Counted from the first letter of the stretch, positions 1 to 63,632 are shown. The stretch: DNA of 63,632 nt from Geosiphon pyriformis uo1 (GCA_016748015.1 JAAOMT010000649.1:73266-136897), one strand, 5' to 3'. A program made the numbers and translations. The notes: generated from the sequence alone by a model not told the origin.

Positions 1-287
1 ATCTTAGTTATTTCCATCAAAGAATTTTGTAGTTTTTGCACCTGCGCCTTCCACTCATTTTTCTCTACTTTTAAATCATTTGCTTCTTCTTCCAACTCTT
101 CCTTTTCTTCTGTCCACTTCTTCCTTTGCTTTTCGTCTACATCCTCCTTCTCTCTCAGATTCTTCTTCAACTCTTCTAATCTATCTCCCTTCTCACCCTT
201 CCTAAACTCCTTCAGCTCCTCCACGCATCTCCTATACTCGGTCTTAGCGTCTCCTAATTCACGTTCGACTCTGTCGACACTAGCCAT
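1..287 (-). CDS. 5' end of a gene running off the window edge; highly charged coiled-coil N-terminus (possibly Crinkler-like family)
   Basis: ATG at 287 opens a frame to the window edge: MASVDRVERELGDAKTEYRRCVEELKEFRKGEKGDRLEELKKNLREKEDVDEKQRKKWTEEKEELEEEANDLKVEKNEWKAQVQKLQNSLMEITK. GC-richer than the flanks, no stops. Family assignment is only a resemblance. Confidence 0.55.
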   Translation of the reverse strand, partial: MASVDRVERELGDAKTEYRRCVEELKEFRKGEKGDRLEELKKNLREKEDVDEKQRKKWTEEKEELEEEANDLKVEKNEWKAQVQKLQNSLMEITK

Positions 288-1439
288 GGTGTTTTGCGTG
301 TTTGTTATGGTTTGGGAAGATATGGGCCTAATATATGTTTGGTTCGTGTCAATGACGTTTCAGATCTTTGATTTATCAGTATTTAGGTAACAAACCCGCT
401 ATTGTTCAATTATAACCCTGCCGTATGCCTATATAATATAATTGTTTTTTAATAATTATTGTATTGTGCAATATTCATTAAATTATTTTTGTTTTGTTAA
501 AATAACATTCTTATTGTTTTATATATTTAATATTGAATAAAATTCGGTTCATAATTTTAAAATAAAAATAATGGTAAGTTTTAAAATTGGAAATTAAATA
601 TATTTTTAATATTATTTTGCATATATATATGTAACTTTATATTAATTTTAAACTTATGAAATAAAATTTTATATATTTAATTTATAAATAAAACAAATTT
701 AATAATGTTATTTTTTAAGTATTAATTAAATATAATTTAATTAAAACTTAAACTTATATTAAGCTATATAAATTAAAAAAACTATTTGTTTTTATTTTAT
801 ATATGTTTTTAGCAACTTTTTATTTAAATACTAATTTAATTTTTATTTTAAACATTATATATTTAAGTTTTAATACTTTATTATTACTTTTATATTTTTA
901 CAAAATTATTAATTAATTATTTTTATTTTTATTTTTATTAAATAAATTTATTATTTTTTATTATTTAAAAAACATATATTATAGTTTTTATAAATTTTTA
1001 AACAATAAAACAATAATATTTAATTTTAAATAAAACTATTTTTAAAAAAGTAAAAAAACAGTTTTTATTTTACAAGATAATAATTTTTTAACTTAAATTT
1101 AATAGCTATTATTAATAATACTATAATTAAAAAAAAGTCAATAAATAGAACTATTTATGGTTTTATAAATAATATTTTTACACAAAAATTTAAAGTTTTG
1201 GTTAAAAATATTAAAAACTTAGTTAATAAGATAAAATTAATTTTAAAGATACTTTTAAATAATATTTGTATTAAATAATTTAAAAACTAATTTTGCAAAA
1301 ACGATAAATTTTTTTTTAAATATTAATATTAATTAAAAAACAAATAATAAAAGTGAAATTTTTTTATATTTTTAATCAAATATTTTAAGACTAAAAAAAT
1401 AAATACAAATAAATAATAGTTTTTTTATTTTATATTTTA

Positions 1440-4400
1440 TTGCTTTGGTAAGAATCTCTAAATAGTTTTTGATATTGTTATAATTTTTGGAATCTATAGT
1501 TGTGTGATTTTGTTAATTAGATTGGTAAGTTGTAGTGAGATTGCTGTTGGTGTTAATTTTTTTATTCTAAAAAAATTATTAAAATTGATATGTAGTTTTT
1601 TAGGTTTGTGATATATAATATATTTGTAGTCTGCTAGGAAATTATTCTATTAAGATTGTTTGGCACTTTGTTCAAATTTTTTTTTGTTGAGCCATTTGGG
1701 CCAATATTGTTAATTATAATGTCAAATTTTTTTTTATTCTTTAGATATTGTTGAAAATGTTTGAGAGCTTAAATAACTGTGATAACTTTTAATTCTGTTG
1801 AATTATATTTGAGTTCTTTTAGTTTAAGTGTTTTATTGATATGAATGATTACTTATTTATTGCCATTGTTATCTAATTGTAAAAAAATGACACCAAAAGC
1901 TATATATAAAGCATTAATAACTAACTAAAATTGCTTATTAAAGTCTAAATAAGCAAAAATTGGTGTTATTATGAGTTTTTTTTTAAAAATATTGAATGCA
2001 ATTTGTTGTGTTGAAGTTTATTGATATTTAACATTTTTGTTAGTAAGATGATTGAAAAGTTTGGCGATTTTCAAAAATCTTTTGATAAATTTCTGATAGT
2101 AAAAAGCTAAGTTAATAAATTTTTTTAGTTCTGTGATATTTTAGAGAATCTTAAAGTTTTTTACAGTACTAACTGTTCCTAAATTGGGTAACACTTTATC
2201 TTTATTAACAATATAACCAAAAAAGATTAAACTTGTTTTTTTAAAGTGATATTTTTTAATGTTTAATTTCAATCTTGCTTTCCATAATCATTGAAAAACT
2301 TTTTATGAATGAATTAAATAAGCTTCAAAGCTTAAAGAGTATACATTAGTGTTATCAAGATAGACAACTATTAATTGTCATAAGAGTCTTTTATAAACAA
2401 TATTCATAAGTCACTAGAATATTGCTGGTATATTACAAAGTTCAAATAATATAATATTGAACTTATAGTTTTTTTTTGAGTTGTGAATGCTGTTTTGGGA
2501 TGGTCTTTAGAATTTATTTTAACTTGCCAATATCTACTTTCCAAGTATAATATTGAGAAAAACTTGGCTTTTTTTTAAGTATTTAACATATTGTCAATTC
2601 TTGGAAGTAGATATATATCTCTAATTATAATATTATTTAATTAGTAATAGTTAACACAAAATCTGATTTTTCCATTTTTTTTTAACTAAAACTACTAATA
2701 AGGCTCAAAAACTTCTTAATAATTGAATTAATCTATTATTGAGCATTCTTTGAACTTTTTTTCTAACAAATTTGTGGCTAGTAAATAATACTTGATAAGT
2801 TTGTTAATGTTTTAGTAAAGCATTTCTTGTGTAAATCTAATGTTGAACAATATCAGTTTTTTTAAAGTTATTGTTATCTTTGGCAAATATATTAGCATAT
2901 TTAGTAATTAATTGTTTTAATCATTTTTGTTGTTGGAGTTTTAGAGAACTCATGTTAATTTGAGCTAATTTTTCTTTAATAAAGTAGTAATTTTTAATAA
3001 TATTAGTAATATTTAAATTTGAGAATAGGATATGTTTCACAATTTTGATAAAATTAGAGACAATCTAAAGAGTTTTATCTTGGAAAATGTTGCTATGCAT
3101 GATTTCAATTTCTAATTTATTTAATAAAACAATAGGGTAATTGTTGAAATTATAGAATATAACTTGAAATTTTTTTATTCCTTGTGAATATAAATATTTG
3201 AAATTAAAATTTTATGCTTTAAGCAAATTTGTTCATTTGACTTAAAGATTTGTTGAGTGATAGTGAGTTTTGAGCAAATGTAAATTTTGTGATATTTTTC
3301 AAAAAATAAAATGGTAATTGGTTGGAGAACTCAAAAAATCTGGTAAGATTTATTTTATGTATTGAAAGCTATGTTTACTGGAATTGTAAATCATCTAGTT
3401 GAACCAAAACTTTGAGTTTCTTTTTTACTTTTTTCCAATTGTTTTCTGTTGTTAATTGATTTTAAATCTAAAATGTTAATTAAGAGTAGATAAATGGCTT
3501 ATGCAATTTTTTCAGCATGCTTTATTTTAAATAATTTCTCAGTTTTATTTTGTAGTATAATAGTAATGTCTTCAGTGTATTCTGTATCTATAATTCTTTC
3601 TTTAATGTTGATTTTTTTGTTTGCTAATGATAATTGGGAAGCAATTTAAATCATTGCTTCTGGTAGCATTTTAAGAACAATTTTAAGAAATTTTAGTAAA
3701 AAACTTTGGTTGAAAGACTAAAGTATTTTTGCCAGAATATTATAGGTTATATTCAGCATCTATTTCGTGGACTTTTTCTGGCTTGATTCCTTGGCCATTG
3801 TTATCAAAATATTTAAGTTATATAACTGGTTGATTTTCAGTAAGATAGATTAAAATTGGTACAATTTTTTTTTCTAACTTAAGTTTTTCAAACTTGAATT
3901 TTTTCTGGTTATTTTTGCTAAACAAAAAAATATTAAGAGCATAGTATTTTAAATACTATTTGTCATTACAAAGCATGATGTATTCTTTACATAATTAAAT
4001 ATTTATTTGCTTTAATTGTTAAATTTAAGTTTCTTGAATTGAATAAATGTGGCTTATAATTTGATAGTATGTTTCTATTTCATTTTCATAGTTAAATCTA
4101 GTTAATTTTATTGTGTACTTAATGTATTTAGCTTTTTTTATTTGATAAACATTTTTTTGAGTTCTTTTATTAATTAGAATTATAGCCAGTTCATAAATTA
4201 TCTCAATATTATGTAAATAATAATAAAGTATATTGAGAGTGCTATCATAAGCAGCATTAAATAAGGTTCCTCTTTTTACTTTTTCAGTAATTGATAAAGC
4301 ATATTAACAAGTTTAATTACAAACTTTTTTTATTGCAATGTCAATCCAGTTGTATTTTTTTAGTAGTATTTTTTCACATATAAAACAAAGAGTGTTGTCT

Positions 4401-7400
4401 TATTTTCTATTTTGTTTAAAATATCTAAATTGTTTTCTATAACAGGCTTTGCAAAAGTAGCAGGTATAGGTTTCATATTCTTTTTCTGAGAATATACATG
4501 CTCTTATTAACAAAAGTTTTTTGTTGTAATTTTTGTATTTAAGTAGAATATAAGGTGATTGTTTCTATGATTTTAATATAAAATAATGAACAAAATTTTA
4601 TTTTTTGATTTCCTTAAAAATTTCTTGTTTGGTCTTTTTAATCCAATTGGATGGTGATTTAAAAGCCATAAAGGTTTTGGTAATTGGTATTTTTTTCTTT
4701 TCTTTAAATTCAAACACTAGGACTTTTTTAGATTATTTGTTAAAAGTACTATATATAACAAGTATTCTGATGTATTGTTTTTGGTATGAAATTTTTAATT
4801 CCTAAGTTTTTTAATCTAAATTTGCATTGGCCTTAAGAAACCAATTATTTTTAATAAGAGCTTGATATTGGAGTGTCTTTATAACTAAAACTTTAACTGA
4901 AATAGTGATTCTATTAATAGTAAATAAAAAGTTGTCAATTTCTCCTATTGGTGTTTTTTTTATGCCATCAGTTGTAACAATTACAGTTTAAGCTGGTCTG
5001 TCAATATTTTTCCCAAGCTGTTGTATCAATTGATAGATAATAATGCTTCTAGTAAATCCATTGTTTAGAATTAAACGGATTTGTTTTTTTTCTACTTCAG
5101 CTTTAGTATATATAGTTGTGATTGCTTTTTGTTTATTAACTGCTGTATTACTAAACAAAAATGATGATTTATTGGCTTCAAATTCAAATAGAAATATATT
5201 TGAGAAGTTGGCATTTTAAACAATTTAAACTAGTAAAATAGTATTGTTAAAAGAGTTTGATCTTGGTACTGCAGTTTCATCTTTAGAAAATGTAGTTTGT
5301 TAAAAATTCAATTTTTCAAGTATTGTTAAATAACTGAGTTAAGTATGGTAGTGATTGAATCTTTGCTGATCAGAATTTTGGAGAACTAACTGGTTGTTTG
5401 AATTAATTCTGTTGTTGTTACTTTAAAAGCTATTTTGAAGTATAAATTGGTTTTGTTGAACCAATTTTTAAGCAAGTATTTAATATTGTTAAGTGGGTAG
5501 TAATTAATATTGCTGAATTGGTAAAAGTTGCTGGTATTGTAGCTGCATTGGTTGTAAAGCAGATTGATAATAACTGTTTTGATTTTGTGGTCTTGGTGAG
5601 TAGTAAATTGGTGGTAAAAGTTAATAACAGGATTGCTAAAGTTGAAAATAACATTGATTATTCTTTTATTGTTGGTCTTTTTGCATTTTTTGACAATTTT
5701 GTTTCTAATATTCTGAAATTCCACAATAATGACAGTTTTGAAATTGGTTGTTAGATAATAATATGTAATTTTTTTGATTGTATTATTGGGATAATTAATA
5801 TTTTTGCTGTGGTTGTTAGTTGATAAAACAAGCTTCAATCTTCTTTGTGAATTGGTCAATTTTTTTTTAGCTGCTAAGCTGGTTTTTCCAATGGCAAAAT
5901 TTACAAGCTTTATGTAATTTGCTTTTTTTATTGCTATTTTATAGTTTTTTGCATGTTAAATAGCTGTAGCTAAGTTTATTAAAACATAAAAACAAACTTT
6001 TTTGATTAGTTTATCTTTTAATTCTGCAATGAACTGATCCAAAATTTGAGCATTGAAATAGTAGTCATTGGTTTCTAATTGTCAAATTTGTCTAAAAAAT
6101 TTGTTGAATTTTCTAAGGTAAATTATAATAGATTTAGATGGTTTTTACTTGATGTTTTGAAATCAGTTTTGGAGTGTAATAGATGTATTGTTGTCAGTAA
6201 ATTGTTATAAAAAAGCATTTTTAAATGCTTGCCAGTTTTCAAAAAGTTTATCTAAATTTTCAAACTATTTACCTACAGTTTCTTAAAGAATATAAGAAAT
6301 TGCTTTGAGTATTTTTGCTGTATTTTATCTATTTATATTTCCTGTTTTTAAAACTTTGTCAAGCCATTCTTGAAGACTAGTATTATTATTTTTACTAGTA
6401 AATTTTGGAATTTTTACAATATAAGCAGTTGTTATTTTTTTTTTATTTTCAGTAGTTTTTTTTCCTGTAATTTCAAATGTGTTTTTACTATTATTAAAGT
6501 AATTGTTTTGGTTTTCTGCTAAAAAATCAAAAAAATTGGTGCCAGTGGATATTAATTCTGGTTGTTGAATAGGATTTTTAAGTAAAGTGAAATTTTCTGG
6601 TTTTAAAAATCAGATTAGGGGTGAGTTGAAAGTTTGTAGTTAAGCAAATAAAATTAGAAATAGTGTAATAGAAAGTGGTAATTTAATACTGATTCCTTGT
6701 TTAAGTATTTGCAAATATTTGGCAATTGTTTTTGATGTATTTGTGAATTATATGGCTAACTTGATGTGTTTTTTTCTTTTGCTTTCTGCTGTTACTATTC
6801 TCTGGTTTTGATTCAAAGTCGAAAGAGTATTTGAACTGTACTGGGTATTTTTTTTCACAATACTGAATAATGTTAAAATTAAGTTCTTGGAAGTAATTAT
6901 TAAGTATTTTACTGTTAAGGTCTTCAGTTTTTAAATAAAAATAGGGCAATAAATTTTCATAGAGTTTGTTTTTAACTTCAAAAATATTGTAGTTTCCAAA
7001 AAAATAATTATTAATACAGTTTTTAATATATTGGTATAGTGTTTTCTTGAAAATTTCAATTCTGTCTTGAATGTTAAATCTTTGCTTGCATTAAGTGTAA
7101 ATTAACTAATAATACTTTAAAGTTGTTATGTTAATTGTGGTCACTACTTTGAATTTAGTATTACTGTGTTATTTTCATAAAAGAGTACCAAATATTACTA
7201 AAGGTTTTTGGTCTTTTTTCTTGAATATTGTTAATATTTGTTTGATGTAAATTTACATTTTTTGGAAGTAATTGAACCTCCAATAACTGAATTTATCTTC
7301 AAATTATAGAAGATAATTTGAACTGCTGGGCTTATAAGTAAAATGACCAATTTTATGCCAGTTATTTTATGTAGTTACATTGTAGTAAACATCAACTTTT

Positions 7401-7915
7401 TCCCAAAAATTGCTTATCTAGAAGCTTACTAAAAATGTGTAATTACTTTGCTGTGAAAGTCAACTCTTTTACAGAAATTTTATTTGTAGATTACTCTAAT
7501 AATTATACTAAGAAAATAAAAAAAAATGCAAAAAAATTAGAATTCTGTCAAAGGAAACATTTTTTATCCATATCTAGAGTTACTAACAGCTTATTGAAAT
7601 TGGTAGCTAATCAATTTTAAAGTATTAGTTAGAGGATTTTTTTTTTGGAATTTCAAGTAAAAATAATTAGAAAATTGGTTTTTTAAATATTTGATTTATT
7701 TATATAAAAAATGATTAATTCTATCCAAAATTATTGGTCTGTTGTAAAATACTTTTTTTTGAAAAAAAAAGCTCTTCTTTTATATAACTTGTTGTAGTAC
7801 TAGTCTCTGAATTTACACTTTTCTCTTTGCTATAATTTTAGGAAATTAAAGATATATTTTGGTAAATTACAAATTATTTTTACAACTATTGATTATTTTG
7901 GCCAATTTTTACCAA
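1440..7915 (-). mobile_element. Heavily mutated Ty3/Gypsy LTR retrotransposon (gag-PR-unknown domain-dUTPase-RT-RNase H), truncated at the start of integrase
   Basis: Minus-strand relics. Gag ~5900-6430 (LQEWLDKV..; FENWQAFKNAF; QILDQFIAELKDKLIKKV). Protease ~4830-5130 (RLILNNGFTRSII = LILDSGSAGSII). dUTPase ~3390-3830. RT ~2130-2900 (FSILYLESRYWQV..PKTAFTT; VVYLDN at 2351-2362 = YLDD). RNase H ~1560-2060 (VI*ALKHFQQYL). Domain order PR-RT-RH-(IN) is Gypsy-type. Confidence 0.9.
3390..3830 (-). pseudogene. dUTPase domain inside the Gypsy pol
   Basis: KYFDNNGQGIKPEKVHEIDAEYNL (motif I, AGYDL), IASQLSLA (motif II, RSS), RIIDTEYTEDI (motif III, GIIDAGYTG), EKIA*A (motif IV), ETQSFGST (motif V, GFGSTG). 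Confidence 0.85.
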
Positions 7916-8089
7916 ATTCGGCGAATTTTTGAATATTAAATGGTTTAAGATATTGTGTAATTTGATTATTTTAATTTCTATATTATAAATTAAATTATTA
8001 ATTATATGATAATATTCAATAATTTAATTAAATAATAAGTGATAATTAAAATGATAATAATATATACTAATTAATATTAGAAATTAAAA

Positions 8090-9550
8090 AAATAATTTCA
8101 TGTTAATTGATAGCTAAAATTCTATTAATAACAATGGTTTAATAGAAACTTTAGAAAACAAATGATAAAAAACAGCTAATAATATACAAAAGTTATAAAC
8201 AAAACAAAAAAAACAACATAATAACCAGTTACCAAATAAGCCAATCAAATTTAAAATTAAAAACAAAGAATTTTTATATTGTACTCAAGCAAAAAAACAA
8301 TAGAGTGAAAAATTTGATCCCAAATGAGATAGATTATTTTATATTAAAAAAATTTAAGAAATAAAGCTTATAAATTAAGATAAAACAACAAAATATTAGC
8401 TAAAACAGTACATAAAAATTGATTAAAATTCTATTACAATATAGTATTATTATCTATCAGTAATATTTTACAATTTGAAAAACAACAAATACTAATCCAA
8501 CCAAATAAGATTTCATAAAATCTAAAATTAATTATAATTATTAATAAAAACACATCAATTAATCTATAAAAACAGTATATAAAAAACCAATATATATAAC
8601 AAAAGCAAATAAAAAAATAGAAATTACTGATAATATTTACTTATTAGCCCAACAACTATTCCAACTGATTAAACATAAAAAACTTAACATAGAAATTACA
8701 ATCAATTAATAAACCATTCAATATACAGAAAAAAAATGAAAACTCCAATACAAGATACAATATAGAAGATATGGAAGATATAAAAATATAGTAGAAAATA
8801 AAATAACAAAAGTAAAGATATTTATAAAAACTCCAAAGATAATAGTACTATACAAAAAGTTAACAGAAAAAAATTGAAAATAGTAGACACAACAATTTTT
8901 AAAAAAATTTTGTTATTATTACTTGAGACAAATACTTAATATTCAGAACTTATATATAGATAAAATAAAAACAAATATTTAACACAACAATATTATAACA
9001 ACTTAAACAATTCATGAAAAAAAACAATCTATCTATACAGATATAAGCAATATACTATTTATAAACAAAGTTTCAAAACTGTCTAAAAATACTATTATAC
9101 CCAACAATGAATACAGTAACTATCAACCAATTGGAAAATATTATTAATATCCAATTTAAAGAATTACATACCTATATTGTCTAAGTAATTCTCAAAAAAA
9201 AAGTTATGAAGTTAATCTAAGAGAGAAATTTAAAAGATTTAAAAAATCTCAATAGAGTTTAATATTAAAAGAAAGAAATAATATTATTCATAAAAATTAA
9301 AAATTATAATAATAGATAAAATAAATAATCAGAAATAGATATAATAAAAAAAAATTCCAAGATTTCTTTTGAAAAATTGTAAAATTCTAGAATTTTCTTA
9401 AAGAATTACAAGATTTCCAAAAATTTCATATAATATAAATTATATATATATAATGAGAGTATTAAAAGCAGAAAAAATAATTCCAAGAAAATTCAATAGA
9501 ATTCAAATTAATTTAGAACAAAATTTTTTTCTTTAAAAGATAGTTTTCTA
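8090..9550 (+). mobile_element. 3' fragment of a second Gypsy copy in the opposite orientation: integrase C-terminus (GPF domain), a decayed extra ORF, short 3' repeats and a possible PPT/LTR start
   Basis: 8180-8440 reads NQLPNKPIKFKIKNK..EKFDPK*DRLFYIKK..AYKLR..KILAKTVHKN*LKFY, a transition-mutated FKIGD..GKFDPKWDGPFYI..GAYKL..VHGNRLK. Coding-like relic at ~8600-9190; aaaattccaaga-like repeats at 9350-9430. The PPT/LTR boundary near 9549 is tentative. Confidence 0.7.
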
Positions 9551-11289
9551 TAATTTGAAGTGGAATCATTTTCATATTAATAAAATTATTTATTATTATC
9601 AAATTCATGTTATTATTACTTAATTAAAGAAATATTAATTTATTTTACTTTATCAATACTCTATGTTAATAAAATTTAATACTTAACTATACTAGACCAA
9701 TAGCTTTTAATTATAATTATTGATAAAATACTAATTTTTAATTTTTTTTAATTTTTTTAATTTTTTTTATTTTTATTTTTTTGTTGTTTACTAATTAATT
9801 AAAGGAATTAAGCACTAAGTATTTAATGTTAAGAATAGTCTGATAAAAAACTTAAGAATAAAAGTAGAAATTTAAGAATAGTTTACTAAAAAGACATAAT
9901 TGTCAAAATAAACTGGCCAATATGTTGAAGAAAAAAGTTTACAAAAAAAACTATCAATTAAATTTCTGTTTATTATACAAAAAATTCAACCAAAATTTTT
10001 AGATTCTAAAATCTTTAGAAATTATCAACTTTATCAGCTATTAAATATCAAATTAAAGATTTGTTATTTGTTTTAATATCTCAAATAATCATTTGTAACA
10101 ACATAAATTAAATTAATTAAAATTATATAAAAATTCAACATATATAACAAAAAAAAAACTAAAAAATAGAAATTATTAACAATATTTATTCTATACCATA
10201 ATAATTGTTTTAAATTATAAAATACTAAGAGTTAAACATAGAAATCATAATTGTATTCTAATTCAAGTTTGTCAAAACAAAATTTAATATTATTATTATA
10301 GATATATTTTTTTATAAACTTGTTAATTATTATAATATTAAAATTTTTATTTAAAAAACAAAAACAAACAATAATTAATAATACTATTTATTATTATTAA
10401 AAGTTTTTTTACTCATTTTTTAATATTATTAAAACTGTTTATTATTAATTTTATAACTAATAAAAGTCATTAAATTTCTGATAAGCTAATTTATTTCTAA
10501 AGTATTTTTTAAATTTAAGACTATATATATTGTCAAATTTATAATAGAATAATCAATTTAGTACTAATTATTTTATATAGTTATTTTATAATAAAAATTA
10601 ATTTTTTTACAAAAAATTTTGTCTGTAAGTTATTTTACTGTAAAAATCAATTTTTTTTACAAAAATTATGACTATGGATTATCTAATAATATTAAAATAA
10701 AAAATAAAAAAAATTTAAACTAAAAAAAATAGAAAAATATATATAATAAAATTATTTAGATCTAAGCTTAAAAGTGTTAACAGTTATTGAAATTGAAAGT
10801 TAATCAATTTAAAGTTTGTTAGTTTAGGAATAAGTAATTTTAAAGTAATAATAGTTAAAAATTTTTAGTTTTTAAATAATTTTATTGAATTAATTTGTAG
10901 TTAATAATATTTAAAGATAAGCTTAATTTTGAATAAAATATATTTTTTTAAAGAAAAAAGTTTTTTTATACAACTTGTTATAATACTATTCTATAATTTA
11001 GCATTTTTTTCCTAATATTTTGGTAAACTAATATATATTTTATCAAGTTACAAGTTATTTTTGTAAATTTATAAACTATTTTAGTAAATTGTTAGATATT
11101 TTATCAAACTTCTAAGTATTTTAGCAAATTTTAAATATTATATAGTTTAGAATATATTTGTTTTCTCTATAAATTGAATTATTAATTGAATAATAGTTTG
11201 ATAATTTTATAAAATAATAAGTAATAATTTAAAATAATAATATATATAAATTAATAATAAAAATTATAAAAATAATTTTATGCTAATTA

Positions 11290-12830
11290 ATAACTCGAAT
11301 TTTTGCTAGTAATATCAGAAAAAAATATGTTAAACTTCTTAATATACACAAAAATAAAAAGCAATTCTCAAATAAATGAGTTTAAAAATTCAAAAAACAA
11401 AACTAATTACATATTTATTAATTTTATGATAAAGCAAAAAGTATATCAACTGAAAGTTTACCAAAAAAATATTCAAATTTGATCTTGTTAACATATATAA
11501 TGCTAATAAAACAGGATTATTTTTTTATATAGAACCAAATCAAACACTTATAAAACATTAAAATATAGAAAAAAAATTAGTTTATTATATTTATCAATTA
11601 TTATTATTATATATTATTGTTATATTAAATTAATTAGATTTTTTATAAAATAAATTTCGGATTATAACAAATTTAATTAGATCTCACAAATTGCAATCTT
11701 TAATAATTAAACATACAAAAAATCCAAAATGCTTTAAAAAAATTAATACTTTTAACCTATTTGTAATTTACAAATTCAATTCTAAAGCATAGTTGTATTC
11801 AAATATATAAAAAACATAACTTAAATATATAAATAAAGACTTTTAAATTCAAAATTAGCATATATTACATTTAGTTAATAATACAACTTTTTATTATACT
11901 CAAATCAAAAAAAAATTATTTTAATTAATGAATATTATATTGCACTATTTTTTTTCAAATATTATATCATATCTTCAATTAATAAATACTGATATTCTCA
12001 AATTTTTTAAAGACAAATATAAATACTTATATTGTTAACATATTTTACATCAATTTAAACAAAAAATTAATATTGAACAGTTAAGTAATATAATATATAC
12101 AGTATTATTATTATTATATATTATATAATTTTATCTAATATTAATTTATTTTTTAGAAATAAATTAAATATAAAACAAGCAATTAATTATGTTGTTCAAT
12201 CATAAGTTCAAGTATTACCTATTACAATTCAAAACTGTTGACAAAAAACGGATATTTTTTTCTATAATTAAAAATTAGAAATTTAAGAATCCAAAACATC
12301 AATTACTATAGATATATTTAATAATTTATTATCAAATACACAACAATTGGTTAAAATCTCGAAGATTATACTGTAGCAGTTAATAAATTATTGACAACTA
12401 AAAATATTTTTGATGATAATAAAATTGCAGATATGGTTTTAGCTAATGTTTAAATTGAAACCAATACAATTAATAACTCGAAAGAAGAATTAAAAAAATT
12501 TTCAACTGCTATAATTACAATTACAAAAACATATAAAGCATTAAAATAGATAATTAAATTTGAAAAACAATTAGCAGAAAAAGATTTTAGTACAAAAAAC
12601 CAAAATTTACTTAGAAAAAAATTATATGAATATAAAAAAATAAAGAAAGATTTTAAAAAACAGATAATAATTAATCAATATTTTAATAATAATAATAATA
12701 ATAATTTATTAATTTAATAAATAAATATAGTTTATTTGATGATAATTATAAAACTCTATAATAAAACATCTCTATAATAGAACATAATTTGCATGTTTCA
12801 ATTGTGTTTTATTATAAAGATCTGATTGTA
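11290..12830 (+). mobile_element. Decayed pogo/Tigger-like (Tc1-mariner superfamily, DDE_1) DNA transposon, 3' part with right TIR and TA
   Basis: NIYNANKTGLFFYIEPNQTL (~11490-11550; consensus NIYNADETGL), NSKA*L..HILHLVNN (~11780-11880; KAWM..ILLLVDN), AINYVVQS*..TIQNC*QKT (~12180-12250) and C-terminal QIIINQYF. The end reverse-complements to TA|CAATCAGATCTTTATAATAAAAC with repeated tataata(g/a)aac subterminal motifs, like a pogo CAGT-type TIR. Left end not found. Confidence 0.75.
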
Positions 12831-13604
12831 TTTTATAAATTAATATAATATATTTCTAATTACATATGTAATAATATAAAAAATTAAATATTAATTTTAG
12901 TATTTGTTGCACAATCCTTTTTAGATAATTAATTGAATAGTGAAAAACTCTTAGTAATTAAGATTTTTGGCATAAAAATAGATAAATAAGAAATAAAATT
13001 ATAGATACTAGTAATATATTTAAAAACAAAATTTTTTTAAACTAAATTGAAAAATTATTAAAATTATATTTTAATTAACATAAATTATTATATTAAGCTG
13101 CTCTCAAATTTCATGTTACTATTATTTAATTATTTAAATTAAATTAAAGTTTAAAATATTATAAAAAAATTAGAAAAAGCAAAAACTTATTGTAAATTAA
13201 AAATATTTATTTATTTCACAAAATATTTTAATAAATTTTTAAATTTATATTAAAAATATGAATTTTAAAATTTTTTCTTTTTTATTTTATTTTATGATTA
13301 TTTTTTATACATATTTATGTCATAAAATCTATTTAAAATAATATGAATAATTGTATTTAGATTTTTAAATCAAATTCTTAATTAGTTGTTTATTTCTTAA
13401 ATAATTTTTATGAAATTTTAAAAATTTTTTTTATGTAATTTTTTTTTAACTACTAAACTAATTAAATTATTTATATTACTTTTTAATTAAAAATTTTTCA
13501 TTGGTTATAGTAACAAATTATTGTTTATTATTGTAGATTTAAATTATTTTTCATATTTTTTGAACTGAATTTTTTAATAAAATACTATTTTATAATATTA
13601 AAAT

Positions 13605-13964
13605 TTTTTTTTTATATTAAGCTTTTTTTTAATGCTAAAATTATTAAAAATATGTCAAAAAATTAATTAATTAATTTCTTAATAAACAAGTATTGATGTC
13701 TTTTTTAATTACTTTTTAACTATTTTTTGCATTTCAACTTCTATAATAAAAACCAAAATATTAGTATTAATCTATAATTTTATTTACAGATAAAATAAAA
13801 TGTTAAAATAGATATTTAAGCAGTACTACAAATTAAGTACAAAACATGTTTAAAAAATAATTAACAAAAAGATTGAAATTTGTTTATTAAGAAAATTGAT
13901 TGGCTTTTATTAGTATATTATCAATAGTTTTAGCATTAATAAAAAAGATCTAGTATAAAAAAAA
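13605..13964. mobile_element. Palindromic MITE-like element
   Basis: 13605-13730 (ttttttttatattaagc..aatgctaaaattatt..tttcttaataaacaag..) aligns with the reverse complement of 13836-13964 (ttttttttatactagatc..aatgctaaaactatt..tttcttaataaacaaa..). The AT-richness weakens significance. Confidence 0.5.
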
Positions 13965-15997
13965 CTATATTATTTATTTTATTTAATAATTTAGCATTTA
14001 TATAATAAATAAACATGATTTAAAATAAAATTTTGATAATATAAAATATTAGATTTAGTTAAAAACTATTTATTAAGCATTAAAGACATAAAAATATTTA
14101 TAATTGTTTTGCTTTATTATTAGTTTTTAATTTGATTGGAATTTTATTAATGTTATTTTAATTTTGGTTCTTGTTACTTCTTATTAAAATTATTTAAAAA
14201 AAGCTAAGAAATAATTTATTTTATATTAAATACAATATCAACTGTTAAATAATTTCTTTTTTTTTAATATTTAATTATTATTAAATATCTTTAAAAAATA
14301 AATTATTCTTTGTTTTTTATAAATATTTTTTTATTAGACACAATTATAAAATTCGAAATAATTGTAAAAACTTTTGAAAAAATGTTGGCAAAAAGGTTAC
14401 AAAATATATAGCTAAAAACTAAAATTTTAATTTATTATTATTATTTTTAATAATATGTATTTGATTTTTGCCAATTATAATAATTATTTTTAATTTTATT
14501 AATTTAATATATCGGTTTTTATATTTAATGACTTAAAATTAAGTTCTATAAGATTAAAATTTTTGGCTATTTTTGTTACATAATACTTATAGTTAAATTT
14601 TTATAAATTATATAGCAAATAATAATACTACACTATTTTTATATCAAAATTAAATTTTAATTTTTACAAGCTTTAAAATATTATAAATAATATAAATAAT
14701 TTCCAATACCAATTTAATATTCTCAAAGAAAAATTATTTATTAATAAAACTTAAAACAACCAAAAGAATTACAAATGTTGTAAAATAAAAATTATTTAAC
14801 AATAAATAATATTTTTAAGATATTTTTTAAGACATATAATTCATTAATTATCGTATTACATAAAATTAAAAACTTAAGATATTTTATATAAATATATAAT
14901 TAAACTATTTAGTTTTATTTATTTTACTTTATCTTGAATTTTGTTAATGTTGTATTTTTATTATTTTAAATCTGAAAAACTTTGTTTTTGGTGTAAAAAT
15001 TGCATATCTTATTAAATTAAACATATAATTTAGGTGTTATATGGCACAGTTATTATTGTTATTACATAATACAATATATTAAAATTATTTATGTTTGACA
15101 AATCTATAAATTTATTAATTATAATCAGTATTTAGTATATTTTTAAATTTTAAAAAATATGTTAAAAAGTCAAATCACGTCAAAATGTTAATAATAAAAA
15201 CACTTGTTAATAGTTAAAACTATTATTAATAGGAAAAAAATAAAAAATTATTAAATTAAAAAATAACTATACAAAAATACATTGGAAATCTTACATTATA
15301 AGTAAGAAAATTTAATTTTATACATATTCTTTATACAAATACATACGAGACTATTATATTTTACAAATATATTTTAATATATATTATAGTTTTCTGTATA
15401 TATTTTATTTATTACATATGTAATCTATAATTTTTTAATACATTCTAAGCAAATACAAAATAAAAATTTTATATTTCTTATACATCTTTAATATACATTC
15501 TACTGAAATATATATTTATATTTACTAGTGAATAAGATAAATTTCTCCTATGCAAAATTCAATATCAAATATAGATAAATTAGTAAAATTAAAGATAAAA
15601 TATGAATTAAAGTTTACTAGTCACAAATTTATTAAAATTTAATGTTGGAAAATAAGTAAAACTAAAGATAAAAATTTAAAAAACTATACAATTCCACATT
15701 TATTTCATCCAAGTTTTTAATCAAATAAAAACCAAAGTATTAATCAATTAGAGGAAAGAATTTCATGTGAAAATCTTATATTAACATTTTGATAGAGTTT
15801 TTTAGTATTTACATAGTTTTATGTTTTAACAAGATTTCTCGATATTGTTAGAGATTTTCCGTTATGCAAAATAGTAAAACCCTTTTACCAATGACGAAAC
15901 CCTTTTTCCGACAGCTCTATTATGCACAGGTAAATCTATTACTCACGTTCGTGCTTTTTTAAAAGAACCAAAATCATTAACTGATTTTATTTCTTAG

Positions 15998-16270
15998 AAT
16001 CTGGCGCAACTTGGAAGTACATACCAAGCGAATAAGAAAAAACGAACTGCGGATCAAGCATTTGGAAACGATTATTTCGACTACCTTTATGGTATTGTAT
16101 CAACAGGTACGAAGTGGTATTTTATCATGTAAACGCCAGATGGTATAACTCTACAAGTGGTAGCGAGTACCAAATTAATCTGACGAAATCCGCAGTCAAA
16201 AAAAATCCTGAATTGCCTCTAAGTAACGTGAAAAGGGTAATTGTTGGGTTATCAAAAAGTAACAGGTATC
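15998..16270 (+). pseudogene. C-terminal fragment of a Glomeromycotina-expanded Crinkler/restriction-endonuclease-like family
   Basis: After an acceptor ttcttag: NLAQLGSTYQANKKKRTADQAFGNDYFDYLYGIVSTGTKWYFIM*TPDGI, a frameshift, then STSGSEYQINLTKSAVKKNPELPLSNVKRVIVGL. YGIV(S/T)T..W.F is the motif I recognise from this family. Confidence 0.65.
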
Positions 16271-16615
16271 GAAACAGATAGGTGGGAGCATTGTATTGAT
16301 AAAAAAATTTCTTGACAAAAGTGAACGGGCGTTACAAATTGTGATTTCTTTTTTGAATATTTAGTGTTATTCAATCATGAAATCGGGGCTTGAATTATTT
16401 GAAGCCGAGAATGCCGAAATTCCTGAACTTAACAAGAAGAAGTTGATAAAGTTAAGGGGTTGAGGTTGAGATGCTGAGCTCAAGGCTGATATATACGTTT
16501 TAGCAACAAGTTTTCCGGGATCATCAGATGTGGCTGTGAATTCATTCAAAAAGAAATTATAATATGAACGCCGGCTGAAATTTTTTTTGGAGGACTGCAG
16601 CCACATTTTTTTCCT

Positions 16616-16622
16616 TATAAAA
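16616..16622 (+). promoter_or_regulatory. Putative TATA box of the ML-domain gene
   Basis: TATAAAA about 65 bp upstream of ATG 16686. Weak evidence in AT-rich DNA. Confidence 0.3.
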
Positions 16623-16685
16623 AGAGGTCATGTTTTACTCTGATAAATTTCAAATTATCGTTAACTTCAAAGGAAAAAAGAAACC

Positions 16686-17522
16686 ATGAAACGAAATTTT
16701 TATTTTGTAGTTGTTTTATTAGTTACGATTTCAATAATCAATGCTATTCCACTAGATTCTTCTACCTCAGCATCTCCTTCTACCTCAGAAACTCCTTCTA
16801 CCTCAGAAACTCCTTCTGGCTCAGAATCTCCTTCTGGCTCAGAATCTCCTTCTACCTCAGAAACTCCTTCTAGCTCAGAAACTCCTTCTGGCTCAGAATC
16901 TCCTTCTGGCTCAGAATCTCCTTCTGGCTCAGAATCTCCTTCTGGCTCAGAATCTCCTTGCTCAGAATCTCCTTCTAGCTCAGAAACTCCTTCTAGCTCA
17001 GAAACTCCTTCTGGCTCAGAATCTCCTTCTACCTCAGAAACTCCTTCTAGCTCAGAAACTCCTTCTGGCTCAGAAACTCCTTCTACATCAGCATCTCCTT
17101 CTACCTCAAAATCTCCTTCTACCTCAAAATCTCCTTCTACCTCACAATCTTTTACTCCTTTATTTGTACCATGCAATGCTGTTCCTCAGCCCGATTTTAT
17201 CGCTGTAACAATCGAACCTGCAGCTTTCGCTGCTGGAGAAAAAATAAAAATTATTGCTACTGGAATAGCAGCTAAAACTATCGACTCAGCCACGATTTCA
17301 GCTGGATTTTCTAATGCTCGAAATGAAGACATAAGTACTGTTACTAAAAGTTTTTGCAGTCATTTGAGAGGAGGACAAAGTTGTCCGGTTGGATCAGGAA
17401 TAAAATTCACAATATCAACCCATATAAAGGCACCACACTCTATCATTGGTACCGCTTTTAGTTTTAGTATTGTAGAAGCATCCACCAATGCTCCATTATT
17501 CTGTGCAGTGGCTCGTTTGTAA
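16686..17522 (+). CDS. Secreted ML-domain (MD-2/NPC2-like lipid recognition) protein with Ser/Pro/Thr/Glu-rich repeat stalk
   Basis: Intronless 278-aa ORF with signal peptide MKRNFYFVVVLLVTISIINA|IP. C-terminal ~120 aa has the ML pattern FVPC..VTIEP..AGE..I.ATG..FC......SCPV.SG..F......I.AP....LFCA with four Cys. Confidence 0.85.
   Translation: MKRNFYFVVVLLVTISIINAIPLDSSTSASPSTSETPSTSETPSGSESPSGSESPSTSETPSSSETPSGSESPSGSESPSGSESPSGSESPCSESPSSSETPSSSETPSGSESPSTSETPSSSETPSGSETPSTSASPSTSKSPSTSKSPSTSQSFTPLFVPCNAVPQPDFIAVTIEPAAFAAGEKIKIIATGIAAKTIDSATISAGFSNARNEDISTVTKSFCSHLRGGQSCPVGSGIKFTISTHIKAPHSIIGTAFSFSIVEASTNAPLFCAVARL
16761..17150 (+). repeat. Coding minisatellite, 22 x 18 bp (tct acc/ggc/agc tca gaa act/tct cct)
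   Basis: Encodes STSETP/SGSESP/SSSETP units; one unit has an in-frame 3-nt deletion (CSESP). Confidence 0.95.
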
Positions 17523-18043
17523 ACATAAGAATTTTTAAATGGTTGAGGGAGTTCGCTTACAATAAGCTTAGCTTGAGTTTTTTTCTTCATTCAAAGTCGT
17601 TTTATTGATTCTGGTAATTTCATTTCTCTTGTTTTATTTTTCTCATATTCCCTTAAATTTTTTATTTACATCATGTAAAAGTGATATATGTATTGGTTAC
17701 AGATTTATTTCACTAAATAATGTTTACATATACATATCCTTTTTCGCAAATTTTTTTCAAACAAAAATTCTTTCTACCTTTTACATCTTCATGACTCCCC
17801 CAGGCAGGTTTGTAGAAATTTCCAAAAATAGCATTTTTGATTAATTTGAACGGCTCCTACTGGTTCGCGCTTTCATTCAAATCGCCAAATATGCAATTTT
17901 GTTCTACCATAATTGATGCAAATAATTGTATATCTTATTTTGAATATTTATATGATATATATATTCTACATGAATATTTAGCATTTTAGTGGAGTTGTAT
18001 TAAAAGATCCTATAAATCTGTATTCGGGGGGGGGGGGGGGGGG

Positions 18044-18063
18044 NNNNNNNNNNNNNNNNNNNN
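18044..18063. other. Assembly gap (20 N) flanked by poly-G
   Basis: G18 before the Ns and G4 after. Confidence 0.98.
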
Positions 18064-20295
18064 GGGGCGGCAATGTGAATTCGCCGATCATGGTGCTTAT
18101 ACACATACGAGATTATTTGGGGAACCGTTTATAGGCATTATAATATATACTGAGTTTTTTGTTGTTGTTTTCAATAGTTATATCACTCCAAATTAAGCGT
18201 TAAATAACTTTCTATCTAAAGAAAGCATTAATATTAATAAAAATAATTTATTTTGTTTATGCAATAAATGTTTTTAATAAAGATCTTGAAACATATACTC
18301 TTCTATTCATCATCGTATTGACCGCGTCGTATAATATGGTAAATGAAAATTCAAATAACGATGATTCTCAAATTAAACTTAAAATACAACTGGATCCAAT
18401 TGAAAATCAATTTCATTGCCATTGACATTGCTCAAGTAAACACCTTCCCAAAAGTATTGATGTCTCTGAGTCTTCTTCAAGAATGTATTCATACTGAAAT
18501 TGCATACTGTATAATATTTGGTCAAAATGATAGCTAGTATTATACCAGATTACTCGATTGATTTTTAGTGCCATTTTTGAATTAGAAAAATTTGTACCGC
18601 ACCTATATTTATAAGCTTCTTGCGGTCATTTCAAATATAAAAATTCTGATAATAAACAACAAATTAGTATTTTTTCTGGTAATTAATAATCATAGAGAAG
18701 AATACCTGTGTATCCTGAGTTGGAATGGTTTAAATACATTATACTGTTTATTATGACTATTTCTCTCGACTATTCCTCACGTTTCAAACTAGCACTTTTT
18801 CCATTTTTTTTATTCATTAATTTCAAATTTAAACAAAGGTAAATTAATCGCTGATGGCGAAAAACTCATTCGCTATATATTGGTTGTCGACATTAAATTT
18901 TCCGTTTGAAAACTGTTGCTTTACTCCGAAAAATTGAACCCATTGGAGCTCTACAATAAAGAAGAAATTAATATATTTGAATTTTTTTAATGCAAGGGTT
19001 ATAATAAATACTTTTCATGTTCTATATATTTTTTAAATTAGTTTTTCTAATAAATAATAATTTTTCGATATAGCTGGGCCGCAGCATCTAATAGCAGAAT
19101 AAATATCTTTTTTCACAACCTTCCCCCCACAATAATAACAATTAAAAATAGCTTGTTAGCCAAGTATAGATCAATCTTTTATGCTGCATTTATTTTATTA
19201 ACTAAGCAATTCAATTAGATTATAAATAATGTTTTTTGTTGTTAAGAAATCTTTTAAACTTCAACATTTTAGAACCTCTCAAGTTTACTAATTTGGGAGT
19301 TTTTAAAAACACAAAAAATTAAAGATTTGTTACTAAAATAGCATTTAATCATCAAATCGATTTTTCAAAGTCTTTTAATCGATATTTTAAAATCGGCACG
19401 AATAATATTTTTTCTGAGAGGTAAATATAAATTTTAGATCTACGATTAAAGAAATTTCCGACATATTTTAGTAAAATTATTTCTTAAATTAAACCTAATA
19501 GATATATCTCTCTTCGAAAAAAGAAAAAAATCACAACAGAGTAATGTTAATGACTCAGAAACAAGGGAGAATTGAAAAGCTCTAATGATGCTGTTCTATA
19601 AGCATAGACCCTTGTATATCTTTCTCATAACGCTTAGTAGCATATCTACACAAGCTTGAATTAGGCAATGAGATTTGATTGAATTTTAGTTTCACATCAA
19701 CATTTTTTTATTCGAAACTCACAAAATAAGCATCCATTAATATTTTATTTGGCTTCAAGTTTATTTTTGTGACTTGAACGAAATTTAAGGCTCTACTATC
19801 ATATATTTAAAATATTTTTGGGTTTTACTAAATATCAAATGTATCTTTTAGAACATTCGAAGTCAGAAAAAGTAATAAGGATTGAAACAGTCTGGCAGGC
19901 TGAATTTGAAATTTTGAATCGTCTTCATATATATTAAACTAAGCTTGCTTGCTTTTGAGATATTGGTATAAATTTATATTATAAAAGGTTTAAAACCTAA
20001 ATTTTCCTACTCGAAATTTAACCTTTTGGCAGATAGTGTGATAAAACAAATTTTTTATTTTCAACAAATATGATATTGGGTACTTAGCAAACAGAAATCT
20101 GCTAATCTATTTTTCCAAACAATGAGAGACTGTCGATAACTTTTAAAAAGTTCAGTTTTAAGAGAATAAATCATGTGAATTGTGAACTTAAACTCTAAAT
20201 TTAATTATCATGTTAAAAAACTGAATTTGTTCTAATCTTAGGTATTTTAGAGGACAAAGACTCAAAGTCGAACTTCATTTAATCTTTTAAAAATT

Positions 20296-21706
20296 TTATT
20301 TAAACGAAGGCAAAAATTCACGACAATCTTTGAATGTGGTATTAAAATAAGGCCCAAAATGCACTGATGTTCCTCTTCCATCAGTCCCCGAGTTACAATT
20401 CTACAAAATGAGAATTAAATTAGTCCAGTGTCGCGTATATTCAAGTAATAAAACAATTTTTCTTTAACCTACCCTATTCTCTCCAGCTTTATTAAGATCA
20501 TTTGACCAGTACCCAGGGCACTGAAAAACATCATATGCCAAATTAAATTGATCAAGATTTGAATCTGGGCATTGACAATTCTTTGGTGTAATCCAATATT
20601 CCCTCTCGTGATGCCTGAAAATGTGATTACTCTGGAAATTTGACCTAAAGTTCGGAATAAAATCGTTTGAATGTGTAACACGGTAAACCTCCAATTCATG
20701 ATTAATATATTCTGCGAAAACAGTGCTTCCAATTCTTGGCTGACCAAAAGTGACTGCAATAAATTTCAATCCTGAACCAGCAACATCAGGAGAATTTAAA
20801 AGAAAAGCCTCCTTTATCTTAAGGGCTGTCAATAACGCATAAGCTATGATGTGTAAAGAAAATAAATGTATAAACTGAATTAAAGTAAAAAAATTATCTA
20901 TTGTTTTTTCTTTGAATACCTCCTCCAATTGCGTGTCCAGTGAAATAAACTTTAAAATTTGAAGTTTTAAAAGTGATCACTGCTTGCGTTATCACCATAA
21001 AAATTGATAACATTATGAAGAAGGCATCTTTATCCCATTCATTTTCCACATATCCCCCTTCAGTTTTGATATATTCAGTAGAAGCGGTGGTTCTTGCTGC
21101 CCATTCGTGAACAGGGATCTCAGGACCGTGAAAATAAAAAACTATTTTTTTGCTCTGATAATCAAGATGATATTTTGCTGATGTAAATTATAAGAGATTC
21201 AATAGCTAGCTTTAAATGATCATATGATAATATCAATAAAAATAATGGATGTTACCATATTTTTCTTCACCACCAATACGATTCTCTGGGGAAGAGTAGC
21301 AGTAAGCCATATTGGCAAAACGAGCCATTTCTGATAACATGGAAAAGGTTTCATTATTTTGCAATAGAGTTTTTGGTGGTGAATTTCCATCCTGAAAAGC
21401 TTGACCATCATTCATTGCAATTTTATCGGAATGAACCCTTCGTCTAAAATTTTGAGTGAACGCTTTTAGGTGTTGCTCAAGTTTTCCCTCAAAAAGATCT
21501 CGCTTTTCTTGCCCAAATTGGGCAAAAACTATTGACTGTCCTGTTATCAACAGCAAAGCAACAATAATCAAAGAGAAAATTTTGAGAGTAAAACTGGCAT
21601 TTCCTGATAGGTTATGCAATAGAGTCCACATTTTATAACAGGACAAAAGGAAGCTGATATTAGTGAAACAAGATATCTTAAATTTTGACGAAAGATGTCG
21701 ACACAT
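20296..21706 (-). CDS. Class-3 lipase-like protein 1 (4 exons; nucleophile Ser replaced by Ala)
   Basis: Hydrophobic N-terminal segment, MARFANMAYC, IVFYFHGP, YFTGHAIGG|intron, VTFGQPRIG, YRVTHSNDFIP, HHEREYWI, last exon NCNSGTDGRGTSVHFGPYF..FK*. GT-AG introns and open exons. The start may instead be ATG 21631. Confidence 0.88.
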
Positions 21707-24700
21707 TTTTTTTATTTTAGGCAATATCAGCAAGATTACCTATTTATAGTCCATTTATCGCTGATACAAAAGTTTTGCCTATCAATAAAAATATTTATTT
21801 GCTGCTGTTGAAATCGCCGTCGCCACCATCTTTAGCCCCAGTTTCATCGATTTTTGTCTTCACTATTGATCCTGGCATTTATAAACCCTTGATATGGTAT
21901 TCTCCTATTAAAGGAATAGGTAAAGTTGGTCAACAAGATATTGGACGTATTACTCGTATTTACATTTATATGGACAATTTGATACACAAAAAGACAATTT
22001 GGCACAATCAACCACCAGACGCAAAAAAAAGAAGGCTAAAAGACTTGATAAAGCAGTGGCATATATGTGGTGAAAAATTACACGTTTTACAAAATGAATT
22101 CACAAAAAACCATTGCATTCTTAACTTGCCAATATTATTCTTCCTTTGAAGTGTCAAATATGATAACCGATAAATGAGAAAGATTACAGGAGAAAAAAGT
22201 TCGAAGAATGCTCGGTTAGGAATATGAAACTCGTTATGTGAAAAACTCAATCCAATTCAATATTCCAAGCATTACATATATAGAAAAGGGTTGCAGAGAC
22301 ATAGTTGTTGGTGTGCGTTATTACGATAAATCGAAGATCTTATTATGCTATTATTTATATATTGTGTCCATATTTGGTTGACACCTTTTAGTGTGAAATT
22401 CAAACATTACGAGATCGATGGTAAGGGTACCACAGAGAAGTTTATCACAAATCAGATGACCAATAGAAATTACCCTTATTTTGTTCAGGGATGGTAATCG
22501 AGCATTTTGCCTTAGCATTTTTATTTGTCTTATATTGAAGATGAATTTGAATTAGAACTTCCCACTATTTTATCAAACTGGACTAGCGAAAAATTTCGAA
22601 TTGTAATCTTGAGTCCAGTGTTAATTCTTCACATTGTTTGGTATTTGAATCGTTGGGGAAGACGAGTGTCTTTAATTTTTAATGTCCTCGTCAAACTTTA
22701 CTAGATTTATTTTTTTCAAGGAATATTGGCTATGGCAATGAATGGTAGGGTTGGACAGAAAACTAACGGTTATTTTCTGAACCAAACGGTTTCAAACTTT
22801 GATCTAAAAAAAATTGATGTATTAGAGCAAGAACCTTATAATAAATCGGTCATTCATTGTTTTGTCTCTTTATCACTAAACCTAAGTATGTTTTAAATTT
22901 TAAATGGGTAATCGAGTCGTGGCATTTATTTTACCCTTGAAAGTTGAGGATTCTTGGAAATAAACAATTTTTTAGTGAAATTTTTTATCCAGCGAATGTA
23001 CTGGAATTCGTAGATTTAAAAGTTAAGGCTTGATAAAGCATTAACAAAAAGTGAAAAAACACAAAGCAGCTCAACAACTAACTTAAATTTTTTTCAACAA
23101 AGAAATTAATATTCAAAGTTTTACTCCTTTATTCGATACTACAAAAGGACTCTATTGGTTTCGAAGGACAATAAATATAGGAATTCATCAAAACTACAGA
23201 GCTTAGATATTTGATATTTTGATGAAATTTAATTTCAAATATTTGAGATATTGTGAAATAATACAATTTCTACTGAAGTCTTATTATCATAAAAAGTGGT
23301 TTTTATTTCTATTTATCTTTTATTTAATAATATTTTTTTGAATTAAAAAGCTCCTTCCATCATATCTGTATATGCTTATTTGATATTTATTCATCCTTTA
23401 TTTGGTAAGTTATCAGTTATAATATTAAACTTTAAATAATCTCAAAAATTTATTAACACCAAAACTAAAAGAAAATATAAAAGTGGAAAGAATTAATGAA
23501 AAACTTCAAATTAAAGAACAGATTAATTATAAAAATCTAATACAGTTTGGGAAATAAGTAAATACTAATAGTAACTTTTTGTTTTGAAACAAGTAAATTC
23601 ATATAATGTTCATGTAAAATTTCTTAAAAATTTTATATTACTAAGAGATCATTCATTTTAATCGTGGTCCCTCAAACATTTTTGTTACAAATCAAAATTG
23701 GAATGCATTTAATGATGATAAATTCATCAAGTTTATTTTTCATCTGAATATCAGCGTCAGCGGTTTTAGTGGATAATAAATGGTTAAATTTAACCTTTCT
23801 TAACTGTTCTTATGATCAAATTTTTATAATGGCTATTCTAAATAGTAAATCACTTTTATCTTATTCCAACTTTCTATAACTAAATTTATTGAAAAGTCTT
23901 GGAATATGTTTATCTCTCGAATTGTCCAACTGCTGAAGTTTATAAGATGGTACCAATAAAAAAAATATATACAAAAAATGTTGACAGCTTCGAAGATTTT
24001 TAACTGCCAGATAATTAATTGTTACAAAATTTATTTATTTATTTATTTATTTATTTGATTGAGAAGGATTTTTGTATTGATTAATTTTTTAATTTAATTA
24101 TCATATATTATTTTCTGCAATTATTTGTCACTTATTTATTTTACTATATGCATTTATTAATTTCCAATAAATTGTAATCTTCTACTCGATATTTTAAACC
24201 CGATAATGTGATTAATTTTATTACTTGTAATTTGATTAGTTAATTTTTTTATAATTGATAAATTTTAGATATCTCTTATTATATATAATATAATTTTATC
24301 TAAATGGTTTCTTGTGTTCATTTTAATATTTTAAATTTATTTTTATTGATTTAAAGAATATATTATTTTTAAAAAAATTGGAATCTTATATGAGATATAT
24401 GATGGAAGTCTACAGCTCAAAAAAAAATACGTAGAAGAAATGCTAAAAACTGTCCAGTATAGTACGTTATTTAACTTAATTTAATTTAAACCCACTTTTA
24501 TTAATGAATTAGTGTATTGAAATATTTAAAAATGCTAAAAAAAATTTGTGATCAAAAGATTAGCATTTATTTATTATCTATGATAGCTATTTAAATTCAT
24601 AAAAAATGATAATCAGTTGGTTAAATCTTTTTTAAATCTAATATGCTAGAATTTCTTTTTGGAAATGTTCTCTTACAAGTTCAAGTGCCTTGAAATTCTT

Positions 24701-27700
24701 AATTTGATTATTATTAATAAATTGAATTCAAAAGTATAAGAAAATATTAGGCCTAAAAATTTATCAATTACTGAGTTTTTTTATTGTAATAAAATACTCG
24801 ATATTTATAAACTTATTATTCATACATGTTACTTCATATAATTTTTAATATTTTCAATCAAGTAAATTAACTAACTTCTAATTTTAATGTGAAACCATTA
24901 AAACTCTGAAAATTTAAATTTGAAATAGCAATAAAAAGCTAAAAAGCTGATTTTAATGATTTCTCTTTCAGAATGATTTAAAAACTTATTATTTTTGGAA
25001 TTTACTTAATATAATTTTTTCCAATTAAAAAATAAATCAAAACTATTGATAAAATCTTGAACATTAAAAATATAGAGCAAAAAAAATTCTATAAATTGTA
25101 AATAAATTTTAGAGATATAAAGATTTTGAAAAATGAAAAAGCTATATAAGTTATATAATTACAATAATTGTAAAATATTATAGTCGAATGCTTACAATTA
25201 TTCATTCTATAATAGAACATTTCAGATGATCTCAATATTACCAAATGGTGTATAAAATAATTTTAAATACTTAATAATTTATTTTCAATATTACTCTATT
25301 TTTATAAAATTTTAATTTTCTAAATTCAAATAAGTATGATATTATATGTTGAATATATATCAATCACATTTTTTTAACAGACTCAAATCTTCAGAATATA
25401 ATTAAACTCTTAATATTAATAATAACTGATTTTGATAAATTTATGTAAATTCTAAATTTCAACATAAATTTCGATTTGGAATATTCTTTGAAACTTATAT
25501 TTTAGTTAAAATGATTAGCTTAGTATACTGAAAAACTATTTATTAATAATAAAGTTTAATACAAACAAATTTTATTTTAAAAATTAAAATTATACTTTTT
25601 TGATATTTCAGTTGAAAATAAATTCAAAGCCAGTTTAACATCTTATTTTTTAACTTAACTTTGTCGAGGGTTGTTTGTTTCGGGGGCAATTTATTTCGTG
25701 CTCTAATTTTCGACAATAAATAATTAAAGTGAGGTGAATTCTTGTAGAAAATTAACTTTTGATTTTCGAACAATTGAAAAACTTCTTTGTCATTAAATTG
25801 TGGCAGTAAAAATTGGTAGGCTAAATTCATTAATATTTCTTACTCAGGGATTGAAGTTTGCTCACATTTCTAAGCTGCGACTTTAAATGTTATTTGTGAT
25901 TAAATTATAAATTGTATTTTTAAAACTGATAAAAAAAAATTTTTTTATTTTAATTAATTAAATAAATACGGGAATAATAATCGACAATTTTAAATTTATT
26001 TTTAACTAAATAAAAATGAATATATCTTTCAAAATTTCATTTAAAAACTTTATCTAATATGTTTAATAAAATGGTTTAAAAAATATCCAATTTTAATGGT
26101 AAATATTGTGATTATTTTAAGTATAAAAATTATTTTTGCATTTATATTAAGTATTGATAATTTTATATTATTATTTATATTTTGTAAATTATTGATATTT
26201 GTTAACTAATATTTTTTCATAAATATCTTAAAATACTGTAAATTATTAAAATATTAAAAAATACTAATTATTCAAAAAATATTTTATTATATATTTTTTG
26301 CAAAACTATTTAAATTTAAAATTCTAAAAATTTGTGTCATAATTCATTTTAATATATTAAATCATAATTTATATACAATTTGAATGTCACATTTGTTTTA
26401 TTTTGACTCAGCCTATAAATATTATAGTTAGTTTTTCAGAAATTTGTTTGTAACCAAATTAAATATTTTTAGCCTATTTTTTATTGCCAAAAAATGAAAA
26501 CCGAATTTTTACATGTACAACCATATTAATTTTAAATTTTTTTATGATTTTAAGATGTAGTAAATTTTAAAAAAATTAAATTTATATTTACTTGATATTT
26601 TTAAATTTAAATCCTATTTATAAAAATACTTAATTATTAATGATTGATAAACCTATCTAAATTTGTTTGCTTTGGTCATATAATTTAAAGATATTAAAAT
26701 TATACAATAAAATAATTTTTGCAATATATTAAAAAACAAAATTTTTGATTTCAAAATATAATTTCTACTTTTATTATGAAATTCTTACTGAATACATATT
26801 TAAGATCAAAAAACATCATAATTTTTTATTCTTGTTATTTCAATAAGATTAATTATTATTTTTTATTTTCTTAGTAAATAATAAAATGGATGCATTATTG
26901 AATTTTTAATTTTAAAAGATGATAAAATGCAGAATTAGAGAATTTATAAATTTCAGTTTGAGAAAATTTAATTTTTAATTTTTCTATTTGCTAGTCCAAT
27001 CAATTGATATTTTCTGATTAAAAGATTTTCTTGTAAACGGTATTAGAGAAGAGATCTAAAAGTTTTATTTAGGAATCTGAATTTAATTTGAGAGCTATTA
27101 AAAACAAGAAAGTTGAAAATTTTCATTAATAAAATTTTTCATTTTTAGTATTAGGCAAGATACAATAATAAAAATGTCTAGAAATTAAAGCATAATTTTA
27201 TTTTAAAAGATAGACCTTTTAAAGATACATGTATTCAAAAAATCCGAAATAAAATATCTCAAGTAATTTAAAAAACTTATTTTAATTATATGAAACATTG
27301 ACTAAATGTATAATGTTTGTTTAAAGTTTGAAAGCAAAAATATATTGTATCTAGAATTTTTATATTTTCCTATTTCCAAAATCATGAGTGTGATGAAATA
27401 TGTCTAATCACTTATTAATTTTCAATTTGAGTCTTAATACTTGTAAAATGTAAGTGATCAATCGTGAATTTTATTCGGTTTTACGTTTATAATTTCGACA
27501 AACACATTTAAGAAGCAGTGATTATCCGTTAAAATGCATTACAATTGATTAGAAAGTACATCTACAAGTGTGAAAGCAATAGGGAGGTCTTATGATTAAA
27601 TCTTGCAGTATTTGTCATGCATCACACGAAGTTTAATGATTTTTAAACTTGTTTGGCGGCTTAAATTGTTCATATTAATTAAAAGGGAAAAATATTTTTA

Positions 27701-27849
27701 TAAATTAATTTATTAAAATATGTCCACGGAGTTTAACAATATAAATACGGACCTCCACCTTCAAAAATTCACCTTCTAAACGTAATATTAATCAAATCCT
27801 TTTTTCTTACAATAAACTATTCAGTTCTATTCGCACACTTATCCACATC

Positions 27850-29604
27850 ATGGAAACCGTTGAACTTAAAAGAAATCGTCCTTATGCTCATAAATGTCAA
27901 CCGACCATTAAAAACAATAAAACGAATTATTGTAACTATTGTAGAGCATGTTAGTTCATATTTTTTGAAAAGCTTTATAAAGATTTTTCAAGCGGCAACC
28001 AAGTAGTCGATGAAATAATCAAGAATCCAATTTATATTCCACCTAATAAAAAGAATAACTAATATGGGGAAGTTAATTATTACGAATGGATTCCATGGGA
28101 GCGTTTATCAAATAGCAACGAAATCGCTAGAGGAGGGTTCGGCACAATTTATAAAGCAACCTATATTGATGGATTAATTGATGAAAAAAGTATAAAACAT
28201 TATCATGATGAAATGGGATATGAAAGAAAAGGAGAAACGGAAGTAACAATAAAATTTATAAAGAACAGTGAAGAAGTGTTTAAAGAGGTAAACAATTATT
28301 ATTATTATTGTTGTTGCTATTATTATATAATTCATATTTAGCTATTATTTATTTATTTATTCATTTATTTGTATTATCTTTTAACTTAATTAATCATTTT
28401 TACCTTGTTGATAGTTACATATCCAAAGAGCTATGTTTATCAAGGGTGGATACCTGTATTATCTCTCTTTAATATATGGAATTACGCAAAACACTCAAAC
28501 ACTCGAGTATGGAATTGTGATGGAGTTTGCCAAACATGGAGATATGCGAAAATATTTATCTAGCAATTTTCATTCTACTAATTGGAGGCATAAATTACAA
28601 ACTGCGCGGGAAATAGCTAGAGGACTTGAATCTATTCATTCTTCTGGTATGGATCCTACAATTAAACGATTTAAATACTGCAATTTGCGACCTTGGCTTA
28701 TGTCAACCTAAAAACTATGAAACAAGAACAAGATCAGACTCGGAAATAGAAACAGAAACAATAGCAAAGAAAAAAATCAGAAAAAAAGCAAGAAAAAAAT
28801 CAAAATCAACAATGGCAACAGCAACGAAGAAAAATATATATGGAGTGATTCCATACATTCCACCAGAAGTTTCAAGAGGAGAAAACTTTACAATGGCTGG
28901 TGATATTTACAGTTTCGCCATGTTATTATGGGAATTAGCAACAGAAAAGCCTCCCTTTCATGATTGTTCTCATGACCACATTCTCCTGATGAATATTCTA
29001 GATGGTGCTAGACCTAAGATTACCTCTCCACTTATTCCACCTTGTATTGCCGAAATAATAGAAAAGTGTTGGGATGCTAATCCTAAAAATCGTCCTACTG
29101 CTCGAGAAGTTGAAGACAAGTTGTGGGAACATTCGTTGATTTATGAGCGGTTTACAAATAGGGAATCTACGGATGAGTCTGGAGATGAAGTGTCAATTAT
29201 AGAAGAGTCTAAAACTGAGAGTCCTGAAATAGTAGAATTTTTAGAATCAGATAAATACGTCAAAGATATGTTGAAGAAAGACTCGACAACAAATTATTTA
29301 ACAACGACAACGGTGACGCCATTGACGAAGATGAAAATTCATCCAGGAGCTATTTATACAAGTCGCGTTTTAAGTTTGCAAATGATTGATTTTTCTAAAG
29401 GTTAGTTTAACTAATTTAGAAGAGTTTTTGTATTGATTAATTCTTTGATATTATAATGATATTTTTGAAATTTACCTTCATTTACTTTTTAAAAGAATTA
29501 GTCTATTTGCCTAAAGGTAAGAAATTATCTTGTGTTTATGCTCTTGTTCTTGTTCAAAATTTATTTATTTATTTTACTATTTATTATATTTAGAAAATTC
29601 TTAA
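27850..29604 (+). pseudogene. Tyrosine-kinase-like (TKL) protein kinase pseudogene of the Glomeromycotina-expanded family
   Basis: SSGNQVVDEII, EWIPWERL..IARGGFGTIYKA, intron 28288-28414, YGITQ..YGIVMEFAKHGDMRKYL, ICDLGL, IYGVIPYIPPEV, DIYSFAMLLWEL, CWDANPKNRPTA, HPGAIYTSR. In-frame stops at 27952 (TAG) and 28060 (TAA); the HRD loop is deleted with a frameshift near 28652. The 3' micro-exons are tentative. Confidence 0.9.
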
Positions 29605-30239
29605 TAGATCTAATCGTGATTATTCAATTCATAATAACAATTATTAAAAACTCTAAAATAAGATATTTTTATAGAAGATAAATCTTAGATAACTTTATTA
29701 AATTATAAGTCTCAATCATTTCAATATGTTAAAATATATACTTTTTTAATTTATTCTATACTCGGAACTATAAAAATAAATTTTCTTTTCAAAAGCGAAT
29801 TAAATTGGGTTTAAATAATCAGATAAGTTAATTTAACTTTAACTTTATAAATAATTATTAAATCTCATTTTTTAAAATTGCGACTATTAAGGTTAAAATC
29901 GAGTACCAATATTAGTTCAGAATAAATTATAATCTTAAAATGTAAAAATTGTATTCTTGATTGTGTCATTAAAAGTTTTCATTTTTTTCTATTTATAAAT
30001 TAATAAATATTATATTAAATTAATATATGTTGTTTCATTTTCATAACTTTTACTATTACTTTTATCAATAGTACAATCATAATCATCTATATTATAATTA
30101 TTTTCATAATTATTAGAAGATGAATTATGTATTTTGTTTTCATGCTGAAAATGAATTTCAATAGTATTAATACTATTAGATTGTATATTTGAAAAATTGA
30201 AAAAAAAATTTTTCTCGGATTTATCCATTTTACTTGAAA

Positions 30240-33200
30240 TGCCACAATATTTGAATGATAAATGTACTGGAATCTGATAATAATAAGATTTTAAATTTTA
30301 AAAAACTGAAATAGAGAATAAAATAAATAGTATTAGTAATATGTCAAATATTAAGACCATAAATAATACTATTGTAGAAGAGACTAGTTATGCTAACCCA
30401 AATAAAATAAATAATTCTAAAAGCCATAAATAATGTGACTTTACAAAAAACTTGTACTAATTTTTATAATTTGAACAATTTGCCAAAACAGCTATTTTTT
30501 AATAATTTGAGTAATAATAAAATTCTAGAGCTTTTTTTTTAAGCTTGACAAATTAATGCTGCTAACTATATCTTTAATAAAAAAAAAGTTTTCAATTTAA
30601 TTATAAATTTTATTTAGACATCAATATTTCTGTTGTGACTAAGAAAAATCTGAATAAAAAGTTATTGATCAAGTAAATAGTTTTAGAAAAAAAGACTTCT
30701 ACTTTTTCAAAATTTTATGACAAAAAACTGTAATAAAATTTAAGAATGCTAATGTTGTCATGTTAGTTATTTTCAAGTGATCAGTTTTTATAAAAAAAAA
30801 TTTGGTTTACATAATTAAAGCTAATATTAACAAATAAACATAAACTACCAAAGATTGTTATTAAGCTTTTTTGTATACTTTATTAATAAATACAATTGCT
30901 TATAATCTTTTTGAATTTGTGGTTTTTTATAGTAGAAAACCTTGTGTTATTGCTTATAATCTGGTTTTTTATGTTTATGTAAGATGCACAACTATTTGTT
31001 TTAAGACAAAAAACTTTAAAATAATAATATTAATTTAATTTTGATTTTTAAGAATTTGAAATTAGGTTAGACTAATTTGTTTTTTTATGTTAGTTATAAA
31101 TAGACTTGTTATATTTTGTTAATATATATATTTAGTAGAAATTTTAATAACTATATTAAAAAAGATATTATAGTGTTTAATAAACAATAATTGGTATTTA
31201 TATATGCCAAATAACAAGTTTTTATTTTTTGTTTGGTTTTTTTTGGTAATAAAACTTGAACACAAATTGTTAAAAATATTTTATTTTATTTTATTTTTTG
31301 TTCTGTATTTTTTTTGGTATTGGTTTATTTTAAATATTAAATCTTTTTTGTTAGTGTTTAATACTATAAAATTAAAATTTACTAATCTGAAATACAGTTT
31401 TACTAATTTTACCAAACCAAATTAATAAGTTAATAAAGAAATTAAATATATTTAAACCAATAATTTTCTAATTTAATTTTGAATATAAGTTATTAATAAT
31501 TTTTTTATTGTAAGATTAAGTAAATAATTTAACAATAAAAAAAGATTTGAATACAGTTATTTATAGTAAACTATTGTTGTTTTAGATTTTTTGCAATTTA
31601 GAAAGCTTAAAATTAATATTAAAAATTTGTTAAAATCTTTTAAAGTCTGTTATAAAATATTTTAATAAAATTAAATAATATTGGTATTTTTCTAAGTTTT
31701 ACTAATTTTTTATTTTAATAAGTATTTATATTTAAAAAATTGCTATATATATTATAAAAGATATAAATATTTTTGTAAAACAAAACAATATTATGTATTA
31801 TTATAAAAATATAAACAATATAATTTTTATTTATTAAAACAAAACTTAAAAATAATATAAAATTATATATTTATATTAATCTAAATTAGAGTTTTTTGGG
31901 CTTTAAAATTGTGATAATTATAATTAATAATTTGGTTAAACATGTTTTTAAGATTTTAAAGATTCTAAATTAACTTTTTTTAATTTGTTAATAATTTTTT
32001 TAGTTATAATATTTGGTTTATATCTTGGTATGTCTTTTGATATAAATTTTGTTTAAGCATTAATTTTTTATAATTATTGCAATTAATTCAAATATTTTTG
32101 TAATTTTAAAAGGTAATTTTAATAAAAATAATATTAAAAATAATATTCATTCTATAAAATATTTTAATTTAAAATTAAATAACTCTTTTTTTAACTGTTT
32201 TATAAACAAAGTCTGATTTAATACAATTTTAAAAAGATTAAAAAAGTTATTAACTATATTATTAATAATAAATATTTGTTTATTATAGTTATTAAACAAT
32301 ATATTTATAATATTTTTGAGTTTTTTAATATTAATTATAAGTCTGTTTTAATTTTTATTAATTTGAATAAATTTTTAAATGCTTATTTTAATGTTAAATA
32401 CAAACAAGCCAATAAAAACCAATAAAAATACAATTTTAAAAATATTAATAATAATATAATTTAAAATTTAATAAAATTAAATCTAAAATAAATAAAATTA
32501 TAAAGAAAAAAGTAGTTATGACCAAATTTATTTTTTTTGGAATAAAACTAATATGTTTTTTGAATTATGTATATATAGTATATTTTCAAAAATTGTAAAA
32601 TAAATTAAATACAATAAGTTGCTAAATATAATTGAGAATTTGCTAAATAAATCAAACTGTTTGCTATTTTAAATAAACTTTAATAGTATTATAATAAGTT
32701 TATTATTGGGTTTTTATAAATTCATTAAATAAGTATTTGTTTAATAAGTTCATTTTTTTTAAGCTTTTTTTGATAAATTTCTGTAATTACAACAAATTAT
32801 ATATTCTTTATAATAATAATTTTTCAGTTTTAAAAGACATATTTATAAGATTTTTTATTTTTATTATTGGTTTAGTGATTAAAAATGCTTTAAAAAAATT
32901 AAAAAGTATAATTAATTTTATAATAACAAAATTAATAAAGTTAATAAGTTTTAACTTAACTAACAATTATATTATACAAAATAGTTTAAATTAAAGTGAA
33001 ATTTTTTTTATTTCTTTAACACCTTTTTTATAATCACTTTCTGTATAAAGTTAAAAAACATAAATGTTTATGTAAATATAAAATCGACTTTAAATTTGGT
33101 TTTAAAACTAAAAAAATTAAAACCAAAACTAATTTGACTTTTTATCTGGTTATTGGTATATTCATTAATAATACAATTAAAATTGAAAATAATAAAACTA

Positions 33201-33566
33201 TTATGCAATATATTTTAAATATAATTAATAAATTTTTTACTATTAATAATATCTTTATATATAATAACAAAACAATGACTATTTTTTTCAATTAAAGATC
33301 TAAAAAAGCAGTTTTATACAGTAGTAAATGACCAATATTTATTGTAAATTTCATAAATATTTGAGAATTTTATTATTAATAAACAGTTTATTTAAATTTA
33401 GTTTTAAAAAAATTAAAGTTAATATTAAATTTTTTACAAATATAATTTTAAGAAAAACTATTTTAAATAAACAATTTTTTTATTTAATTATAATAGTTTT
33501 ATAATTAATTATTAGTTACAAAACCCAATTGAGTTTTGTATTTTAAAGCATATATAATAGATAAAA
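30240..33566 (+). mobile_element. Old, almost fully AT-converted LINE copy, 5' part (ORF1 to mid-ORF2)
   Basis: Collinear with the young LINE: IVEETSYA (~30370), RKPCVIAYN..RCTTICF (~30930-31000), KKIA..start of APE (~31735), IGIFINNTI (= AGAFVDDTI, ~33150), IISYKTQLSFV (~33510). Confidence 0.85.
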
Positions 33567-33696
33567 AAAACTTTCTCTCATCAATCTCCTGACTATAGCA
33601 AGAGCAAGAAGTAAATCGATAGAATAGTTTTCTCTTTCTTCTTTTTCCCTCTTTTATCTTAAAGTTATTTCTTTCAATACACCCCTTTTTGTTAAT

Positions 33697-35631
33697 ATGG
33701 AACTGACAGGCTCTTCTGTTGGTGGTTCAGGTTCTGTTTCAACGGGTTTGAGGACCCATTCTGGTGTTAAATCTAAACGTTTGGCAAGTGCTCACTCACA
33801 TGGTGCATCCTACAAGAAACCTAAAAAGTCTGTTGCTGTTGGCAGTATGATCAATACGTTTACTGGTCTTCTTAGCTTGGGAGATTTGGGTAAAGCTAGT
33901 ACCAAACCTGCAGTGTCCTGGGGTAGCAATTTTGGTAATATAGCAAGCAGTGTAAGTGGTTTTTCGGATGCAGAAAATATGACAAACTTAGTAGCTGAAG
34001 AAACAAGCTATGCAGAATCTGGTGAGGATGATGACATAGATGAAGCTACACCGAGAAAAACACGCACCAGGACGTATGCTCTAGGCAACCCAATGAAGCA
34101 ATCTCTTTTCAACAATGTGAGTGATGACAATAGTGTGTTGGAACTCCCTCCTCGTATGCTTAGTGGTTCCAATCAATTGCTGTCACTCATGCTACATGTC
34201 TCGGAAATGTGAAGTTTTGATTCAACAAAGTTTTTCACACTTGATATTGAGCTTTCTGCAGTGTCTGGCAAATTAGTTAGTGACAAGTAAAAAAATTTTC
34301 TATTGAATTGATGGTTTTGGGGGGTGTCGACTTCCTTAAAATTTCTTGGAATCATCAGATCTTCATTTACTTTTGAGAATAGCTTGATAAAGGCAAGAAA
34401 GATGGCAGTCAGTGAGAAAATTTTGGTTAATAATAATGTTAAAAAAGCAAACAGCTGTTCAGATCAGGAGGTGATCATCAAGAAGATCTCAGTAAATCTT
34501 CTCAGATTGGCAGTAGAATCAGTTTTTTTTAAATTCAGTAAGATTGTGTCCATCAAGATGCAGCTGATTAGTCTTTGGCAAAAGACCCTGGTTGAATTCA
34601 AATCATCTGAAGTAGCCAGTCTGGTTGCATCCGAGTAGTTAGTTCTCATAGAAAAGGATTCAGTGCATGTAGCTTTGATGATTGGTGATAAACAAACATG
34701 AGTATTAAGAGATCAGCATTGGGCATTGTTTTATACTCTTCCAGTTGGCACCACTGCCCATGATCTTTCTAATTTGTTAAATTCTTATGGTGGGAAAACC
34801 AGCATAGTTGGCCGTAATCCAGTTATGTATGTTCGAGATAGGTGTGCTATTATTTGTTTTGCTGATAAAGCTTCCAAGTTGGCTGCAATTAGTTTAGTTC
34901 CGATCTTTAAGGGTGTGAGTTTGCATTGGGCTGGTCTTTCTTTGGCCTGTTGTGCTACATATAAACATTTTGGTCATGTTTCAAATATGTGCTCTATGGG
35001 TGGAAATTCTGGGAGATATGGTAGACGTGTGATTACTCCTCAGAATCAGACCCATTTGGTTGACATTTATAAAAAAAGGCAAGCACCAATCACTCATCCA
35101 GTTTCTTTTGGTGGTAAAACTTGGGCTCAGGTAGTTGGCAGGTTTTTTTCTCATGTGGTTTTCTTTGTTGTTTCTGGTGCGAAGTCATTTTTAGATGTCA
35201 AAAGTCTTTCAATGGATTTTAATTCTTTCATGGTCACAGGTCTGAATGATCACTTGGTGTTCTTGGAACACTCTTTAGAACTCTTGGCCGACCAGGTTTC
35301 TGGCATCTTGAAAAGATTGAGCTCTGCTGAATTGGTGCCTTTGTTCCTTGCTTCACTAACTTCCCCTCTTGTTGTCTTTGCTTCTTTGGATTTGAGTGCA
35401 AACTCAAACATGGTGTTAGATGCTCCACAGGTTTTTTCTTCTCCTTCTATCACAGTCATTGACAATGCAGCTTCTAATTTAGGTTCTAGTAGTTCAAAAA
35501 TCCTGACCACCAAAGTTGGTGGTTTGGAATCAAAAATGATGGCATTAGATGTAACAGTTGGTACAGTTTTGGCTAGATTGGATTTTTTGTGCTCTGAGTT
35601 GGGTTTGTTGTCTGTCTTTTCATCTCAATGA
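33697..35631 (+). pseudogene. LINE ORF1 (gag-like nucleic-acid-binding protein)
   Basis: Track ORFs 33697, 34324 and 34726 share a frame. Degenerate CCHC knuckle CATYKHFGHVSNMC (second Cys TGT->TAT) and C-terminal heptad repeats; several in-frame stops. Confidence 0.85.
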
Positions 35632-38600
35632 GTGGTTTGGTTTGGAAAATTGCTACTTGCAATGTTAGGGGCATAAACAATCCTGCAAAACAGGATGACA
35701 TTATTTGTTGACACAACGACATAAACAATTTGATTTCAATTTTTACAGAAACAAAGTTAAAAGAAAGGGTTCGTCCCTAGATCATCAACAAATTTGATGA
35801 TATAAGAGTGTTTACCTCTGGCTTGGATTCTAGTTATCTGGGTGCTGGTGTTGTGATCGTCATAAATTCTTCTTTGACAAGACATGTGTGCAAGATTTCT
35901 AAGGTGCCTGGTCAGCTCTTGTCTATTAAATTGCTGTTCAAAAATAAACTTTCAGTATCAATTTTGGGGCTCTATGCAGGCGCTTCTTTGGTGGTTTGGT
36001 TCTTTCAGGCTGGTAAGGTTAACTCTCTCATCATTAAGGCTGTTAATGAATCTTCTTTTGTCGTTCTTGGGGGTGATTTTAATGAAGATGGTTTGCGTAA
36101 AAGTGTGAGTTTTAGGAAGTGCCTTGATTTGAGACTAATCAATTCTCTGTTGAGTAGTCCAGTTGTGAAAAATCCTACTTGAGAAAATTCAAAGGGTGTG
36201 AAAAAGACAATTAATTATGTGTTTGTTTCTTCAAGTCTGGTCAGTACAATCATATATCGTAATGTTTTGGAGGTTGGCAAACATTATGATACAGATTACC
36301 AGACTGTCTCTGTGTCTATAGGCTTGGGTGGGCTTTTGGATGTGCAGCTGAACTTTCTTTGCAAACAGGCAAATAAGGATCATTGGAAGTTCGATTTTAA
36401 GAATGTTGATGAGATTAGATAGAACAATTTTAAAGGTGCCACATTAGCCAATGCTACAATGTTCTCAGATGAGTTTGCCACCTCTGTAAAGTTTTCGGAC
36501 TTGGATGCAATATGGAACATTGTTCACAAGATAATGATTCTCTTAGCTAGTGAAGTGTTTAAGAGGAAGTGGTTCAAAAGCTTTGATTATGTTTTCACCA
36601 AGGAATCTTTGAGATTTTACAAATTAAAGCTTTTGGTTTCCAAAATTGTCAAGGTCTCATGTGAGGAATGTGTAGCAAATTTTGAGTCTCTTATGGAACA
36701 TTGGGTTTCTTTGGACAATGATAGGGCTTTATTTGTGCAAGGTGTGATGGACTTTGGTGCTAACACTAATGGTGTTTATTCTGCTTTTTTTAGTACTAAG
36801 AGGTCTTATCGCACATCCAAGCTTACTGAATCATTGAGAGCTAAGAAAGCAAATATCAGGTCTGCTATAGATAAGAGGATGGAGAGTTTTGAAATGGATA
36901 AAGGTCACATGATCAGAAGTGTGCTGGAACAATCTTTTTGCAAGGTGGTTTTGGATCATTTGGTCGTGGGTAATGAGTTGGTTTTTGAGCCTAATTTGGT
37001 GAAATTTAAAGTGGATAATATTATAGAAGGATGGACCAGGAAGCGTGTAGTGGTCGATAATGTTTCTGATACTTGGTCTCGTCAGTACCAACTTTTGGAC
37101 TACATTTTTGATAAGGTCTTTCCTGAAGTGATGTGTGTGATTGATTTTGATAAGTTGCATCATGTGGTCTCTAATCTGCCTATTGGCAAAGCCACTGGTC
37201 TTTCAGGTATCTTTAATGACCTATGGAAACATTGTGATCAGTCAGTTTTGGATTTGCTTCTGGTCCTGTTAAATTCTTGTCTGTCTTGTGAATTGGTACC
37301 TGGTCCTTGGAAAGAGGCTTGGGTTTCAATGATTCCCAAGCCTTATAAGTGGGAGGGTGTTCTCATGAATACTTGTCCTATTGCTTTGATTGAAACAGCT
37401 TGCAAAATTCTCTTCAAGATTCTTTCAGATAGAATCTCATTTGCTTGCAGCTCTCATGATGTTCTACATGGTAACAATTTTTCAGTCTTAAAGGATATGA
37501 TAACTCAGTCATCTATTTTTGCTATTGGTTCAGTTATTGAAGACTCTCTGGAGAAAAACTGAGAGCTTTGGTTGGTTTTACAGAACATGTAAAAAGCTTA
37601 TGATTTGGTTGGCTAGAAGCACCTCAAGAGGAGTTTGGTTAGGATTAAGATGTGCAGCAAATTTATTCGGTTTTTTGGCAGTATTCATAAGAATTGCACC
37701 AACTGTGTGATGACAGATTTTGGTTTAACAGAAGACTATCATGTGCATGATAGCCTGAACCAAGAAGAAGTTTTTTTCCCCCTTTTGTGGCATATTTTTT
37801 ATAATCCTCTGTTGTGTAAAGTTAAGTGTCAGGGAAGTGTGTATGAGTATAGATTGAATTCTCATTTTGTTTCCAAAAGTGGTCATATCAAATCTCAGGC
37901 TGGGCTCTCTTCTTTTTTTGCTGCTGGTGCTTTTGTTAATGATATAATCTGAGTTGGTAGCAGTCAAAATGCTACTCAGCATATTCTCAATGTAGCTAGT
38001 AAATTTTTTTAAATTAATAACATTTCAATTAATAATGACAAAACAGTGGTCATTCCCATCAATAGCAGAGTCAGTGTTCTTTTTCTCTCCATTAGTGGCT
38101 CACCAATTTCCATCACCAAAAAGGGTGAATCTCATCAGTACTTGGGTATTTTTTTCTTGATTGAGGGTCTTTTAAAGCCTAGTTTGGCTAAGGCGAACTC
38201 AGATGTTTGTTTTTTCACCAATCTGGTCCTGAGAAAGGCAGTTTTGGATAAGCAATTTTTGTATCTGGTGTCAGCAGTTTTCTATTCTATAATTAGCTAT
38301 AGAATGCAGTTTTGCTTTGTTTCTGTTGGTATGTGCACCAAATGGGATGCTCTGATTCGTAAAGGCTTGAAACTTAAATCTGGTCTCCCACTGAATTTTT
38401 CTAGTAATACAATTCACCATCCTTCTTTTTATGGTTTGAAGTCCTTTTCACAGTCTCAGTCAGAATGTAAGTTTGCTTTGCTTGTTAGTTTTGCAAACTC
38501 TAGTGGGATTTTGGGGCATTTGTTCAGTCACAGATTTCATGACTTACAAGTTTTGTGTTGGCAACCAATCCATCTATTGATCTCTCCTACTCGTATTCGT

Positions 38601-40306
38601 GTCAGTGTTTCTAATAATTTCTTGGCTGGTGTGATTTCTATCTTTCTTGACTGCAGGCTGTCTTTGGGTGGTTCTTTGGCCAGTACTTTTTGGTTTCGTG
38701 GTGGGGTTTCTATGTCTGTTGTTCTTGGCAATTCTTTGTTTTTCAAGTTTTTGCCATCCCTTTGATGTTATGGCATTACTTTTGTGGACCAGCTTCGGGA
38801 TCATTGTGGTGATGTCTTTAGCTGGCTTATCTTTAAGTGGTGGAAGAGACTAGATTCTTGTGGTCTAGTCTCTGAGTGGTTCGAATGTTTAGTCAAGTTC
38901 CTTGTAACTTCCTGTTCTTCTCCCTCAGTCTTGGTTGGTGTTGGTCCTGTTGACATTTGTGGTTCTGATAATTTTATGTCTGTATGTAATCATCTTTCTT
39001 GGATTGGTGTTGATAGTTTGTCTGTATATACAAATGAGTCATTGAAAAATTTGGGCATAATTGGTTGTAAGGCTGGGGCTGCTGTCTTTTTTGAGGACAT
39101 TAACTTGAGTTTGGGTATTAGTGTTTGGAGTTTGGTGTCATCTACTTTGGCAGAATTACAGGCTATAACGTTGGCTCTAGAGTGCATACCTGTGGCTTGT
39201 TCTGTTTGTCTGTTTTCAGATAGTCAGGCGGCCTTGGATGCTTGTATGTCAGAGGTTAACTTGGGATATCCTGACTTTCACAATCAGTGTTGGGTTGAGC
39301 ACCAGCATATTAGGAATGTTATTCACAGTAAAAATTTAAGAGTTAGCTGGCACAAGGTTAAGAATCATTTTGGTGTGTTGGAGAATGATCGAGCTGATAG
39401 CATTGCTGATGCTGCAACTCTCTCTGATTGGTTTTTTTCTACTTATGTTGATGAACATTTTTTGTTGGCAGATGATAGTATTGTCTTTGGTAATTCTAGA
39501 CATTTTGTTCGAGACATTTTTCATGCTGTTTGTTGAGTGCATTAGGAGGTCGGTTCCAGTTCTGGGTTTCTACCTGGAAATTTGCACTTAGATATTGATT
39601 GGCCTGGTTCTTCCAGAATTTGGCATCCTGATTCGCATATGGCAACAGATTTCACTAGCAGGTGCACTGCTAACACTCGTACATACCTTATGAAGACTTT
39701 GCACCATCAGCTTCCTATGGTTGTTTGAAAGTGCGTTTATGATAGATGTTATCCTAGTGTTCTGTGTCTGTATTGTGATGAGGTAGAGGTGTCTGATCAT
39801 GTATTTTCTTGTGTGATTGATAATTCAGCTCATCATCAGGTTTTGGAATCCTGTATGTCTTCTTGGAAAATGCTTTTTGGTCTTTTTCTTTCTTCTTTAA
39901 GTGTATTGCAGCTGCTGTCAATCTGTGCTTCAGATTTCCTGGTTTTCTTGGCTCTTTACAAGAGTTTTGTTTTCAAAGAATGGTTTCAGGAGGCTGTTTT
40001 TGTCTTCCACGATCCCAAAGTTACTGGCATTAAGATTGCTAATTTTGTGTGCTTTTTTTGTGTCGCTTTTAGAAATGATATTTGGTTGGTCCATGCCAAG
40101 TATCGCGCATATATGAAAAAAATGGCCTGATCCTGGTGGATGGCTTGATTCTCATCTCGGTTTCTGGTTTAGTCTCGAGGTTTTCAGATGGTGTGGTTAA
40201 ATTGCTTGGTATTGCTGAAGCTTTTGGCATCTGTTTTGGCTTTCGCAAATCTTGTTTTTTTTTTTCAGGTATTGATGACCCGGTTTCTGTTAATATAATT
40301 GTGTAG
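35628..40306 (+). pseudogene. LINE ORF2: AP endonuclease, reverse transcriptase, RNase H, C-terminal Zn finger
   Basis: APE: IATCNVRGIN, TETKL, GGDFN, TINYVF, TDY. RT: KATGLSG, MIPKP, PIALIE, QNM*KAYD, SLNQEEVFFP, AFVND, YLGI. RNase H: VYTNESL, AELQAI, FSDSQAA, WHKVKNH..NDRAD. Zn finger: CLYCDEVEVSDHVFSC. One frame to ~40120, with about 13 premature stops. Confidence 0.95.
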
Positions 40307-40440
40307 TGTTGTTCTGACTGGTTCGAGTGGCTGGTCACATGTAGAAAATGCATGATTTATACTTAGTTTAGATCATTTCTTTGATGTATAGTTTTAAGTA
40401 GTGTTTGGACTTCACTCGTTAAATATTAATAATAAAAAAA

Positions 40441-42286
40441 ATAATAGATAAAATTTTTGATTTGTAAAAATTTAAAGTTTAAATCAACTTATTTAAGAAT
40501 TTTTTAATAGTAATATTTTTTACTTTTTATTATATAGTTTGAAATTATTTAAACAGATATAATCTGAAGATAAAATAACAAGTATAATAATATTTATAAA
40601 TACTTTTATATTTTTAACATTCTTTTTTTCTAAAGTCTAAGATTTACAAAATTAAATTAATTGTTATATTATTTTTTTTAGTTTTCTATAAAACTATTAA
40701 TATTATATTAAAACAATTTTTTAGTTAATATAACACATATTTATTCTAAATATAAAAACTTATTGTTTAATAAATTATTTAATGCTTTTTGTTTTAAAAA
40801 TAAAATCGAATTTTGAATGTTCTTAGTTATTTTGTTTATTATAGTGCAATTAAATTTCTGAAAAAATTTGGCATTGCTTTTACCAATAGCTTTAAATAGC
40901 ACTAATTTATGCTTTAATTAAAAGAATTTTTATTATTAAAAGCATTTTAATCTTAGAGACTTTGTTTTTATTTGGTTTAAAACTTTTATATTAATTATTA
41001 TTAATAAAAATTTTATAAATAAACTTTAAATATATTATTTTTAGATCTTATTTTATGTTTGTTTAATTTATATTTTTTTAATATAATTAAAATACTCTTA
41101 AATAAAACTGGTTTAGAAATTGTTTTTGTGTATACTAACAAATAAGTAAAAAATTTAGATTTTTGTAATATTATTTACAGTATTATTGCTTATTTTTTAG
41201 ATATTAATCTTAATATAAACATAAATATTTAGAATAAAATGTTTTTAACTTTGGCCAAATTACAAGCAATAGTATCAGTATTAGAATATATTTTTTTTTA
41301 ATTAGATTCCTTAAATATATAAATAGTCATATTAGTAATTAATATTCTCAATTTTTATAATAAATACTAAGTAAAAAAATAATATATCAGTAATATTATT
41401 AGCAATAAAAATTTAAGTATTTAATAACACAAAATAAAAAATTATTTTGGTATTGTTGACAATAATTATACTAATTTTTTGTGTACATTTTTATAGCTTT
41501 ACTTTTATTTTATCATTTAATATTAAAAAAATCTTTTGTGTTTAATAGTAAAATTATTTCTGAAAATGTCTGCTATTTTATAAAAACAGTTTTTAATTCT
41601 GTTTATTTTGTTGATTAAAAAGTTAATTGTATTAAAAAGGTTGTAAATAAATTTTTGGCTCATAATTTAATTTAACAAAATCTGTTTTAGTGTAGTATTT
41701 TAATAAACATTTGAGAAGTGATTTTATTGATTCAAGTTTTGTGTTTTTTAAGATATATTTTATCTAAGTGATTTGATTTATTGAACAAGTTATTAAAAGA
41801 TTGATAAAGTTGTCTATATGGCTATTGTCAAAAGTTTTGTCTTCAAAATTAATTCACTAAATTATTATTGATGTTTAGAAATACTTATGTAGTTGGAAGA
41901 ATATTGTGAACTTTGTTTGTAATTTGGCAATCTGTTATAAATTAAATATAAAACTGAGTATAAAAAAAAACAATCACCATAAATGGCACTGCTTTGTTTA
42001 ACACTATTGGTTTTTCAGTAGCTAAGTGTATATAAAATATGTATAAGATGTAGTTTGTTCAAAGTGCTATGGTTTATTTTGGCTATAAGTCTGTTTTATT
42101 ATTGCTTTCTGCTGATTTTTGGGTGTTTTTTAGTCCTTTGTTTAATATAAAAATTTAGTGTTGTTTTAATTGGTTTGAGTAGCTAATTACGTATAGTAAA
42201 TGCATAAGCCACACTTATTTTAGATTCCAGAGTTGATGTATTGTAATAGATAGTGGTTGAGCTACATTTATTAAAATAAAATAAAA
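40441..42286 (+). mobile_element. Old AT-converted LINE copy, 3' part (resumes exactly where the 5' part was interrupted)
   Basis: LICKNLKFKS (young copy LIRKGLKLKS), VYTNK*VKNL (RNase H), HKIKNYFGIVDN, AIVKSFVFK. The 3' UTR at 42155-42286 aligns with young 40303-40440. Confidence 0.88.
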
Positions 42287-43371
42287 GTCTTTTATAATTT
42301 ACAAAAGCTATATTAACACAAAGATATAATTTATATATTTTGTTTAGTTTATTATTTTTGAAATTTTTGTCTTTAAAAGTTAAATCTATATTTTTTATAC
42401 TTATATAAAAATTTTTTGGTTATATCAAAATTTTTTAATAAATTAAGCTTTTCTTAATTATGAGATACAATTAATTATTTAAGTAGCTCCCAAGAAATAA
42501 ATTAATAAAAAAATTGAGATATATAATTTTAAAATAAAAATCAATTCGCCTAGTTTTATAAATTAATATTCAAGAAAAAAACAGAAAATTAATACTAACC
42601 ATTAAAATTTTTTAACTAAATAATTTTTTATCTTAGTATATAGTGTCTTTTTAAAACTTTATTTCGTTTATGTTAAAAGTACATTTTAGTTGTTGTCTGG
42701 CTTTGTTCACTTTAAATTGGTTATTAAGAACAATATTAAATTGTTTTATATAAATTTTGTATTTTAAAAATTTTAAATACTGTTATCAAGTTTGAGCTTG
42801 TAAAATTGCTTTTTTTATTATACTTAAGATTGGAAAATCTTTTTTAACAATAGTAACAAGATTTTTAATTTTGTTAAAATGATTTTTAATTACTATGTTA
42901 ACCAATTTATTGTGATTAGTTTTTTTTAACTGATCCAAGATTACAAGCCATGGTAATTGCCTTTTATTTTTTCAAGAATACTATTTTCGAGTTTTAATAT
43001 AAATTATTTAAAAATTTAAAGCACCAAATAATAATTCGCGTTAAATTTGGCAAAGAATTTTCTTGAATTAGCCAAAATATTTAATAACTGCTTCTTTTGG
43101 TTGTTTTTTAAAAGTATTGAATTTGTTTTAAAGTTGATAATAAATTTTGGAATCTAAGTTTTTGATACCAAGTTAAGAATGTTTTTCAAAAAGAAGAAAG
43201 TTTTAAAAACTTTTTGCATTATTCCAACTATTGGCTTGTATAGCTTTTTTTTAGTATTTTTAATTTAAGTTTGTGCATTTTTCTTCCAATAAAGTTAATA
43301 AATTTGATAATATAAGATGTGTTTGACCATTTTCAGTTTATATTAGGTTCAGCTTCAGCTTCAGCTAGAAA

Positions 43372-44905
43372 TTAGATGCTAAAATCTCTACCAATAGGAT
43401 AATAATTTTCGCAATTTCCAAATGTCACTCCAAAATAAGGGCCGAAATGAGCTCTTGTTCCTTTACCATCAGTGCCTAAATTGCATCCCTAAAAAAAAGT
43501 CAAATAAATGAGCTATTTTTATCTTTACTTAATAGCACTCTAAAATAATAAATTAAAATAGCTTTCTATATAAAAGCCTTTTTTTAATAAAAATTAAACA
43601 TACTGGATTTTCGCCATATTTTTGTTTATCCTGTTGTGAAAATCCCGGACATTGATAGACAATGCCATAACCTTCACGAACAAGTCTGGAAGCATCAGGA
43701 TCTTCGCAATCACAATTCATGTCTGAAATCCAATACTCAGTCCCAGGGTGCATATATAATTTACCATCGGTTGATTTTTTTGGAAAATGTGGGAAATAGT
43801 CATTAGTATGTGTGATCCTATGGACTTTGAGATTAGGAATTCGGTGGAATCGGGCTGCATACTGAGAATCTCCTGAACGTGGAGAGCCAAAAGTTATAAC
43901 AGTAATATAAACATTTTCATTAAATCCTGGAAGCTTTGTGACAAAAAGGCCGGTTAATTGGGCATAAACTAATATTATGATTAAAATATAAAGTTAAGAC
44001 CACAGTTGTGAAATCACTCTCTTTGTGTTAAAATGAGTGAATAAAAATTTTTAATAATTCCTTACATCCACCAATACCATGTCCAATTAAAAGAACGTTA
44101 ATTAGTTTATTCCCTTCTCTACCAGTTTTTATTATCTTCATAGCTTTTTCTATTCTGCCATTTAAAAATGCGAAACAGTCTTCTGGCCATGATTTCCACC
44201 AATTTGAATCAATTTTGAATATATTTGCTTCAGGATGCAATTTTCCTAGCTTAAACTTGGTATTTTCCATTTGGCTTTTACTCATTTCTGGCCCTAATTA
44301 TTAAGAAAATATGAAATGTTTTTAAAACTAAAGACTTTTCAAATATAAAAAATAAAATCTTTTGTTTAAAAGCCCCCAAGCATTTTAGTAACTTTCCTCT
44401 AATAATTCCAATAATCTTTCGCATATCAATCTCAGCATAAACTCTACCTAATCAAATCATTTTAAATAAGAAATTAATAAAAGATTTGAAAGAAAGTTAT
44501 CTTTTACTTGAAAATCATCTTACCGATGAAGTTTTTACCAATTATATCATCCTTCTCTCTAATACAATAGACCTCATTTGCCATATGCGCCATTTGTTTG
44601 AAATGTCGAAGGGTCCTGTACTCTTTTACCAGTCTTTTAGGCAGTGGCACTTTTCTTGGCTTCTCGAATCCACCACCACTACTTATTAAGAGTAGTTTTC
44701 GTTGATTATCATGTTGAAAGATTATTTCTCGACGCTTAAAGTTTGGCTTCACTTGAAAAAATTCATCATAATATTTTGTTACATTTGTTGTTTTTGACAG
44801 TGGAGCAAGTTTTTTAGCTAATAAGTTTTCTCTTTGATTTTTGAAAGATGAAAAGCAAATGATTGGAAGAGAAAAGAAAAGAAATATCAATACATTTTGT
44901 AGCAT
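43372..44905 (-). CDS. Class-3 lipase-like protein 2 (5 exons; nucleophile Ser replaced by Gly)
   Basis: Signal peptide MLQNVLIFLFFSLPIICFS, MAHMANEVYC, IIRG|PEMS, LLIGHGIGG|intron, ITFGSPRSG, HRITHTNDYFP, HPGTEYWI, last exon GCNLGTDGKGTRAHFGPYF..SI*. One donor site is non-canonical (see findings). Confidence 0.85.
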
Positions 44906-45569
44906 GGTTTTTTTCAAAAAGACCAAGTCTTTGTTGAAGAGGAATTTAAAACTTTAAAGCGGTTTTTTCTCCAATAAGCATTTAATGAAACTAGTATGGA
45001 AATTAAATTTCTATAGCCCAAAACTGAAAATAATTACACAGTATTGACTCTTTATAAAAGATTTGAAACATTAATCGGTTATCTTCGAAATAAATCCTTT
45101 TATTTATTTAGTTATTTATTTATTTATCTTTCTTATCAAATACATGTAATAAGCAGTTTAATAAAATCGCGATAATTGATAAAAACCTTGAAAATAAAAC
45201 ATATATAATGATTTCAAAAGGTTTAAAGACTTTTCTAGCAGTATAAAACTTATCTATAATCATAATTACTTTGTTTTAAAATTCTTAGAGTAGAATATAC
45301 TTATATCTTGTTAGAAAATTACCATTAGAATAAACAGTTAGAGGTTATTTTCCCATTTTTTCTTATTATGAAAAAAAGGAAAATTTAGTAACCATTTTAG
45401 TCTATTTACTTAATCTGAAATCAATATTAAGTGTCAAGACTTTTGAATATCAATGATGCTTGTAGCATATCAATAAATGCATTTATAAAATTGGTTAGTA
45501 AATTTTAATATAATGTAAAAATAAGTGATAAAATGAGAAATTTAAAATAATTGAGTAAAAAACAATAGT

Positions 45570-46220
45570 TTAATTAAAAAATTTACATATTGGTATTTAA
45601 AACTTATACACTTATATTATTTTGTTAATTAATAATTAAATTTAAAAATTTACACATCAATAATTAATAATTAAGATTTTTTACATAATATTTAATTATT
45701 AATAATTCAAAATTAAAATACCAATATTTATTTAAAACTGCACACTATATCTAATTATTATTAATAGCTAATAATTAGATTAATATTTAATTTTTGATAA
45801 TAATAATCCAAAATAATTCAAAATTTGTACATTAATATTTAATTGGTAATAATAATTAAACAGTTAACTCTAAAATTTGTTCACAAATATTTAATCATTA
45901 ATAATAAACAATTTTTAATAGCAAATTTGTACAGAAATATTCAGCTGTTGATAACAGCATATAATTAAATTCAAAATTTGCATATTAATATTTAAGTACT
46001 AATCATAATTAACAATATAATTTAAACTTATATATACTAACATTTATTTACTAAATAATAGTCAAATATTAAATTTAAAATTTACTTGCTAACATTTATT
46101 TTTTAATAAAAATTAATTACTAAATTCAAATATTAAAATTTAACATATGCATATTAATATTTATTAATAATAATTAAGAATTAATTTAGAATTTCAATAT
46201 TAATAATAAATAAATAAAAA
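45570..46220. repeat. Degenerate AT-rich tandem repeat, roughly 50-60 bp period
   Basis: Recurrent aaaattt(a/g)(c/t)acattaatatttaa..taataataattaaa units, about 10 copies by eye. Confidence 0.5.
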
Positions 46221-48008
46221 CTTATTGATTTTTAAATTGTAAATTTTTAAAAAATAATAATAATTAATATAAAATCAATTATTTTATATTTCTTATGAAT
46301 AATAAAAGATATTAATAATAAAAAATATTGTTTAAATGGAAATCTAACATATGTTTAATATCTGTTTTTTTAAGATTATTTAAATTCCTTAAAACTATCA
46401 TTTATTTTAAACTTATTAAATAAGTTTTTTATTAATAAAACCAAATAAAAAATTGGTATTAAATATTATATTCAATTGTGAAACATTATTTAATAAATTC
46501 GTATAGTATAAAAAATAAAAAGTATTTACAAGCAAAATCATAATTTCAATTTATTAACTTGACTGTTAAAATTTCCAATATATAATATGTATATTAAATT
46601 TTATAAATTAAGTTTGAAATCAGAATAAACATTTACAAAAAGTGTATTTAAAAAAAATTACTTGATGCTAAAAATATTAATAAAATTTAGAATTATTATA
46701 CAGAATACTTCCAAAAAATAACATCTTATTTAAATTAAGAAAAAAATTTCAGATTTAATTTATTTTTTACAATTTATATACCAAAATAAAAAATATTTCT
46801 AATTAATGTCTTGTTAATCCTTTGTTTGATTTTTTGCAGTATTAATTAATGCTTTATTTTGTCAAAAATCACATTCTGAAATGAAAACAAGTTAGTTTTT
46901 AGATTTTTAAGGTAAGTAATTGTATTTATTTTTTCCCATTGTTTTTGTGATCACCCACAAAATACCAATGATTATTTTAATTTTTTCACAAAAGACCTCC
47001 AAAATTATTATGGATTTTATATACTTTGAAAGTAAATACTGAACAATAAGCATTAAAATTTTCCAAATTTTTAGTTGTTGTAATTGCTTCCCAATTTCAA
47101 TTGTAAATGTTCTTATTTTTATTTTCTTTGCATCATCTAACATAATATATAAGTATGTATTTCTGAGATATAAATTTTTTTTGCTGCAATATGTGAGTCA
47201 AGTCCATAATTAGAAAGTACATTTGCAATAGTTGACAAACTAAATTTGAGACCCAATTTTGTAGAGTGATACATATCTTTTTTGAAAAATAGTATGTTTT
47301 CAATTTTTCCTGTTATTTGGTAATTGCTAATGAATTAATGGGGTCATGTTCAAGCATTTTTGACAGCATTTATAGGTCCCGTGTATGCCATAATCTTTCA
47401 TTTGTTAATTTCATTTAGCTGTGTACGGATGGGTATCATTTTTTTACTTAACAATATTATAATATTGGAGAGTTGTAAAAAGTAGACAATTGTCAACTTT
47501 ACTTGTCAAAAGAAGTGAGAAAACTTGATATCTTGATTTTTTAAGTGGTTATGCAAAATCGGGCATTACTTTTTGGGACCTTAGCATTGAAATTTAAATT
47601 GCGAATATTAACTGTGACGTATAGATAATCATTTTTATCACACTTCGATTATTTATAATTAATTTTTATCATCATACCAAATTAAATATTCATAACATTT
47701 TGCAAATTCAATTTTTCTTATTAACTTTGTCACATTTACATAAATTACACTCTAAATTTCATTATCAAAGAGATATTTAGTTTTAAAGCGGACCTGAACG
47801 ATTCTTTTGCACAACCAGTTTTTATATTTAAACTTGAATGAAATTTGGTGATATAATACCTATAAAGAAAAAATTCCTTTCCCTCCCAAAGTGCAAAGAC
47901 TTTTTGATATATGATGATCGATCTGTATCACGGAAATCAGATGCAAACGTATAATTGATGCAAATGATAAGCAACATGGGTTTTCAGATCGATTCACTAC
48001 CTTTCAAA

Positions 48009-50387
48009 ATGAGTGAATACGCGAACAACTTTGTCGAATCGGAACAAAATGAAGCGAAAGCTGAAAACTCCAAAGAAGCTGCAAATAAGTTGTTTCAGGG
48101 TTCGTTGGTCTTAAGGTCTTTTTGTGGATTAATTATGGCCTCAAGGAGAAAAATGATAAAACCGTATCCACTTGGAACTTATTAGCGAAAAAGTATGAAG
48201 CTGCAATTGAGAAATATACCGAGGCGATCAAATTTAACCCGAAAATGGCAGCATATTATGCCAACCGTTCTCTAGCTTACATGAAGACGGAAGCTTATGG
48301 TTATGCCGTTGCTGACGCGAACGCAGCTATAGAGGTGGAACCCTCTTACGTGAAGGTAGGGAAGCTAGCAATATATATTGAATAGAATATTTATGATCGA
48401 AGCTCGATCAGATTCTAAACGGAAGAACTCATAAGTTGATCTTTGTAATCATTTCATATATTAGGCATACTATCGACGAGCAGCTGCTAATATGGCAATG
48501 TGTAATTTTAAAGACGCACTTCGAGATTTTCGGATAGTGAGTTTCTTTTGAAACCTTCATCCAACTTCCAATATTAAAAACTCTCACTAACTTGGATACT
48601 TATTGAGGTGTCAAAAAAAGTACCTACAGATAAAGAGGCCAAAGCAAGGATGATCGAATGTGAAAGGATTGTGAGAAAAATAGAATTTGAAAAAGCAATA
48701 CAGGTATTTGCATAAGAAAATGTATGTGCGTATATAATGTTTTTCAATTCCTTTTTTTAATTATTTAAATCCGTTGTCACGATAGGTAGATGCATCAAAA
48801 AAGTGCCTCGTTGATTCTTTAGATATTTCCGCAATGAGTGAGTAGAAAACTTGCAATAACCAACAAAAAAAGATATATTGCTAAATTTTCCCAATGCATT
48901 TATGAAAGATATTGAAGCATCATATGTGGGACCCAGAATGACAGATGCAGGGATCTCGGAAGATTTTATTAAAGCAATGATGGAAGCTTTTAAAAACCAA
49001 AAACTAATTCACAGAGTATATGCATATAAGGTACGAACTTTTTACAATGTCATCTGGGTAGGGTTCACAACATGATTTAATTATCTAACCAATCAAACTA
49101 TTTCAAATTGATTTATTCCAAAAGATCATACAAGCTATAAGAAAGATGATGTTACGAGAATCTTCTTTGGTAGATGTTACAATACCACAGGACAAAACGT
49201 TAACAGTATGTGGAGATGTTCATGGTAGGGTTCTGTATTTGGAGTTCACAAAGATATCAACTTAATATCTTTAGAAGAATCACATGATTAATATCTAACT
49301 TTTGTTGAAATTCTTATCATAGGACAATACTATGATTTTATTCATATATTTGAAATGAATGGACTGCCTTCTGAAAAGAACATGTACTTGTTTAATGGCG
49401 ATTTTGTAGATAGAGGCTCTTTCAGCGTCGAGGTTATTTTGACCTTGTTTGCCTATAAATGGCTGTACCCGAACGCGATCTTTCTAACTCGTGGCAATCA
49501 CGAAACAGATGACATGAATAAGGTGTATGGTTTTGAGGGTGAAGTAAAGGCAAAATATTCCGATACTATGTTCACTCTATTTGCAGAAACTTTTGCTGCT
49601 TTACCGCTGGCCCACTTAGTTGGGCAAAAAATATTGGTTACACATGGAGGACTATTTAGTCGCGATGATGTTACTCTTGACGAAATCAGAAAAATCGATC
49701 GTTTTCAAAGAAAACCTGAATCACAAGGAATTATGTGCGAACTTCTTTGGTCCGGTACGTTGAACAGCGGTTTTTCCGACTCTATTAACATCCAAGTTCA
49801 ATATCTTTTTCATGAATTTCTAGATCCACAAGAAGCACTTGGACGCTCCCCAAGTAAACGAGGTGTTGGTATTCAATTTGGACCTGATATCACTGAAAAT
49901 TTTTTGAAACGAAACAATTTAGGTAAGTCTCGATCAATAATTTAATGATTCCATTGCTGATTTATATGATTCTGATCACTTTCTATATCTTCAAAGATCT
50001 ATTAATAAGGAGTCACGAGGTCAAAGAAAATGGATATTTGATAGAGCATAACGGAAAATGTATAACAGTATTTTCAGCGCCTAACTATTGGTATGTTTTC
50101 GGGTTCATCAACTCGTTTGGATTAATGCACTGCTAACCCGATGATTTGAAATGCCTAGTGACACGATTGGAAACAAGGGGGCATACATAAACATCTCGTC
50201 AGATCTCCAGTTAACATACAAGACATTTGAGGCTGTGGTAAGTTGAATTGTTTATTATTACATTTCAGCTCAACTACCAATAATACCTTTTCCCGATAAT
50301 ATTTCTCACTGGGTTCATATATTTTAGTCTCACCCTAATATACGACCTATGGCGTATGCAAATCAATTTGGTGGTCTTTTTTCTTAA
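48009..50387 (+). CDS. PPT1: Serine/threonine protein phosphatase 5 (TPR + PPP catalytic domain), multi-exon, intact
   Basis: TPRs ([28 protein letters not shown]), PPP motifs VCGDVHG|[19 protein letters not shown]|[25 protein letters not shown], and the PP5-specific C-terminus [18 protein letters not shown]. Canonical GT-AG introns. Confidence 0.97.
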
Positions 50388-52160
50388 CCATTGGTATCTG
50401 ATTTTTCTCTTTCCGTGAAAGAGGTTGTATTTAAATCAAAAATGACATCGTCTTCTAGCGGAGAATAAATTTCCATCTCCTTTAAATAATCGAATGCATT
50501 GAATTTTATACTTTGCATTATTAACTATTCTTTTTTTGCCGGTATCAATCTGAAGCCGCAAAGACTAATCGTAAAATTTCAAAGGTAGCAATCACAGGAT
50601 ATCGGATATTATAAAGGGGATTTGGCTTCATAAACTGATTATCTTACCAACTAATTTATAAGTAATCGAACTGGCAAACCAACTAAACCTCAGGTATAAA
50701 AAACTTTTAGTTGTTAATTAACTAGGTTTACCCGTTTTTGTAATGCCGATTTTATCTACATTTGTTTAATTGACTGCTTAATAATATTTTAACGCATATA
50801 ACAGGATTTTGTAATTTTTAGTTGTAATATTTTTTAAGCAAATAAATCTAAATTATTAATATTTAACAATAAAGCTAAAATTATATTAATAATATTAATT
50901 TCTAATAAAATTTTTCTTTTTTTGTTTTTTCATAATGGTTTAAAGTATTATTTTAAGCAAAAGTATTTTTATTTAGAATATAGATATATTTTTAATATGC
51001 TTGTAAGAGCGTAGTCCAACCAGAATATTTAATCAATTATTTTGTTTGATATTAATTGCTTAATTACAAATTTTTATATAATTAAAAATAAGTTTGTAAA
51101 TTAATTAAAAAATATAAATAACTAATAAATGAAAATGTGAAAAAGTTGTTTAATTAATTAATTGACTGATTAAATTATTAAAATATCGAGACATTTTTTT
51201 GTCTTTGATATTTGATCATATATTTAGCCAATTATATTTGAGAGCATTAATTAATTTTAATATTATTTTTATTATTTTAGCGTAAAAAAAATTTAAAATG
51301 GTCAATTAAAAAACAATTAAATATTATCTTAATTATGAATTGTTTTTTCTATATATATATAAATTCAATAATAATAAAATAAAAGTATTTATTTTAGTGT
51401 GAATAAATTAATATTTAATAATTATTTTTGAGTTTGATGAAATTTTAGTATTTAATTTATTAATTTAAATTTTTTATGATGAAACAATTATCAAGTTTAT
51501 TTAAAAAATCGGAAAATTCTGATTTAAAAGAATACTTATTTTTCCCAAAATTTTGAAAACACTTTAAGTTATTATGAATAAGTATAAATTTCTAGGCTGG
51601 AATGAATTTTTTTTTCGTACTGGCTAAATACAATGACGTGAAAAAACAATAAATTATACAATTCTTTTTTGATTTCTAAATTGATAGTAATGAGAGAAAT
51701 CTTTTTTCTTACAAGTGATTTTGTTTTTAATACAAATATAAAAATTAATTTAATTTAGTGTGCTTTTTATAAAAAAAAAAAATTTTAATTTTTTTGGTGT
51801 TTTATAATGTACACATGAGTAGAGTTTAAATATGTTTTAAAAAACTGACTTGAGTATATTTAAAATTATTTTTAAGCAATTTTGCCTTAATCCTGGGCTG
51901 ATCAAAAATACTGTTTTCATCTTTTAAAGGTGATGAAAGTAAACCTTCTTTTTTAGAATATTATTTTAAAATGTCTATTTTGACTATTCGAATATTGTGA
52001 TTTTATGAGAAATATTTTTTGGGTCTTTTTACCCTTTGTTTGGAAATACTTTGTTTACTGATACCCAACTCATTCTTCAGGGAAGCAGTCTTGAAGTATT
52101 TATGTTTCTATAACCTCTTGGTTATCGAAGTAAATTTTTCATTATTGAATTTACATAAGA

Positions 52161-53685
52161 CTATATTAAAAGCTTTTCATTTTCACAATATCCCATCATA
52201 TATCCGAAATATGGACCAAGACGTTGTACAAGGGGTTTTAAAGAATTTCGTACTGCATCCTGATTACATAACTTTAAAAACACGATATATTAATGAATGA
52301 ATATCGTAAATAATGATTAAATAATCAAATTACCTTCGGCTCATGCATTAACTTTGAAAAATAGTTTCCAAAGCAAACGTAAACTTCATCTGGGATATCA
52401 CAATTGCAAGAAGGATTGATCCAATACTCGTTGGTATGATGAAAAAAGTTGGGAAGTTTCGGGAGCTGTGTTATGTAATCATCAGAATAGGTCACTCGAA
52501 ATACTCTTGAATTTCCAAACTGCTTATTATCAATAAAGTTTTGATCGATTATAGTTTGTGATTCTGATCTCAATTCTGAATTTGATTCATCTAATATTTT
52601 CTTTTCAAGTAAAGAATCGACATATTCAGCGAAGAGTAAGTTTCCGATTCGCGGAGCGCCATAAGTATATACTTCAATTGTGAATGACCTTTTACGCAAA
52701 AAGCTTTCAATCTTTTTATAAATTCGTTTAAAATCCATTGCTCCAAATAAAGCCATGACTGAAAAAATAATTTTTTAATATAATTTTTTATTAAATTCAA
52801 AAAATTAAGGGATTGAAGTTTACCTCAATTTACTCACCACCACTCAAATAATGCCCAACAAAACAAATATCTGTTATTGCCATATTTCCCTTCAATACAT
52901 TAATCATTCGAGCTCTGAAAAGCAATCTTACGTTTAGATAATCTTCAAATAACTTCTTCTCCACCTTCGCATTTCTGACGTGTGGATACCCCATCTGAAA
53001 CTTAAAAAGTTTCCGCCAATGAATTCCTACGCGGCGAAAATAAACAATCAAAGTTGTTTCTTGGGTTTCAAAGCCGACTTCGTGACCGTGAATAATCAAA
53101 CATATATATAATCGGTAATTGATGAGGGTAACCAATAATTGGCTAAAGATTAAACTTTTAACGGTATTATATATTAAAATATAATTTACCAAATATTTGA
53201 TCATCTAATTTTTGCGCAGCATCTTTTAAGCAATATGCCTTATTGGCGTATTCTGCATAGTATTTTATTTTTATAAACTGTGGGCTGTCTGGTGGTAATA
53301 ATACTTTTTTCTGAGTCCTATTTTCATTTCGACCTGAGAAATTAATCCTTCGTAAATTTGAATAGGTATATGATTGTTTTGATACCCTTGAATTTTTGAA
53401 AATTGAATAATTTTGATCCGCTTCGATTGAAATATTTGTTAAATTAGAGATATGGATATTTGACCCAATAATTGAGGATTTCTTTAGATCTTTTTCTAAA
53501 CCAAAATGAATAGTATAATTACTCAAAGTGTAAATATATATTGTAAAAAATGGCAAGAAAATAAGAATGAAGAAAGAAAGTAAAAATTTTATTTGAAGAG
53601 GACAAAAAAAAATTTGAAATATATTTTTAGAAAATTTTGATGAAAAATTGAGAAATGAGAATTTATTATAATCATTTGGGAACAT
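52161..53685 (-). CDS. Class-3 lipase-like protein 3 (TM-anchored; Ser->Tyr, His->Arg); may be decaying
   Basis: N-terminal TM segment, YYAEYANKAYC, LIVYFR, CFVGHYLSG|intron, YTYGAPRIGN, FRVTYSDDYIT, HHTNEYWINPSCNC, last exon ..VQRLGPYFGYMMGYC..*. Confidence 0.8.
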
Positions 53686-55619
53686 ATTTTTGAGCTTTAA
53701 AACAAGGAATAATAAATTTATTAATGATACATTTCAAGCTTTAATTTCCTTGATCTTTTTCTAAAAGTCGTTTTACGCTATAAAAAAAAAAAAACTTTAA
53801 TTTCCCACGATGCTCAATTTTTGAATCAAATTAAAATTGAATAATAAACCATTAAGGGTAAAATTAATATTTTTTATGCTTCCATGTGACCAATATTTTT
53901 TGAATTTTAGATTGAAAAGATAATAGCATCAATTTTTACTAAATGAAATATATTTATGTATCAAAATATAAATAAAATTTTATAAATGATGAATATTTGT
54001 CTCGCAACTTCCTGGATGAAGAAAAATTTTTTAAATTTTGGATAAGTGTGGATCTTCAAGGAAAAAGGTTAATTATTATGATTTTATATTATTCTGATTT
54101 TGAGCATTTATCGATCAAAAAAACAAAAAAAAGATTACAATTTAAATTGATGTTTTTGCGATGAGAATCATCCATTATGAAGAAAAGATGATATAATATT
54201 TTAATTAGTGATTATTAGTTGATTACCAAAATATTGATGTATAATTAAATGTGATTTGTCATTAAAAGAGAAAATAAACCTTTAAACAAATATTGTAAAA
54301 AGTTCTTTTCAGTAATAAATTATATTTATTTATGCAATTGTAATAGATATTTATTACCTTAATCAAAGCATTGGCACAATTTCTAGTATTATTAACGCAA
54401 TTTTTAATCAAATATAAATTTAAAAATGAATTAGATGGAATCTTTTTTATTAAGTTTTTGATATCTACGGAAACATAGACTATTTCAGTTTTTGCAAAAA
54501 GTTTTTGAAATTCCTTTTATTTTTATTTTTGGTTTAATTTATTTTATCACAAATTAAGTTGGGAAAGCTTTGTAACTCTTATGAATTTTACGAACCTTTA
54601 ATAGAATTCAATTATCGAGTTTTCTTTTAAATTAAAAAAAGAGTTTTTTTTAAGCATTTGTTATTAATTTCATGCGGCTTTATAACTTAATTAACAATAT
54701 GTTGAAAAAAATACGTTCAGTGACTGATTGATAGTTAAGTTATCCAAGTGCAAAATTATTGCTCTAAATCAACATCAATCTATTCCAAAGTTGTAAATTA
54801 TCATGGTTTGAGCATGGCTAAATTATTGAAAATTAGATACAGCCAAAAAGAATTTGCAAAATATTAAAAGAATTCAAAATACAGTATATGATACCATTCA
54901 ACAAGCTTTCCAAGAGGAAATTTGTTTAATTTGTTTGTTCCAGAGCTTATTTGTTGATCTTGAACAGTTGCCATAAAACACTAATCTAAAATACGTATCT
55001 AATATTTCTCAAAATATCAAATAACTTTAATAAAATTAATAAACTTGATTTTTTTCAAAAAAAGCTAACACATTTTAATAAAAGTTTTTTTTTGTTTAAA
55101 TCTTAGCATTTAAATAATTAGAAAATTTAATTAAACTTAAAATTATTTTATTGTAATATTTATAAAAAAATTTGTTTAATTTTTTAAACTCAAAATTTTC
55201 TCAATTGAAAAATGGAAATTTTTATAATTCATCAAAATTAATTTTTATTGATAATTTATTAATAATATTTTGAAATTGATTTATATGTCAATATTAATTT
55301 ACAAAATTTTTGATCACGTCTTTGTACAAAATATTGTTTTTATATAAAATATTTTGAAAAAAATTTTATTATATGTGATTATTATAAACTTTATAAAAAT
55401 ATATTGTTTTGGTTTTTGGATTATTTTGCCATTTAAATTAGAATTTAATTTATTTGTTTAACCAAAAATACCAAATATTTCAAATTGGCGCAAAAACTAT
55501 ATAATCTCACATTATTTTGAGAAATTTCGAGAAATCAATCAATAATTATTCAAAAAACCTGTCATTTATTTAAAATCTACTTTTACCATTGTTATTTTCA
55601 TTACATATGAAAAAATCTA

Positions 55620-55621
<2 letters not shown>

Positions 55622-55672
<51 letters not shown>
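55622..55672 (+). repeat. (TTA)n microsatellite, about 17 units
   Basis: Direct reading. Confidence 0.95.
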
Positions 55673-55674
<2 letters not shown>

Positions 55675-56738
55675 ATTAAGTTTAACCATAATTCCAAGGT
55701 TTTTAGTTAAATTATTACAATTAAAAAAACTCAATTCATTTTGATTGTTTTATAGAGATTTTTTTAACTCTTCAAAATTCTATGTTCTTTTATTAAATTT
55801 TTAATTCAGTCTTTTACAATTATGCATTATAGCACTAGAATTTTTATTCTATGTTAATGCCTTTGTTATTTAAGTAGTAATTCAATTATTAATTAATGTC
55901 TAATTATTTGAAATACGTGTGTTTTTCATCAAAATCTTTATTTTTGCAGACTGTGAATTATCAAACTTTTTTTAAAAACAAAATTGCTGTAAATTTTTCA
56001 AATTGAAATCTAATTTGAGAAATAAAATGCATACTAATTTAAATTCTTGTCGACCCCATTTGTTAAAATTCATATAATTTTTAATGTCTATCTACTGAAA
56101 AAAATGTAAATTGCAACTTTTCTGAATAAAATTGCAATCACGATATATTTATTAAAGAGAAGAAAAATATAAAATAATATGAAAAATATTCATTTATATT
56201 TAATATTTTTATCATGCTAAAGCGAAATTTCCATTTACAGAGTTTAAATGTACTGAGAGATGATGAATATAGTCACAAAATTTGGCCAAGAAAATAGTTT
56301 TAACAAAGTTTCAAATGGGATATTTTTATTTATATATTGGATTTTTTTGCAAAAGTGTTAAGTTTTAATGCTTGTTAAATTTAAATAATGGTGCAATTAC
56401 TTGATTAAAAACTAGCACGGCAGAAAAGGTTCAAAGTAAAATTTTTATGAAAAATGGAGATGGTAGTAGGGGTTCAAATTGAAACTTTCTACAAGATTAT
56501 CATTGACAATGAAATTTTTATTATTTGTTGTTCCCAATAGCAAGTAAGCCTACATGTGCTGGAAAATCAGCCTTTTCTAGCCAATAAAAATTTCATCAAT
56601 ATTTGAGAATTTCAAATATATTGCTTGATTAAGATGTCAAAATAAATTTAATTCAAAAGATATATTAGCTTTGTAATATTGATTTCAAGTATTTCTTTTG
56701 AATTTAAAAACTCTTTTTTAAAATTAGATTGGGATACA

Positions 56739-58072
56739 ATGACAGAACCAAAATCACAAACCAGATTTATTCATGTTCAACTTTTATTAAATAAATTTTT
56801 CGATATCAGATCATTTCTATAATAATTTTATTTATCTTGGAATTATTAAAAATCTGGTCTACATCTCAAAAAATTAACAATTTTTATGCAATCTTACAAA
56901 CTTCTTGTGAGACAAAGATAACACTTACCCACCCTAATGTAACAGAAAAAATGGAAGCAAGGAGCTTGGACATAGCAGAATTCAGAATGAGAATAGACGA
57001 AAAAAATTTGAAGGTGGTAGCTGAAAATCTCACGAAAATACTAATCGATTCGAAGGATCCGATTTTGAAAAAATTAGCGGAATACGCATACTATGCAAAT
57101 TTAACTTATAAAATGTACGGGAAAGCTGGAAAGATCGCACCAGGAGCACTGGGTTCGAAAACTTGGTTTTTGATTTCTTTAATATTCCGATTAAATATTA
57201 ATTTTTTGTTTTAAAAATAAAATAAAGCAACCATAAATCAAGTCGAAAAAAGATTGATTATCACCTCTCGAAGAAAAGATAGCAGATGGCTTTTCTGACA
57301 TAAAAAATATATATCTTATAGAAAAGTCCCAGAGGCCTTTGTCGAAAAAAGTTTGTTTCAGCCTTACCTAGAATGTAAAGATAAATTTTTTTCACTTGTT
57401 CAAAAAAGTTTGTCAAAAAATCCTGAAATTGAACAAATTGGAATAATTGGGCATTCTTTGGGTGGTGGTAAGTAAAAAGAATTCAATCCTACAAAAACTT
57501 GAAATCCCTAATTTTTTTATATTTTTTTTTAAACACAGCATTGGCAATATTTGCTGCTCTTGACTTAAAAAAGTTTCGAACAGAAAGCACATTTCTTAAA
57601 GGTCGGCAAATTGATATTGAAGTCGTTACTTTCGGCGCACCACGTATTGGGGATCGAATATTTGCTCATTACGTATAAAGCGTATTAAGGAAACCTGGTA
57701 TGACAACAGAACTAGTCCTATATCGTGTAACACTGATGAACGATATTATCCTACAAAATCCATCCAAACTTTCCTATCCTTATGGATTTTTTCACCATAT
57801 GACTGAATATTGGATCACAATCGATTGTGATTGTCCTAAATCTTCCCTGGTTTATAAATGTCTTGGTAAGATCGAAAAGAACAGGCTGATTAGTGAACCA
57901 CAGGTATGAGCCTTTAAATTTGAGAGTTGTGCTTTTTTATTATTGAGTGATCATTGTTATTCACCCCACTGACGTTTCCCTTTAGGGTTGCAATTTTGCT
58001 AATAACCGAAAAACAAGTCGAATTTTCGGGCCATATTTTGGACAGATGATGGTTCCTCACATTAAAACCTGA
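56739..58072 (+). pseudogene. Class-3 lipase-like 4, pseudogene (GHSLGG retained, catalytic His absent)
   Basis: LAEYAYYANLTY, IIGHSLGG (Ser 57455-57457)|intron, VTFGAPRIGD, YRVTLMNDII, HHMTEYWITIDCDC, last exon GCN..SRIFGPYFGQMM..*. In-frame stops at ~57296 (TGA) and ~57677 (TAA); 5' frame disrupted. Confidence 0.85.
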
Positions 58073-58872
58073 TTATTATACGTTCAAAAGTGGTTAGGTT
58101 TTTATAAAATAATTGTCAATTCTTTATTCAAGAGAACTAGTTTGAAGAAAAAATCAGATTTTGAAAGCTTGTAAGTTTCTCTTTACTTTTACATATGATT
58201 ATTGAAATGCAATTCTTTTAGCCTAATTTGTACTAAAACTTTAAAGATAAGAATTTATAACCAATATCATCATAAGGTCAATTATTATCTTTGTAATCTA
58301 CATACGTATGAATAAAAAATTTAACTTTAATTACCCAAGGTATGTTATTTTCTATCTAGATATATTTCATTTGGAATAATTCATGTCAATCCATTCAAAT
58401 CAAAAACGTCCATTCTTTTCCAACTTCAGAAATTAAATTTTCTCATTTCTCCTTTAATTAACTAACTGATTGAAAAATTCTGCGGAGAAACAAAATTCGT
58501 GTATCCTTTCTCTTTTAAATCAACTTAGAAAAATAGTGGTATTCTTTTCAGCATGACTTCAAAGATTACAGATACTTGGCTCATAATTTATTACATGTAC
58601 TATATTTGCAGAATTTCGAGTTTCAATTCCACTCTTTCTACTATATTTCTTTCCCTTAATTACACCAAAATTTACATTAAAATCGAGCATATTAAAAATA
58701 AAAATTGGTCAAAGGAAAATACCCATTCCGAATGTATATTCGCACAAAACCCTAAAATAGATTTATCCAGTCACTTAATATAATTTTATTTTTGGGATGC
58801 CATCTGACGAAGGAATCAATAGAAAAAAGTTAAATTGTTTATTGTTCAATACTCGACATATCTTTTCACATC

Positions 58873-60812
58873 AATTTTATTTTAATATAATTGGGGAAAG
58901 GAGTCTTGGGCCAAGTTTTTACATGAATCCGAAGGTATTCAGGGCTCTCTCTCTGTCCCAAGTAAGGGTTGAAAAACCGGTCAATTTTCAGATGTATTTG
59001 GTGCGTTTTTTCAATTTTTACAACCTGTTTTGCTTTTTATTTCTATATTTTTAAGTTTTTACTATTCAGAACTTTGAGATAAAAAATTTCAACCTCAAAC
59101 GATCGATAACAGTTCAATATGAAACAAACTTCCATAAAGACATTACCATCTTTATACCAAACTTTCCTACAGAAACTTCGAATATCTAATGAATTACCAC
59201 CACATTATTAAAATAATATCTTTACATTGTTTTATACTATAGTATTACTTTATTACTTTGATTAAAACTGATATTATATGTATTTGAGTTTAGACATTCA
59301 TTCAATAATAAACTTTTATTTTTGAGAAAGCTATGTAGAAAAAGTTGAGTTCCCTCTAAAATTCATAAAGATTGCAAGAATAAAAATTTTGAATCTTTGC
59401 TTTCGAATTTGAAATTTGGAAGCATAATAAAGAAAGGTATGGATGGTAAAACTAATAGTTTTGTTCAACTAAATTTATTTTTTAGTGATTGAGACTTCTT
59501 TTACAGTTACTTCTGACATGAAAAATAAAGCTATACAAAAAATTACCTTTACAGTTCTACCAAGACCACACGAAATCATATTGTTAGAAAGGGCAAAAGC
59601 AACAGATTTTATTAATAAAATTTTAATATGCAATTCTTTTACTCGCAACGTTACGACATATAATTTTATCCATTTTCAACAATAAATTGCCCCAAATAAT
59701 CCATATTTTGTGGCATTCATTTTTTTAATAGGATTTAGATCTTGGCAAAAACAATAGCATGTATTTAAGAATGAAATAATTTTTCAAATATTTTATCTTC
59801 CGTGTAAAATGAATTAAATCAATGAATCAAAATGAAAATTTTAAATATAAAAATATCACTTACAAAGGTGTTAATATTTGTTGGAAATATCGTGTGTTTC
59901 ATAATAACAAGGATCAAATTTCGTGGAAAACATAAGACTTGTAAACAAGAATGGAATTTCAGTTCGGTATATTTATATACAGTAAGTTAATTAATATGTT
60001 ACCTAAATTCAAAGGTCGAGTTCCTTCAAGCGAGGTGATTTGATCTTTTTTAATTTTTTGTACATTTATCTATATTACTATTAAAATTACTTATTGGATT
60101 TTTTTTACATTCTGTGTCTTTTTATTAGCACAACCAGAATTTTGAGTAACTTGTTGCGAATTTCTATTTCATTCTAAAAAATCAGATTGAATAAGCATAA
60201 AATATAATGCAAAAACATAAATACTCAAAAAAGGTTTTTGATTTCCCTTGTATCTTCATTGATTAATTCCCCCTCACTATTTTCTGAATAATTAGATTTA
60301 TCATGTTCATAGTCATTCCTTAAATTGCTTTTTTGCTTCTTTAATTGAGGAATTTCTTAATATCTTCCGAAGCCATTCAATTTTGTCTAAATTATGAAAT
60401 AAAAAAATAAAGTTGGACTTAGTTTTTTCAAACCCTACAGAGCGTAATTTTTAAATAATATACTCCTTGGCATTAAATAACAATTAAAGGCTACCAACTG
60501 CTCTTTTGAGATTATTAAAAAAATTAATTATCTACTTGGTCATATAGAAAGCTTAACTTGCCTCCTTTTGTTCAATGATTATTTTTCCCATAATTCTTCA
60601 TACTTCACCTGTTAAATAGTTCGTAAAAGCTTATCAATATAGAAATAAAAGCAATATTGATCGCAAATAGTGAAGAAACGCGCTAAATGCATGTAAAAAC
60701 TTACCAGGGGTTTTTCAATCGTTACTTGGAAAAATGAAATTACTAAATACCCTCGGATTCATGTAAAAACTTATCACAAGACTCCTTTCCCCAATTATAT
60801 TAAAATAAAATT
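58873..60812. mobile_element. Putative non-autonomous TIR element (~1.94 kb) with ~140-bp terminal inverted repeats
   Basis: 58873-59012 (aattttattttaatataattggggaaaggagtcttg..aagtttttacatgaatccga.ggtatt..ccaagtaa...ttgaaaaacc..gcgttt.ttca) matches the reverse complement of 60671-60812. The outer 36 bp are identical and ATC lies on both outer flanks. No transposase is visible inside. Confidence 0.7.
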
Positions 60813-61014
60813 ATCTATATCCTTACAACATCAGTTAAATAAGATCCAATCTTTTTGCCTCTTTCAGAAAAATTGCCCAGTCTAGGTGTTATCAAGAACA
60901 TCCCATTTAATATTAAATGATAGCAAATTGATGACAGTAACGCGATTCAGAATCAAAAAATTGGTACACAACCTAAGATTTAATTCATAGTCTTTTAAAT
61001 ATGCTATTAGAACC

Positions 61015-62327
61015 ATGAAATACAAAACTTAATTAATATTTGTTTTTCCTATTTATATTTTAACTTTTGTTTGAAGATTGCTATTCATCAGTAGACTGAA
61101 AAAATGAGAAAAATGTTTAAGATGTAAATTTTTGAGATAAATGTCCGCAAGTATTACAGATTGACTTGTAACAAATAGTTTCGAAAATTGGTCAGTACAA
61201 AAGCAACTCGAAGAAAAGATTTAACAGTAATATGTATTAGTGATAGAGCTATATATTTTGTTCTTTGTGTCTACATTTTATTATTATTGGTACAGGTATG
61301 CTCTTATAACTTCATCTTGGGTGGTTTTTCTTATGTACAATTCCTCTTTCCGTTTACTAGAGCTAACTTGTTTCGATTTGTTATAAGAAAATAGTAGTCT
61401 GCGATACAGAAAAAAGGTGAAGATAATTAGCAAAGATAAATTTCAAATTGTTATTACATGAAAAAAATTTAATATGACCTATCGATTCCTTACCACCAAT
61501 ACTATTAAAAAGTCTGAAAATCTTATTAGTCATTTTCTTTGAAAGTTGGTCTTAGTGAGCTTATGCAGAAATTTGTCCTTAGTTTAGCTCTCGTATTAAA
61601 TGCATAGTCTAATAATAGCAACAAATCAGATCATGGCTAATTTTCTGATTAAAAACTAACTGATCTTTGTCGATTGTAGAAACGTCAGACTGTGAAATAA
61701 TAGAAGGATAACTGACTTCTTAACTTTTTATTGGGGCTATTTGCTAAGGATTTATCTGCAGAGGTAAGTTTATTAGCATACTTTTGTGGCAGGAGAATAA
61801 TTGTACTAGATCATTAAAAATATTTAAATTTCCCACAGCCCTGGCATTATTTTCAGCACTGCTAGTATTAAAATCAGATTTCAAGCCCAAAACTATTCAG
61901 ATTCTTACCTATGGTCAACCACGTGTGGGAAATAAAGGATTCGCTCAATATGTTAATCAAGAAATTCCAAACTTGTATCGTGTGATAAATGGCAAAGATA
62001 CTGTGGCGAATAGTCCCAGTAGATGTTCAACAGGATGGGTACATCATGAAAAAGAATATTGGATTGATCCTAATTCGAAAAAAACGTATAGTTGTGCTGG
62101 GGCGTTTGACGGCAGTGGAAGTTTTGTTGATGAGAGTCAAGTATCTCGCATCATATATACTGAATATACAATTCTAAATGGCCCAATGCGAATTTCTTAA
62201 TTTACTTTCTTCTTTTATTTAGAAATGCTTAAATGCTCCAGGTCAATATAATTCAGCATTGAATGCTGGTCCATATTTCTCTATCACAATGGGGAAAACT
62301 TGTCTGCCACCGGGAGGAAGGACGTGA
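61015..62327 (+). pseudogene. Class-3 lipase-like 5; 5' half decayed, last two exons open (His->Asn)
   Basis: Exon from 61839: ALALFSAL..LTYGQPRVGNKGFAQYVN..YRVINGKDTV..HHEKEYWI; last exon KCLNAPGQYNSALNAGPYFSITMG..T*. Upstream there are only stop-ridden relics (signal-peptide-like at 61015) and no readable GHSxG. Confidence 0.8.
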
Positions 62328-63632
62328 TGTTAAACTTTCAAATTTTTGTACAGAATCAACCGTATTTTTTTCTCTTCCAACAGAATTTTCAAGTTTAGAA
62401 GACTTACTTTTTTCGAATTTAATCCTTTAAAATTTCATTAGAGTAGCTCTTTGAAAAGACTAAAGTTATATTGTAATTATCCAAGTATTCTCTTAATTCT
62501 TATCCTCGTCTGATTAAATTAATAGAATAATTGATTTTTTAAAAAGAATTAATTTTTTATATTTACAAATTTTTTTGAAGAGATCTAAAGGTCTTTGTAT
62601 TAATAATAAACTTTGCTACATGCCAAGAAATACTGTATGTATTACATATAAAGGAACAAATTTTGTCGATTGAAACTGGTAAAATACTACATGTAATTTG
62701 AAAAGTATAAATGAATTATGATCAAAAAAATTAAATATGAAAATTGTAGATTAATCAAAAATTTAAAGGAATTAAAAAATCGAGAAATTTTTTCTTTCCC
62801 GGAACAATTAGCAAAATTCACAATATGAATTTTAAGCTATGTATGGTATCTCACTTTATTCCGAAATACATCTTTCCGTCAGTCTATTTTGGTTTTTGCC
62901 ATCTTTTACACGAAAAAATTTTCCTCATATTGGCATGAAAGATTTTTTTTATTTTAAAATTAATCGGTTAAATTTGTCAAAGGAATAATCATTCTCGCAT
63001 TTAAATTCCTAATTTCTAAGTTTTTTTCAAAACAGACTCTCTTAATTAAATTCTTTTGATTTTTGTTTATTTATAATAAAGATGTATTGAAGAATCAGAC
63101 CGAACGTGATTTTTTTCATGTACATTTACCCGCCATTTTTTCTCGAAAATGCTAAATTTTTCATTCGTACTTGATCAAATAATTATATATTTCGATAAAA
63201 ACGGCAAAGAGTTTTCTTTTTATACAGTAAAAAAGCATTTTATGCATTTTTTTTATTATTTATTTAAAAATACTTGTATTGATTATATTATTTTTTTATA
63301 CATTAAGTTTCTTACATATTGTATATCGATCATTTCAAATTTCTGAGTTAAATTTCAATAGGCTTAAACGATAAACAGCAAATAACAAAAATTAATCAAA
63401 TTGGCAACGGGTGAACCATTTTGGCATTGTAAAAACCCTTCCCTGATAATTTTGTTATATACTGATAAAGTTTTATTCCTATATAGACTAGATGGATATA
63501 GAAAAGATAATTGACAAATATGGCGAGCTTCAACATACAAGGGTATTAAGAATCTTAGCAAAGAAGATTCTAATAACTCCCTTAGTATTACAAAAGTAAT
63601 ACCTGTCACTCGCTAGTCAATCATCACAAATG

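What the first reader, a model, noticed from the sequence alone, without database searches (positions are those of the whole stretch)
33697..40306. RIP-like, two-stranded, non-CpG-restricted C->T/G->A hypermutation of repeats in a Glomeromycotina genome
Seen: this 6.9-kb LINE is structurally complete with only a few indels, yet has ~16 premature stops, each explicable by transitions at W or R positions. TGG->TAG: 34636, ~35778, 36420, ~37614, ~39543. TGG->TGA: ~34699, ~35709, 36180, 37950. CGA->TGA: 34210, 37560, 38763, 39534, ~39725. Two more read TAA. The ancestral W/R residues are inferred from motif context. Catalytic motifs changed the same way: FVDD->FVND, YTDGS->YTNES, KGH->KNH, QDM->QNM. 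TGG->TAG and TGG->TGA are CpA and CpC hits on the other strand, so CpG deamination alone cannot explain them. The nearby PP5 gene is intact and keeps many CpGs. Known: RIP (RID/DIM-2 dependent) is established in Pezizomycotina, with RIP-like signatures in some Basidiomycota; to my knowledge TE methylation described in Rhizophagus is mainly CpG. Inference: a repeat-targeted mutagenic genome defence (all-context 5mC plus deamination, or a deaminase) acts in this lineage. If it is tied to a sexual stage as RIP is, it would also bear on cryptic sex.
Basis: partly seen in the sequence, partly recalled or inferred. Interest (0 to 1): 0.88.

Follow-up and report, generated by a model that had tools for sequence, protein, structure and literature searches.

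The report
Steady C-to-T erosion of Geosiphon transposons
In the soil fungus Geosiphon pyriformis, dead jumping-gene copies lose their cytosines almost only by C-to-T changes, at CpG and at other cytosines, but one change at a time rather than in the strand-coordinated bursts of the sexual RIP defence, so it looks like long-term wear from DNA methylation and says nothing about hidden sex.

Summary
The genome is Geosiphon pyriformis. The 6.9-kb LINE has intact ends and a 13-bp target-site duplication; 15 of its 16 premature stops arise by C>T/G>A only. Across 20 sibling copies Ti/Tv is 28, C>T hits both strands, CpG fastest (about 7-fold), and non-CpG C>T (0.10-0.18 per site) is about 50-100 times C>A. 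A linked gene duplicate (Ti/Tv 2.3) and between-subfamily divergence (2.6-3.7) lack the signature, so it is confined to inserted repeats. The RIP reading is not supported: no same-strand clusters (z 0.1, where simulated bursts give z 4.5-21), near-uniform load per copy, no CpA preference, negative RIP index. Non-CpG hits follow a graded Y-C-(A/C)-Y preference unlike the CpG sites. The element sits inside an older LINE that has already lost about 78% of its C/G, so the process is long-running. The genome has DNMT1, two DIM-2-like genes, UNG and TDG. Best reading: all-context repeat methylation with slow deamination (no methylome tested). The scan noted this signature before on other DNA of this genome; I found no paper reporting it for Glomeromycotina.

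The parts
33554..33566 (+). 5' copy of the 13-bp target-site duplication (ATAATAGATAAAA), already AT-converted
33567..33696 (+). 5' untranslated end of the young LINE, shared with full-length siblings
   Evidence: L005, L003 match 33563-33689
33697..35631 (+). ORF1 (gag-like, decayed CCHC knuckle near 34950); three premature stops and a short frameshifted stretch near 34250-34320
35628..40130 (+). ORF2: AP endonuclease, reverse transcriptase, RNase H; open in the family ancestor, 13 premature stops in this copy
   Evidence: RNase H PF00075 E 2.3e-10; relatives carry PF00078
40131..40440 (+). 3' end with A-rich tail
40441..40453 (+). 3' copy of the target-site duplication
29829..33553 (+). 5' part of an older LINE of the same lineage, eroded to about 15% GC, into which the young copy inserted
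   Evidence: tblastn E 4e-22 and blastn E 5e-34; alignment score 2712 against 1325-1367 shuffled
40454..42408 (+). 3' part of the same older LINE (about 18% GC)
49355..49945 (+). control: open exon of the phosphatase gene; surrounding 47.5-50.5 kb keeps CpG (o/e 0.98)

Best explanation
After insertion, LINE copies fall into silenced chromatin and are cytosine-methylated: densely at CpG (DNMT1 type) and more lightly at other cytosines (one or both DIM-2-like enzymes, preferring Y-C-(A/C)-Y). Methylcytosines then turn into thymine one at a time, on either strand, and are fixed during ordinary growth over long periods, until a repeat is worn down to about 5-15% GC. Shown: spectrum, restriction to inserted repeats, independence of hits, neutrality, long duration, presence of the genes. 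Inferred: that the DNA is methylated in Geosiphon, which enzyme writes which context, that deamination is spontaneous, and that it needs no sexual stage.
For: C>T per site CpG 0.42-0.45 (0.83 per C after saturation correction), non-CpG 0.10-0.18, C>A 0.002, T>C 0.004-0.011. CG>TA doubles 0.062 observed against 0.058 expected from two independent constant-rate hits. No same-strand runs at CpG (z 0.14) or non-CpG (z 0.13); strand ratio homogeneous among copies (Q 16, df 19). Synonymous, missense and nonsense sites are hit equally (0.113, 0.119, 0.107), so hits are post-insertion. Flat along the element and unrelated to distance from CpG. Load tracks the flanks (non-CpG load against flank GC rho -0.63, p 0.009, n 16). 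Different flanking preference at CpG and non-CpG sites suggests two writers. Genes: DNMT1 type (L034), two BAH-containing DIM-2-like genes whose catalytic-motif exons hit PDB 9BAQ/9BAP first (that these entries are Neurospora DIM-2 is from memory). R. irregularis has 32.5-49.5% 5mC and all five DNMT types; CpG holds only 8-11% of cytosines in this window, so such levels would need non-CpG methylation (inference across species). Phycomyces TEs carry CG and CHH methylation with DIM2 and DNMT1 (PMC11258239).
Against: No methylation data for Geosiphon were available. The rate relative to other changes is extreme (CpG C>T over 100 times T>C; from memory about 15 times in mammals), which spontaneous deamination explains only if replication errors are rare per unit time. 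The Y-C-(A/C)-Y preference matches no DIM-2 preference I could find (Neurospora CpT; Zymoseptoria CA). The flank correlation is confounded with subfamily and age. One of the three L032 exons searched hit DNMT1-type chains above 9BAQ.
Confidence: 0.55

Rival explanations
1. A DIM-2-like or other C5-methyltransferase acts as a direct mutator during vegetative growth, promoting C>T at its own preferred sites without processivity, as Dim2 does at CpA in mitotic Zymoseptoria tritici.
For: Precedent: over tenfold more mutations, over 95% C>T, in mitosis with Dim2 (PMC8016269). Very high C>T relative to other changes; sequence preference at -1 and +2; two DIM-2-like paralogs plus a short standalone C5-MTase with intact PPCQ and ENV motifs.
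Against: In Z. tritici CpG is spared and over 98% of hits are at CA; here CpG is fastest and CpA is not favoured. The preference is only about 3-fold (YCNY 0.196, RCNR 0.068). Sequence data alone cannot separate this from the best explanation.
Confidence: 0.2
2. Non-CpG cytosines are unmethylated; they deaminate to uracil and are poorly repaired inside silenced chromatin, while CpG decay is ordinary 5mC deamination.
For: All non-CpG contexts are hit at similar rates; pyrimidine-rich flanks are favoured; load follows the flanking domain.
Against: UNG and TDG/MUG genes are present. Other damage-type changes (C>A about 0.001) are not raised in the same DNA.
Confidence: 0.12
3. Canonical premeiotic, homology-triggered RIP, implying a hidden sexual cycle.
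For: Transition-only, both strands, confined to repeats; RID-type genes are reported in AM fungi.
Against: No same-strand clusters although the test detects 2 hits per 300-bp event (z 9) or 10 per element (z 4.5); copy-to-copy CV only 10%; CpA not preferred, composite RIP index -0.78; an inverted gene duplicate 32 kb away, about 1.1 kb aligned at 89-90% identity, has Ti/Tv 2.3 and intact CpG (expected 21; binomial p 7e-13); the short MTase did not retrieve any named RID/Masc1 protein.
Confidence: 0.05
4. A DNA deaminase (AID/APOBEC or DddA type) or UV light causes the non-CpG changes; both favour a 5' pyrimidine, and Geosiphon bladders live in light.
For: 5' T and C raise the rate (T 0.178, C 0.112, A and G 0.08).
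Against: CC>TT doublets are not enriched (0.87-fold); no clusters; equal on both strands, so not editing of the cDNA; TC bias only about 2-fold; AID motif WRC below average; UV would not spare genes; no hit for PF14441, PF14440, PF14428, PF08210 (weak negatives in a spliced genome).
Confidence: 0.05
5. Genome-wide AT-biased neutral decay or assembly error.
For: The genome is AT-rich; some intergenic stretches are 14-19% GC with CpG kept.
Against: Fourfold-degenerate sites of intact genes are 31% GC (implied bias 2.3) against an equilibrium of 4-10% GC from LINE rates; gene duplicate Ti/Tv 2.3; separately assembled contigs agree letter for letter.
Confidence: 0.03

Closest known systems
Dim2-dependent mitotic C>T mutation of TEs in Zymoseptoria tritici (PMC8016269)
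   Same: Repeat-confined, almost pure C>T, non-CpG sites hit, DIM-2-type gene present, no sexual stage needed.
   Different: There over 98% of hits are at CpA and CpG is spared; here CpG is fastest and non-CpG follows Y-C-(A/C)-Y across CpA, CpC and CpT. The enzyme link is shown there, inferred here.
RIP of Neurospora crassa and other Pezizomycotina (PMC7296669, PMC12543289)
   Same: C:G>T:A only, both strands over time, destroys TE reading frames, ends in AT-rich islands.
   Different: No same-strand clusters, no CpA preference, negative RIP index, uniform load among copies, linked gene duplicate spared.
CpG/TpCpG hypermutation of TEs in basidiomycetes and Tuber, ascribed to methylation and deamination (PMC4352252, PMC3318451)
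   Same: CpG is the main target; methylation followed by deamination is the proposed cause.
   Different: Here about half or more of the hits are outside CpG, Ti/Tv is 17-48 within subfamilies, and the 5' T preference is at non-CpG sites, not at CpG.
TE methylation in Rhizophagus irregularis and Phycomyces (PMC8647823, PMC8298701, PMC11258239)
   Same: Related fungi with heavily methylated TEs, DNMT1 plus DIM-2, very high total 5mC or CHH methylation on TEs.
   Different: In the passages I read, those papers describe the mark and not its mutational outcome; RIP signatures were reported absent from Gigaspora and Mucoromycotina.

Membership tests
RIP | C:G>T:A transitions in large excess in repeats | tested here: met
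   Ti/Tv 28 over 20 copies; 17-48 in within-subfamily pairs
RIP | Hits clustered on one strand per round | tested here: not met
   z 0.13 and 0.14; simulated bursts z 4.5-21; reference
RIP | CpA preference, positive composite index | tested here: not met
   CpG >> CpC >= CpA ~ CpT; index -0.78
RIP | Triggered by DNA homology of any duplication, strongest when linked | tested here: not met
   One linked gene duplicate, Ti/Tv 2.3, CpG intact; a single case, and it may be under selection
RIP | RID/Masc1 methyltransferase present | tested here: inconclusive
   Short MTase KAG9301204.1 forms a Glomeromycota clade with distant Mycena and bacterial kin, no named RID hit; RID is reported for AM fungi; no RID reference sequence was at hand for a tree
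RIP | Acts in the premeiotic sexual stage | not testable with these tools
   Needs crosses or progeny
Methylation-linked repeat mutation (Dim2/DNMT1 type) | DIM-2 and DNMT1 type genes with intact catalytic motifs | tested here: met
   L032 and L036 carry BAH, motif I, GSPCQ and ENV; L034 DNMT1 type; exon-level evidence, expression not tested
Methylation-linked repeat mutation (Dim2/DNMT1 type) | Mutation confined to silenced repeats, genes spared | tested here: met
   controls are few
Methylation-linked repeat mutation (Dim2/DNMT1 type) | 5mC present at the mutated contexts | not testable with these tools
   No methylome or raw reads served
AID/APOBEC or DddA editing | Strong motif, clusters or strand bias, deaminase gene | tested here: not met
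   gene searches are weak negatives
LINE (non-LTR retrotransposon with APE, RT and RNase H) | ORF1 + ORF2 domain order, A-rich tail, target-site duplication, no LTRs | tested here: met
   clade not determined

The most novel reading that the evidence does not exclude
Geosiphon has an enzyme-driven, non-processive, sex-independent mutator of silenced DNA, run by a duplicated DIM-2 or by the short Glomeromycota C5-methyltransferase, with its own Y-C-(A/C)-Y specificity. It would be a mutagenic genome defence outside Dikarya that standard RIP indices cannot see.
Probability: 0.22. Interest if true: 0.8.

Novelty: new variant of a known kind. Interest (0 to 1): 0.55.

Why it matters
Surveys confine repeat-directed mutation to ascomycetes and to CpA (PMC12543289) and report no RIP signature in AM fungi. 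This signature is strong yet scores negative on RIP indices, so such screens would miss it. It shows how a TE-rich Glomeromycotina genome disables its transposons and builds AT-rich islands, warns that TE ages and gene models from such repeats are distorted (over 200 predicted Geosiphon proteins match pieces of this LINE family), and gives a sharp prediction for a methylome. It should not be used as evidence of cryptic sex.

Tried and rejected
I did not fetch more of this genome by another tool, so controls are limited to DNA already held, and the 15 younger copies at 93-94% could not be read. Cross-species control failed: both LINE protein searches listed only Geosiphon and the metagenome scan confirmed nothing, so whether other AM fungi share the signature is untested. 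A first same-strand signal at CpG (z 3.9) was an artefact of shuffling the C and G of one CpG separately; it vanished with the dinucleotide as unit. UV rejected (no CC>TT excess). A restriction-type motif for the short MTase rejected (CCWGG, GGCC, AGCT, GCNGC, GATC do not stand out from the general trend). My idea that the short MTase is special to Geosiphon and Ambispora was wrong: it is also in Gigasporaceae and Entrophospora. Loss of uracil repair genes rejected at the gene-presence level. Two papers (PMC6533610, PMC5607778) were not held.

Full report
Source and element. The window lies on a 128.3-Mb, 792-contig assembly, matching Geosiphon pyriformis (129 Mb, 795 scaffolds); every protein relative is named Geosiphon pyriformis and one lies on a contig of this contig's length. 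The feature is a LINE running 33567-40440 between two copies of a 13-bp target-site duplication, with ORF1 and an ORF2 of endonuclease, reverse transcriptase and RNase H. At least 28 other loci hold relatives; 20 distinct copies form the main family at 84-89% identity on a star-like tree with terminal branches of 0.07-0.10.

Check of the observation. The family ancestor has an open ORF2. Against it the window copy has 16 premature stops, 15 by C>T/G>A only (9 Trp, 6 Arg codons) and one from His with a transversion; the four motif changes are G>A. Over all copies 234 of 244 ORF2 stops are transition-only, 124 from TGG. Contigs assembled separately from a public run agree with the window letter for letter where they lie; this is probably the same sample, so it excludes assembly error but is not a biological replicate.

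Spectrum. Ti/Tv is 28 for the family and 25 for this copy. C>T per site is 0.42-0.45 at CpG, 0.10-0.13 at CpA, 0.12-0.18 at CpC and 0.10-0.11 at CpT, on both strands, against 0.002 for C>A. Within subfamilies T>C is 0.004-0.011. Corrected for saturation, CpG mutates at 0.83 per C, about 7 times the non-CpG rate. Ancestor-free pair counts give the same picture: Ti/Tv 17-48 within subfamilies, with 10-32 non-CpG transitions per transversion. Non-CpG hits follow a graded preference, strongest at -1 (T > C > A, G) and +2 (T, C > G, A): TCAC, TCAT, CCCT 0.27; YCNY 0.196; RCNR 0.068. CpG sites do not share the 5' T preference.

Is it confined to repeats? Divergence between subfamilies, which includes the active lineage, has Ti/Tv 2.6-3.7, and synonymous, missense and nonsense sites are hit alike within the family: the excess falls on dead, inserted copies. 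An inverted duplicate of a methyltransferase gene 32 kb from its parent has 50 transitions and 22 transversions with no CpG excess; LINE rates predict Ti/Tv 21 (p 7e-13). Fourfold-degenerate sites of intact genes are 31% GC, while LINE non-CpG rates imply an equilibrium of 4-10%. The repeat-specific excess at non-CpG sites is thus roughly 4- to 10-fold (inference). These controls are few and not strictly neutral; a genome-wide sample could not be fetched.

Is it RIP? In Neurospora about 92% of RIP clusters are on one strand and the median distance between hits is 41 bp. Here consecutive hits share a strand exactly as often as in shuffles (z 0.13 non-CpG, 0.14 CpG), pair enrichment at 16-500 bp is 0.99-1.01, and simulations show the test would detect 2 hits per 300-bp event or 10 per element. 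Strand ratios are homogeneous among copies and load varies by only 10%. CG>TA doubles match two independent constant-rate hits. CpA is enriched, not depleted, and the composite RIP index is -0.78. CC>TT doublets are not enriched, which argues against UV. The process behaves as single, independent events.

Duration and end state. The AT-rich flanks are an older LINE of the same lineage split by the young copy (lead from note s1-535221). About 78% of its ancestral C/G that are unchanged or changed by transition are converted, with the same ranking (YCNY 0.83, other 0.77, RCNR 0.65); it also shows 19% transversions, part age, part lineage distance and part alignment noise. Both copies of the target-site duplication are identical and AT-converted relative to the family sequence at that place, so the host was eroded before the young copy arrived (inference), and the young copy has since lost about 12% of its non-CpG and over 80% of its CpG sites. 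Among 16 copies, load is higher where flanks are AT-richer (rho -0.63), in line with a chromatin-domain effect but confounded with age.

Machinery. The genome encodes a DNMT1-type gene, two BAH-containing DIM-2-like genes, two DNMT2-type genes and a short standalone C5-methyltransferase with a linked duplicate. The short enzyme belongs to a Glomeromycota clade (Ambispora, Entrophospora, Gigasporaceae) with distant Mycena and bacterial relatives; I could not tie it to RID. UNG and TDG/MUG are present. Four deaminase families gave no hit, a weak negative.

Mechanism. Most likely (0.55): all-context methylation of silenced repeats, dense at CpG and lighter elsewhere, followed by slow deamination fixed in vegetative growth. 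R. irregularis has 32.5-49.5% of cytosines methylated, more than CpG alone could hold if CpG is about a tenth of cytosines as in this window, and Phycomyces TEs carry CHH methylation. An enzyme-promoted version like Zymoseptoria Dim2 cannot be excluded (0.2), nor poor repair of uracil in silenced chromatin (0.12). Canonical RIP is unlikely (0.05).

Novelty. It works like methylation-linked repeat mutation known from Zymoseptoria, basidiomycetes and Tuber, with a different context and greater reach. It fails three tested features of RIP. I found no paper describing it in Glomeromycotina (the library lacks most subscription papers, and I did not read the Geosiphon genome paper). Earlier notes of this scan describe the same signature on other DNA of this genome; the strand, doublet, context, control and machinery tests above are my own. 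Verdict: real, new variant of a known kind, interest 0.55; no evidence for cryptic sex.

Noticed in passing
window 29829-33553 and 40454-42408: Older LINE of the same lineage and strand, eroded to 15-18% GC, hosting the young copy; shows the end state of the process.
   Followed up: yes
L031:1462-2614 (G000:C657 about 788-789 kb; KAG9301204.1): Short, intron-containing C5-methyltransferase without BAH domains, conserved across Glomeromycota, nearest other kin Mycena and bacteria; a diverged inverted duplicate lies 32 kb away (L035). Function not known to me.
   Followed up: partly
L032 (C702) and L036 (C666): Two DIM-2-like paralogs, both with intact motif I, GSPCQ and ENV; two DNMT2-type genes as well (L037/L038, L039).
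   Followed up: partly
L007-L017, L020-L029 alignments: Many copies begin matching exactly at the ORF1/ORF2 junction (window about 35620), and some carry a different ORF1 upstream, suggesting ORF1 exchange between subfamilies.
   Followed up: no
L028 subfamily: A younger subfamily of about 15 copies at 93-94% identity, higher GC and CpG, already Ti/Tv 21 in the one pair I could read.
   Followed up: partly
window 1500-8000: 6.5-kb stretch with CpG o/e 0.07, 23% GC and strong GC skew; probably another eroded element of a different family.
   Followed up: no
window 16686-17522, 20464-20928, 28626-29405, 52325-52756, 61784-62200: ML-domain gene with an internal tandem repeat, three Lipase_3 exons and a kinase; all in CpG-intact regions.
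   Followed up: no
Over 200 predicted 'hypothetical proteins' of the Geosiphon annotation match pieces of this decayed LINE family.
   Followed up: no
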